This document shows, one piece after another, positions 1-64,000 of a stretch of DNA of 64,000 bases; position 1 is the stretch's first letter, and every line of letters starts with the position of its first letter. Origin of the DNA: a virus (Duplodnaviria > Caudoviricetes); the IMG/VR virus record IMGVR_UViG_2846802666_000001, positions 1,549 to 65,548 of that record, one strand, 5' to 3'. A model generated the notes under the pieces. It was not told the DNA's origin, made no database searches, and saw only the letters and a list, made by a program, of their open reading frames with translations. Made by a program: the position numbers and the translations under genes.

Positions 1-669
1 GTGCTGCGCTACATGGCGGAAAGCTACGACATGCTGATCGAAGGCGTGCCCGCTGCCATGATCGAAAATGCCGCGAAATTCGCCGGCATGCCGGTCGGCC
101 CGCTGGCGCTGAACGATGAGGTGGCCATCGATCTTTCCTACAAGATCCTCAAAGCCACCGTCGCTGATCTCGGCGACAAGGCCGTCGATCCGCGCCATAT
201 GGAGCTGGTAAAGAAGCTGGTGGAAGGCGAGGGCCGTTTCGGCCGCAAGAACGCCAAGGGCTTTTACGACTACCCGCCAAAGCCCGCCAAGAAATCCCTC
301 TGGCCCGGCCTGAAGGACCTCTATCCTCAGCAGAAACCTGAAGACGTGGACATGGAGGTGCTGAAACAGCGCTTCCTCGTCACGGTGGCGCTGGAAGCCG
401 CTCGCACGGTGGAAGAGGGCATCGTCACCGATCCGCGCGAGGCGGATGTCGGCTCCATCCTCGGTTTCGGCTTTGCGCCCTATACCGGCGGGGCATTGTC
501 TTACATTGACGGCATGGGCGTGAAGAATTTCGTCGCGCTGGCTGAGAAGCTCAGCGAAGCCTATGGCCCGCGCTTCAAGCCGACGCCGCTTCTGAAGGAC
601 ATGGCTGCCAAGGGCGAGACCTTCTACGGTCGTTTCGACCCCTATGCCAGCGCCGCCAAGGCGGCATAA
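1..669 (+). CDS. 3' part of fatty-acid oxidation complex alpha subunit (3-hydroxyacyl-CoA dehydrogenase C-terminal domains), host gene truncated by window edge
   Basis: GMPVGPLALNDEVAIDL, GRFGRKNAKGFYDY and EADVGSILGFGFAPYTGG motifs typical of FadB/FadJ C-terminus. Confidence 0.9.
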   Translation: MLRYMAESYDMLIEGVPAAMIENAAKFAGMPVGPLALNDEVAIDLSYKILKATVADLGDKAVDPRHMELVKKLVEGEGRFGRKNAKGFYDYPPKPAKKSLWPGLKDLYPQQKPEDVDMEVLKQRFLVTVALEAARTVEEGIVTDPREADVGSILGFGFAPYTGGALSYIDGMGVKNFVALAEKLSEAYGPRFKPTPLLKDMAAKGETFYGRFDPYASAAKAA

Positions 670-689
670 GGCACCAAGGCAGATTATCG

Positions 690-713
690 AACAGGCCCTT
701 CGGGGCCTGTTTT
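690..713 (+). terminator. Rho-independent terminator
   Basis: AACAGGCCC-TTCG-GGGCCTGTT hairpin followed by T-rich tail just after the stop codon. Confidence 0.85.
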
Positions 714-825
714 ATTATGCCTGTCTCCCTGCTTTCCGTGCATCCTTTGCCGGGCTGAGGCGTTGAAAAGGCTAACCGGGCAAAAGCGCCCGCGCCACAC
801 AATCAGCACGCCTCAGGAGACAGCG

Positions 826-1257
826 ATGAAAGCACCACTGCGATCCCACGGTTTCGACAAGCCCTCGGACCTCGATGACCATCTGGCCGAACTGGACGAA
901 GAGGCTGAGGCAAGGGCGGCGGATGCACAGGTGGAAAAACCCGCAGCAAAGAGAACGCGTGCTGCCGATGCCATCGATCCGAAGCTGCGTGCCGAACTGG
1001 ATGAGCTTCGCAAAGAGGTCGAAAAGATTCGCCGCGACGTCAAACGGCTGGAGGCCGCCCAGCATTCCCGCCACAGGCCCGCACTGCCGCAGCATGAACG
1101 CGACCGTGAGAATTCCCGCCTGATGACCGTGGTGCGCTCCGTTGCCGTCACCTCGCTCGCCAGCCGCATCTTCGCGTCTTCGCCCGTCATGGCGGCGCTG
1201 GTGGCTGTGGTGCCACTCGCACTTGGCCTTGCCGCACGGCGCGGCCAAGGGGCATAG
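826..1257 (+). CDS. Hypothetical host protein, coiled coil plus C-terminal hydrophobic segment
   Basis: AGGAG RBS before ATG 826; charged coiled-coil middle, hydrophobic tail. Confidence 0.7.
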   Translation: MKAPLRSHGFDKPSDLDDHLAELDEEAEARAADAQVEKPAAKRTRAADAIDPKLRAELDELRKEVEKIRRDVKRLEAAQHSRHRPALPQHERDRENSRLMTVVRSVAVTSLASRIFASSPVMAALVAVVPLALGLAARRGQGA

Positions 1258-1444
1258 CCGCCGTCGAGGTACGGACCCCGTTTCGCTCGAATTGGTCCTG
1301 CCCCAACCCTGCGTTGGGGCGGACGCGTCACCTCCGGCGAATGCCTGAGAGAGGATTTCCCTTGCAATCCGGCTTTCATCCGGCACACATTTCAGCCATC
1401 CACAGGCGCTGTGAAAAAACTGTCAAAAAACTTCGCGATGGCGC

Positions 1445-1472
1445 TTGCCATGTCCGAACAAGATGTTATAAC
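1445..1472 (+). promoter_or_regulatory. Sigma70-type promoter of tRNA-Phe
   Basis: TTGCCA-N16-TATAAC upstream of the tRNA. Confidence 0.6.
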
Positions 1473-1540
1473 CCCGCTCACTTTCGGGGCACCAAACAGC
1501 CCCGCCCGCCAAAAGCGGAGGTTCTTCAAGGACCTGAAGT

Positions 1541-1616
1541 GCCCGGATAGCTCAGTTGGTAGAGCAGCGGATTGAAAATCCGCGTGTCGGTGGTTCAAAT
1601 CCGCCTCCGGGCACCA
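1541..1616 (+). tRNA. tRNA-Phe(GAA)
   Basis: Canonical cloverleaf GCCCGGATAGCTCAGTTGGTAGAGCAGCGGATTGAAAATCCGC...GGTTCAAATCC...CACCA, anticodon GAA. Confidence 0.98.
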
Positions 1617-1618
1617 TT
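1569..1618 (+). repeat. att core, copy 1 (attL of satellite), 50-bp direct repeat
   Basis: Identical to 14118-14167; equals the 3' half of tRNA-Phe plus TT. Confidence 0.97.
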
Positions 1619-1673
1619 CTAAGCCCTTGGTATGTCTATCTTTTTCCATTATTTAGCATCCGTTCATAAAACC

Positions 1674-1705
1674 GGGTTTGACACTTTTCTCAAGAAGGTT
1701 TGACA
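1674..1705 (+). repeat. Probable integrase arm-type sites (GTTTGAC repeats)
   Basis: GGGTTTGACA 1674 and GGTTTGACA 1697, matched by GTTTGACA 14028 and GGGTTTGAC 14067 inside the other end. Confidence 0.6.
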
Positions 1706-2772
1706 ACTTTCGTTTTTCGTCTGTTCACTTCGGCTGCAAAATCCTTCACTGCGGCGACGGTGTTTTTCGACATGTCGGCACGGCGGGAATAGTGCTTTGC
1801 CATCGCCTCGGTACGCTGTCCGAGAACGTTCGCGATGGTTCCGTAGTCCATGTTCATCTCTCTCAGGATGGTCGCGACGGTGTGGCGTAGACCCTTCAGC
1901 GTGAGGCCAGGTTGGACGCTGCCAGCTTCTTCAAGTTTAAGGCGGATCGGTCGCCATGAAGCTCTGAACCCTGAAACCGTCCACGGCTTGCCGTGGGTGT
2001 TGGCGCACAAGGTGATTGCCGAGTGAGGTGGCGCAGCTGCGAGAGCTTCCTCAACAGGCTTCACCAGAGGCAGATAGACCGCTTCACCAGTCTTTCCCCG
2101 TCGCGTGTCGATCATGCCCGCCTGAACCGCTGTGCGGGGCAGGGAGAGCGCGTCTTGCGGATCGAGGCCGTAGAACATCATGAGGGTGACGGCAGGCAGC
2201 ATATGCGGCGGCAGGGCGGCAAGAACCGCGTCCCGCTCCGCGTCCATCCACGGCCGGTTCGCTTGCGGCGCGTTCTTCGGGCGTTTGATAGCCTTGATGC
2301 CGGTCGCTGGATTGTCTTTCACTTCGCCGCGCTCTTTGCCCCATGCGAACAGCAGGGAAAGGACGGTGCGCACGTAGGAGCCGAATTTCCGGCCCTTGCT
2401 CTCTCCGGCCTTGTCGCGGATCTTGACGATCAGCGGCGGCGTGAAGCTGGTGAGCGGCGTGTCCTCAATGCTTTTCAGGTAATCGAAGCATTTCTGATAG
2501 TCGGAGCGCGTCCGGTCGGAAATGTCATCCTGAAAAGCACCGCTGGCGCGATACTTCTTGATCAGCGCGCCGAGCGTGCCGGCGCGGGTGATTTCGCTTT
2601 TCTGATGAAGCTGGCTTATGCGGTAACATTCGCCGTAGAACTCCATCGTCCAGAGCGGGAATTTCTCCAGGTCAATGACGGAGCCTGTTTTCCGATGATA
2701 ACACCGCCACCTGTGAGGCGGCTTCTTATCCTGAAAAATCTGAAAGCCCTTCGGGCGCTTCCTGTCTGCCAT
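1690..2772 (-). CDS. int: Tyrosine recombinase/integrase of the satellite
   Basis: LKGLRHT...LGQRTEAMAKHY catalytic region; adjacent to att site. Confidence 0.92.
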   Translation of the reverse strand: MADRKRPKGFQIFQDKKPPHRWRCYHRKTGSVIDLEKFPLWTMEFYGECYRISQLHQKSEITRAGTLGALIKKYRASGAFQDDISDRTRSDYQKCFDYLKSIEDTPLTSFTPPLIVKIRDKAGESKGRKFGSYVRTVLSLLFAWGKERGEVKDNPATGIKAIKRPKNAPQANRPWMDAERDAVLAALPPHMLPAVTLMMFYGLDPQDALSLPRTAVQAGMIDTRRGKTGEAVYLPLVKPVEEALAAAPPHSAITLCANTHGKPWTVSGFRASWRPIRLKLEEAGSVQPGLTLKGLRHTVATILREMNMDYGTIANVLGQRTEAMAKHYSRRADMSKNTVAAVKDFAAEVNRRKTKVVKPS

Positions 2773-3008
2773 TAGCCGAGCTTCGCAATAATCGCGTCGT
2801 CGCCCGAGGCCTCGCCGCCCTTCAGGGCGTCAAGAAAGGCGTCGAGATCCTGCATATCGTAAACCTTCCCGCCGGACGGCATCGCCACCGGCTTCACATG
2901 GCAGTCGATAGGGAATTTACGGACAGAAAGGCCGCAGTAATCTGCGGCCTCCTTCAGCGTCAGCATGCGCCGGGGCGCAACTCTAATGTTGAGCGTTGCG
3001 CTTGCCAT
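2772..3008 (-). CDS. Excisionase-like HTH DNA-binding protein
   Basis: RMLTLKEAADYCGLS...VYDMQDLDAFLD; directly upstream of int. Confidence 0.8.
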   Translation of the reverse strand: MASATLNIRVAPRRMLTLKEAADYCGLSVRKFPIDCHVKPVAMPSGGKVYDMQDLDAFLDALKGGEASGDDAIIAKLG

Positions 3009-3547
3009 TAGTTCTGTTCCTCGATGAATGGCGGAAATCCGTCTCTGATCTTCCGGATTATCTTAGGTGCATAGTTCCAGATTTCCTCGGCGGCTGCGCC
3101 ATAAACGCAGAAGATCGACGAAAAATAGAAGCACCCGGCGATAGGCTCGCCGGTCCGGACGTTCACATGGTTGAAGCGCTCAAGCCAGCACTCGACAATT
3201 TCATTTAACCTGCCGCTCACCTGATAAAGACCAGGACCATCGTACTCGGCAAATTTGCGATAGCCTTGTATAGACATCCAGAAAGTGCCATCGCCCCGGC
3301 TCTCCAAGTGATGATTACATCCTGTTGTCTCAGGATGCATTTGCATCAGGATCGACCGCAGCTGCGCCACGCAATCATCCATTTGGCTTTCGAGGCTCTG
3401 GGGGACGCGGTCAGTTTTGGCAGCTGCTTCGGCCACGGCGACGGTCGGGACAGCAGCGGCCGCAGTCGCCGCAAGGAAGGATCGGCGCGACATCGCGCCA
3501 ATGGCACTTGCGCCACCGGCCATTTTCTGATTAATCTTCATACGCAT
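3008..3547 (-). CDS. Hypothetical protein
   Basis: Long ORF abutting the excisionase gene; start position uncertain. Confidence 0.6.
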   Translation of the reverse strand: MRMKINQKMAGGASAIGAMSRRSFLAATAAAAVPTVAVAEAAAKTDRVPQSLESQMDDCVAQLRSILMQMHPETTGCNHHLESRGDGTFWMSIQGYRKFAEYDGPGLYQVSGRLNEIVECWLERFNHVNVRTGEPIAGCFYFSSIFCVYGAAAEEIWNYAPKIIRKIRDGFPPFIEEQN

Positions 3548-3590
3548 TGAATGACCTTTCACGGGGTTAGGAAAAGCCGACGCTGGTTTA

Positions 3591-3773
3591 CTAGGCCTGA
3601 GCGTCGGCTTTTTTCGTTTCAACATTGTCGGATATTGCCGTCTGCAACTGGAAGATAATTTCCGAGTTCATGGAACGGCAATTGCGCATCGCCATATCCT
3701 TCAACTGTTCGCGCATCCCTTTCGGGAACCGCAGATTAAATTGATCCACTACTGCTCTATCTGAAAGACTCAC
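3591..3773 (-). CDS. Arc-family ribbon-helix-helix regulator (Cro-like role)
   Basis: DQFNLRFPKGMREQLKDMAMRNCRSMNSEII Arc signature; AAGGAGG RBS. Confidence 0.85.
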   Translation of the reverse strand: MSLSDRAVVDQFNLRFPKGMREQLKDMAMRNCRSMNSEIIFQLQTAISDNVETKKADAQA

Positions 3774-3789
3774 CTTGACGCCTCCTTAC

Positions 3790-3859
3790 TGGTATGTCGA
3801 GCAGACCATATGCCTGACATACCATTGACGTCAAGCAGGATAGTATGCTGGACATATCA
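3790..3859. promoter_or_regulatory. Divergent promoter/operator region with three related 14-mers
   Basis: TGGTATGTCGAGCA 3790, inverted TGCCTGACATACCA 3811 and TGCTGGACATATCA 3846; TTGACG at 3825. Confidence 0.6.
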
Positions 3860-3876
3860 AAACAGGAGAATTTTAG

Positions 3877-4500
3877 TTGAAAGTTCCAAGTCGCGGCTCT
3901 GACCAGTTCAATTTGCGCCTGCCCGATGGGATGCGCGACCGCATCGCGCTCGAGGCCGACAAAGCCGGACGCTCGATGAACGCCGAAATTATCGCACGCC
4001 TGAGCTTCACTTTGGACAGCAACTTGAGTGACAGAGAAACACTCAACAGGACTATCGATGATCAGCGCATGCAATTGCGCGAATACATAAATCAAACCGT
4101 CCGCGTCATAACCGAAAAAAACAGTCTCGCCTTTGCGCTAAAAAAAGCGGAAGGCGCGAACCGGCAAAATGTCCTGTTTCTCGAAGCTCTTTGCAATCTC
4201 CTGGCTGATGACGTGAATATTCCAGAACACATTCGTTCGTTTGCTCACAAAACGCTGGAAGGTATATTTACTGGGGAAATTCTGCGCGAGAGCGGTCCTG
4301 AAGAGATCACCAGCGCAACAGAAGAGATGAATGAAATCGCGCGGGATGTGAAAGAAAACGCGCGGTCTCGTGCTGAGAGCGACCCATGGGCGCAGGCTTT
4401 CGGCAACAACGGCTATTTCATCACGAACGATATTTCACAGCGCGACCCTACAAAGATTCCTGATGGGCCTGAGACAAACGGAGATAAGCGCAAAAAATAG
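3877..4500 (+). CDS. Arc-family repressor with long C-terminal domain
   Basis: SRGSDQFNLRLPDGMRDRIALEADKAGRSMNAEIIARL; divergent from the short Arc gene. Confidence 0.85.
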   Translation: MKVPSRGSDQFNLRLPDGMRDRIALEADKAGRSMNAEIIARLSFTLDSNLSDRETLNRTIDDQRMQLREYINQTVRVITEKNSLAFALKKAEGANRQNVLFLEALCNLLADDVNIPEHIRSFAHKTLEGIFTGEILRESGPEEITSATEEMNEIARDVKENARSRAESDPWAQAFGNNGYFITNDISQRDPTKIPDGPETNGDKRKK

Positions 4501-4530
4501 CGACATTGGCATCCGCCGGCGGTGCGTCCT

Positions 4531-5022
4531 TTAGATTCGGTACTTCGAGACCATCGCAGGGATCTCACGTTGAAAAGCGAAAAACGCCTCTTTGTAAGGC
4601 ATGTATGCGTCAGTGAAACCCTCGTGCATGTTTTTCAAGTCGCCATTAACTCTCCGCTGATTAGCATTTGCCATCCAACCCTCGTACTGAGTGGCCTTGA
4701 CGTCAATGTCACGTAAAGCGACCATAGTCTCTGGAAAATGCATAGACGCTATCGCTATAGCTTTCGAGAGCGGAGAAATTGGAAGCTCCTTAGCTTCGCC
4801 GTACACATGAGTACTTCTTTTAACCTCTAGCCAGTGATCGAATTCAAACAGGGCAGTAATCAGCGTTTCAAATAGTTTTTGGCGCTTCTCCCGCTTGGCT
4901 GCCTTCGATGTGAGAGTATGAGTGACAAGCGGGCCTATCGCCGTGCCAACAACGGCGATCACGCCGCCAACTATTACCGGGCCTAGAACGGCCCAGATCG
5001 ATGCAGTTGCGCTTGCTTCCAT
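4531..5022 (-). CDS. Hypothetical protein with N-terminal transmembrane helix
   Basis: Hydrophobic N-terminus followed by helical region. Confidence 0.7.
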   Translation of the reverse strand: MEASATASIWAVLGPVIVGGVIAVVGTAIGPLVTHTLTSKAAKREKRQKLFETLITALFEFDHWLEVKRSTHVYGEAKELPISPLSKAIAIASMHFPETMVALRDIDVKATQYEGWMANANQRRVNGDLKNMHEGFTDAYMPYKEAFFAFQREIPAMVSKYRI

Positions 5023-5074
5023 TGCTCACCCTCAAAGAATACGATGAAAAAATCATATCCGGATCGGCATATAA

Positions 5075-5575
5075 CTATTGTAGTTCGCATGCCTTCAGGA
5101 ACTGGCCGGCCGCTTTCGTCGAACCATCGGGCGAAATATCAACGGAATGCTTGCTGTCCAGACTTTCGACATGCAAGCCGGCCAGAATCTTCTTTTTTGC
5201 GCCGCCGATGGATTTCACGATGGTGGCTTTCTGATCATCCTGAACGTCTGCTTTAAAGCCTCCGTATTTCTCATTGTGTTGGTAGGCCTCGCCATCAAGG
5301 CGCACTGCTTCACCACTATCGACCTTGAGAACAATGACGCCTTTAAGCGAAGTGTCGATATCCTCCTTCATCGGGAAGATGAAAGAGACGGAGACGTTAC
5401 GCTCGGCGTCACAGGTTATGTAGACGGATCCGGAAACAGCACTGCCAAGCATGACAGCCGTCTGCTTACCGCTGAATACGTCCTCTTCCGATTTCGTGAA
5501 CCAGCCGTTGGCAAAAGACGCGCCAGCCGATGCAAGAAGGAACGCTGCACTAAGCCACGATTTTCGTATCGACAT
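5075..5575 (-). CDS. Putative exported protein
   Basis: Signal peptide MSIRKSWLSAAFLLASAGASFA. Confidence 0.75.
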   Translation of the reverse strand: MSIRKSWLSAAFLLASAGASFANGWFTKSEEDVFSGKQTAVMLGSAVSGSVYITCDAERNVSVSFIFPMKEDIDTSLKGVIVLKVDSGEAVRLDGEAYQHNEKYGGFKADVQDDQKATIVKSIGGAKKKILAGLHVESLDSKHSVDISPDGSTKAAGQFLKACELQ

Positions 5576-5832
5576 TTAAACCCCCGAATTTCGATGCGAT
5601 TATGGATTGAGTATAAGAATGAATGAACGTTATCAGGGAAAATTCAGATCGCCAACTTGGCGACTTGAAAACTGGTGGGGAATTTCCCCAGCAATCAACC
5701 GGGGGGATCTTCTCCCAGTTGCCGTGTCCGCATCCGACACCCACAATGTATAAGTGTCTCTTGTTTCCCGCTTTGATTGAACGGATAATAATTTTCTGGC
5801 AGCTTGTGTTGTTCGATTTTCGGGGGAAAGAT

Positions 5833-6312
5833 ATGAAATTCAAGAAAGCAATAGTTGCACTGGCGACACTGATGTTGGCCAGCTGCGTACAGTCTGTCAC
5901 GGTGAAAACGCCATTCAATACAGCGGAGCATGAATTCGCCGCCAAGCCAGGTAAAGCGACGGTTAGCGCTCAAGCCTTCATGCGCAGAAATGACGGGATG
6001 GTGGTATACGCTGCCGGCAGCAATGCAATGCTGTTACCAGCCTCAAGCTATGTCCGCGAACTATATGACACCAGTCAAAAGGTCTACGGCGCGCCGCCAG
6101 TCACCAATCTTGATATCCGGTTGAAGGATTATACAAAAATCGCTCAAGCGAACGGAGAGGGAAGATTTTCGTTTCACGGCGTTCCAGATGGCGAGTATCT
6201 CGTGGTTACGAACGTCAACTGGCGGGCTGGTGACAGTACACAGGGCGGCGATCTGACGAAGTTCATCACTGTGAGCAATGGGCAAAACGTTGACGTTATC
6301 CTGACTCGCTAG
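5833..6312 (+). CDS. Putative lipoprotein (transthyretin/carboxypeptidase-regulatory-like beta-sandwich)
   Basis: Lipobox LASC; GRFSFHGVPDGEYLV motif. Confidence 0.75.
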   Translation: MKFKKAIVALATLMLASCVQSVTVKTPFNTAEHEFAAKPGKATVSAQAFMRRNDGMVVYAAGSNAMLLPASSYVRELYDTSQKVYGAPPVTNLDIRLKDYTKIAQANGEGRFSFHGVPDGEYLVVTNVNWRAGDSTQGGDLTKFITVSNGQNVDVILTR

Positions 6313-6327
6313 AGCAGAGGCATTATA

Positions 6328-6900
6328 GTGATTGAGCTTGTAAAATCCTTTGCTTCATCGGGTGTAGGTCAGGCGCTGATCATCGCAGCAATTACGGCGA
6401 TTGTTGCGCGTATTTTCACGCCCAAAGGCAAGCTGATATGGGGCGTTTCTCACCAGCACCACTACCGCATGCCAAACCTTTCAAACGGTGAAACTTTTCC
6501 GGTCGTCACGCAACAGGTCTGGTTCCAAAACACTGGGCGATCTCCAATTCAGGAAATTGAAGTCGTATTCAATTGGAAACCGCAGCACTTCGAAATATGG
6601 GACCCCAGACATTGGGGAGCTGATTTTCTTCCAGACCGCCGTTTCGTGATCAAGATACCCTCTCTCAACAGCCGGGAGATATTCACGCTATCAATGATCG
6701 ACACCGTAAATGAGCTTCCCGCTGTTCTGTCGGTTCGATGGCTAGGCGGCATTGGGAAACAGGTGGAAATGGTACCCCAGAGGCAGTTTTCCACCGTGTT
6801 CAATGTGACTGTTTTGGCCATTCTTTTCGCAGGGACAATTTCAATATTGTATTTTCTGCTTCAGCTCGTGCTGTGGTTTGTTGGAACGCCTTCGGCGTGA
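6328..6900 (+). CDS. Hypothetical membrane protein
   Basis: N- and C-terminal hydrophobic helices flanking a soluble domain. Confidence 0.7.
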   Translation: MIELVKSFASSGVGQALIIAAITAIVARIFTPKGKLIWGVSHQHHYRMPNLSNGETFPVVTQQVWFQNTGRSPIQEIEVVFNWKPQHFEIWDPRHWGADFLPDRRFVIKIPSLNSREIFTLSMIDTVNELPAVLSVRWLGGIGKQVEMVPQRQFSTVFNVTVLAILFAGTISILYFLLQLVLWFVGTPSA

Positions 6901-7298
6901 GATGGTGTGCTCTCACCGAGCCAAAGCATGCACCATCGCCAAAAGAGCCGCCAACTTGGCGACTCTTTTGGCGATGGGATGACAACATTTCTCGTCTGGA
7001 TTCGTGCGTTTCTCGCAAATCGCTTGTGGATAGTTATCCAAGCTGGTGACAAAGCCAGCGATTCCAGAGTCATAATGCGCGTGTGCCGGAGAGTAGATGC
7101 GCTTAGAATCGCAACAAAGATCTACTCCCCGTGCACTGGCGACCCCCGGAAGAGGGAGGACGGCTGCAACCGATCCTCCCTCACCTGTCCGGATAACAAC
7201 CATTCTTCAACAATCCGTCTGCCCTGCAAAGCCCCAAGCTGCTTTTTGCAAGCATTTTTGTTAGGAAACCGAACCCCGAATGTGGCGAAGGCATAAAA

Positions 7299-7814
7299 AT
7301 GGAAGATCCTGACGACTCTACACTGGTGGAACATTGGACCGACGAAAAACGCCGGGAGCGTTACCAGTACTATGCCCGCGAAAAATACGAATTCTATAAG
7401 GCAGCGAGAGAGGTCGCCTTTAAAGCTAACATTGAATATGGAAAGTGGCTTTTAGCCTCCGGACTAGTTGTTCATGGAGGAGCGATATACGCGATAAACG
7501 CTATCAAAGATGGATCGAAACCAACACTCATGCATGGACTGCTAGTGGGAGCGCAGTGGAATGTTGCAGGGATCGTGTTCGTTCTAATTGCCGGATTATC
7601 GGCTTGGCTAAATTTTCAGTACGCTGCGCATATCTACAACGACTGGGCTAACCCACTGATGGTCTACAAGACCGATCAGTTCCCCGAGGACAGTAATAAG
7701 GCCGATCCTGTTGGTGCAACACGCCTGCTTTCGATATTCGCGGGTCTACTTGCACTATGGGCTTTTGTCGCCAGCGCTGCGAATGTGTTTTTCGCTTTGA
7801 AAAGCGCTTATTGA
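7299..7814 (+). CDS. Hypothetical membrane protein (about 3 TM helices)
   Basis: ATG start, three hydrophobic stretches. Confidence 0.7.
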   Translation: MEDPDDSTLVEHWTDEKRRERYQYYAREKYEFYKAAREVAFKANIEYGKWLLASGLVVHGGAIYAINAIKDGSKPTLMHGLLVGAQWNVAGIVFVLIAGLSAWLNFQYAAHIYNDWANPLMVYKTDQFPEDSNKADPVGATRLLSIFAGLLALWAFVASAANVFFALKSAY

Positions 7815-7923
7815 TATCCTCTGTGAAGATCGCGGGCGCGCATGCGGTATGCGAATTGGAATTGACTATCGGCTTCCTGTTCACTGATATCCGCCATCGG
7901 TAAAATATCCAGGCAAGATTCGA

Positions 7924-8325
7924 TTGATTACTTTCACGCCTTCGCGCGGCAACATCCTCATGTGCGACTTTGACATGGCAACGGTACCGCCAGAGATGCG
8001 CAAGCGCCGCCGTGTTATTGTCCTTTCCCCCAAATCTTATAACAAGCGGCCAAGCATGGCCGTGCCGGGCAAATGCATCGTGGTGCCGCTGTCAGCGACC
8101 GAACCCCGCACGCCTCAACCTTCGCACGTTGCTATTCCTGATGATCGATACGCTAGCGTCACGAAGCCGGTATGGGCGATCTGCGAAATGGTGGCGCACG
8201 TCTCCCATGCCCGCCTTGATCGTGTAGCATCTGGCAAGAAATTCCTGTCTGAAAGCATCACGGCAGATGATCTACAGAGCATCGAAAATGCGCTCAAACA
8301 TGCACTGGGTTTTCCAGCCGAATGA
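7924..8325 (+). CDS. PemK/MazF-family endoribonuclease toxin, no adjacent protein antitoxin
   Basis: GNILMCDF...PEMRKRRRVIVLSP...CIVVPLSAT...WAICEMVAHVSHARL. Confidence 0.85.
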   Translation: MITFTPSRGNILMCDFDMATVPPEMRKRRRVIVLSPKSYNKRPSMAVPGKCIVVPLSATEPRTPQPSHVAIPDDRYASVTKPVWAICEMVAHVSHARLDRVASGKKFLSESITADDLQSIENALKHALGFPAE

Positions 8326-8367
8326 AACATCATGCAACATGATGCAACAGCATGGCTTCACATTGGA

Positions 8368-8460
8368 CTTGAATTTTCTGCGTTCACAGACTATATCAAG
8401 GTCACTTCCCGAAAGGGGCTTGCGGGCCTGTCCAGCGTGAAAGCGCTGGCAGGCCTAAAT
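8368..8460 (+). ncRNA. Putative small structured RNA with its own promoter
   Basis: CTTGAA-N17-CTATAT (rhizobial sigma70-like) then CCC-GAAA-GGG and GGCCTG-T-CCAGCG-TGAAAG-CGCTGG-CAGGCC hairpins. Confidence 0.4.
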
Positions 8461-8572
8461 CATTTCTGGCGACAAGCTTACCGGCCGCCGCCGCCACCTG
8501 GTTTGCTGATCTCCGGCGGAAAGGTGCAGCCCGTGTCGGCGTCTCTCATACCCTTGCCAGCTGCTCCATTCC

Positions 8573-16795: not shown

Positions 16796-17736
16796 AGGCC
16801 ACCCTCCTGCTTTGCGGGTGCTGCGGCGCGCATAACGCGGTCTAGTTCCGCAGCGATGAGCGCCCCAGCCTTCTCAAGATCGCGTTGACGGCTGGTTGGC
16901 TTCCAGAAATCGCGAGACCAAGGCCATGCGCCTGGTGCGTCATCTAGTTCGCCGCTATTATGAAGGGCGTAGCAAGCCGCAGCTTCCAGCAGTTCGCCGT
17001 TCGTATATTTGTCGTCATGCTCGGGAGACCAGCCTTCTTTTTCAATCTGGCGGGCGCGCTCGGCTGCGATGGCCTTTATCGCGGGGCTCCCAACCACGTC
17101 CTGCACTTGTGCGGAGAGGGCGAGGCGTAGCATTTCAGCGCATTCTTTGAATGCTTTATTTCGGGCGCTCCAATTCGGACCGAAGCCATTCCCTTCTTCG
17201 ACGGCATCCTTTTGCTTGCTGTGCAGGATTGCCAAAACGCGCTCAAAGCCCCGCTTTTCATTTTCGCTTTGAGGCGTCAGAGCAGCCCAAGCCGTGCGGA
17301 ACTGGTTGTAAAAGTGGTCTCGTTCTCTGGCCGTTTCGTTTAGTCTATCCCGCAGAGACGCAATCTCGTCACCTTCGTATAATTTTTCTGTGCAGCCAAC
17401 TGCTCCCGCAGAGCCCGAGAAACGCTTGTCCTGTGGATGAGGCATGAACTCAACAGGATCGACTGGGCTTTCGCCTTCCAGATCCCACCAGTATCCATTC
17501 TTGTCATCAGTCCAGACGGCCTCGTAAATCCGGCCATCTTCATCCCGCACCCAGTAGCGCTCGGAGAGCCTGAGCATCACGCCGACCTCTGAAAAATCCT
17601 GAACGTCGGTTATCGAGCGATCGGCCTGGGAAATCGGAAGCCATCTAACCCCAAGCTCTTTTTGAGCCTGAAGTTTTCCTTCTTCAAAACCGGTTCGACG
17701 TGCGGCTTTCCTGCGATGCAAATGAGATTTCGTCAC
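16792..17736 (-). CDS. Mosaic hypothetical phage early protein
   Basis: Contains the IAAERARQIEKEGWSPEHDD...WPW...WKP module common in temperate phages. Confidence 0.75.
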   Translation of the reverse strand: MTKSHLHRRKAARRTGFEEGKLQAQKELGVRWLPISQADRSITDVQDFSEVGVMLRLSERYWVRDEDGRIYEAVWTDDKNGYWWDLEGESPVDPVEFMPHPQDKRFSGSAGAVGCTEKLYEGDEIASLRDRLNETARERDHFYNQFRTAWAALTPQSENEKRGFERVLAILHSKQKDAVEEGNGFGPNWSARNKAFKECAEMLRLALSAQVQDVVGSPAIKAIAAERARQIEKEGWSPEHDDKYTNGELLEAAACYALHNSGELDDAPGAWPWSRDFWKPTSRQRDLEKAGALIAAELDRVMRAAAPAKQEGGL

Positions 17737-18320
17737 TGGCCGCTCCTCCGCAAGTGATGATATGTTTCAAGGAAGGCCTCGGCAGCGCCGTGCGGATCTT
17801 CCCAAGGGAAGATTTCGGCCTCAAATGGTCTGCGGCCCTCGACCGTTCCCCACGTCTCACCATTGCTTGGCATCAGGTCACGCTGCTCTGTCGCCAGCAT
17901 GCATAGATCCAGATGCTTGATGTAATTATGGGAAGGTGTCTTAACCCTGAAGAGGGAAAGGCCAGCAGCCTCGCAGCGCTTCTCAACTGCCTTGTAGTCA
18001 GGGCATTTGGATTTCAGAGGCGAACTCATGTCGCCACAGGTCGCCTCGCCAACCTCGTGCATCAGCGCCGCCATCTTGCTTCCCGGCTCAGCGTAACCAG
18101 CCATGATGATGCAGTGCTGGGCAACGGAGTAATAAACCCGCTTGCCTGTGCGGCGACTGACACACTGGCCGGAGAAGCGCGACTGAAAGGCGAGACCATA
18201 GGCCACATCCTCAATCGTCAACTCGGATCCTTCCGGGTTGTCGAAGTCGAAATAGGTGCCGGATCCGAGAAGAATGGTCGGGCCGATGATGCGATGGATA
18301 GGTGCAGACTGTTCTGTCAT
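17733..18320 (-). CDS. HD-domain (YfbR-like) deoxynucleotidase
   Basis: IEDVAYGLAFQSRFSGQ, YYSVAQH and ALMHEVGEATCGDMSSPLK. Confidence 0.8.
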   Translation of the reverse strand: MTEQSAPIHRIIGPTILLGSGTYFDFDNPEGSELTIEDVAYGLAFQSRFSGQCVSRRTGKRVYYSVAQHCIIMAGYAEPGSKMAALMHEVGEATCGDMSSPLKSKCPDYKAVEKRCEAAGLSLFRVKTPSHNYIKHLDLCMLATEQRDLMPSNGETWGTVEGRRPFEAEIFPWEDPHGAAEAFLETYHHLRRSGQ

Positions 18321-19453
18321 CAGGAAACCCTCATAGGCATGACGATGTAATCTTCGTCGGCGTCGCCATCTGGCGTGAAATGTCCCGGCGCGCCGGGGTC
18401 CGTGCCGTGGAGACAAAAAGATGTGGTGGAAATGCTGGACAGGGTTTCGTTGACGTATGTCGGATTGAAACCCCTCAGGTGGCTGTCGCCGTCGAATTCG
18501 ATATCGACCGGCTCGGACGCGTTCTGGCCGTCCCGCGCCACCAGCTCGATCTGCATCAAGCCTTGCTGGATATCGAGGCGGACGGAAGACTTACTGATGT
18601 CGCCGGCAATGACGCTCACGCGGGTAATCGCCTTGCTGACAGTGGAGCGATCGGCGCGCAGGAAGACATTGCTGCGCGCGGGAATGATGCGGTGGTAATC
18701 CGGAAACTGGCCGTCAATCAGTTTTGAAACAAGGGTGATATCCTCGCACTCGACGACAATCTTCCGGTCATTGATGAAGAATGAGCAAGCGGCCTTGCTG
18801 TGGCCGAACAGCTTGCGGATTGCCTGAACCGTCTTGATCGGGATGATTGGCGGCTCGAATGCATTCAACTCGCTGGGCGAGATCCGCGATACGGCCATCT
18901 TCAAGCCATCAGTGGCGCATATTGCAAGCTTGCCGCTCTCCAGCCCTTCGACGAAGGTTCCGGACAGATAGGGTCTATCCTTCATCGTCGTGTTCATTGC
19001 ATAGGCGACGCGACCCAATGCATCCGTCAGAACGCTGGCCTGCACCGCAAACGCCAATGGCGGCCGATCTGCTCCGATGGATGGAAAATCGGAAGCGGGC
19101 AGGGTATGCAGGTTGAAACGCGAACGTCCGCCACTCACTGTGACCTGACCGGGGAACTGTCCTGGCTTGACTGTGATCTCTGCCGACTCCGGCATGTTCT
19201 TTACGATCCGGTAGAACTCATCGGCTGCTATGGTCAGGCCTTCGCCGGCCGCTGCCTCCAGCAGCTCGCAGCGCGTCCCGATTTCAAGATCAAGGTTGGT
19301 GCCGCGCAGCAGGAGGCGTTCGCCATCTGGCTGCAGCAGCACGTTTTCGAGGATCGGAATGTTGTCCTTGGCCGGAACGGCTTCGGTCACCGCCGACAAG
19401 GCCACCAGAAGCTCGGACCGATGAGCGCGGAAATGGATAGGATCTTTACTCAT
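18320..19453 (-). CDS. dnaN: DNA polymerase III beta sliding clamp (phage-encoded)
   Basis: IPILENVLL, GTNLDLEI, ATDG, SKLIDGQFPDYHRIIP, GFNPTY and IVMPMRV. Confidence 0.92.
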   Translation of the reverse strand: MSKDPIHFRAHRSELLVALSAVTEAVPAKDNIPILENVLLQPDGERLLLRGTNLDLEIGTRCELLEAAAGEGLTIAADEFYRIVKNMPESAEITVKPGQFPGQVTVSGGRSRFNLHTLPASDFPSIGADRPPLAFAVQASVLTDALGRVAYAMNTTMKDRPYLSGTFVEGLESGKLAICATDGLKMAVSRISPSELNAFEPPIIPIKTVQAIRKLFGHSKAACSFFINDRKIVVECEDITLVSKLIDGQFPDYHRIIPARSNVFLRADRSTVSKAITRVSVIAGDISKSSVRLDIQQGLMQIELVARDGQNASEPVDIEFDGDSHLRGFNPTYVNETLSSISTTSFCLHGTDPGAPGHFTPDGDADEDYIVMPMRVS

Positions 19454-19460
19454 GTCGCCC

Positions 19461-19811
19461 TCAGCTCCGTTTTCCGGTGAGGAGGTCGGCAATCCCACGT
19501 TCGTGGGAGGGGGGGGCAAGATCAAAGTGACGCGACAGGATTTCCATCGCCTCATCAACGTTGCCTTCTGCCATACGCCGGTATGCCTCGCCGACATGAT
19601 AAAGGTCGCTGTCGTCGAGCTTATGCAGCTGATCGTAGGCGTCGATGATGTCGTCTTCGTCCAGGTCGCCGATTTCGACCTGTACCTTCGCATTGAAAGT
19701 CAGATCAGAAACAATCGCAGGGTGAAGACAATGCTTCTTGAGCCATGCGGCGATACGCTCGTCATTGTGATCATCTGAAAAATTGATCGTGATTTCCTGA
19801 TTTACCTGCAT
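19461..19811 (-). CDS. Hypothetical protein
   Basis: Operon-embedded ORF. Confidence 0.6.
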   Translation of the reverse strand: MQVNQEITINFSDDHNDERIAAWLKKHCLHPAIVSDLTFNAKVQVEIGDLDEDDIIDAYDQLHKLDDSDLYHVGEAYRRMAEGNVDEAMEILSRHFDLAPPSHERGIADLLTGKRS

Positions 19812-20095
19812 TGGCGGCTCTCCAGAATTTTCGCGTACATGCTGGGGCAGGGCAGTGTGATGCTGCTGCCGAAGCGGCGGATGACGACGGTGGTGAAATC
19901 AAACCTTGCCTGTTGCCAGGTGTTGCCGTTGATCGGCGCGACCAGGCCAAGCTCCTTGCATCGCGTCGTGACGCGGCTGAAGCTAGCGCCGTAGTGGTCT
20001 GCGATCTGGTTCCGGCCCATGCCGCGCTGAACGCAGCGTGCCAGCATGACGGGTGACGGCAATTTGCTGCCGCCGCGCTTATCGGTGTGCCGCAT
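19802..20095 (-). CDS. Hypothetical HTH protein
   Basis: AAGGAG RBS; GMGRNQIADHYGASFSRV. Confidence 0.55.
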   Translation of the reverse strand: MRHTDKRGGSKLPSPVMLARCVQRGMGRNQIADHYGASFSRVTTRCKELGLVAPINGNTWQQARFDFTTVVIRRFGSSITLPCPSMYAKILESRQCR

Positions 20096-21089
20096 GATGG
20101 ACACTCCTTTCGTGGACATTGAGGGATTTGAGAAGATTGCGGCTGTCCGCCCACTTGGCGTGACCGACCCACGCGGCAAGGAATTTCTCCAGCCGCTGGT
20201 GCTCGCCGCCGGCACGATAGGCGCGGATTTTGCGCTTTGCCCGCGCAACACTGTCACGGCGCAGCAGCTTGTGGGTGGGCCAGATGCGGTAACCGACGAA
20301 GTTAGCGCCACGGCTGACGGGTTGGATGCTCCATTTGGAGAACCTGAGGCCCAGCCGCTCGCGTGACAGCTCCTCGATCGAGGCGCGGACCTTGCGCAGA
20401 TGCTCCGACGATTGCCCGAGAACCACGATATCGTCCATGTAGCGATACCAGTAGCGCTCGCCGAGTTCCTGTTGCAGGTGCCGGTCCACCACGCCGCCGT
20501 AAATGTTGGCGAAGATCTGCGACAGTAGGTTGCCGATCGGCAGGCCGATGCCATCACGCGGCAGCATGGTCTCAATCAGGCGCAGCGTGGCGCGGCAAGA
20601 AATCTTCGCTTCTATCAACCGCCACAGCGCGCCGTGCTCGATGCTGGCGAAGTAGCGGGAAAAATCCGTCTTGAGGATATAGAGCGGTTCTGCGTCGTGC
20701 GTCAGCCGCCGCATATCGGCCTGCAATGCCGTTGCAGCTGCATGTGTTCCCTTGCCCGGACGGCAGGCAAAGGTGCGCGGCAACAGCGTCGCCTGAAATA
20801 TCGGCTCGATGACGGCACACAATGCATGCTGCGCCACGCGGTCCTCAAATGGCAGAGCCGATATCATCCGCTCCTTCGGATCGAAGATCTTGAAATTATG
20901 CGGCTGGCCGGGACGATATGTGCCGTCGCGCATGGCCTGCGACAGATCCTCCAGATTGAGGATCGAGAACTCATTGAACTCCAGAAAGCCCGTCGTCAGG
21001 CGCTTGCCAAGGGTGGTGCGCCTGAAGGCGTGACGCATGTTGGCGTCTGCCGTGATCTTTCCGATAAGGTTGCGGTATTTCTTTCCCAT
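20079..21089 (-). CDS. DGR reverse transcriptase
   Basis: GLPIGNLLSQIFAN (DGR-type SQ motif), YRYMDD and FVGYRI; about 336 aa, no maturase or RNase H domain. Confidence 0.95.
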   Translation of the reverse strand: MGKKYRNLIGKITADANMRHAFRRTTLGKRLTTGFLEFNEFSILNLEDLSQAMRDGTYRPGQPHNFKIFDPKERMISALPFEDRVAQHALCAVIEPIFQATLLPRTFACRPGKGTHAAATALQADMRRLTHDAEPLYILKTDFSRYFASIEHGALWRLIEAKISCRATLRLIETMLPRDGIGLPIGNLLSQIFANIYGGVVDRHLQQELGERYWYRYMDDIVVLGQSSEHLRKVRASIEELSRERLGLRFSKWSIQPVSRGANFVGYRIWPTHKLLRRDSVARAKRKIRAYRAGGEHQRLEKFLAAWVGHAKWADSRNLLKSLNVHERSVHHAAHR

Positions 21090-21281
21090 GATAATCGCTC
21101 CGGATTGCCGGTCGCGGGTTTCGACGGCGTTGCCGCTACTCCCCGCTTTACCGGACCCTGTCATGTGTTCGCCGAAGCCGGACGATCGGGCCGACCACCC
21201 TGTCAGCTGGGCGTAAACCGCCGTGCCGACCGTGGAAGATGACCGGCGTGGCCGTGGCTCGCGCCGAGTCGTGAATGGATC

Positions 21282-21402
21282 GTCGCTCGCGCCGCGCGCC
21301 CCGATGTTCTCGTTCGAGTTCTCGGGCCAGTAGTCCAAGTTCGCGTACCGGGAGCCGGCGTTCTCGCCGTTGATCCAGGAGCCGCCAAAGATGGACGGAC
21401 GC
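21282..21402 (-). repeat. DGR template repeat (TR), 121 bp
   Basis: Lies between avd and RT; AAC-rich; differs from both VRs almost only at TR adenines. Confidence 0.96.
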
Positions 21403-21409
21403 AACAGCA

Positions 21410-21787
21410 TCATGACCCCGACCGCCCGTTGCCTTTTGCCGATCTGATCCACCCGCCGAGCATCGATCCCGTTTCAGCGATGTGGCGCAGTGCCACCTTG
21501 TGCTGGTGATGGGAAAGGAATTTCAGTTTCGGATCGGAGGCAAAGCGCAACCAGAAGCGCAGCGTTGCCAGGTTGGCGTCTGCTGCGTAGAGCTTTGAGG
21601 CCTGTTTCGACTTCGCTGCCTGATAAAGAAAACCGACCTGGTCAAACAACAATCCGATCAGCCGGTCCCGCAGCACGCCATGGCTGCGAGGGCATTTCTG
21701 GAAGATCGGATAGAGGTAGGATACGGCTTTCTCGAATTTCTCGACGATCGCCAGATCCTGCGGATTTACATATTCATCTCGTGTCAT
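21410..21787 (-). CDS. avd: DGR accessory variability determinant (four-helix bundle)
   Basis: 125 aa basic helical protein, KLYAADANLATLRFWLR...ETGSMLGGWI, directly upstream of TR. Confidence 0.9.
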   Translation of the reverse strand: MTRDEYVNPQDLAIVEKFEKAVSYLYPIFQKCPRSHGVLRDRLIGLLFDQVGFLYQAAKSKQASKLYAADANLATLRFWLRFASDPKLKFLSHHQHKVALRHIAETGSMLGGWIRSAKGNGRSGS

Positions 21788-21811
21788 GGCTGGCGATCAT
21801 CCGTTTCAGGG

Positions 21812-21833
21812 GACCCGCGCTTCCGCGCGTGTC
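21812..21833 (-). other. DGR target-recognition hairpin after VR1
   Basis: GAC-A-CGCGC-GGAA-GCGCG-G-GTC on the coding strand. Confidence 0.8.
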
Positions 21834-22770
21834 AGGCATGGTTCAGGTGGTCGCTCGCGCCGCGCGCCCCGAAGTCCTCGAACGAGAACTCGGGCCAGTA
21901 GCCCAAGTCCGCGTACCGGGAGCCGGCGTCCTCGCCGCTGAGCCAGGAGCCGCCAAAGATGGACGGACGCGGGTTATCCGGATCGCCGTCCGTGCCCCAC
22001 TGCCACATGGTGCCGGTGATATCGAACAGGCCCCACTTGCTGATGAAGTTGATGGCGTTCTCATCAAGCGCGCCCGTCACGGTCGGCTCGCTGTCACGGG
22101 AGGCGCGTTCCTTCACGCCATAGGCGGCGGCGAAGAATTCTTCCGCGCCGAGAAGGCGCTTGCCGTGACCTGCGTAGATTTCCACCGCCGTCGCATAGTC
22201 GAGCTTCCTGTATCGGCTCTGGCCGCCCAACTTCATCGGCAAGTCGCGGCCGTCGGCGATGATCGCCCTGGCGCGGCTGGCGCCCTGTTCGTGGTGGTCG
22301 GCGTCCAGAAGATAGATATCCGCCCAGAACAGTTTTCCGCCCAAGGTCTCGACCAGCGCCATGCCGCGCGGATCTGCGCAGGCGGGGCGGAAGCCGATAT
22401 CCCAGATGGAATAAGGGTTGATTGCAGGCGTGCTGTCGCCACCGTCACGGGAACCCGCATTGCCGCCCGGTGCAAAATGAAAGCCGCCGAAAAACTTCTC
22501 TGCTGTGGGCTTGCTGTCCAGCAGTTCGGCGACCGGAAACCCGTCATCGTCGATGCCGACGCCATAATCACGGCCCGGCACAAGCTCGTCGAACAGGACG
22601 GGAGTATCTTTGTCGAAGAAATGGGGGCGCTCACTGGTAGTGATCATGGTGCCCGCCTTGATGATAAGGTCGAGACGACCGGATTTTGCAAGCACCGGGG
22701 CAGATGCCACGGGTCCAACACGCTGGATGGAAATGCCGCCAAGGGTATTTTCGGCTGTTGCTGTCATCAT
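21832..22770 (-). CDS. DGR target 1, Mtd-like C-type-lectin-fold protein
   Basis: GGFHFAPG, INPYSIWDIGFRP, DPRGM, WADIYLL and FGARGASDHL resemble Bordetella BPP-1 Mtd; C-terminal VR. Confidence 0.92.
   Translation of the reverse strand: MMTATAENTLGGISIQRVGPVASAPVLAKSGRLDLIIKAGTMITTSERPHFFDKDTPVLFDELVPGRDYGVGIDDDGFPVAELLDSKPTAEKFFGGFHFAPGGNAGSRDGGDSTPAINPYSIWDIGFRPACADPRGMALVETLGGKLFWADIYLLDADHHEQGASRARAIIADGRDLPMKLGGQSRYRKLDYATAVEIYAGHGKRLLGAEEFFAAAYGVKERASRDSEPTVTGALDENAINFISKWGLFDITGTMWQWGTDGDPDNPRPSIFGGSWLSGEDAGSRYADLGYWPEFSFEDFGARGASDHLNHA
21850..21970 (-). repeat. Variable repeat VR1
   Basis: 11 mismatches to TR, all at TR adenines. Confidence 0.96.
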
Positions 22771-22797
22771 AAGAATCCTGATTGAGAGGAGGAAAGA

Positions 22798-22819
22798 GAC
22801 CCGCGCTTTCGCGCGCGTC
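22798..22819 (-). other. DGR target-recognition hairpin after VR2
   Basis: GAC-G-CGCGC-GAAA-GCGCG-G-GTC on the coding strand. Confidence 0.8.
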
Positions 22820-23693
22820 AGGCAGGCGTCAGGTGGTCGCTCGCGCCGCGCGCCCCGATGCTCCCGACCGAGAGCCCGGGCCCGTAGCCCAAGTTCGCGC
22901 ACCGGGAGCCGGCGTCCCCGCCGCTGAACCAGGAGCCGCCAAAGAGGGACGGACGCGGATCGTCGATGTCGCCGTCTGTTCCCCAGACCCAGAGATTGCC
23001 GGTCGCCTGCATGAGGCCGTATAGGCTGGTGCGGGCGGCATCGAGGCCGGTTGTACGTGGGCGATTGTCGGCGCTGGAGCGTTCAGTCACGCCGTGGGCG
23101 GCGGTGCGGAACTCGTCATAGGTCAGCAGGCGCTTGCCGTGACCTTCAAGGATGGATTTCGCGGTCTTGTAATCGAGCAAGTCCAGTGTGCTGCCGGTGG
23201 CTGGCGTCACACCAAGGCGGCTGGTGCCGTGCACGGCGTGATCGACGCCGAGAAGATAGATATCGACCCAGACGATGTTTCCGGCAATGACGCGCACCAT
23301 GCCGCGAGGATCGGGGCAGGCGGGGCGATACTCGATATCCCAGAGCGAATGCGGGTTGATGGCGGGATTGCTGTCGCCGCCCTTGCGTTCAGTCGCATTG
23401 CCGCCGGGAGCGAAGTGGAAACCGGCAAAGAAATCCGCTTTCAGGGGGTTGTCGTTGGCGACGGTGGCAAACAGATCGCCCATGGCATTGATGCCGACAG
23501 CATAATCGCGACCGGGAACCAGCTCATCGAGCGCAATCGCCGTTTCGCGGTCATAGGAATACGTGCGGTCACCGATCTCGACCAGCGAACCGGCCTTGAT
23601 GGAGATCGAGGTCGGGCCGGTAGCGATCAGGATCGGCGCGCTGGGGCTTGGATTGTGAATGCTGATTGTCTGTGGTTCGGCAGTCGTTGTCAT
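22818..23693 (-). CDS. DGR target 2, Mtd-like C-type-lectin-fold protein
   Basis: Paralog of target 1; SIKAGSLVEI, GFHFAPG, SLWDIEYRP and IGARGASDHL. Confidence 0.92.
   Translation of the reverse strand: MTTTAEPQTISIHNPSPSAPILIATGPTSISIKAGSLVEIGDRTYSYDRETAIALDELVPGRDYAVGINAMGDLFATVANDNPLKADFFAGFHFAPGGNATERKGGDSNPAINPHSLWDIEYRPACPDPRGMVRVIAGNIVWVDIYLLGVDHAVHGTSRLGVTPATGSTLDLLDYKTAKSILEGHGKRLLTYDEFRTAAHGVTERSSADNRPRTTGLDAARTSLYGLMQATGNLWVWGTDGDIDDPRPSLFGGSWFSGGDAGSRCANLGYGPGLSVGSIGARGASDHLTPA
22836..22956 (-). repeat. Variable repeat VR2
   Basis: 15 mismatches to TR, 14 at TR adenines. Confidence 0.95.
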
Positions 23694-23726
23694 GGGTTGG
23701 TCCTTTTTGGTTTGGGCTGGACGTGG

Positions 23727-23939
23727 TCAGACGCGTGCCGCAGCGGCGTGCATGCGTTCGATTTCGGAGAGACGGGTGGCGCAGAGAGCCACGCCGCCAA
23801 GGCAACCGAGCAGAAGCACGGCTGTGACGCAGGCGAGGAAAAAGCGGCCATAGGGAACGGCGGCTTCTTTGCGGAAGGTGCCGAGGTCATGGCGGGTCTG
23901 CGGGATCATTGGGGAAATATGGATCAAAGCTGCCTCCAT
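23727..23939 (-). CDS. Small membrane protein
   Basis: Hydrophobic FFLACVTAVLLLGCLGGVAL; start uncertain. Confidence 0.5.
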   Translation of the reverse strand: MEAALIHISPMIPQTRHDLGTFRKEAAVPYGRFFLACVTAVLLLGCLGGVALCATRLSEIERMHAAAARV

Positions 23940-23994
23940 CCGTTTCGGATGCCGCCTCGCGGGGGAGAGACGGACACCGAAACCGGACGTGGCG

Positions 23995-24177
23995 TCAGGC
24001 GGCTTCAAGAAGCGCGTCGTCGTTCGCCTTCATGCGTGCCTTCTCTTGGAGGCGGTCGATATCTGCGTTGGGGAAGTAAAGGTTCAGCTGTTCACGGGTG
24101 CAGCCTTCGCCAAAGCGGCGCATCGCGGCGGCCATGGCATCGATCTTTTCATTGTCGTTCATCGCACTGACGTTCAT
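23995..24177 (-). CDS. Small hypothetical protein, first gene of the leftward early operon
   Basis: GGAG RBS before ATG 24177. Confidence 0.6.
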   Translation of the reverse strand: MNVSAMNDNEKIDAMAAAMRRFGEGCTREQLNLYFPNADIDRLQEKARMKANDDALLEAA

Positions 24178-24283
24178 GTCGGTCTCCGTCCGTTGAAAGG
24201 GAGACCGGACGGCATCGAGGCGAGGGGGTAGGGTGCCGTCCGGTCTTTTCCAAGCCATGTGGTTTGCTCGGATGGACGGAATT

Positions 24284-24332
24284 TCGCGATAATCGCAAAA
24301 TAAGTCAAGAAGTATTTTCGCGATTATCGCGA
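24284..24332 (-). promoter_or_regulatory. pL/OL-like promoter with repressor operators
   Basis: TCGCGATAATCGCAA at 24284 and an inverted copy near 24317 around a minus-strand TTGACT; same motif recurs between cI and cro. Confidence 0.75.
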
Positions 24333-24430
24333 TTATTGTTGCGATGGGCCGCGACAGCGGTGCGCAGATCGCAAAACCGAATCAGCAAAAACCGACTCGA
24401 CTCTTTTGTGCGAAGATGCTTTTTTAGCGT

Positions 24431-24445
24431 GAACGAAACAAGAAC
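24431..24445 (+). promoter_or_regulatory. Alphaproteobacterial LexA (SOS) box
   Basis: GAAC-GAAACAA-GAAC (GAAC-N7-GAAC) 13 bp before ATG 24459. Confidence 0.75.
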
Positions 24446-24458
24446 AAGGGGCGAGGAA

Positions 24459-24725
24459 ATGAAGCGGCCGCCAATCGATCACCCGGATGCGATGCGATTA
24501 ATTGTGGAGCTTTCCAACCTCTATGTGGCCTGCGACGACTGCGGCCATTCTCGGATTCTTGGTCTGGATAACCTGCGAAAAGCGAGCGAGCTTGGGGTGC
24601 ATAACTACACGCAATTATGCCGGAAGATCAGGTGCAGCGAGTGCCCAAAAACAATTCCGGCATTTAGGAATTTGACGATCCGGCCGACGTGGCGCGCCGA
24701 ATACTCTATTCACAGCAGCGCGTGA
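24459..24725 (+). CDS. Small zinc-ribbon protein, putatively SOS-inducible
   Basis: CDDC...CSEC; GAGG RBS; LexA box upstream. Confidence 0.75.
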   Translation: MKRPPIDHPDAMRLIVELSNLYVACDDCGHSRILGLDNLRKASELGVHNYTQLCRKIRCSECPKTIPAFRNLTIRPTWRAEYSIHSSA

Positions 24726-25441
24726 AATACGACCTTGTGAATGCTGAAGACTTTGTCTGTCGGGAATTCCAATTCGTGTGTTTCACCAGATCCTGGATTG
24801 TACTGATAAAGACGCAAAACGTCGCCGCTTTGGCTCTCGAACCGCTTAATGTAGCTCGACACTTCGTCATCTTCGAAATCACCAAGGATCTGAACGATTA
24901 CGTCGTCGCCTTTGCGGTAGCGGGCATGGGGATTAGCCCACGCTGTCTCGCCATGATAGAAACGCGGCTCGCCTGAAGTTCCTTGTATTTGAACCGCGTA
25001 AGCCCCTTCGACGCCTTCCAAGCCAGGCGGACAAAAAACCCGCGCAATGTCTTGGCCGTTCATGATGAAGCGCCCGTTCGGACCCGCAGAAATCTGGCCC
25101 CTTAGAGGAATGGAGACGTCGCCAGGAAAGGCTTGCCAGCGAGGGGGGAAGCTTGCGTTTGGTTTCGGTCGTGGCGCTGAAGGCTGCGTTGGAAGATCGT
25201 TCGATGGGTTGAGCCAGCTGGCCATTTCCTCATAGCCGGGTGGAAGCTCCTGAAAGAACCTGGCGATACCTTCTATCTCTTGGAGGCTGATTTTCCGCGG
25301 CTCTTTAGTGTTTGGCTTCATCCTGCTCAGCATCGTCGAGGAGACGCCGATCGTCTCTGCCAATTCGCTGGCCGTTCCGCGCGGAGAATTCTTGAGCTTC
25401 TGGTCGAGCCAGTTCTTAATTTCGTACTGAGGATCTTGCAT
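24710..25441 (-). CDS. CI-like repressor (HTH plus peptidase S24)
   Basis: N-terminal HTH; YAVQIQGTSGEPRFYHGE and YIKRF S24 motifs; divergent from cro. Confidence 0.9.
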   Translation of the reverse strand: MQDPQYEIKNWLDQKLKNSPRGTASELAETIGVSSTMLSRMKPNTKEPRKISLQEIEGIARFFQELPPGYEEMASWLNPSNDLPTQPSAPRPKPNASFPPRWQAFPGDVSIPLRGQISAGPNGRFIMNGQDIARVFCPPGLEGVEGAYAVQIQGTSGEPRFYHGETAWANPHARYRKGDDVIVQILGDFEDDEVSSYIKRFESQSGDVLRLYQYNPGSGETHELEFPTDKVFSIHKVVFHALL

Positions 25442-25452
25442 AGGGCAGACTT

Positions 25453-25535
25453 TCGCGTATTTCGCAAAAAAATCTATCGCGATAATCGCAACAAATAGAT
25501 TGACATTAAATCGCGATAATCGCAAAGATCGCGAT
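25453..25535. promoter_or_regulatory. OR/pR region
   Basis: TCGCGATAATCGCAA at 25477 and 25511, variant at 25453, TTGACA at 25500. Confidence 0.8.
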
Positions 25536-25781
25536 ATGAGCGAAAACCATCTAGAGCCAGCGAAGTCTGTGATCGCCAAAATTGGCATCGAGAAAGTGTC
25601 TGCCGTAACCGGCAAGCACATATCTCGGGTCTATCGTTGGATGTATCCAAAGGAGCGCGGCGGTACTGGCGGCATCATCCCGCAGGCCGATGCTTTCGTT
25701 TTGCTTGCCCACGCACGGTCGCAGGGTATCGAGCTTTCGCCCGATGATTTCTTTCGAATTTCTCAGGAGGCCGCAGAATGA
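25536..25781 (+). CDS. Cro-like repressor
   Basis: IGIEKVSAVTGKHISRVYRWM...GGTGGIIP. Confidence 0.8.
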   Translation: MSENHLEPAKSVIAKIGIEKVSAVTGKHISRVYRWMYPKERGGTGGIIPQADAFVLLAHARSQGIELSPDDFFRISQEAAE

Positions 25782-25798
25782 TGGCGCTCCATTTTTTC

Positions 25799-25874
25799 CG
25801 CAGCGTAGGGAAGCGGTCATCCCGCGTGGTTCATACCCACGATGTCGCAGGTTCGAATCCTGCCGCTGCAACCA
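25799..25874 (+). tRNA. tRNA-Met(CAT), initiator-like
   Basis: Acceptor CGCAGCG/CGCTGCA (C1:A72 mismatch), D arm GGGA/TCCC, anticodon arm CGTGG-TTCATAC-CCACG, T arm GCAGG-TTCGAAT-CCTGC, ACCA end. Confidence 0.88.
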
Positions 25875-26198
25875 ATCCCGGCGTTTTCCTGGCAGAGCGC
25901 GCACGGGATGCCGGACGGAAGAGGTTTTCCATACCTGCGGACCCTTCCGTCCGGATCGCCTTTCCTGTTGCGCGAGGGTTACTCCTTTCCCCTCTGCGCA
26001 CCCGCCGTGATACCTCTCCTCCCGGCTCCGGCGGCCTTTTTCTTTCGTTGTCGTCATCGTTGTCTCTCCAGCTTCTGCCGCCGCTCATGTGGCGGGGCTG
26101 CGGTTGATCTGATGGGCAACGAATAGGCCGCGCCTGCGCGGGCTTCACCGAATCCTTTTCCGTTTTTCTTTCCTTGACGCGTTTTCAGGGGTGTTTTC

Positions 26199-26666
26199 GT
26201 GCGCACTATTTCCGAAGAAGAAATCCGCAGCCTGAAAGGCGCGACAGACGCCAGCTACAAGCTGGGCGGCGGCGTAACCGATTTTCCGCTGCTGACACGC
26301 GTCAACGTCTCGACGCTCTCCAAGTACGCCAGCTTCAATGATGAGAATGGTGAAGCGCTGATCCCGATCGATGTCGCCATCGAGTCGGATCGCCGCGCGA
26401 AAAGCCCCGTCATCGTCGGCGCCATGGCACGAGCCCTCGGCTTCAAGCTGACCATTGATGATGACCACCCCCACGATGCCCGCCCCGTTACCGAGACGGA
26501 TGCGATCGATCTCATGAGCGAGGTCATGGATGTCGTGCGCGAACTTCAGGCCGCCCAGGCTGCCGGAACAATCGGTACGGCTGCCGCCAAAAAGCGGATC
26601 GGCAAGGAAATCCACGAAGCAATCCGCGAGCTCAAAGAGATGCTCGTAAATATAAAGAAAGGCTGA
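26199..26666 (+). CDS. CII-like regulatory protein
   Basis: Position after cro; TRVNVSTLSKYAS...IPIDVA. Confidence 0.6.
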   Translation: MRTISEEEIRSLKGATDASYKLGGGVTDFPLLTRVNVSTLSKYASFNDENGEALIPIDVAIESDRRAKSPVIVGAMARALGFKLTIDDDHPHDARPVTETDAIDLMSEVMDVVRELQAAQAAGTIGTAAAKKRIGKEIHEAIRELKEMLVNIKKG

Positions 26667-26671
26667 CTGGC

Positions 26672-27595
26672 ATGGTATTGCGAAAGGTAGAATTCTCGAA
26701 AATTGACCGGCCTGCCGAAGTTTCCGCCGGTTCAGCTCCAATCCTTCAATGGATTGATATCGATCAGCTGGTGATCGATGAAGATTACCAGCGTGACCTG
26801 AAGCTTCAGAACTGGAAGGCGATCCGCCGTATCGCGGCGAATTTTCGTTGGTCGATGTTCTCTCCCGTGTTCGTCTCCCCGGTGGAGGGGGGGGCGTACG
26901 CAATAATCGACGGTCAGCACCGCACCCACGCTGCAGCGATATGCGGTTTTTCGCAGGTTCCTTGTCAGATCGTCCAGATGAACAAGACGGAACAGGCCGC
27001 TGCATTCGCCGCGGTGAATGGCGTCGTAACGGCAGTCACCGTGTGGCAGCTCCTGAAGGCCGCACTTGCGGCTGGCGAGCAGTGGGCGGTGAACGCCCAG
27101 CGGATCGCAGCGGATGGTGGTTGCCGGCTGATGACGTCCAACGGCTCGACCCTTTCGAAGCTGCCCGGCGATATCTACGGCGTGAAGGGCTTCCTTTCCG
27201 TCATCGAGACACGACCACGCGAGACTATTGTGACCGCGCTGAAGGTCTTGATGAAGGCCGAAGGTTACAACGACAATCGCGAGGTCTGGGATTCGGCATT
27301 GTTGATGCCGTTGCTGCTGGCATTGGCAGAGCGACCGCCAGCGCTGGCGAATCCGGGTTTTGTCGGTGCCCTGGAAAAGTTCGATATCTGGGACCTCGTA
27401 GACCGAGATGCTGCCGAACGCCGCGCCGCGCTTCGACTTGGCCGCAAGCATCCTCCGAAATCAGAAACCCTTCGGGCCGGCATCCTCACGTGGATCGACG
27501 AGACGTTTCCTGCACGCATCGCATTGCCTCCATCCGAGAAACTATCGCGTCAGGAAGCGATGGTGCGCATTGGCGCCATCGGAGGTAGCCAGTGA
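26672..27595 (+). CDS. ParB-like N-terminal domain protein
   Basis: LVIDEDYQR...YAIIDGQHRTHAA. Confidence 0.75.
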   Translation: MVLRKVEFSKIDRPAEVSAGSAPILQWIDIDQLVIDEDYQRDLKLQNWKAIRRIAANFRWSMFSPVFVSPVEGGAYAIIDGQHRTHAAAICGFSQVPCQIVQMNKTEQAAAFAAVNGVVTAVTVWQLLKAALAAGEQWAVNAQRIAADGGCRLMTSNGSTLSKLPGDIYGVKGFLSVIETRPRETIVTALKVLMKAEGYNDNREVWDSALLMPLLLALAERPPALANPGFVGALEKFDIWDLVDRDAAERRAALRLGRKHPPKSETLRAGILTWIDETFPARIALPPSEKLSRQEAMVRIGAIGGSQ

Positions 27596-27759
27596 CCCTC
27601 TGCATGGCCGAAACCAGCCGCCCCAAACTCGTCAAGGAAGCCCGCGCCGCGCGGGTTCTGGCGCTTTGGCGGATTGGCCGTTCCACCCATGAAATTTCCA
27701 CAACGCTCGGCCTTGCTGAATGCGAGGTCTGCCGCATTATCGAGGAGGCAGAACAATGA
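27592..27759 (+). CDS. Small HTH-like protein
   Basis: 55-aa ORF overlapping both neighbours (LWRIGRSTHEISTTLGL). Confidence 0.5.
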   Translation: MTLCMAETSRPKLVKEARAARVLALWRIGRSTHEISTTLGLAECEVCRIIEEAEQ

Positions 27760-27983
27760 GTGCAGCCGCTTCTCTCTTTGCAGTTCCACTTGCGGATCGT
27801 GATCGCGGTTTTCTGCGGCACGTCTCTCAGGCTGACGGCTGGCGCGAGATCCGCCACGGCGAAATGCCATCCGCCGTTCAGTGCATGCGCGCCGGTTACG
27901 TTCGCCTGTCGAATGACAAGCGGCAGGCAATCATCACCAGCAGCGGGCAGACTTACCTCCGCCAGTTGAGAGGGGTGCACTGA
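27756..27983 (+). CDS. Hypothetical protein
   Basis: GAGGAGG RBS; overlaps neighbours. Confidence 0.55.
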   Translation: MSAAASLFAVPLADRDRGFLRHVSQADGWREIRHGEMPSAVQCMRAGYVRLSNDKRQAIITSSGQTYLRQLRGVH

Positions 27984-28159
27984 TGGAACTGTTCGATGCA
28001 CTTCCAGCCCCGCTCCGCACGGCGATAAATGACGCCGGGTTCGAGTTTGTACCGCGCTTCGCTGCTCGTCTTCTGGCGCGCGGCGTATCGGTAGATCGCG
28101 CCGCCGAGATCATCCGCGAAACCGACCTGCGCCTGATGCGCAAAGGCTGTGCGGCATGA
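27983..28159 (+). CDS. Small hypothetical protein
   Basis: MELFDALPAPLRTAIN; TGATG and ATGA overlaps. Confidence 0.55.
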   Translation: MELFDALPAPLRTAINDAGFEFVPRFAARLLARGVSVDRAAEIIRETDLRLMRKGCAA

Positions 28160-29598
28160 CGGTGCAATCTCTCCAGATGCCGAAGAATGCCGGCCTGAAC
28201 ATCATTACATCCGCGCTGCGCGATGGCGAATACCGCTGCCAGACCTCGCAGGAGGTGCGCACGGCCTGCGCGGCAATGGCCCACCGCTATCTCACGCGTG
28301 ACCCGAAGGACGGCAATCTGTTCCGTCCGGGTGATCGCGCAGCAGCCGTCATCGAGCGCGCGAAAAATGAAGGCAAATTGCCGGAAGAAAACATAAGCCG
28401 GATCGTAGTGACGGGGCCGTACCAGCTTCTGCCGCCGCTCTCGGATGATGATTTCAAGGCGCTTTATGATGACATTGCCGCTCACGGCGTAAAGGTGCCG
28501 GTTGAATATGACGAGGCTGGCGAAATTCTCGACGGCCACCACCGTGTCGCCATCTGCAAGATGCTCGACATCACCGATTGGCCCCGGTTCATCCGCAAGC
28601 AGCTGACGGAAGAAGGTAAACGGTCTTTTGCAAGGTCGCTGAATTTTGCCCGGCGCCATCTTTCCGGCGCGCAGCGGCAGGCAGTTATTCAGGAGCACCT
28701 GAAGGATGCGCCGACCGTATCCAACCGCGCCATTGCCGCGCAGCTCGGTGTTGATCACAAGACCGTATCGGCGGCGCGCAAACGCATGGTCGATGGTGGG
28801 GAAATTCCCCACCATGCGACAATCGTGGGCCGTGACGGCGTTTCCCAACCGGCGGTAAAGCCGATCCGCACCATGTTCCTGCCGGAGCCGGCGAATTTCA
28901 AGGAGCTGACGAAGGTCGCCAAGATCAAGCGGGCCGAGGATCAGAAGATCCGGCACGCCGTCCGCACCGATCTCGCCGTCCAGATCGCAGCCCGCCAGAA
29001 CGTGGCGCCATGGTGGAAGGGCGTCGGGCAGGATGAGGGCAGGGCGTTCCCGATCATCTACGTTGATCCGCCGTGGCGTTTCAAAACCTATTCGGAAGTG
29101 ACCGGCGGCGAAAAGAGCGCCGAGAACCACTATCCGACAATGTCTCTTGAAGAGATAATGGATCTCGGTTGCCCTGGCGCTCACAACTCGGCGGTGCTCA
29201 TGTGGGTGACGGATCTTTCGAATGGCGTGAAAACGCTGGAGCGATGGGGCTACACCTACAAAAGCTTCTGGGGCTGGAAGAAGATTTACCCCGGCGACCA
29301 GACCGGAACCGGCTACTGGAGCTTCGATAATCTCGAACTTCTGCTGATCGGCACGCGCGGCGACTTCCCGGCGCCAATACCGGGAACGCAGCCGATCAAG
29401 TGCACCGACCACGCAGTCGGTCGCCACAGCGAAAAGCCGGTCTGGTTCGCCGAACAGATCGACCGGCTTTATCCGACCATGCCCAAACTCGAAATGTTCC
29501 AGCGCCGCGAAAGCCTCGCGGATGGCGACGTGCGCCTGAATGGAAAGTGGGAGTTTTGGGGAAATCAGGCAGGCACACCGGAAGGCGGTGCGGAATGA
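28156..29598 (+). CDS. ParB-HTH-MT-A70 (N6-adenine methyltransferase) fusion
   Basis: ILDGHHRV, SNRAIAAQLGVDHKTV, IIYVDPPW, HSEKP and LEMFQR. Confidence 0.88.
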   Translation: MTVQSLQMPKNAGLNIITSALRDGEYRCQTSQEVRTACAAMAHRYLTRDPKDGNLFRPGDRAAAVIERAKNEGKLPEENISRIVVTGPYQLLPPLSDDDFKALYDDIAAHGVKVPVEYDEAGEILDGHHRVAICKMLDITDWPRFIRKQLTEEGKRSFARSLNFARRHLSGAQRQAVIQEHLKDAPTVSNRAIAAQLGVDHKTVSAARKRMVDGGEIPHHATIVGRDGVSQPAVKPIRTMFLPEPANFKELTKVAKIKRAEDQKIRHAVRTDLAVQIAARQNVAPWWKGVGQDEGRAFPIIYVDPPWRFKTYSEVTGGEKSAENHYPTMSLEEIMDLGCPGAHNSAVLMWVTDLSNGVKTLERWGYTYKSFWGWKKIYPGDQTGTGYWSFDNLELLLIGTRGDFPAPIPGTQPIKCTDHAVGRHSEKPVWFAEQIDRLYPTMPKLEMFQRRESLADGDVRLNGKWEFWGNQAGTPEGGAE

Positions 29599-30656
29599 TG
29601 ATTACTCGCTCACCTGAAATAGACGCCCTTATCGCCGATGACGCGCCGGTCGCGATTGGTGTTTCGGGCGGCAAAGACAGCCAAGCCGCCGCACTGGCAA
29701 CATTCGCTTATCTCGATTCTGTCGGCCACAAGGGGCCGCGCATCCTTATCCATGCCGACCTCGGCTCAGTGGAATGGGACGACAGCTTCCGGATCTGTGA
29801 GGAACTCGCTGAGTACCTGGAGTGTGACCTCGTCGTGGTTCGACGCAAAGCCGGTGGCCTCATGGAGCGTTGGGAAAGCCGGTGGCTATCGAGCAAAACT
29901 CGTTACGAGATGCTCAGCACGGTGACCCTTGTTCCCTGCTGGTCAACGCCGGCCATGCGGTTCTGCACTTCGGAGCAGAAGACACACGTAATCATGGCCG
30001 AACTTAAGGGGCGGTTTAAAGGTCAGAAGATCATCAACGTGACCGGCGTTCGTCGGGAAGAGAGCGCGACACGATCGCGCATGTCTGTCGCAGACAGTGA
30101 TGCGGCCGGGCAGGTGTGGACGTGGCGCCCGATCATCGACCTCACGCTTGATCAGGTGTTTGCCATGGTCGACGCCTCCGGCCTGCACCCCCATCCCGCC
30201 TACCGGATTTACGGTATGGGCCGGGTGTCTTGCCGCTTCTGCATCATGTCCAGCATGCCCGACATGCTGGCCGCCAGTGCACAGCCTGAGAGCCACGATC
30301 TATACCGGCAGATGGTGCAGCTGGAGATCGACAGCAGCTTTGCATTTCAGGGTGCGCGCTGGCTCGGCGACGTCGCCCCTCAGTTGCTCCCCCCAGAGAT
30401 GATTAAGGGTCTCGCCCTCGCCAAGAACAAGGCCGCTCTGCGTAAAGACATAGAGGCGCGGATTACAAGGCCGATGCTCTACGTAAAGGGGTGGCCGACC
30501 CGCATGTTGACCGACGACGAGGCTGCACTCATGGCCTCCGTGAGGCGACAGGTGAGCGACCTCTACGGCTTCAAATCGGATTGTCTCGACGTTCCCTCGA
30601 TCCATGAACGCTACGCGTTTCTTTTGGCCGAGAGTGCCAGAAAGGCGGCCGCATGA
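29595..30656 (+). CDS. Phosphoadenosine phosphosulfate reductase-family (PP-loop) protein
   Basis: VSGGKDS, RFCTSEQK, GVRREES and RVSCRFCIM. Confidence 0.85.
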   Translation: MMITRSPEIDALIADDAPVAIGVSGGKDSQAAALATFAYLDSVGHKGPRILIHADLGSVEWDDSFRICEELAEYLECDLVVVRRKAGGLMERWESRWLSSKTRYEMLSTVTLVPCWSTPAMRFCTSEQKTHVIMAELKGRFKGQKIINVTGVRREESATRSRMSVADSDAAGQVWTWRPIIDLTLDQVFAMVDASGLHPHPAYRIYGMGRVSCRFCIMSSMPDMLAASAQPESHDLYRQMVQLEIDSSFAFQGARWLGDVAPQLLPPEMIKGLALAKNKAALRKDIEARITRPMLYVKGWPTRMLTDDEAALMASVRRQVSDLYGFKSDCLDVPSIHERYAFLLAESARKAAA

Positions 30657-32572
30657 ACGCCTACGCTGGAAATCTCTTCGACCTTCATCATTCTGTCGCT
30701 GTGCCCGCATTGGGTCCGCATGGACCTTACATCATCGACAGTTTCGCTGGCGGCGGTGGCGCGTCGACCGGAATTGAACAGGCTCTTGGCCGTCCCCCTG
30801 ATTACGCCATCAACCACAACGCGGCCGCTTTGGCACTGCATGAGGCAAATCATCCCGAGACAGTCCATCTCTCGGAAAACGTCTACAAGATCGATCCGCT
30901 CGATCACCTGCGCGGCAAGCATATCGGCCTCGCCTGGTTCTCCCCGGATTGCAAACATTTCAGCAAGGCAAAGGGTGGCAAGCCCGTTGAACGCAACATT
31001 CGCGACCTGTGCTGGATCATTCCAGGCTGGATCGAACGCATCCAGCAGAGCGGCGGCAAGGTCGATGTCGTCATCATGGAGAACGTCGAGGAGTTTAAGG
31101 ATTACGGTCCGCTGATCCAGACCGCCAAAGGGTTGCGGCCAGATCCTGAGCGCAAGGGGCAAACTTACCAGAAATGGTGCAAGAAGCTCCGCCAACTCGG
31201 CGCGAAAATGGAAAGCCGCGAGATCCGTGGACGCGATTACGGTGCCACGACAATCCGCAAGCGCCTCTTCGTCATCATGCGTTTCGACGGCCAGCCAATT
31301 GTTTGGCCGGAGAAGACGCACGGTGCGCCCGATGATGCTGACGTTATTGCCGGACGTAAGCTTCCGTGGCCGATCATGGCAGATGAGATCGACTGGAGCC
31401 TGCCGTGTCCTTCGATCTTCGATACGTCTGCCGAGATCTGGGACAAGTTCGGGGTTAGGTCGGTGCGGCCGATCGCGGACGCTTCTCAGGCTCGCGTCGC
31501 GCGTGGATTTGATCGGTTCGTATTGAAAGCGAAGAGACCGTTTCTTGTTCAGATCGGTTACGGTGAGCGAGATGGACAGGCGCCGCGATGCATGAGCCTC
31601 GACGAGCCGCTGGGTACAGTCGTCGCCGGCGGTGTCAAGCATGCGCTGGTTTCGCCCTCTATCCAACGTTTCAACACAGGCGCGACCGGTGTTGCAATGG
31701 ATGATCAGCTCCCGACGATTACGGCAAACAGCTACATCAAGCGTCCTGGCGGCGCGGCTCCCCTTGGCCTGCTGGCTCCGGTGCTAACCTACGCTCAGCA
31801 GGGTGGCGCTTGCCGCTCCGTGGACGGACAGTCGCATACCATCACAGCCAGCAAGAAAGATCAGAATTCTGTTCTGGTCGGCTATATGGCGCAGGCCAAC
31901 AATGACAGCCGGCGCGTCGGTGGCGTCAATCCGGGCCGTCCGCTGGATGAAGCGTTGTCGACCGTGACGCAGACAGGAAGTCATCAGCAGCTGGTCTCCG
32001 CCTATATCGCGCGCGATTTCGGAACCTCGACAGGTCACAGCGTAACGGAGCCGTCCGCGACGATCATGCCGGAAGGGCAGGGCAAGAGCCGCCTCATCAT
32101 GCCGTATCTGCAATCTTACTACGGAACTGGAGACGGTGCTCGCGAGGATGATGCCTGCCGCACGATCACGACGCGAGACCGCTTCGGTCATATCGAGGCA
32201 ACGGTTGACGTTCCTCCCTTCACCGAAGCCCAGGCGGCTCGTGCGCGACAGGTTGCGGAATTCTTACGAGTGCACGGCGTTTGGGATGAGTGTGAATTTG
32301 TCACGATCGAAATCGACGGCGTCACGTTCGTCGTGGTCGACATTGGTATGCGCATGCTCTCGCCGCGCGAGCTGTTCAACGCTCAGGGCTTCCCACGTCA
32401 CTATCAGATCGAGGGGTACTTTGATCGGTCGCAGGGCGATGTGCCGGTATGGGTGCCGTTCTCGAAGGAGGTGCAGGTTTCCTGCGTGGGTAATAGTGTT
32501 TGCCCGCCCGTAGCGAAGGCGCTGGTCGCTGCCAACTGCGGCCACCTTGCAGTCACGGCGGTGGCAGCATGA
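30653..32572 (+). CDS. C5 cytosine DNA methyltransferase
   Basis: DSFAGGGG, SPDCKHFS, MENV, RKRLF and GNSVCP. Confidence 0.92.
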   Translation: MNAYAGNLFDLHHSVAVPALGPHGPYIIDSFAGGGGASTGIEQALGRPPDYAINHNAAALALHEANHPETVHLSENVYKIDPLDHLRGKHIGLAWFSPDCKHFSKAKGGKPVERNIRDLCWIIPGWIERIQQSGGKVDVVIMENVEEFKDYGPLIQTAKGLRPDPERKGQTYQKWCKKLRQLGAKMESREIRGRDYGATTIRKRLFVIMRFDGQPIVWPEKTHGAPDDADVIAGRKLPWPIMADEIDWSLPCPSIFDTSAEIWDKFGVRSVRPIADASQARVARGFDRFVLKAKRPFLVQIGYGERDGQAPRCMSLDEPLGTVVAGGVKHALVSPSIQRFNTGATGVAMDDQLPTITANSYIKRPGGAAPLGLLAPVLTYAQQGGACRSVDGQSHTITASKKDQNSVLVGYMAQANNDSRRVGGVNPGRPLDEALSTVTQTGSHQQLVSAYIARDFGTSTGHSVTEPSATIMPEGQGKSRLIMPYLQSYYGTGDGAREDDACRTITTRDRFGHIEATVDVPPFTEAQAARARQVAEFLRVHGVWDECEFVTIEIDGVTFVVVDIGMRMLSPRELFNAQGFPRHYQIEGYFDRSQGDVPVWVPFSKEVQVSCVGNSVCPPVAKALVAANCGHLAVTAVAA

Positions 32573-33132
32573 CGATGCGCGAGCAGGAAATACGCGACCG
32601 CGAAAAGGCCAGCGTCACGCGGCTTGAAGACATCGTCGGACGCTGCAAGGGTGACAAGTGGCGTTTCGACACGGATGGCGACCAGACGCATATCATCGCG
32701 CGACGGTCGACGGGCGAAAGTGTCATCCTCGGCACGCTGTACGCGGACGCGCTGCCAGATGAAGTCGAGCTTCTGACCGGGGCACTGGAAAATACCGCTC
32801 TTTTCCTGAGGTTGCGCCAACGCGCCATCCTTGCCTTCAGAAGCGGCCAGAACGCCCCGCCGGATCAGCATCCCGCAACGCGCCTGCGGGACGGCGATTT
32901 TGCGGCGAATGCCGCCATCCTCTGCGCGGACCCATGGTTTCACCGCTTTCTTGAGCAGCGACAACACCCCGCCGAGGCGCGGGCCATCCACAACAAGGAA
33001 CACGCCGACACGGTCCTGAAAAGCCTGATCGGCATCACCAGCAAGACACAACTCAATCGTGAGGAACGGGCGCAGGCGGCGTTTATCGATCTGCGCACGG
33101 ACTTCGAATTATGGAAAGGGGGCCGGTCATGA
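32569..33132 (+). CDS. Hypothetical protein
   Basis: ATGA overlaps with neighbours. Confidence 0.7.
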   Translation: MTMREQEIRDREKASVTRLEDIVGRCKGDKWRFDTDGDQTHIIARRSTGESVILGTLYADALPDEVELLTGALENTALFLRLRQRAILAFRSGQNAPPDQHPATRLRDGDFAANAAILCADPWFHRFLEQRQHPAEARAIHNKEHADTVLKSLIGITSKTQLNREERAQAAFIDLRTDFELWKGGRS

Positions 33133-33422
33133 CGGGGATGTCGCCGGTTATCGAACACCTACAGGATTGCAGGACGGATGCGGAGCGGGCGCGGTGGCTG
33201 CTGAACATCCCGACATTCATCTTTTATCGCGAGCAGACGGCAATTTACCGCGCCCTTCGTCAGGCGGGCTTCGTTCGCGGTACGCAGCTCGTCGATCTTG
33301 AGATATCGGCGCTGGTGACAGTGCGGGATCGCTTCGGGCGACTGCCGTCCGACGTTCAGGACCTACTCAACGCGGCTCGCACCTTCATGGAGACGCTGGC
33401 GCGGAAAGGCGGTGTGAAATGA
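33129..33422 (+). CDS. Hypothetical protein
   Basis: ATGA overlaps with neighbours. Confidence 0.65.
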   Translation: MTGMSPVIEHLQDCRTDAERARWLLNIPTFIFYREQTAIYRALRQAGFVRGTQLVDLEISALVTVRDRFGRLPSDVQDLLNAARTFMETLARKGGVK

Positions 33423-34657
33423 GCAACGCCCGGTTCTCAATCATACCCGCATGGATCGTCACTGATCCACGCCTCAAGGGCATCGATCTGAAGGTGTTGT
33501 GTCTCCTGGGTAGCTTCACCAACGCAGAGGGCTGGTGCCGCCGCAGCCAGGTGAAGATGGCGGATGAGCTAAACTGCGGCCGGTCGACGGTTCAGGGCTC
33601 GCTCAATCGGCTTTATGAGATTGGCGTGGTGGAGAAAAGGATCGTGGAAAGCCGCGACGGTCGCGACTCCGCACACTACTATCGCGTCATCCATGACAGG
33701 GACGTTTCGAGCGATGCGATTGCTGCATGGCAAGTCGCTGCTGCTGAGGAATATGATCCTAAATCAAACGACAATTCAGACGCACCCCCTGCCACTATAT
33801 CGGCAGGGGGTGCCGCCTCTGGGATGGCACCCCCTGCCATCTCTGGACCGGCACCTATTAACGATACATCTCTAACGAACAATCTTAACGATGGAGAGAG
33901 AGCGCCTGCGCGCGGCAATTTGGGGGACGAGGAAGAAAATCCGAAAGCTATCGAGACAGCGTTCAAGCGGTTCTTTGTTACGTGGAAGACAGCTATCCAT
34001 GACAGTGAACCTGATGCCCGCCGCGAGTGGGGCGCATTGTCGCCTGATGAGCGGGCAAGCGCCCTGGCTCATTCGGAAAGCTATCAGGTTGTCGCCCTTT
34101 CCACCGGTCGGAAGTATCTCTGCTCTGCCGCGAAATACCTGAAGGAGCGTCGCTGGGTGAAGCTAGCCGAACAGAGCGTGCGGTCACCTCAGGCGGAAGC
34201 GACGGAGATGGTCTCGGTGTTTTCCCGCGCGGGCCGCGCGCTCTTAATGACGAAGCTCTTTCAGCCGATCCGGGCGCTTTCACTCTCGCCCATTGAGCAA
34301 CACATCGTCGATAACAAGCCCGAGAAAGCGGACCTGATCTGGCGCGAAAAGAAGGAAAAGCAGGGCTGGCCAGAGGCCGTCCAGCTTATCGAGCGGAAGC
34401 GCTTCACAGTACTGAACCGCATTGTCGATCTCAGCAAGGACTTTGAGCCTGTAGCGGTCAACGGACCCGTATGGGAAGAATGGAAGCGCGCCTATGCGGA
34501 GCGGTGCTGGCCTTGGCCGGTTGCTCCTGAACGTCTGGAGTTCGCTCAATTTCCGCCATTGCCTGCCGATGTGAATGATCTCGACGAGGCCGTGTCCATT
34601 GCAATCGAAAACTTCAAATCCAGACTGAACGAGGGACGGGACGATGATGCAGCATAA
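33419..34657 (+). CDS. Phage replication initiator (N-terminal HTH)
   Basis: FSIIPA...SQVKMADELNCGRSTVQGSLNRL; internal iterons. Confidence 0.8.
   Translation: MSNARFSIIPAWIVTDPRLKGIDLKVLCLLGSFTNAEGWCRRSQVKMADELNCGRSTVQGSLNRLYEIGVVEKRIVESRDGRDSAHYYRVIHDRDVSSDAIAAWQVAAAEEYDPKSNDNSDAPPATISAGGAASGMAPPAISGPAPINDTSLTNNLNDGERAPARGNLGDEEENPKAIETAFKRFFVTWKTAIHDSEPDARREWGALSPDERASALAHSESYQVVALSTGRKYLCSAAKYLKERRWVKLAEQSVRSPQAEATEMVSVFSRAGRALLMTKLFQPIRALSLSPIEQHIVDNKPEKADLIWREKKEKQGWPEAVQLIERKRFTVLNRIVDLSKDFEPVAVNGPVWEEWKRAYAERCWPWPVAPERLEFAQFPPLPADVNDLDEAVSIAIENFKSRLNEGRDDDAA
33782..33892. other. Putative replication origin inside the initiator gene
   Basis: GCACCCCCTGCC at 33782 and 33827, inverted at 33802, then AT-rich TAACGA x3. 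Confidence 0.65.
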
Positions 34658-35297
34658 GTTTGATGATATCTCCCGCCACGTCTCTCTCAAGGGGATGCTG
34701 AAGCTGGACAAGATTGCTCAGGAGGCGGCGAGGATCGCTCATGAACGCGAATCGGCGTCGAAAGAGAGGGCGCACAGCGTGTCTGATTCGGCTTGGGTGA
34801 TAGCGCGCGTCGAGTATGGACGCGAAAAGGCTGTTGAAATCGCCATGGTTGAAGCCGGTATTGAGGCGTGCGTGATCATGCGCATGGGGCCGGAAAGGAA
34901 GCGACATAGGCGCCGCATTCCCGCTGCAAAGACCCCAGTTTTCAACGGAATACTGTTTGTGTTCTGCCTCCCAGACAACCATGCACTCCGTGGAATATTG
35001 TCTTTCGATCACGTCAAAAGCATCGTCATGGGTCGCGATCACGCCGTTAAAATCAGTAATGAAACAATCAATGAGTTCAAGGAATTGGCGGAGGCTGGCG
35101 CCTATGATCATAGCCACCGGTCTGATGCCATTAGGAAGGGTGAAAAGGTCAGAATTACAAGTGGCCCGTTCGTTGGATTTGAGGTTGAAGTAGACGCGTT
35201 TGGTGAGTCCGGACATGGTGATGCGGTTGTCACCATCGTCATATTCGGGAAGCCGACCGTGTTCAACATGCCGCTTGCAATGCTTGAGAAAGTGTGA
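34644..35297 (+). CDS. NusG-family antiterminator (late regulator)
   Basis: PVFNGILFV NGN domain and KOW motif GEKVRITSGPFVGFE...IFGKPT. Confidence 0.88.
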   Translation: MMQHKFDDISRHVSLKGMLKLDKIAQEAARIAHERESASKERAHSVSDSAWVIARVEYGREKAVEIAMVEAGIEACVIMRMGPERKRHRRRIPAAKTPVFNGILFVFCLPDNHALRGILSFDHVKSIVMGRDHAVKISNETINEFKELAEAGAYDHSHRSDAIRKGEKVRITSGPFVGFEVEVDAFGESGHGDAVVTIVIFGKPTVFNMPLAMLEKV

Positions 35298-35426
35298 GTA
35301 CAAATCTGCCCACGGTCGATGCGGTTCTTAGTGGCGGTTACGCTCGCGCCCGCACCCAGCTCTGACAGTCTCCCTTGTGAGACACCGATTCAGGGTCAGT
35401 GCTACAGCTATGCGATGAAGAAGGAC

Positions 35427-35451
35427 AAGGCGGCCAGATGGTCGCCTTTTT
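35427..35451 (+). terminator. Late-leader terminator
   Basis: AAGGCGGCC-AGAT-GGTCGCCTT-TTT about 130 bp after a TTGCAA..TACAAA promoter-like sequence. Confidence 0.65.
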
Positions 35452-35629
35452 GCATTGTAGGTATAGGCGTAAAATTGCCTACAAGTTACCAACCCGCCTC
35501 GCTCTGGGCGGATGCCTGTGAATGTCCGATGGTTTGAACCTAACGTTCAACGGTCGCCATCGCCATGGCAGGATTGAGCAGCCCTTGGGCAAGGCATCAT
35601 CCCTACCTTCGAGGGAGGGTGGGCGGATG

Positions 35630-35773
35630 CCACCCCCCTGGGTCAAGGGACCGTACCGGGCTTTCTTCCCCTGCGGGCCGGGACGACCCCAAAAAGCCGC
35701 CAGTCAAACAGTTGAAAAAATTGGGTTAACGGGGTTAACGGCGTTAACGCATGGGTTAACGGACGGGTTAACG
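35630..35773 (+). other. Putative cos site (cosQ/cosN/cosB-like)
   Basis: GGGACCGT...GGGCCGGGACGACCCC resembles lambda cosQ/cosN layout, then GTTAAC x5, immediately upstream of terS. Confidence 0.75.
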
Positions 35774-36379
35774 ATGAGCGATGTGATGTGGTCCATCGCG
35801 CAGATTGCTGCGCGGGACGGTGTTTCAAAGGCTGCTGTCTCCAAGACAGTCAAGAAATTATCGGAAGATCGACCGGATACACCAATCAAGCGCGGAGGGC
35901 AGGGTCAGGTGCTCGCGGTATCGCTTGCGCACTACGACCATTACCGCCAGCGCTTCGTCAACCCTGCCAAGGCTTACGCGCCCTTGCGGTTGCCAGATGA
36001 GCCGTCAGGACCGCGCACTGATGCGGAATTGCCGGTGCGGAACGAGGATAGTTTCGAGGAAGCCAAACGGCAGAACGAATGGCTGAAGCTTGGCCGCGAG
36101 AAAATCCGCCATCAGGAAGATTGCGACGAACTGCTTCGCAAGGACAAGGTCATCGAGGGCGTGACCAAAGCCGGCGGTGAAATTCTGGCGATCATCAAAC
36201 GGTTGCCGAACAGGGCCGACGCGCTGGCCTTGGCGGTTTCCAAGGAGGGTGTGCACGGTGTCCGATCCCTTCTTCGGCAGATCGCATTCGAGATGAGCAA
36301 CGATATTGCCGACAAGTTGGAGCAGATTGCTGAAAAATCGCCTGAGAGCGACCCGTTAATTGAGGACGAAGACGCGTGA
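35774..36379 (+). CDS. Terminase small subunit
   Basis: N-terminal HTH; overlaps TerL start. Confidence 0.85.
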   Translation: MSDVMWSIAQIAARDGVSKAAVSKTVKKLSEDRPDTPIKRGGQGQVLAVSLAHYDHYRQRFVNPAKAYAPLRLPDEPSGPRTDAELPVRNEDSFEEAKRQNEWLKLGREKIRHQEDCDELLRKDKVIEGVTKAGGEILAIIKRLPNRADALALAVSKEGVHGVRSLLRQIAFEMSNDIADKLEQIAEKSPESDPLIEDEDA

Positions 36380-38361
36380 CTGTTCATCCGGGTGGTATAC
36401 GAGCGGTCTCATCCGCCCTTGCGCGTGCCATCAGGCTACAGCCCCCTGTCCCATTCGACAAATGGCTAGCGAAAAACATCGTGCTGGTCGATGGGCCGAA
36501 GAAGGGCGAACTCTGGTCTGCGGAAGACGCTCCTTACCTGGTCGAGATCGCGCAGTGTCTTAGTCAGGAGCATCCCTGCACGGAAGTCACGGTTCGTAAA
36601 TCACAGCAGACCGGCGTTTCCATCCTCGCTCTTGCTTGGATGCTCTATATCGCCGAGAACTGCCCGGATAATTCGATTTACGGCGTGCCCGGTCTTGATG
36701 CCTTGCAGGATATCAACTCTGGTAAGCTTCAGCCTTTGATTGATGCGTGGCAGCGGCACACGAAAAAGCAGGTTATTCAGCCGACGACCAGCCGCTCTGG
36801 TGTCGGTTCGACCACTTACGAAAAGAAGTTTCCGGGCGGAACACTCTATCTCGCTAACGCCAACACCGTCATGGACCTTTCGGCCAAAACGACGCGCTTC
36901 GGCGTGAAAGACGAAGTGTCGAAATGGCAGGCTTTGCCGAATGGTGCCGACCCGGAGAATCTTTTCTTTGGACGTTTCACGGCGTTTCGTCGCCAGAAGA
37001 CTTACAAAATTTTTGGCCTTTCAACGCCAGAGCTCGATAGTGGCCATACTCTTGGTGAAGGGCCGGGGCATTGCCGGATAGATCGTGATTTTCGCCGGTC
37101 GGATCAGCGGTGGTGGTATATCCGTTGCCCGGAGTGCGGAAAGGAACAGGTTCAGAGAGACGCATATCTCCTGATCGACAAGCTTCACTTGCATAAAACC
37201 GTCATGCAGTGCCAGCACTGTGAGCATCATATTTCGGAGATGGAGCGCGTTGTCGCTGTGCGCGAAGGTCGATACATCCCGACCTTTACTGGCCCAGACA
37301 GGCATCCCGGCTTTCATGTCGATGCCTTCATGTCGTTGATGATGTCGTATGGCGACATTGCTGAAGACAAACTCAAGTGTGAGGGCAAGGGCGAGGCCGG
37401 CGCGAAGGACTATAGCAACCTGATCTGCGGTTTACCGTATCAGATGAAGGGTAATGCTCCTGACCATAAGCGACTTATGGAGCGCCGGGAAAATTACCTT
37501 GCAGGCACAATCCCCGCCGGTGGATTGCTATTCGTCGCTGGCGCGGACGTCCAGTCTTACGGCATTTACTGCGAGGGCGTTGTCTTCGCAGAAGATCGGC
37601 AGAGCTGGAATGTTTTCGCTGAGTTCTTCGAGGGTGCGACCGATAATCCGCAAGCCGGTGCGTGGCTCTTACTCGAAGAATTCTGCGAGCAGGAGTTTCC
37701 GGATAGCCATGGTGTTTTGCGCAAGGTCGAAGCGTTGGCTGTCGACAGTGGGTATCGGCCTACTCAGGTGCTCGAATGGTGCCGGCGGCGTCCGAACGCG
37801 TATGCGATCAAAGGCATGCCAGGACGCGGCGTCGCTGCGATCAGCCCACCGGTGCGCAAATCGGTAAACAAGCGCGGCAAACGCAAGCGGCACGGCTCGG
37901 CTATGTCATGGCCGGTTGGCACATGGGCGCTGAAAGCGGAGTTCTACGGGAACCTTCACAAGACTGGTTTGCGTTCGGGCGAAGCGACAGATCCTCCAGG
38001 CTATTGCCATTTCCATATGGAACTGGGCGAGGAGTATTTTCAGCAGCTGACTGCGGAATACTTCAGCCAGAAGATGGTGAAGGGCAAACTGCACGAAGAG
38101 TGGATGCCCCGTCGCGAGCATAACCACTTCCTCGATTGCCGCATCTACGCGATGGCGATGGCCGAGCATCTCGGTATTTCTCGCCTGACGAAAAGCCAGT
38201 GGGCTGCGCTGCGCGCGAAACATGAACCGGCGACACCCGTCGATCTCCTGTCGCCGGAAAGCCAGCAAGTGGCAGAGAGGGTATCGCCGGAGGAAGCTCC
38301 GGTAGCGCCGTCTCCGCCAGTAAAGAAGCCAGCAGAAAACAGGTGGGCGAAAAGACGATGA
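36376..38361 (+). CDS. Terminase large subunit (lambda gpA family)
   Basis: VRKSQQTGVS Walker A, DEV, LSTP, CPECG, GADVQ, AVDSGY and NHFLDCRIYA. Confidence 0.95.
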   Translation: MTVHPGGIRAVSSALARAIRLQPPVPFDKWLAKNIVLVDGPKKGELWSAEDAPYLVEIAQCLSQEHPCTEVTVRKSQQTGVSILALAWMLYIAENCPDNSIYGVPGLDALQDINSGKLQPLIDAWQRHTKKQVIQPTTSRSGVGSTTYEKKFPGGTLYLANANTVMDLSAKTTRFGVKDEVSKWQALPNGADPENLFFGRFTAFRRQKTYKIFGLSTPELDSGHTLGEGPGHCRIDRDFRRSDQRWWYIRCPECGKEQVQRDAYLLIDKLHLHKTVMQCQHCEHHISEMERVVAVREGRYIPTFTGPDRHPGFHVDAFMSLMMSYGDIAEDKLKCEGKGEAGAKDYSNLICGLPYQMKGNAPDHKRLMERRENYLAGTIPAGGLLFVAGADVQSYGIYCEGVVFAEDRQSWNVFAEFFEGATDNPQAGAWLLLEEFCEQEFPDSHGVLRKVEALAVDSGYRPTQVLEWCRRRPNAYAIKGMPGRGVAAISPPVRKSVNKRGKRKRHGSAMSWPVGTWALKAEFYGNLHKTGLRSGEATDPPGYCHFHMELGEEYFQQLTAEYFSQKMVKGKLHEEWMPRREHNHFLDCRIYAMAMAEHLGISRLTKSQWAALRAKHEPATPVDLLSPESQQVAERVSPEEAPVAPSPPVKKPAENRWAKRR

Positions 38362-39974
38362 CGGAAAAGATGCGGGTGCGGGTTAAGGCTGGCAGTGTTT
38401 CTGTTCCTGCCGGAAATCCGTCCCAGCATCGGAGCCGGTCTGCATATCTTCGGGATACGCAGTCCGGCGTCATCAAGGCGCGTCCCGCGTCACTGCGGGA
38501 ACATCGCGATGAAATCCGCCGGGTCTGGGTTCGCGCGGCCGGTCTCGCCATGGACATGCTGCAAAACTCTGGTCGGCTGCGCGGCGCCGCCGACCAGATC
38601 CTTGCTGATACCGTTGGTGTGGAGCTTCAGTTGAATCCTCGACCGGATCTCTCTCGGTTCGGTTATTCGGCGGCTGAAGCTGTCGAATGGACACGGGTCG
38701 TCAAAGCGCGGTGGAAAATCTATGCGTGGAACCCTCTGGAGTGCGATTTCCGCGGCAAGCTGACCAATCCGCAACAGACAGACGTTGGCCTAAGAAACTG
38801 GTTGGCATTCGGTGAGAGTGTTGGGGTTGTCTCCTATCTTCCGCAGCGGGAGAGATTGCCGGGAACCAGGACAGGGACGAAATTCCTTCTTCTGTCGCCG
38901 TCGCGGCTGGTGCAGGACACGAACGAGTTTGAAGGGCTCTATCAGGGTGTTGTCCATGATGCGTATGGACGGCCAACGCATTATCGCTTTGAGGAAAAGC
39001 GGGCGGGGATAACCCAAAAGGTCGACTTTGTTGCTCGCGATGCTGAAGGCCGCCAGCTGGTCATGCATGCCTTTGATCCATTCGGGGCAGATGACGTTCG
39101 CGGGCTATCACCGTTGGCGCCAACGTTTCGCAAGTATCTAATGGCGGAAAACACAGATGACGCTACGGCCCAGATCCGGTTTCTCCAGACGATCTATTCT
39201 GCGGTTCTGAAAAGTGACCGGCCGAGTGCCGAGGCTTTCGAAGCGCTGGAGAGCATGAAGGAAAGTGGCGCAGAAGGAGTTGATGAGATTGCGTCGGATT
39301 TTGTGCACTACTTCAAAGCTCAGCTGGATCGCGCTGCTGAATCGGAATTGAGGATTGGCGCCGGCGCCGGTGTTTCGCATCTTGCTCCCGGAGAAGACCT
39401 GGAGTTCAAGTCGATTACGGCCCCCGGGGCTGATTTCCCGGACTTCATGGCGTCGTTGCATCGCGAGACGGCAAGAGCGCTCGGTATATCCTACGGCGGG
39501 TACACGCTGGACTATACCAAAGCGACTTACGCCAGCACGAACATGGAAAACTCTGCGCTCTGGCCGATTGCACAGCGCCGGACTGACCGCATCGCGTCGC
39601 CGCACGTCCTTGTGCCTTACGCCAGTTGGCTTGATGAGCAGATCGGCGAAGGACTAATCGAGTTCAAGGGTGGCTACGAGGCTTTCAGTGCCAATCGCGA
39701 CGCTGTCCTTTGGGCGGTCTGTCAAGGACCTTCAAAGCCTACCGCAGATGATCTGAAGCGTGCGAACGCGGCAAGTGAGCGCATCGCCAACGGTACCGGC
39801 ATGCTGGAGCGTGAGTGTGCCGAGAACGGGGACGATCCGGAAGAAGTCTTCGAAAGCCGAGTTCTCTGGCATAATCGCTACATATCAGCCGGTCTGCCTT
39901 CACCTTTCGAACGGGGGTACGGCGGAAAACCATCATCGAGCGAAGACGAGCAGAAAGAAACGGTGACCGCATGA
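38358..39974 (+). CDS. Portal protein (lambda family)
   Basis: QGVVHDAYGRPTHY, VRGLSPLAP, HLAPGEDL and DYTKATYAS. Confidence 0.9.
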   Translation: MTEKMRVRVKAGSVSVPAGNPSQHRSRSAYLRDTQSGVIKARPASLREHRDEIRRVWVRAAGLAMDMLQNSGRLRGAADQILADTVGVELQLNPRPDLSRFGYSAAEAVEWTRVVKARWKIYAWNPLECDFRGKLTNPQQTDVGLRNWLAFGESVGVVSYLPQRERLPGTRTGTKFLLLSPSRLVQDTNEFEGLYQGVVHDAYGRPTHYRFEEKRAGITQKVDFVARDAEGRQLVMHAFDPFGADDVRGLSPLAPTFRKYLMAENTDDATAQIRFLQTIYSAVLKSDRPSAEAFEALESMKESGAEGVDEIASDFVHYFKAQLDRAAESELRIGAGAGVSHLAPGEDLEFKSITAPGADFPDFMASLHRETARALGISYGGYTLDYTKATYASTNMENSALWPIAQRRTDRIASPHVLVPYASWLDEQIGEGLIEFKGGYEAFSANRDAVLWAVCQGPSKPTADDLKRANAASERIANGTGMLERECAENGDDPEEVFESRVLWHNRYISAGLPSPFERGYGGKPSSSEDEQKETVTA

Positions 39975-40237
39975 CGACGATCATCATCGGCGGTTTGCCT
40001 GTCGATCCCGAGGATCCTTGCGCGATGTATGCGGCTCTAGCGGCCGCGAAAGCAAAGCGGCTTGCCGGGGAGCAGGTTGAGGAAAGTGAAATTCGCTCTC
40101 CCGTGATGCAGCAGCGCATCAAGGTCGCCTCGAGCAGCATCGCAGACATCGACAAGGAACTCGTTCGCCTGCAGGCGGCTTGCCAAGCCAAAACGACAGG
40201 TTGCCGTCCTGCACGGCGCTGGAATTTGAGATTTTGA
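39971..40237 (+). CDS. gpW-like head completion protein
   Basis: Small ORF between portal and protease. Confidence 0.55.
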   Translation: MTTIIIGGLPVDPEDPCAMYAALAAAKAKRLAGEQVEESEIRSPVMQQRIKVASSSIADIDKELVRLQAACQAKTTGCRPARRWNLRF

Positions 40238-40279
40238 AAGACCGGCGCCAATAAGTCGCCCTCTCAAAGGAAAATCATC

Positions 40280-41332
40280 ATGGCCGTTCTCGTTAATGGC
40301 GAACTCGTCTTGTACGGGTTTGTTGGCGATAACTATTGGGACATGGGCTTTACAGCCCGTGAAGTCATAGAAGCTTTGGCGGAGGTTGGGCGGGAAGCCG
40401 ATATCACCGTCCGGCTCAACTCAGGTGGTGGATATACCGACGACGGTGTCTCCATCTTTAACGCCCTGAAAACCCACAAGGGCAAAGTCACCGTTATTGT
40501 CGACGCGGTTGCCTTCTCCAGCGCATCTTTGATCGCCATGGCCGGTGAGGAACGCATCATGCGCAAGGGTGCAATGATGATGATCCACGATCCATCCGGC
40601 GGTGTCTGGGGCACCGCGCAGGATATGGAGAGTTACACCAAGTTTCTTCAAAAGCAGGCCGAAAGCATGGCCGGCATCTATGCCGACGTTACCGGCGAAG
40701 ATGCTGATGACATTCGCGAGGAAATGAAAGCCGAGCTTTGGTTGACCGCCGAAGAGGCTGTCGAGCGTGGCTTCGCAACTTCCGTCGCCGATACAAAGAG
40801 TAAGGCCGTAGCAGCCCACGATTACCGCGTGTACTCGCAGGCGCCAGAACGGCTTGTTGCCATGGCAACCAAGAAAAACTGGTCTCACGATGAGGCCAGA
40901 CCAAAGGCCATGGCGTCCGCCACGGCACCCAACCGTCAACCCGAAAAGGATCCTGAAATGACGGAAAAGCCCAAGGCGGACGATAAAGCCGCCGATATCG
41001 AAGCCGCCAAGGCTGAGGCCGGTAAAGTTGCTGTCGCGGCCTATCAGACGCGCCGCAAGAATGTGATGGCGCTGGAAGAAGCGAAGGGCCGTGAAGCACT
41101 TGCTGAAACCCTGATCGACACAGGCCTGACCGAAGACGCGATCAAGGGTGCACTCGCTGCGGCTCCGAAAGCCGTCGCTGCGCAGCCCGGTGGCAAGCCG
41201 CAGGCCTCCGCCTATGAGCAGCAGCGCGTAGCAGCTGCAAATCTCGCCCAGCCCGATGGCGGTAAATCGACCGACGCGGACACCCGTGCAGTCATGCGCG
41301 CATCGGTCGATCGTCTCAACAAGCGCCGGTAA
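40280..41332 (+). CDS. ClpP-like prohead protease/scaffold
   Basis: RLNSGGG, AFSSASLIAMAG and MMIHDPS; Ala-rich scaffold tail. Confidence 0.92.
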   Translation: MAVLVNGELVLYGFVGDNYWDMGFTAREVIEALAEVGREADITVRLNSGGGYTDDGVSIFNALKTHKGKVTVIVDAVAFSSASLIAMAGEERIMRKGAMMMIHDPSGGVWGTAQDMESYTKFLQKQAESMAGIYADVTGEDADDIREEMKAELWLTAEEAVERGFATSVADTKSKAVAAHDYRVYSQAPERLVAMATKKNWSHDEARPKAMASATAPNRQPEKDPEMTEKPKADDKAADIEAAKAEAGKVAVAAYQTRRKNVMALEEAKGREALAETLIDTGLTEDAIKGALAAAPKAVAAQPGGKPQASAYEQQRVAAANLAQPDGGKSTDADTRAVMRASVDRLNKRR

Positions 41333-41347
41333 CAGGAGGTCGCTTCC

Positions 41348-41719
41348 ATGGTTGTTCTTACGGAAAACCTGCGCCGCACGGCGCACTACATCGTCTCGGA
41401 GGCCAACGGCTTCCGGTCTCGCGAAACTGGCATTATCGCTTCAGGGAGCGGCAAAGTCGAACCTGGTGCTGTTCTGGGTCGCATTACCGCCTCCAAAAAG
41501 CTTGTGCCTATCGCACCTGCTGCCGCTGACGGCTCTCAAAACGCCGCCGCTATCCTGTTCGAGGGGTGCGATGCGGCCGCGGCGGATGTTCGCCGCACGA
41601 TAACCGCACGCGACACCGAGGTACAGGCCGCCGTTCTGGTCTGGCCTGCCGGCACCACAGACGCCCAGAAAACCGCCGCGCTCGCCCAGCTTGCCGCGCT
41701 CGGCATCGCAGCCCGATAA
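41348..41719 (+). CDS. Head decoration protein (lambda D-like)
   Basis: SEANGFRSRE...GAVLGRIT...DGSQNAAAIL. Confidence 0.85.
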   Translation: MVVLTENLRRTAHYIVSEANGFRSRETGIIASGSGKVEPGAVLGRITASKKLVPIAPAAADGSQNAAAILFEGCDAAAADVRRTITARDTEVQAAVLVWPAGTTDAQKTAALAQLAALGIAAR

Positions 41720-41732
41720 GGAGGGGCGACCA

Positions 41733-42761
41733 ATGGCACTTGTTGCAGATATTTTTGGCCAGAACGCATGGGGCGTTATCGAGGTACAGGAAGAGATCGT
41801 CGAGCGGGTCGATTTCAAGCCCCAGCTTCTCGGCAGCCTCAACCTCTTTTCCTCGATCTATTCACGCTCGCGCATGATTGGCATCGTCGATCGGAACGGG
41901 GCCATGACCCTGATCCCGACCTCGCCGAACGGTGCCCCTCCGGAAGAACTCATTCCTAAGGGCGCAAAGGTTCGAACAATGGAGGCAGTTCGCCTGGCAA
42001 AGGGATCGACCGTGTATGCGATCGAACTCGCCGGCGTTGCGGCCCTGCCGTTCGAAGACCAGACCAAGGAGGTGGTAGACGAAATCACCGACCGCACAGG
42101 CCAGATCAAGGATGATCTTGAACTGACGTGGGAACATATGCGTTTCGGCGCTATTCAGGGTAAGGTTCTCGATGCCGACGGTACAACGGTTCTTGTCGAC
42201 TGGTACAATTTCTGGGGCATTGCCGAGCCTGCGGAGATCGACTTCGAGCTCGATGATCCCGCGACCGACGTTCGCAAAAAGTGCCGCGACGTCAAACGCG
42301 AGATGCAGAAAAACGCCAAAGGCGTCTGGACCCCGAACACCAAAGTCGGCTCGCTTGTCGGCGATACCTTCTTCGATTCTCTGGTCAACCACCCGAGCAT
42401 CAAGGAAACGAAGCTCGGTACCGATCGTGCTCCGACCCTGGAGAATATTGAAGGTTATTCGTCGATCGAGATCGAGGGGATCGTCTTCATCAATTACCAG
42501 GGCACGGATGATGAAACCACGATCGCCGTTGGTACCGACAAGGCCCGGTTTTTCCCCATCGGTGCACGCGGCGCGTTTCAGGTTGGCTGGGCGCCCGCAA
42601 GCGAGTTCAAACCTTATTTGAACAAGCGCGGCCAGGAGTTCTATGGGCTCTTGCTTTCGGATGTCTCTGGCCGTGACGAATGGGACCGCATCGAGATTTA
42701 CAGTTACCCGCTGTTTATATGCACGCGTCCCGAAATGCTACTGCGCGCGAAAGCCTTCTGA
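41733..42761 (+). CDS. Major capsid protein (lambda E family)
   Basis: LTWEHMRFGAIQGKVLDADG and YSYPLFICTRPE. Confidence 0.92.
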   Translation: MALVADIFGQNAWGVIEVQEEIVERVDFKPQLLGSLNLFSSIYSRSRMIGIVDRNGAMTLIPTSPNGAPPEELIPKGAKVRTMEAVRLAKGSTVYAIELAGVAALPFEDQTKEVVDEITDRTGQIKDDLELTWEHMRFGAIQGKVLDADGTTVLVDWYNFWGIAEPAEIDFELDDPATDVRKKCRDVKREMQKNAKGVWTPNTKVGSLVGDTFFDSLVNHPSIKETKLGTDRAPTLENIEGYSSIEIEGIVFINYQGTDDETTIAVGTDKARFFPIGARGAFQVGWAPASEFKPYLNKRGQEFYGLLLSDVSGRDEWDRIEIYSYPLFICTRPEMLLRAKAF

Positions 42762-42797
42762 TCGGAGGCCTTCCGCTCACTTTGAGGAGATCATGAC

Positions 42798-43019
42798 ATG
42801 CCGCAAAAAGTGGTTACAGAAGCCGGGTTCTATGCAGGCAAATTCCTGAAACCCGGTCAGTCTTACGATGGTGACGAGGGCGACGAGAGTTCTGTTGACC
42901 TCAACACGTTGACGAAGGACGAATTGATCGCCGAGGCGTCCCGCCTCGGCATTACCGTCTCTTCGAGCAGCACGAAGGCCGACATCGTCGCGGCCATTGC
43001 GGCTGGCAACCATGGTTGA
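42798..43019 (+). CDS. Small protein with SAP/Rho-N-like tail
   Basis: LNTLTKDELIAEASRLGI...KADIVAAI. Confidence 0.6.
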   Translation: MPQKVVTEAGFYAGKFLKPGQSYDGDEGDESSVDLNTLTKDELIAEASRLGITVSSSSTKADIVAAIAAGNHG

Positions 43020-43413
43020 TTGGGAAGCCGCGCGGGCCTTCACGGAAGCCGCCTGCGCGGCAACCTTTGACACCAAGCCCTGCCGCCTCATTGCGAGGCG
43101 ACCGGGCGCCACCGTCAATCATAAGGAAGAAGATGATCCGTCACGCGTGCCGTTCGATTGCATGGCGTCGATCGATCTTGAACCAACGAGCGACATCATC
43201 AGACGGTATCCTTCGTCTGATCCTCAATCCGGAAACGGACCTGTTTCCTATGACGCCGTCGTGACGGCCCATATTGGTGACTGGCCATGGCTACCCAAAA
43301 TGGGTGATCAAATCCTGATCATCGGAAAACGGTGGCGCGTTGAAGCCGCCCGAAGGGACGGATCAAGCAGACCGGCATGGTTTGTCTCGGAGGTGAGAAA
43401 TGCTGGCAGCTGA
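43012..43413 (+). CDS. Head-tail joining protein
   Basis: Position after capsid; PKMGDQILI...WRV. Confidence 0.6.
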   Translation: MVDWEAARAFTEAACAATFDTKPCRLIARRPGATVNHKEEDDPSRVPFDCMASIDLEPTSDIIRRYPSSDPQSGNGPVSYDAVVTAHIGDWPWLPKMGDQILIIGKRWRVEAARRDGSSRPAWFVSEVRNAGS

Positions 43414-44131
43414 AGCAGTCAGATTGCTGACGGTGGAACTGTTGCGCCCCACAGGGATACCAGTGGGCGGCAACTTCCCGACGTTGGCAGGTCCTCGGGT
43501 TTATGACAGCCGCGGCGCGACGCTCACCGAGCTTGATCAAGAGCGCGATTACACGCCAGTCCTTGCTGTCTACACGCACGAGAGTGCGGTCGAAGCGGCT
43601 GGCCCCGCCTCTGGGTTCAACGACAGTGAAGCTTCCGTCGTTCTCCACGTCGTGGCCGAACTGGCTGTATCCACCAGCGATGGTGTCGGTTCCTCGCCAT
43701 TCGTCGATGCGATGGCGGACACCGATGCAGAAGCGCGGCTTGTCCTTGCCGCATTGGTTGCGCAGGTCCGGCGCGTTCTGCAGTTCAGCGCTGCGGGTGT
43801 CGGGTGGCGTCGACTTGTGAAACAAGTTCTGCAGGTGGAAGAAAAAACACACGCCATTCCGGAATTCGGTCTCCGGTTTCAGCGGATTTTCTGCACCTTC
43901 AAGCTTGCCGTAAGCGACGATGACTTTGATATGTCGCGTCCAGGCCTGCCTGACCCGCTAGGTTCTGTCGCCGCCGATCTCCCTGAGGGGAGTTATGCAA
44001 AGGCGAAACTCGCGGAGCTCGCCTCTCATTTTGCCGCCGAAAACCCTGATCAGCTTCGCATCATCCGAGGTGTAGCATCCGGGCCCGGCGGCGTATCGCT
44101 TCCAATCGGTCAAGACGACCTGATCCCCTGA
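43400..44131 (+). CDS. Tail completion/terminator-like protein
   Basis: TLAGPRVYDSR; precedes sheath. Confidence 0.6.
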   Translation: MLAAEAVRLLTVELLRPTGIPVGGNFPTLAGPRVYDSRGATLTELDQERDYTPVLAVYTHESAVEAAGPASGFNDSEASVVLHVVAELAVSTSDGVGSSPFVDAMADTDAEARLVLAALVAQVRRVLQFSAAGVGWRRLVKQVLQVEEKTHAIPEFGLRFQRIFCTFKLAVSDDDFDMSRPGLPDPLGSVAADLPEGSYAKAKLAELASHFAAENPDQLRIIRGVASGPGGVSLPIGQDDLIP

Positions 44132-44144
44132 TCGGAGATTATTC

Positions 44145-44327
44145 ATGTGCAAGATTTACGTGGCCGCCGCAGGGCGCGCCATCCCTCGCGGCTGGCCCGA
44201 TGAGGGGCGGCCGATTGATCCGCTGTCGCGCCAGCATCGTCGCATGATCGAGACCGGTGACCTGGTCGAAAAAGAAGTGGCGGCGGCGACGCCTGTCGAA
44301 CCCGTAAAACCGACCAGGAAGGATTGA
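44145..44327 (+). CDS. Mu gp38/DUF2635-like small protein
   Basis: WPDEGRP...RRMIETGDLV directly before sheath. Confidence 0.6.
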   Translation: MCKIYVAAAGRAIPRGWPDEGRPIDPLSRQHRRMIETGDLVEKEVAAATPVEPVKPTRKD

Positions 44328-44331
44328 TCCG

Positions 44332-45810
44332 ATGGTGAACAACATTCCCGACAATATCGTCGCACCGCTGCTTGCCTTCGACATCGAGTCCGGCGGGCAG
44401 TTTTCCAGCGAATTGAACGAAATCCTTATCGGCTTTGGCACCGCCGGCGCAGCGCTCGGTGAAGGCCAGATCGCCATCTGCGGCACGGTCAATGAGGCTC
44501 GCCGCCTCGCTGGCCGTGGTTCGATGTTGGAAAGCATGTTCATCCGCGCCCGCAAGAATGCCCCGGCGCAGGTGATTTACCTTTGTCGTGTAGCAGATGC
44601 CGGCACTGCTGAAATCCGCACGATGACGGTCGGCGCCGTGCCTGCTTCCGGTGGTCAGGCTGTGGTGCAGATCGCTGGTGAGAGCGTGTCGATCGATATC
44701 GCGGCCGGGACTTCGGCAAACGATACCGCCGCCGCGCTGGCGACCGCGATCAACGCCTACTTCAATCCGCTCTCGAAAAAGAGCCTGCCTTTTACGGCGG
44801 TCGCGGCGGCGAACGTAGTCACCGTCACGGCGCGCCACAAAGGCGTTTATGCCGCTGGCCTTGATATCTTCATTCCAGTCCTGGAAGGCGGCAACGTTTT
44901 CACCGGCGCTAACCTGACGATGGCGACGACAACGCCGGGTGCTGGCAATCCAGACCTCTCAGCAATCCTCGCTGCAATGGGCGACGATCCTTTCGAAGCG
45001 ATCGTTTCCGCCTTCAGTGACGCTGCCAGCGTGGCGTTGCTTGACGCTTTCGTCACGTCACGCTGGGGTTATGACCAACAGTTGTATGGTCATGCGTTCT
45101 ATCCCTTCACGGGAACCGACAGCCAGATCACCGCAAAAGGTCTGGCGCTGGACAGCTGGCATCTTTCCCTCATCCCGATCTTGTCGGGTGGCGGAAACGG
45201 CACGCCCGATTACGAGCGGGTCAGCGCCGACGTGTCGAGGGTGTTGCCCATGTTGGGTTCAGGATCCGATGGTCGCGTCTCTGCAAACCAGTCTGGTCTG
45301 GTCGTCGTCGGCGTAATCGCTCCGCGCGACCGGAATTACTGGCCCGACTATCCGACGCGCAACGGTTGGCTGCAGAACGGCGTCTCGGCCTGGAAGGTGG
45401 ATCGTAGCGGCGATGTTGTGATCGACAAGATCATCACACAGCAGCAGACGACGAACGGTGTTCCGGATACGGCACTTCGCGATATTCAGGCGGTCTACCA
45501 GTTGACCTATGCGCTCAAGTTCATTCGCTCGCAGCTGGCTTACGAGCACAGCAACAAGGCGATTGCCAATGACAACCCGGCAAACCTGCCGAGCATCGTG
45601 ACCGTGCGGGATATCAAGTCGACGCTGGTGCATGCCTGCATCGACCTTTCCCGTCGCGGCGTGCTGGAATTCGGTAACGACATCGCTGGACAGATCACGG
45701 TTACTCGCAACCTCGATAATCCGAACCGGGTCGATATCGTCCTTCCGATGGACCGCGTGAACCCGCTCGACATCTTCGCCGGGCTTGCCCGCGTCTACGC
45801 CCAAATCTGA
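44332..45810 (+). CDS. Tail sheath protein (Mu gpL-like)
   Basis: AGRGSMLESM, VTVTARHKG, GAGNPDL and NPNRVD. Confidence 0.93.
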   Translation: MVNNIPDNIVAPLLAFDIESGGQFSSELNEILIGFGTAGAALGEGQIAICGTVNEARRLAGRGSMLESMFIRARKNAPAQVIYLCRVADAGTAEIRTMTVGAVPASGGQAVVQIAGESVSIDIAAGTSANDTAAALATAINAYFNPLSKKSLPFTAVAAANVVTVTARHKGVYAAGLDIFIPVLEGGNVFTGANLTMATTTPGAGNPDLSAILAAMGDDPFEAIVSAFSDAASVALLDAFVTSRWGYDQQLYGHAFYPFTGTDSQITAKGLALDSWHLSLIPILSGGGNGTPDYERVSADVSRVLPMLGSGSDGRVSANQSGLVVVGVIAPRDRNYWPDYPTRNGWLQNGVSAWKVDRSGDVVIDKIITQQQTTNGVPDTALRDIQAVYQLTYALKFIRSQLAYEHSNKAIANDNPANLPSIVTVRDIKSTLVHACIDLSRRGVLEFGNDIAGQITVTRNLDNPNRVDIVLPMDRVNPLDIFAGLARVYAQI

Positions 45811-45858
45811 GGCGGTTTCCGCCTCTTCTTTCTTTGACCCCATCTGCGGAGAATATCG

Positions 45859-46230
45859 ATGGCAGGAAACGATTTCGGCGGGCGGATGACCGTTCGCCTT
45901 GCGAGTAGCGCGCTTCTCGCTTTGCGCGGCAATTTCACGGTCTTGTCGGCGGGACAGTCAAACGAGACTGTCACCAATCAGGACGGATCGACGGATCGCG
46001 TGGGAACTCCTACGGCACCCCGTGCCGAGGTGACATTCAAGGATGCCAGCGATGTCGATTTCAACGCGCTGATGACTGCGGCGCGCCAGAACTTCACCAT
46101 CCTGGAGGAGTTTACCGGCGTGACACATTATTTCTTCAACGCCTTCTTCAGCGGAGAGCCGAGTTCCAACCGTCTCAACGGCGAACTGTCTGGTCTTCAG
46201 ATCGTCGGCGAAACCTATCGGCGGGGATAA
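45859..46230 (+). CDS. Tail tube protein
   Basis: 123 aa, directly after sheath. Confidence 0.8.
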   Translation: MAGNDFGGRMTVRLASSALLALRGNFTVLSAGQSNETVTNQDGSTDRVGTPTAPRAEVTFKDASDVDFNALMTAARQNFTILEEFTGVTHYFFNAFFSGEPSSNRLNGELSGLQIVGETYRRG

Positions 46231-46239
46231 TGTATCGCT

Positions 46240-46560
46240 ATGTCAGAGAAAATCGTTGAGCTCTCCCGGAAATATGAAGTTCCGGGTGTTGAGCCGTTTG
46301 ACAAGGTGCGCCTCCGGGCGCCGACGTACCGTGAAATTTTCATCAACGGTATAGGTGAACCGCGAGAAGTCCACGTCGTTGCTGGTCAGCCGATGGTTGT
46401 GACGCACTATGAGGCCATCGACGGACATCTTCAGAACATCTGCCTGGCGCCTTCTTACGACTCCCTGGCGGTTCTGGAAGCTCACGACGCGGTAGAGGTC
46501 GCGAACGCCGTGTGCGATTTTTTTTCGCAGCGGCCGGAATTGCCGAAGTCGCCGACCTGA
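46240..46560 (+). CDS. Tail assembly chaperone (extended to 46676 by probable -1 frameshift)
   Basis: VRLRAPT motif; T8 slippery run at 46518-46525. Confidence 0.8.
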   Translation: MSEKIVELSRKYEVPGVEPFDKVRLRAPTYREIFINGIGEPREVHVVAGQPMVVTHYEAIDGHLQNICLAPSYDSLAVLEAHDAVEVANAVCDFFSQRPELPKSPT

Positions 46561-46672
46561 TGGTGTTCCGTCTCGGATGGGACGCCATGCGTGTGCAGGA
46601 CATGACGGCCGATGAAATCGCGCATTGGTGCAATCGTGCGATCAAATTTTCCGAACAAGCGCGGGGCCGGTC

Positions 46673-47227
46673 ATGAGACTGGAAATGAACAGCAAGGATT
46701 TCGAGGAGCTGGAGCGCGCTTTCCGGCGGCTCCCCGGCGAAATCCGTACCAAGGCAATGCGACGGGCGATGACGCGTGTTGCCCAGACTGCACGGTCTCG
46801 CATCGTTGCCCGGCTCGGGCCACATACCCAGATGCCGCGCGACCTGGTGGCGGCGTTGACGACAGCGCATTTCAACGCCGGCGGAAACACCTCGAAGGTT
46901 GTTGCCGAGTCCGGCTGGATACCGCTTCAACGTCTCGGCGCCGTTCAGAACGCATCCGGCGTCTACGCGAAGCTTCGCGGCTCATACCGCCACGCCTTCA
47001 TCGCCGCCATGAAAAGCGGCCATGTCGGCGCATTTCGCCGGGTGCCTGGTACACAGATGTCGTCTGCGACCGGCAAGCGCGAGCAGATCCGCGAATTGTT
47101 CGCCGCGAACCCGGCTCACGCCATCACGAACAATCCGGATGTTTATCTGGATGTCCTCGCGGGCGTGATCGAAGACTATTTCTTTCCGCGTGTCGTTCAC
47201 GAGATCGAACGCCTCTTACCTCGATAG
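46673..47227 (+). CDS. Minor tail protein Z-like
   Basis: AMRRAMTRVA, AFIAAMKSGHVGAFRR and HEIERLL. Confidence 0.7.
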   Translation: MRLEMNSKDFEELERAFRRLPGEIRTKAMRRAMTRVAQTARSRIVARLGPHTQMPRDLVAALTTAHFNAGGNTSKVVAESGWIPLQRLGAVQNASGVYAKLRGSYRHAFIAAMKSGHVGAFRRVPGTQMSSATGKREQIRELFAANPAHAITNNPDVYLDVLAGVIEDYFFPRVVHEIERLLPR

Positions 47228-47235
47228 GTGCATTT

Positions 47236-49194
47236 ATGGCCAATCGGAAAATCCGGGCGGAGCTTGAGATTGATGGCAAGGACAGTACCAGTCCTGCTTT
47301 CCGTTCTGTCGCGACCCGGATGGGCCAGATCGAGCGACAGATGTCGCGGTTCAACAAGACCGCTTCCGATTTCGACCGGAAGGTCGCGTCGATCAATAGG
47401 CATTCGGCTGGAATGCAGCGGGCCGCCGAGGGTTTTAATAAAGCTGGCACGATGCTGCGGACCGGTATCGCCGGCTACGGTGTGTATGAGGTTGGTCGCG
47501 CGATTGCAGGAACTGTCAAGGATTTTGCCGCGCTTGAGCGCCAGATGACCCGTATCGGCATCACGGCGGATGCGTCGGCGACCCAGACAAAGGAAGCGTT
47601 CGCACAGGCGCAGCAGATCGCAAAGGATCTGAATTACGACAGCGTTCAGCCCGCCATCGAGGCGATTGATACTCTGGTTGCCTCCGGCAAATCGCTGGAT
47701 GAAGCCATGGCATTTCTGCCATCGGTGCTTGCCACTGCGCAGGCGACAGGTGCGGCAACGCAAGACATCGCAAATACCGGTCTCAAGGCTGCCGACGCCC
47801 TGAAGATCGAAACGAAGAACATGCAGCGCGCCTTCGACATTATGGTCATGGGCGGCAAGGCTGGCCAGTTCGAACTCAAGGACATGGCGCAATACATTCC
47901 CGGTCTCGCAAACAGCTTTGCGACGCTTGGTTACGAGGGTGAAGGTGGGTTGAAAAAACTCGTCGCCATCCTTCAGACGATTCGTGAGGATACCGGCGAC
48001 GCCAGCAGCGCGGCGACGCAGGCGCAAAACATCTTCGGCAAAATGTATTCGGAAGAAACCGGGAAAAAGTTTGCCAAGTTCGGCATCGATTTGCGCAAGG
48101 AAATGGAAGCCGCCAAGAAGACAGGTGAGGATGCTGTCAGCGCATTCATCCGACTCTCGAACGAAGCGATCAAGGGCGACCTTTCCAAGCTGCCGCTGTT
48201 GTTCAGCGATCAGGAATTCCGCCTCGGGATGCAGTCCCTGATGACCAGCAGTGAGAGCTTGAAGCGGTTCATCGACACGATGAATTCCGCCGAAGTCAAC
48301 GGCACGGTTTTCCGCGATGTGAACCGCATCTTCGGGGATACGCAGGCATCAATCGACAGGATGTCAAACAGTTGGGAGAAGCTCAAGACGTCGATGGGCG
48401 AAAGTGTAGCCCCAGCTGTCACGCCGCTCATGGATGGTGGAGTGAAGCAGCTAGACCGTTACAACGCCCGTCAGCGCGGGATGGAAAAGCGGGGCTGGGG
48501 CTGGTTCCGTCGCAACCTCGGTGTCATCTCCGCCACGGAGGAAATGGATCTCTCGTATGAAGGCGGGTACCGTGACGAGAAGTTTCTCGGCGAGTACTGG
48601 GCTTCCAGATATGGTGCCGGCAGAGACGATCCGCGTCGCCCTCGCGCTTCATCGGGTCGGCAGGGGCGGCCGGTTGTCATCGGGGATTTCCCGGGCGGCG
48701 GACATGGATATACCAACCGGACATTGCCTGCGGGCTCTGCACCCGTTCCTGCGCCTCGCCCGAGAGAGGTGCCAGTGGGACTTTCCGCGACCGGTGATTT
48801 GCAGCGCCAGTACATGGAGTACGGCCGAGGCCGCGCGGCAGGTCAGAAGATCTCTTCCGAGGTCGCGAATATGGATGTGTTTCGCGGAATTCGTGAAAAA
48901 CTTGAGCAGTCGACCGAGATCGCAGGAACTCAAGCCGGAAAGTCGATCGCAGATGGTGGGCAGACGGCTGCGGCGGCTATCGAGAGCGGGTCGCAAAAGC
49001 TGCAAAGTGCTGGCGATAGCTTCCTGTCGGGCTTGACCAGCGCTGCACAAACGCTCCTTGACGCCGCGAACAAGCTGCAAAACGTCCGGGTCAATGCGAC
49101 AGCTATCGGGGCGCAAGGCGGCAGGGCTCTCGCAAATGCTGATACCGGCAGGACTTTCCCGCCGGACATCTCGAAGCCAACAGGCGCACAGTAA
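47236..49194 (+). CDS. Tail tape measure protein
   Basis: Long helical protein; GKAGQFELKDMAQYIP. Confidence 0.9.
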   Translation: MANRKIRAELEIDGKDSTSPAFRSVATRMGQIERQMSRFNKTASDFDRKVASINRHSAGMQRAAEGFNKAGTMLRTGIAGYGVYEVGRAIAGTVKDFAALERQMTRIGITADASATQTKEAFAQAQQIAKDLNYDSVQPAIEAIDTLVASGKSLDEAMAFLPSVLATAQATGAATQDIANTGLKAADALKIETKNMQRAFDIMVMGGKAGQFELKDMAQYIPGLANSFATLGYEGEGGLKKLVAILQTIREDTGDASSAATQAQNIFGKMYSEETGKKFAKFGIDLRKEMEAAKKTGEDAVSAFIRLSNEAIKGDLSKLPLLFSDQEFRLGMQSLMTSSESLKRFIDTMNSAEVNGTVFRDVNRIFGDTQASIDRMSNSWEKLKTSMGESVAPAVTPLMDGGVKQLDRYNARQRGMEKRGWGWFRRNLGVISATEEMDLSYEGGYRDEKFLGEYWASRYGAGRDDPRRPRASSGRQGRPVVIGDFPGGGHGYTNRTLPAGSAPVPAPRPREVPVGLSATGDLQRQYMEYGRGRAAGQKISSEVANMDVFRGIREKLEQSTEIAGTQAGKSIADGGQTAAAAIESGSQKLQSAGDSFLSGLTSAAQTLLDAANKLQNVRVNATAIGAQGGRALANADTGRTFPPDISKPTGAQ

Positions 49195-49219
49195 CGACAT
49201 CAATTCGGAGACACGAAAC

Positions 49220-49678
49220 ATGAGAGACTGGGCATCAACGCTCCGGCCAGCCAGTTTTCGCGGTGTCCGCTTCTGGGTGGAGTTCGAGGATTTGTCAGGC
49301 GGCAAGCGTCTGGCGCGGCATGAATACGCTGGCGGCAGACGCACCCACATGGAGGAGATGGGGCTTAAAACACCATCATTCGGTGTTACGGCCTATCTCC
49401 TTGGCGATGCCAGCGATGCTTCAGCAGCGTCGCTGACGTCGGCCTGCTTGGCCGCTGGCCCCGGCAGGCTGGTTCTTCCGATCGATGCCGGGCAGTTGGC
49501 ATACGTTGAGGATTTCCACCGGTCTCGCGAGCGGGACCGTCGCGGCTATGTCGCATTCGAATTCACGGCGGTACCGGCTTCAGGCGAGGTCCTGCCGTCA
49601 CTCAGCCTCGCTGATGTCGATACAACATTTCTCGCTGCATTGCCGGCGGCTGCTTCTGCATTCGGAAGGTTGTTCTGA
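49220..49678 (+). CDS. Mu-like DNA circularisation protein, N-terminal domain
   Basis: WASTLRPASFRGVRFWV...RHEY...EEMG. Confidence 0.85.
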   Translation: MRDWASTLRPASFRGVRFWVEFEDLSGGKRLARHEYAGGRRTHMEEMGLKTPSFGVTAYLLGDASDASAASLTSACLAAGPGRLVLPIDAGQLAYVEDFHRSRERDRRGYVAFEFTAVPASGEVLPSLSLADVDTTFLAALPAAASAFGRLF

Positions 49679-50301
49679 TGGCTGCTGACAAACGGGCAAT
49701 ATGCGACTGGCTCGGAAGCCTCGCGACGACCATCGTTGTTGATGATCTCGACACCGAAAATATTGCTGCGCGCCTCGATGCCGCTCCGGCACTTTCCGCC
49801 ACAGAATTTGCAATGGAAAGCCTGTCAATTATGCGGGTCATTGCCGAGAGTGTTTTATCGGCCTCCGAGTTCGATACACTCCGCTCTGGGCAATTTGAGG
49901 ATGCGGAGACCGCAGACGCGGCCTCGGTTTTGCTTGCAGCAGGACTTGCGATCGCAGGTGGACGCGCAGACTGGATTTCCAGGCCACAGGCGCGCGCTGG
50001 CCGCGACCGGATCGCCGCCGCTGGTGACGCTGCCCTGACAGTAGTTTCTGCCATGGGTTCAGATGGCGTTGATCTTTATGTCTGGCTCTCTGCCCTGACG
50101 AATATCGCGGTTCGCCTGGTGTCGGATCAGGCGGCAGACGCGGTCCCTGTGGTTCGGGTCGAGACAGGCATTTCGCTGCCTTCGACGTTTCTGGCTTACC
50201 AGCTTTACGGTGATGCCGGCAGGGCCGAAAGCCTTGTCGAAATTGCTGGTATATCCACGCCGATGCTCATGCCATCTGCCTTCAATGCTCTGGAAAAGTG
50301 A
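49678..50301 (+). CDS. Mu-like DNA circularisation protein, C-terminal domain (separate ORF)
   Basis: SLPSTFLAYQLYGDAGRAESL. Confidence 0.75.
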   Translation: MAADKRAICDWLGSLATTIVVDDLDTENIAARLDAAPALSATEFAMESLSIMRVIAESVLSASEFDTLRSGQFEDAETADAASVLLAAGLAIAGGRADWISRPQARAGRDRIAAAGDAALTVVSAMGSDGVDLYVWLSALTNIAVRLVSDQAADAVPVVRVETGISLPSTFLAYQLYGDAGRAESLVEIAGISTPMLMPSAFNALEK

Positions 50302-51365
50302 TGCAGAAAAATTCGACAGGACCATTCGAGACGGTCGTTTGCGATGGGCTGCCGCCGATCATCCGCATCAATATAAGAGTATCGGCAGAAGAGGCTACGC
50401 GCAGCGCAAATGCCGATTTCGTCATCGCGGGATCCGGCGTGCCTGTCGTGCCGGGGAAGCCGACTAAGATCACAGCGAGCGGCGATCTGTTGCTCACTGG
50501 CTATGTGCGGGACGTCGACACCGGATACGATGAGGAAAGCCGGTCGCTTTCCTGCGGTATAGTCTCTCGTACGGTCGATTTTGTCGAATGCTCGGCCGAA
50601 CATCCAAGCGGGGAAATTCTCGATAAGAGCCTCGATGATATTGCGAGGGAACTGGACAGTCACGGAATTGGCATTGAGACGGACGGCAGCGAATTGCCGA
50701 AGGAAGCTCGCCATAAACTGATGGTCGGAGAAAGCGCTTTCTCAAGTGTTGAGCGCCGGTCGCGGGGCCGCGGTGTTCTGATCCACGACACGCCCGAAGG
50801 TCGGGTCAAGCTGGCGACAAAACCTGCTGGAAAACATGCCGGCAGGTTGAAGCGTGGCGTTAACATCCTGCCGGGATCCAGTGCCAGCTTTACGGAAAAA
50901 GGCCGGTACAGCGACATCAAAGTTCGTGGGCAGGCCACGGAAGGCAGCGACAAGCAGCAGTTTCGCGGCCAATCGTCGGCAAGAGATAATGGCCTTAGCC
51001 GTAAGCGAACGCTGATTTTGCGGCATGAAGGTGAAGCGTCAACGGGACGGATGAAGAAGCGCGCCGCATGGCACGCCAGGCGGGCGGCGGGAAACGGCAC
51101 GACTGCGAGCATCGTCGTCAGTGGCTGGCGGGATGAGGCCGGCAAGCTCTGGCAGCCAAACTATCTTGTCTATGTCGATGATGACTGGCTCGGCCTCGAT
51201 GGCTGGATGGTCATCAAAGATATCGATTTCGAACAGGGCGATATGACGAAAGCGACGCTCTCGGTCGCGGATCCTCGCTCACTCGGTGGCGAAAACCCGC
51301 GCGGCAAGACGACATCCGGCTATTCCGCTGCGGCGGTCGATGAAGGGGACTTTGAGGACGAATGA
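50298..51365 (+). CDS. Baseplate hub (Mu gpP-like)
   Basis: LLTGYV, SRTVDFVECS and GWRDEAGKLWQPN. Confidence 0.88.
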   Translation: MMQKNSTGPFETVVCDGLPPIIRINIRVSAEEATRSANADFVIAGSGVPVVPGKPTKITASGDLLLTGYVRDVDTGYDEESRSLSCGIVSRTVDFVECSAEHPSGEILDKSLDDIARELDSHGIGIETDGSELPKEARHKLMVGESAFSSVERRSRGRGVLIHDTPEGRVKLATKPAGKHAGRLKRGVNILPGSSASFTEKGRYSDIKVRGQATEGSDKQQFRGQSSARDNGLSRKRTLILRHEGEASTGRMKKRAAWHARRAAGNGTTASIVVSGWRDEAGKLWQPNYLVYVDDDWLGLDGWMVIKDIDFEQGDMTKATLSVADPRSLGGENPRGKTTSGYSAAAVDEGDFEDE

Positions 51366-51850
51366 GCGGCTTCATACGTTTCGACTTCGATGGCCGCCTT
51401 GAAGAGAAGGCTGGTCAGCAGTTTGTCTCCGGGCGAGGCATGTTCAATGATGGGTATACCCGTATCCATCGTCCGGAACCCCACGGCTTTGCTTCTTCGC
51501 CGCCTTCCGGCTCGAAAGGTCTTTTACTGCCATCGCCGGGTAATCCGGATTTTGCGGTTGTCCTCGGGCTTGAACATCCGGGCCACCGGCCGTCAGACCT
51601 TCCGGGTGGCGGCTCCGCGCTTTACGATGCCGGCGGCAATATCATCAAGGTAGTCATGGGCGATGGCATCGTTGTTGATGTGGCGGGGAGCGCTTTCCAA
51701 ATCCGCAAGGGTGGGGTGACATTCACGGTTTCGGCCGATGGCGTCGACATCGAGGGCGGGACGGTCCGCCATAATGGCAAGGACATCGGCGATGCCCATC
51801 GCCATACCGGCGTCGTTCCGGGATCCGGTCAAACGGGTGTGCCCGCTTAG
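51362..51850 (+). CDS. Baseplate spike (Mu gp45-like)
   Basis: HGFASSPP and C-terminal HRHTGV. Confidence 0.85.
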   Translation: MSGFIRFDFDGRLEEKAGQQFVSGRGMFNDGYTRIHRPEPHGFASSPPSGSKGLLLPSPGNPDFAVVLGLEHPGHRPSDLPGGGSALYDAGGNIIKVVMGDGIVVDVAGSAFQIRKGGVTFTVSADGVDIEGGTVRHNGKDIGDAHRHTGVVPGSGQTGVPA

Positions 51851-51861
51851 GAAAAACTCAA

Positions 51862-52398
51862 ATGCTTCGCATCATACCTCTCGATGAGGCGGACGAAATC
51901 TATCGTTCGCCCGATCTCGGCTGGGATGGCCTCCTGGGCGACCTGCTGCTGAACAGTCTCACCCATCCAACGGCGCCCGGAGATTTTCGGGCGGAGCAGG
52001 GTCTAGCGACGCAAGTGCTGATCCTGCTGATGAGCGACCGTCGCGTAGAGGACAGCGAGTTGCGAGACGGTGAGCAAAACCGGGGCTGGCTCGGAGACAG
52101 CTTTGACCGTCTCGATGGTGAGGACGTCCTGGGGTCTCGCCTTTGGCTGCTGAGGCGGCGCTCAATCTATGACGGCATCGAAGTTGATGCCGAGGACTAT
52201 GCCCGCGAAGCCCTGCAACCGCTCATTACGCAGGGCTCAGTAGCCCGTGTCGACGCAACTGCCACCGCCAAGCGTGCGGAAAATCGTCTCGATCTCGAAA
52301 TCGCGATGTACGGGCGCGACGGCGAGACCATGTTCAATCAGAAATTCGGACTGTTATGGAGACAGATAGATGGCGTGGAATATCCGCTCGCTGGATGA
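51862..52398 (+). CDS. Baseplate protein (Mu gp46-like)
   Basis: RGWLGDSF, LGSRLWLL and AEDYAREALQPL. Confidence 0.88.
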   Translation: MLRIIPLDEADEIYRSPDLGWDGLLGDLLLNSLTHPTAPGDFRAEQGLATQVLILLMSDRRVEDSELRDGEQNRGWLGDSFDRLDGEDVLGSRLWLLRRRSIYDGIEVDAEDYAREALQPLITQGSVARVDATATAKRAENRLDLEIAMYGRDGETMFNQKFGLLWRQIDGVEYPLAG

Positions 52399-53455
52399 TG
52401 CCTCGGCTGCTGTGCGTGGCGCGTTCCGGCGATATATGCCCGGCACGGATACCGCCCTCAAAAACAGTTTCGTGACGATCGTCGTCAAGGTTCTGGCGGC
52501 GATCTCCTATGAGTTCGAATTGCGTATGGGCTGGTTTTCGAAACAGATCCTTCTGTCGACATCGACGAGCCTTGCGTGGATCAAGTTGCACGCCGCCGAA
52601 GTCGGCATTTACCAGCGTCCGGCTGCCGCTGCGCGCGGGGAAATCATCGGTATCGGCCAAGCCACGACGACGTATCCTTCCGGTATCCGCTTCGTCTCCG
52701 GAAATGTGACCTATGTTTCCACTTTACCGGCCACCTCCGGGGCGGACGGTTCCCTGGTCGTTCCTGTCGCCGCAGAGGTGAAAGGCTCTGTCGGTAACCG
52801 TGCAAGCGCCGGTCTGCTGTCGCTTGCTGACCCCGGACTTTTTCCGACGCTTGGCACCAGCTGGCTGGTCGACAATGACGGACTAGGTGGAGGAGCCGAC
52901 GCCGAGGATGCGGATAGCCTGAAAGAGAGGGGCTTGCAGCGGAAGCGCAATCCTCCTGGCGGCGGCACGTTGGCGGATTATGAGCGCATCGTGATGGGTG
53001 TCTCCGGTGTCCTGAAGGCGTGGGCTTTTCGTGTCCCTGGCTCGCCCGGTGGAATTGTCGTCCATTTCCTGTTTAGCGGCAGGGAAGACAATATTCCGCT
53101 GCCCTCCGATGTCGAGGCGGTGCAGGCTGTCATCGATCAACAGAGGCTTATCCGTGTTGATGACAGTGTCGCCACGGCGCCCGTATCGCGCCCGGTCGAC
53201 GTGACCGTCACGGGGCTTTCCGGAGATACGGCTGAAATACGTGCGGCGATCAAGAATGGCATCACCGCGATGTATCTATCGAGGTGCCGGCCGGGCCTGA
53301 TCGGCGACAGCTTTACCGTATCGCGCAGTTGGTATTCGGAAGTGATTTCCGGGGTAACCGGTGAGGACCGTCACATCCTTGCGGAGCCTTCTGGCGATAT
53401 CGTTCTGACCGGCGGGCAGTTTCCTGTAAACGGGGAGTTCGACTTTGGCTCGTGA
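52370..53455 (+). CDS. Baseplate J/gp47 protein
   Basis: GGGADAED...NPPGGGTLADY. Confidence 0.9.
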   Translation: MAWNIRSLDDASAAVRGAFRRYMPGTDTALKNSFVTIVVKVLAAISYEFELRMGWFSKQILLSTSTSLAWIKLHAAEVGIYQRPAAAARGEIIGIGQATTTYPSGIRFVSGNVTYVSTLPATSGADGSLVVPVAAEVKGSVGNRASAGLLSLADPGLFPTLGTSWLVDNDGLGGGADAEDADSLKERGLQRKRNPPGGGTLADYERIVMGVSGVLKAWAFRVPGSPGGIVVHFLFSGREDNIPLPSDVEAVQAVIDQQRLIRVDDSVATAPVSRPVDVTVTGLSGDTAEIRAAIKNGITAMYLSRCRPGLIGDSFTVSRSWYSEVISGVTGEDRHILAEPSGDIVLTGGQFPVNGEFDFGS

Positions 53456-54149
53456 TTCCGGCTTCAATACTCGCACAACAGAGCCGAGCGACGGCGCGCC
53501 ATCTGGTGGCGTCCCCAGCGCATGGGACAATCTTTCTGCACCCACGAACGATGATCTTATTGGTGGCGCGGTGTCGTTCTGGCCACCCGGGGCTGCATTC
53601 GGAACGCCGGACGGGCAGGCGCTATCCCTGACCAGCAGACTCGCACTGTTTACACGGGTCCTCATTTCGCCTTGGGAATGGCTCTACGCCAGGGCCTTCA
53701 AGCTCACGAGCGAAAGCACGGTCTACGGCGTGGATGAAATGCTTTCGGACTGGGAGCTAGAGTACGGCCTTCCGGACGCTTGCGGCGTCGATGACGAGAG
53801 TATCGCCGGTAGGATAAGGGCTCTGGAGGCGAAGTTGATGGCTGCCGCCATCATCACGCCGTCAGACTTTATCCGGCTGGCCGCGGCGTTCGGTTTCACC
53901 ATCATCATCGAAGAACCGGCCGTTTTCGAGTGCGGATTTTCGGAGTGCGGCGGCGAACACACGGTCGGCGATTCAAGGCAGGAAGTTTACTGGCTTGTGA
54001 CTGTTACCGACCTCGCTGTCGACTATTTCCGGTGTGGTGAAAGCGAATGCGGGTTCGACCCGCTCTTTTCTTACGGGGAGGCAGAGCGACTGCTTTGCCT
54101 TCTGCGTCAACATTCGCCCGCTTGGGCAATTCCTGTTTTGGCAACCTGA
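53445..54149 (+). CDS. Baseplate wedge protein (Mu gp48/DUF2313-like)
   Basis: WPPGAAF, LSDWELEYGLPD and FECGFSECG. Confidence 0.85.
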   Translation: MARDSGFNTRTTEPSDGAPSGGVPSAWDNLSAPTNDDLIGGAVSFWPPGAAFGTPDGQALSLTSRLALFTRVLISPWEWLYARAFKLTSESTVYGVDEMLSDWELEYGLPDACGVDDESIAGRIRALEAKLMAAAIITPSDFIRLAAAFGFTIIIEEPAVFECGFSECGGEHTVGDSRQEVYWLVTVTDLAVDYFRCGESECGFDPLFSYGEAERLLCLLRQHSPAWAIPVLAT

Positions 54150-54164
54150 ACGGAACCCATCACC

Positions 54165-55061
54165 ATGAAATATTACGCTCCATACGGATCTACTGATCCG
54201 GATGCATCATACGTCGACAAGGATATACCCGGTGCTGTTCGCGGCTCCGCGGTTCCTGCCAAGGCTATCGAAAAACCGCAGCGTGAAATTGTGGACTTCC
54301 TGGTTAAGTCCGGTCTCGCGCCTGCTGAGGGACTTCAGTTGTCCCAGGCCGTTCAGGCTGGCAAAGTGAACTTTGCTGCCACTGCAGGGACTGGCAACGC
54401 GATTGTCGCAACCCTTGCCCCTGCTCCGGACAGTCTGTTCCTTGGACTGATCGTCAGGATCAAGATTGCGACCATCAATACCGGCCCCGCCACCATCAAT
54501 CTCAATGGATTTGGAGTGAAGCCGATAAAGACGGCGTCCGGTGACGATATAGTGGCTGGCGACCTTAAGGTGAATTCTATCATCGAATTTGCCTACGACG
54601 GCGCCAACTGGCGGATGCTCGCGACAAGCCCTCAAAGCATCGCAACCCGTGCGCTTGCGAGCGGTACTTACAGCCTTGCTGCCGGTGCGATCCCAAATTC
54701 GATTGTTAACCTCACGACTCTCGCAACAGTGCTGTTGGAGGATTTCGACAACTCAGGCTCGTTGTCTGGCGGGATATTTACAGTGCCGTACGATGGTGTG
54801 GCTCACATGTCGATCTCTCTCTATCAACCCGCTGCTTTAGTTTCCGCTGCGGGATTGGGTGTTTTGAAGAACAGCGTGTTGGTCGACAGCGTGCTGGATA
54901 ACTCTAACGCTGCGTTGGATCGTACAATTCGCATAATCTACAATCGCCTGTTCAGTGTTTCCAGGGGCGATCAGCTTCAATTTGGGGTCGCCTGTCGCAA
55001 TGCAGCCGGAACGGGGAATTCTCCTCCAATAACCGGCACGGCTACAATTATGATAATCTAG
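54165..55061 (+). CDS. Tail fibre/receptor-binding protein
   Basis: Follows gp48; GSAVPAKAIEKPQREIV N-terminus; NTGPATINLNG..KPI fibre module. Confidence 0.88.
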   Translation: MKYYAPYGSTDPDASYVDKDIPGAVRGSAVPAKAIEKPQREIVDFLVKSGLAPAEGLQLSQAVQAGKVNFAATAGTGNAIVATLAPAPDSLFLGLIVRIKIATINTGPATINLNGFGVKPIKTASGDDIVAGDLKVNSIIEFAYDGANWRMLATSPQSIATRALASGTYSLAAGAIPNSIVNLTTLATVLLEDFDNSGSLSGGIFTVPYDGVAHMSISLYQPAALVSAAGLGVLKNSVLVDSVLDNSNAALDRTIRIIYNRLFSVSRGDQLQFGVACRNAAGTGNSPPITGTATIMII

Positions 55062-55064
55062 GAG

Positions 55065-55637
55065 ATGGAAAACATGACCATTGAGCGCATTCCTCTTTCC
55101 ATTTCGGATGTCGAGGCTGTAGGTCGACTGGTGTCGTACGGGATGGCAGATGCCTACTATGATGGGACATATCTCGTCGTAGCCAACGCCGATTTGGTGG
55201 AGAAAATAAATGCTCTGATTTCTCAGGAGGAGTGGAGAAGTCAGGATCTGGTGACGATCAAGGCCGGATATAAGGCTGCAATTGACGAGGCGGCCGAATT
55301 GACGAGGCTGCAGTACATTACGCCCGGTGTAGGGCAGGCTCTCACGTACATGCAAAAGGCGGATGAGGCTCGGCGGTATCTTTCAGCGTCCAACCCCGTC
55401 GACAGCGACTACCCGCTGTTGGCGGCTGAAGTGGGCATCACCGCTGAAAATATTGTCCGCGTTGCTGCGGTGGTAGCTGCGGCCTACAGCCAATGGCTAA
55501 AGATTGGTGCGGCAATCGAGGCTGTGCGCCTAGATGGGAAGGCTGCAATTGACGCAGCAGGATCAGAAAATGACGCAAAAGCTGCCTTCGATGCAGTGGC
55601 TTGGCCAGAGGCCAAAGTCGCCGGTCAAGCGGAGTAG
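55065..55637 (+). CDS. Probable tail fibre assembly protein
   Basis: IDEAAELTRLQYITPG...YPLLAAEVG; follows fibre. Confidence 0.7.
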   Translation: MENMTIERIPLSISDVEAVGRLVSYGMADAYYDGTYLVVANADLVEKINALISQEEWRSQDLVTIKAGYKAAIDEAAELTRLQYITPGVGQALTYMQKADEARRYLSASNPVDSDYPLLAAEVGITAENIVRVAAVVAAAYSQWLKIGAAIEAVRLDGKAAIDAAGSENDAKAAFDAVAWPEAKVAGQAE

Positions 55638-55699
55638 CCACTATCTGTCTGCCGTTTTGACGCTATTGATAAAGGCAGCGGAGCGTGCCACGAGAGCGC

Positions 55700-64000: not shown

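What the first reader, a model, noticed from the sequence alone, without database searches (positions are those of the whole stretch)
21832..23693. DGR targets are Mtd homologs lacking the N-terminal domain and lying in the early operon, far from tail genes
Seen: both targets (312 and 291 aa) match my recollection of the BPP-1 Mtd beta-sandwich and CLec motifs but begin where Mtd's N-terminal beta-prism ends. They are near the start of the repressor-controlled pL-like operon, 30 kb from and antisense to the tail module, which has its own non-variable fibre. No signal peptide is evident. Inference: these hypervariable binders may act inside the cell (anti-defence, anti-satellite or host-protein capture) rather than in tropism switching, which would be a new DGR role. 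Heterotrimers could add combinatorial diversity.
Basis: partly seen in the sequence, partly recalled or inferred. Interest (0 to 1): 0.82.

Follow-up and report, generated by a model that had tools for sequence, protein, structure and literature searches.

The report
Tail-less Mtd diversifier in phage early operon
A prophage carries a working mutagenic retroelement whose two hypervariable binding proteins resemble a known phage receptor-binder, but they lack its attachment domain and sit among early genes, so they may not be tail proteins.

Summary
On the minus strand lie two paralogous targets (T1 22818-23693, 291 aa; T2 21832-22767, 311 aa), Avd, a template repeat and a reverse transcriptase. 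Of 26 repeat differences, 25 fall at template adenines, and each variable repeat is followed by a GRNA-loop hairpin.

Both targets are Mtd homologues (37-38% identity, model TM 0.85). They lack Mtd_N and the beta2-beta3 loop carrying Tyr322/Tyr333.

The cassette sits in the leftward early operon, between a promoter carrying the cI/cro operator motif and the integrase. The prophage spans about 14150-64905.

This is not a one-off. The short proteins form their own clade (1019 relatives at E <= 1e-10). In 58 non-duplicate loci the neighbours are integrase, repressor, cII, ParB, methylases and sliding clamp; 0 of 58 hit the structural panel. The cassette rides in phages with contractile and with non-contractile tails.

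A non-virion, early-expressed binder is my best reading (0.45). An accessory virion receptor-binder that docks non-covalently remains a strong rival (0.33).

The idea is not wholly new: Benler 2021 described a non-structural DGR target in Quimbyvirus. No expression or virion data exist. I rate it a new variant of a known kind.

The parts
22818..23693 (-). Target 1 (T1), 291 aa, short Mtd homologue: beta-sandwich plus C-type lectin fold, no Mtd_N
22838..22957 (-). VR1, variable repeat at the 3' end of T1
   Evidence: 14 changes at TR adenines plus one T>G; hypervariable among 13 orthologues that are 85-100% identical.
22798..22819 (-). GC-rich hairpin with GAAA loop just after VR1 (DGR target-recognition type)
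   Evidence: dG -11.3 kcal/mol, 0 of 200 shuffles fold as well. Compared with the Guo 2011 passages.
21832..22767 (-). Target 2 (T2), 311 aa, paralogue of T1 (51% identity)
21852..21971 (-). VR2, variable repeat at the 3' end of T2
   Evidence: 11 changes, all at TR adenines
21812..21833 (-). GC-rich hairpin with GGAA loop just after VR2
   Evidence: dG -10.3 kcal/mol, 1 of 200 shuffles folds as well
21410..21787 (-). Avd accessory protein
   Evidence: PF22296, E 4e-28; NF033474, 117.6 bits against cutoff 80
21284..21403 (-). Template repeat (TR), 22 adenines in the 120 nt compared; no hairpin follows it
20079..21107 (-). DGR reverse transcriptase (342 aa from the internal ATG); YMDD and SQIFAN motifs read in the translation
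   Evidence: 65-93% identical RTs in the related cassettes
23727..23909 (-). Small ORF with one hydrophobic segment, ending 34 nt upstream of T1
   Evidence: residues 16-93 of the frame are 90-96% identical in L011, L041, L043 and L044; 19-aa hydropathy 2.46.
23995..24258 (-). orf87, first gene of the leftward operon (homologue in Rhizobium phage RR1-A next to its repressor)
24284..24332 (.). pL-like control region: two copies of the operator motif flanking and overlapping a cTTGACt -35-like hexamer that reads leftwards
24459..24725 (+). Small CxxC...CxxC gene convergent with the repressor gene; separates cI transcription from the left operon
   Evidence: homologues next to cI in L024, L044, L064
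24710..25441 (-). cI-like repressor (HTH plus Peptidase_S24-like)
25477..25525 (.). cI/cro intergenic operators (two exact copies) around a TTGACA hexamer
14266..15354 (-). Prophage integrase at the far end of the leftward operon
   Evidence: phrog_1, E 6e-35
14150..14168 (+). attL core, 19 nt copy of the tRNA-Phe 3' end. The same 19-mer lies 887 nt past the window end (attR).
54165..55061 (+). The prophage's own non-variable tail fibre (298 aa): N-terminal 151 aa 62% identical to the RR1-A fibre, C-terminal half unrelated
   Evidence: Only T1, T2 and the TR frame match T1 in the whole genome.
55065..55637 (+). 190-aa gene after the fibre, in the position of a fibre assembly gene (62% identical to the RR1-A neighbour)

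Best explanation
This is an active diversity-generating retroelement of a distinct 'short Mtd' clade. It is carried as an accessory block in the repressor-controlled leftward early operon of a temperate Agrobacterium-type phage.

Shown:
- The cassette has all the DGR parts.
- Its two targets keep Mtd's beta-sandwich and lectin fold, but lack the N-terminal module and the beta2-beta3 loop.
- The operon starts at a promoter carrying the same operators as cI/cro and ends at the integrase.
- The same placement recurs in dozens of related prophages with different tails.

Inferred:
- On induction or infection the left promoter fires. T1 and T2 are then made early as soluble cytoplasmic proteins, together with Avd, TR RNA and RT.
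- The RT copies TR with errors at adenines, and the cDNA replaces VR1 or VR2 in replicating phage genomes. Progeny therefore carry new binding surfaces.
- Because the proteins are expressed from the incoming genome, each variant is tested directly in the next cell it infects.
- I propose that they bind a variable host or rival-element protein early in infection (counter-defence or host takeover) rather than a surface receptor.
For: DGR parts and activity:
- Avd, RT and TR are present, with two VRs. Of 26 differences inside the repeat, 25 lie at TR adenines.
- GRNA-loop hairpins follow both VRs but not TR.
- VR codons are hypervariable among 13 orthologues that are 85-100% identical.

No attachment module:
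- Mtd_N is absent.
- Only about 16-20 residues precede the sandwich domain.
- The N-terminal part shows no similarity to any other window protein; the best E was 0.03.
- Longer relatives (511-1155 aa) are at most 49% identical, and 12 of the 120 listed carry extra Pfam domains.
- The short forms sit on one side of a branch, SH-aLRT 92.

Early-operon placement:
- The operator motif occurs at both promoters, and the two regions align with the same layout.
- There are tight gene junctions from orf87 to the RT, with the integrase at the far end.

Conservation of context:
- 0 of 58 non-duplicate loci hit the structural panel and 42 of 58 hit the early panel.
- The PHROG tallies are led by integrase, phrog_2045, ParB, cII, methylases and clamp. 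No structural family is among the 25 shown in either tally.

Tail independence:
- The window and G001 have a sheath.
- G005 has a Rivra-like terminator, major tail protein and tape measure, and no sheath match.
- No homologue of the window's fibre was found in the 5 prophages examined.

Own fibre:
- The prophage has its own fibre and assembly gene.
- Isolated relatives without the cassette exist: RR1-A and Rivra.

No signal peptide by hydropathy.

Lead only: one predicted in-frame fusion of a complete dATP/dGTP pyrophosphohydrolase domain to a short Mtd (P0026).
Against: - No expression, localisation or binding data exist. No RNA run holding this stretch was listed.
- Every experimentally studied phage DGR target that I know of is a receptor-binding protein, and these are clear homologues of one.
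- Mtd binds weakly as single trimers and relies on avidity on the virion (PMC2408619 passages). That suits a particle better than a soluble protein.
- The prophage carries an O-antigen acetylase and an SGNH esterase-like gene. These point to a surface arms race that a variable receptor-binder would serve.
- Early transcription does not prevent later assembly, and only a few dozen copies per virion would be needed.
- Promoter control is inferred from motifs only.
- The PHROG tallies list only the top 25 families, so rare structural neighbours cannot be excluded.
- The tail-type comparison rests on 6 prophages.
Confidence: 0.45

Rival explanations
1. Accessory virion receptor-binding proteins. 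T1 and T2 are made from the early operon and persist. They then dock non-covalently, by the sandwich apex or the short N-terminal strand, onto the fibre or baseplate, giving DGR-driven tropism switching as in BPP-1.
For: 37-38% identity and TM 0.85 to Mtd. PHROG 11262 is annotated 'tail protein'. In all isolated phages with Mtd homologues the gene is in a structural module: BPP-1, P12026, S-CBS3 and YPCBV-1. Surface-modifying morons in this prophage imply receptor variation. Mtd function depends on multivalent display. Two paralogous targets resemble phages with two receptor-binders.
Against: No attachment module. No shared sequence with any tail protein of the window. The cassette follows the early region, not the tail: it occurs with sheath-type and Rivra-type tails, and no common fibre homologue was found in 5 prophages. 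The genes are convergent with the late operon and behind early operators. 0 of 58 loci hit the structural panel within 10 kb.
Confidence: 0.33
2. Prophage-borne defence or exclusion. The targets are expressed in the lysogen from a leaky or separate promoter. They act as pre-diversified sensors or blockers of incoming phages, as proposed for cellular DGRs.
For: The position next to the immunity region is where lambdoid phages keep lysogen-expressed exclusion genes (established knowledge; recalled). Belalov et al. 2023 propose DGR-based defence (abstract).
Against: A convergent gene separates cI from the left operon, and the operon's promoter carries the repressor's operators. The scan found no promoter-like site between orf87 and T1, and the gap is filled by a small ORF. 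T1 and T2 hit no PADLOC family. No effector domain is present.
Confidence: 0.12
3. A selfish or decaying cassette with no benefit, tolerated in a permissive slot of the early operon.
For: The slot between orf87 and the clamp is variable. Rivra has five small ORFs there, and RR1-A lacks a cassette. Presence is sporadic: 4 of 200 other species genomes of the family at E <= 1e-30.
Against: All ORFs are intact. The VRs are diversified only at adenine-coded sites, with the scaffold residues kept. The T1-type and T2-type paralogues are both maintained across genera. 1019 relatives have conserved length.
Confidence: 0.06

Closest known systems
Bordetella phage BPP-1 tropism-switching cassette (mtd-avd-TR-brt)
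   Same: Same gene order, target(s)-Avd-TR-RT. Adenine-specific TR/VR differences, VR at the C-terminal lectin fold, and a GC hairpin with GRNA loop after VR. 37-38% protein identity and the same two C-terminal domains.
   Different: Mtd is 381 aa with Mtd_N. It follows the tail fibre gene at the end of the structural cassette. Here there are two targets of 291 and 311 aa with no Mtd_N and no beta2-beta3 loop (Tyr322/Tyr333). They lie in the early-left operon, convergent with the late genes.
Second DGR target of Quimbyvirus (gut Bacteroides phage), Benler et al. 2021, PMC8008677
   Same: A phage DGR target that lies away from the structural module, on the opposite strand, among methyltransferases and nucleic-acid enzymes. 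It was interpreted as non-structural and involved in phage-host conflict (abstract and passages).
   Different: That phage also keeps a structural-module target; here all targets are in the early operon. Host phylum, phage type and RT arrangement differ. I did not test sequence relatedness of the targets. Here the target is a plain Mtd homologue, and the pattern is shown for a whole clade.
Mtd-domain targets, category 'a' of Wu et al. 2018, PMC5758913
   Same: An Mtd-domain target with a CLec1-type VR, flanked by phage genes (passages).
   Different: That survey concluded that such DGRs diversify phage tail proteins. It did not separate a short clade or note early-operon placement in the passages I saw. 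Its Table S1 could not be opened.
Mtd fused to a tail fibre in a Vibrio cholerae kappa-like prophage (DiGReF paper, PMC3521204)
   Same: Shows that the target-avd-TR-RT block moves as a unit between phages (passages).
   Different: There the block landed in, and fused with, a tail fibre gene. Here it stands free among early genes.
Cellular DGR targets proposed as defence sensors (Belalov et al. 2023, PMC10053308)
   Same: Hypervariable lectin-fold proteins proposed to act inside cells in conflicts with invaders (abstract).
   Different: Those are host-encoded and mostly fused to signalling or effector domains. These are phage-encoded, stand-alone, and behind a phage early promoter.

Membership tests
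Diversity-generating retroelement | Reverse transcriptase of the DGR type next to a template repeat | tested here: met
   RVT_1, E 2.2e-18. YMDD and SQIFAN read in the translation. 65-93% identical RTs in the 21 genome-contig cassettes.
Diversity-generating retroelement | Avd accessory protein | tested here: met
   PF22296, E 4e-28. NF033474 equivalog, 117.6 bits against cutoff 80.
Diversity-generating retroelement | TR/VR pair differing almost only at TR adenines | tested here: met
   25 of 26 differences inside the repeat are at adenines; the TR stretch has 22 A.
Diversity-generating retroelement | GC-rich hairpin with 4-nt GRNA loop shortly after VR, absent after TR | tested here: met
   Loops GAAA and GGAA, dG -11.3 and -10.3 kcal/mol. 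The TR flank folds at z -0.65. Criteria from Guo 2011 passages. The stems are 3+5 pairs with one mismatch, at the short end of the 7-10 bp reported.
Mtd (BPP-1 major tropism determinant) family | Second (beta-sandwich) domain | tested here: met
   PF21916 above the gathering score in T1 and T2.
Mtd (BPP-1 major tropism determinant) family | C-terminal C-type lectin fold carrying the VR | tested here: met
   Model matches 1yu4/1yu0 at query TM 0.85, E 2.6e-25. VR is within residues 246-285.
Mtd (BPP-1 major tropism determinant) family | N-terminal Mtd_N domain (PF18454) | tested here: not met
   Found in BPP-1 Mtd at residues 5-41. No hit in T1 or T2. The alignment starts at Mtd residue 62.
Mtd (BPP-1 major tropism determinant) family | beta2-beta3 loop with Tyr322/Tyr333 bracing the neighbour's binding site | tested here: not met
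   A 17-18 residue gap covers Mtd 318-334 in both alignments. The role of the loop is from PMC2408619 passages.
Mtd (BPP-1 major tropism determinant) family | Gene at the end of the tail or structural module | tested here: not met
   The window cassette lies between pL and int. 0 of 58 loci hit the structural panel.
Mtd (BPP-1 major tropism determinant) family | Homotrimer displayed on tail fibre tips | not testable with these tools
No virion data.
Non-structural phage DGR target (Quimbyvirus type) | Target distal to structural genes, on the opposite strand, among nucleic-acid modification genes | tested here: met
   Neighbours are clamp, dNMP phosphatase, DUF1643 and integrase on the same strand. 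Methylases, PAPS-reductase-like and ParB-like genes lie across the immunity region.
Non-structural phage DGR target (Quimbyvirus type) | Sequence relatedness to the Quimbyvirus target | not tested
   No Quimbyvirus sequence was fetched.
Lambda-like pL early operon | Same operator at the divergent cI/cro promoters and at a second leftward promoter | tested here: met
   Exact 15-mers at 25477, 25511 and 24284, and a 1-mismatch copy at 24318. 0 of 100 shuffles reach 6 matches. Same layout around the TTGAC hexamers.
Lambda-like pL early operon | Repression in the lysogen and early firing on induction | not testable with these tools
   No RNA holder was listed.

The most novel reading that the evidence does not exclude
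Temperate Rhizobiales phages carry a phage-side 'antibody' system. Stand-alone Mtd-like lectin proteins are made early in the cytoplasm and continually re-diversified by the DGR. They neutralise whichever variable host defence or rival-element protein the next host presents, and selection acts on each incoming genome's own variant.
Probability: 0.28. Interest if true: 0.9.

Novelty: new variant of a known kind. Interest (0 to 1): 0.6.

Why it matters
Mtd is the textbook DGR target, and surveys have treated any Mtd-domain target as a tail protein (Wu 2018 passages). This work shows a large, coherent clade of Mtd homologues with three properties:
- they have lost the attachment module;
- they have moved into the early operon next to the immunity region;
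- they travel with that region across phages with different tails.

If these proteins act inside the cell, targeted hypermutation would be a phage counter-defence or takeover tool, not only a host-range tool. That would extend the single Quimbyvirus hint to a second, genetically tractable host group. If instead they do reach the virion, they would show how a receptor-binder with no fibre module docks on unrelated tails.

Either answer is reachable with ordinary induction, proteomics and deletion experiments in laboratory Agrobacterium strains.

Tried and rejected
Leads that gave nothing or could not be used:
- RNA evidence: the look-up of sequencing runs listed no RNA holder. All 5 rows hold only 0.05 of the sampled words. 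I did not lay reads and draw nothing from this.
Trimer, heterotrimer and fibre-docking questions stay open.
- Plasmids: no match to T1 at E <= 1e-10.
- PADLOC: T1, T2, Avd, orf87, orf116, the small ORF and three neighbours hit no family. The RT hits generic RT models only.
- NCBIfam has no model matching T1 or T2.
- A terminator-like hairpin at 23847-23861 lies inside the conserved small ORF. I do not read it as a terminator.
- The only promoter-like scan hit (23665-23693) overlaps the T1 start codon and is not useful.
- Upstream open-frame extensions of T1 homologues in 5 loci carry no extra Pfam domain. I read them as GC-rich open frames, not fusions.
- A third copy of the 48-nt or 25-nt tRNA-Phe repeat was not found in the genome. 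A 19-nt copy past the window end was.

Literature. Searches listed no paper on a Rhizobiales or Agrobacterium DGR, or on short Mtd targets in an early operon. Supplementary tables of Wu 2018 and Roux 2021 were closed and may list such loci. The beta-prism and beta-sandwich naming of the Mtd domains (McMahon et al. 2005) is recalled, not seen. The names I give to Pfam accessions (Collar, T7 tail fibre, PTR, DUF2793, CBM_5_12, collagen, ParBc) are also recalled.

Limits of the counts:
- ORFs in loci were called by my own script with a GC3 filter.
- The first PHROG tally used 116 same-strand ORFs of 219 found in 17 loci.
- The second used the 148 longest of 191 ORFs in 23 other loci.
- Each tally shows only the 25 commonest families.
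- The tree used 24 of the 120 listed short hits and 24 of the 120 listed long hits, picked by hand across the lists. It used the quick method, with SH-aLRT support only.
Full report
WHAT IS THERE

On the minus strand the window carries, in order:
- T1, 22818-23693, 291 aa;
- T2, 21832-22767, 311 aa (312 from the preceding ATG);
- a 125-aa Avd, 21410-21787;
- a template repeat at about 21284-21403;
- a reverse transcriptase, 20079-21107.

Pfam gives bAvd (E 4e-28) and RVT_1 (E 2.2e-18). NCBIfam gives the Avd equivalog at 117.6 bits against a cutoff of 80.

Three copies of a repeat of about 120 nt are present. Inside the repeat, VR2 differs from TR at 11 positions and VR1 at 15. Twenty-five of these 26 are TR adenines and the other is one T>G in VR1. 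The TR stretch holds 22 adenines.

Each VR is followed, over its stop codon, by a GC-rich hairpin with a GAAA or GGAA loop. Their energies are -11.3 and -10.3 kcal/mol, and 0 and 1 of 200 shuffles fold as well. The flank of TR does not fold (z -0.65). This matches the target-recognition element described for BPP-1 and other phage DGRs: GC stems, a 4-nt GRNA loop, 4-34 bp from VR (Guo 2011, PMC3240598, abstract and passages). The stems here are at the short end of that range.

Among 13 orthologues of T1 that are 85-100% identical, the scaffold is conserved and the adenine-coded VR positions are hypervariable. The element is therefore complete and has been active in nature.

THE TARGETS

Both targets hit Pfam 'Mtd second domain' above its gathering score. 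Both match PHROG 11262 over profile positions 70-393 of 393.

BLASTP to BPP-1 Mtd gives 37% and 38% identity, beginning at Mtd residues 62-63. phmmer against PDB finds only Mtd chains, 6 distinct sequences, best E 2e-45. An AlphaFold2 model of T1 built on 77 sequences (pLDDT 86, pTM 0.87; low confidence only at residues 1-4 and in the VR, 257-276) matches Mtd structures with query TM 0.82-0.86. The next hits, formylglycine-generating enzymes, are far weaker.

BPP-1 Mtd carries Mtd_N (PF18454) at residues 5-41 and the second domain at 66-169. T1 and T2 have no Mtd_N, and only 16-24 residues precede the second domain.

Both alignments have a 17-18 residue gap over Mtd 318-334, which removes Tyr322 and Tyr333. 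These residues sit on the beta2-beta3 loop, which enters the neighbouring protomer's binding site and was taken as a reason why the trimer is essential (Miller 2008, PMC2408619, passages). Two trimer-related features are thus missing. Whether the short proteins trimerise could not be tested.

T1 and T2 are 51% identical.

A crude hydropathy check finds no signal-peptide-like N-terminus. There is no basic residue in the first ten positions. The highest 12-residue hydropathy in the first 50 residues is 1.3-1.55, against 2.25-2.88 for two membrane controls from the window.

WHERE THE CASSETTE SITS

A cI-like repressor (24710-25441, minus strand; PHROG 4; Peptidase_S24-like) and a cro-position gene (25536-25781, plus strand) diverge from a 95-nt region. 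That region holds two exact copies of TCGCGATAATCGCAA around a TTGACA hexamer.

The same 15-mer occurs at 24284, and with one mismatch at 24318. These copies flank and overlap a cTTGACt hexamer that reads leftwards into orf87 (24258-23995). At up to two mismatches the window has 6 matches, and 0 of 100 shuffles reach that number. The two regions align with the same layout.

A small convergent plus-strand gene (24459-24725) lies between the repressor gene and this promoter. The left operon is therefore not a continuation of repressor transcription.

From orf87 the genes run tightly in this order: a conserved small ORF with one hydrophobic segment (ending 34 nt before T1), T1, T2, Avd, TR, RT, orf116, a sliding clamp, a dNMP phosphatase, three further ORFs, and the integrase at 14266-15354.

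The 19-mer at 14150-14168, a copy of the tRNA-Phe 3' end, recurs 887 nt past the window end. The prophage is therefore about 50.7 kb. A separate 12.5-kb island with its own integrase lies between the tRNA and the prophage.

The late genes are on the plus strand: terminase, portal, capsid, sheath, tape measure and baseplate. They end with a 298-aa fibre (54165-55061) and a 190-aa gene. The fibre's N-terminal 151 residues are 62% identical to the fibre of Rhizobium phage RR1-A, and the rest is unrelated. This is the usual pattern of a modular receptor-binder. The large ORF after it is an O-antigen acetylase, not a fibre.

In the whole genome only T1, T2 and the TR frame match T1, so the fibre is not a DGR target.

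THE CASSETTE IS AN INSERT IN A VARIABLE SLOT

The early region resembles Agrobacterium phage Rivra, a phage annotated with a major tail protein and no sheath. Rivra has five small ORFs where the cassette lies. The tail resembles RR1-A, which has the orf87 homologue next to its repressor and no cassette.

THE FAMILY

A search of 160-510-aa proteins found 1019 relatives at E <= 1e-10. Of the best 120, 115 are 287-329 aa long. Where named, they come from Agrobacterium, Rhizobium, Shinella, Mesorhizobium, Brucella anthropi/Ochrobactrum and other Hyphomicrobiales.

A search of 511-2000-aa proteins found 146 relatives. The 120 listed are at most 49% identical, and most are 34-42%. Twelve of them carry extra Pfam domains, which by my recollection of the accession names are tail-collar, T7 tail-fibre, tail-repeat, collagen and carbohydrate-binding modules, plus one Mtd_N.

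In a quick maximum-likelihood tree of 54 rows, the 26 short rows lie on one side of a branch (SH-aLRT 92). BPP-1 Mtd and 23 of the 24 long rows lie on the other side. T2-type proteins form a six-row group (99) inside the short clade.

In isolated phages every Mtd homologue found (14 records) is longer, at 349-494 aa among those I opened, and lies in a structural module.

CONTEXT ACROSS THE FAMILY

I fetched 21 loci from genome contigs and 55 from IMG/VR. After removing near-duplicates, 58 remain.
- 52 have target, Avd and RT. Of these, 36 have two targets, 15 have one and 1 has three.
- 0 of 58 hit any of 11 structural or late proteins of the window within 10 kb.
- 42 of 58 hit early proteins.
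- 12 of 58 have a window-type integrase downstream on the same strand.

Two PHROG tallies that do not depend on the window's proteins agree.
- Among 116 same-strand ORFs within 5 kb in 17 loci, the commonest families are integrase (12), phrog_2045 (10), clamp (3), SSB, repressor, NTP pyrophosphohydrolase and RusA.
- Among the 148 longest ORFs within 6 kb on either strand in 23 other loci, they are integrase (14), ParB-like (5), cII-like (5), methyltransferases, clamp (4), repressor (4) and dNMP phosphatase (3).

No head, tail or lysis family is among the 25 shown in either tally. Rarer families are not shown.

TAIL INDEPENDENCE

Of five other cassette-bearing genomes searched with the window's sheath, one (G001) has a 61% identical sheath about 15-25 kb from its cassette. 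Four have no match.

I read the next 20-40 kb beside five cassettes. G005 has Rivra-like tail terminator, major tail protein, tape measure and minor tail protein. G003, G004 and G006 have Rivra-like terminase and portal. G002 has window-like portal and capsid but no sheath match. None has a homologue of the window's fibre, its neighbour gene or orf368.

The N-terminal 130 residues of T1 and T2 resemble nothing else encoded in the window; the best E was 0.03.

FUSIONS

In the short clade, 4 of the 120 listed near-length proteins and the closest long one carry an N-terminal extension. In P0026 the extension is a complete dATP/dGTP pyrophosphohydrolase domain, positions 4-94 of 97 in the profile, 19 residues before the Mtd second domain. 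These are single predicted proteins and could be errors. I treat them as a lead and as further evidence of early-gene neighbours.

READING

Shown:
- a complete and naturally active DGR;
- targets that are Mtd homologues lacking Mtd_N and the beta2-beta3 loop;
- placement in an operator-bearing leftward operon that ends at the integrase;
- conservation of that placement in a distinct clade, across phages with different tails;
- the prophage's own ordinary fibre.

Inferred: early, repressor-controlled expression; cytoplasmic location; function.

My best reading (0.45) is that these are early-expressed soluble binders used in conflicts inside the cell. The selection logic is direct, because each incoming genome expresses its own variant.

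The main rival (0.33) is an accessory virion receptor-binder that docks without a fibre module. Homology, the avidity argument for Mtd and the surface-modifying genes of this prophage all favour it.

A lysogen-expressed defence role (0.12) fits poorly with the operators and the convergent gene. A useless cassette (0.06) fits poorly with the conservation.

COMPARISON WITH WHAT IS KNOWN

The element is a member of the DGR family by every feature I could test. It is a relative of Mtd, but it fails three of Mtd's defining features: the N-terminal domain, the beta2-beta3 loop and the structural-module position. Two more, the trimer and virion display, could not be tested.

Wu 2018 treated Mtd-domain targets as tail proteins (passages). 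Roux 2021 sorted viral targets into structural or unknown with classifiers, not by position (passages).

The idea of a non-structural phage DGR target is in print for Quimbyvirus. One of its two targets lies away from the structural genes among methyltransferases and a nuclease (Benler 2021, abstract and passages). Belalov 2023 proposed cellular DGRs as defence tools (abstract).

My searches listed nothing on this Rhizobiales clade. Supplementary tables were closed and may list such loci.

VERDICT

I rate it a new variant of a known kind, with interest 0.6.

Noticed in passing
window 1541-14167: A separate island of about 12.5 kb is integrated at tRNA-Phe (1541-1616). It has its own integrase (1690-2772) and is bracketed by a 50-nt direct repeat (1569-1618 and 14118-14167). 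GC falls to 0.50 at 4-8 kb. The DGR prophage starts right after it, so two elements sit in tandem at one tRNA site.
   Followed up: partly
window 23727-23909 (-): A small ORF with one strongly hydrophobic segment ends 34 nt upstream of T1. Its frame is 90-96% identical in four Agrobacterium-type cassettes, while the neighbouring orf87 is only 44-89% identical there. It may belong to the cassette.
   Followed up: partly
window 24459-24725 (+): A small gene with CxxC...CxxC spacing converges on the repressor gene. It is conserved next to cI in L024, L044 and L064. Function unknown.
   Followed up: no
window 25799-25874 (+): tRNA-Met lies just after the cro-position gene. Rivra (tRNA-Leu) and RR1-A (tRNA-Met) carry a tRNA at the same place.
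   Followed up: no
window 55685-57589 (+): An O-antigen acetylase (phrog_6705, E 5.8e-152) lies between the fibre assembly-position gene and the lysis genes. It is a likely lysogenic-conversion moron.
   Followed up: no
window 61978-63366 (+): A 462-aa protein near attR hits PHROG 'tail fiber protein' (E 3.7e-28). It is 36% identical to an SGNH/GDSL hydrolase of Agrobacterium phage OLIVR5. It may be a surface-polysaccharide esterase encoded outside the tail module but on the late strand.
   Followed up: partly
proteins P0026, P0040, P0060, P0070, P0121: Predicted in-frame fusions of short Mtd proteins to N-terminal extensions. In P0026 the extension is a complete dATP/dGTP pyrophosphohydrolase domain. 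The source of P0060 names it an NTP pyrophosphatase. P0121 carries PF02195 (recalled as ParB-like). These are either real fusions or calling errors.
   Followed up: partly
window 22838-22957, VR1: One non-adenine change (T>G, turning a TGG codon into GGG) lies among 14 adenine-site changes. It is either an ordinary point mutation or a rare non-adenine RT error.
   Followed up: no
window 59899-59913 (+): A sixth, 2-mismatch copy of the operator motif lies inside the lysis region. It may be chance.
   Followed up: no
window 26672-32572 (+): The rightward early operon carries a ParB-like gene, a 480-aa methyltransferase, a PAPS-reductase-like gene and a 639-aa C5-cytosine methylase. This dense DNA-modification set recurs beside the cassettes in many related loci.
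   Followed up: partly
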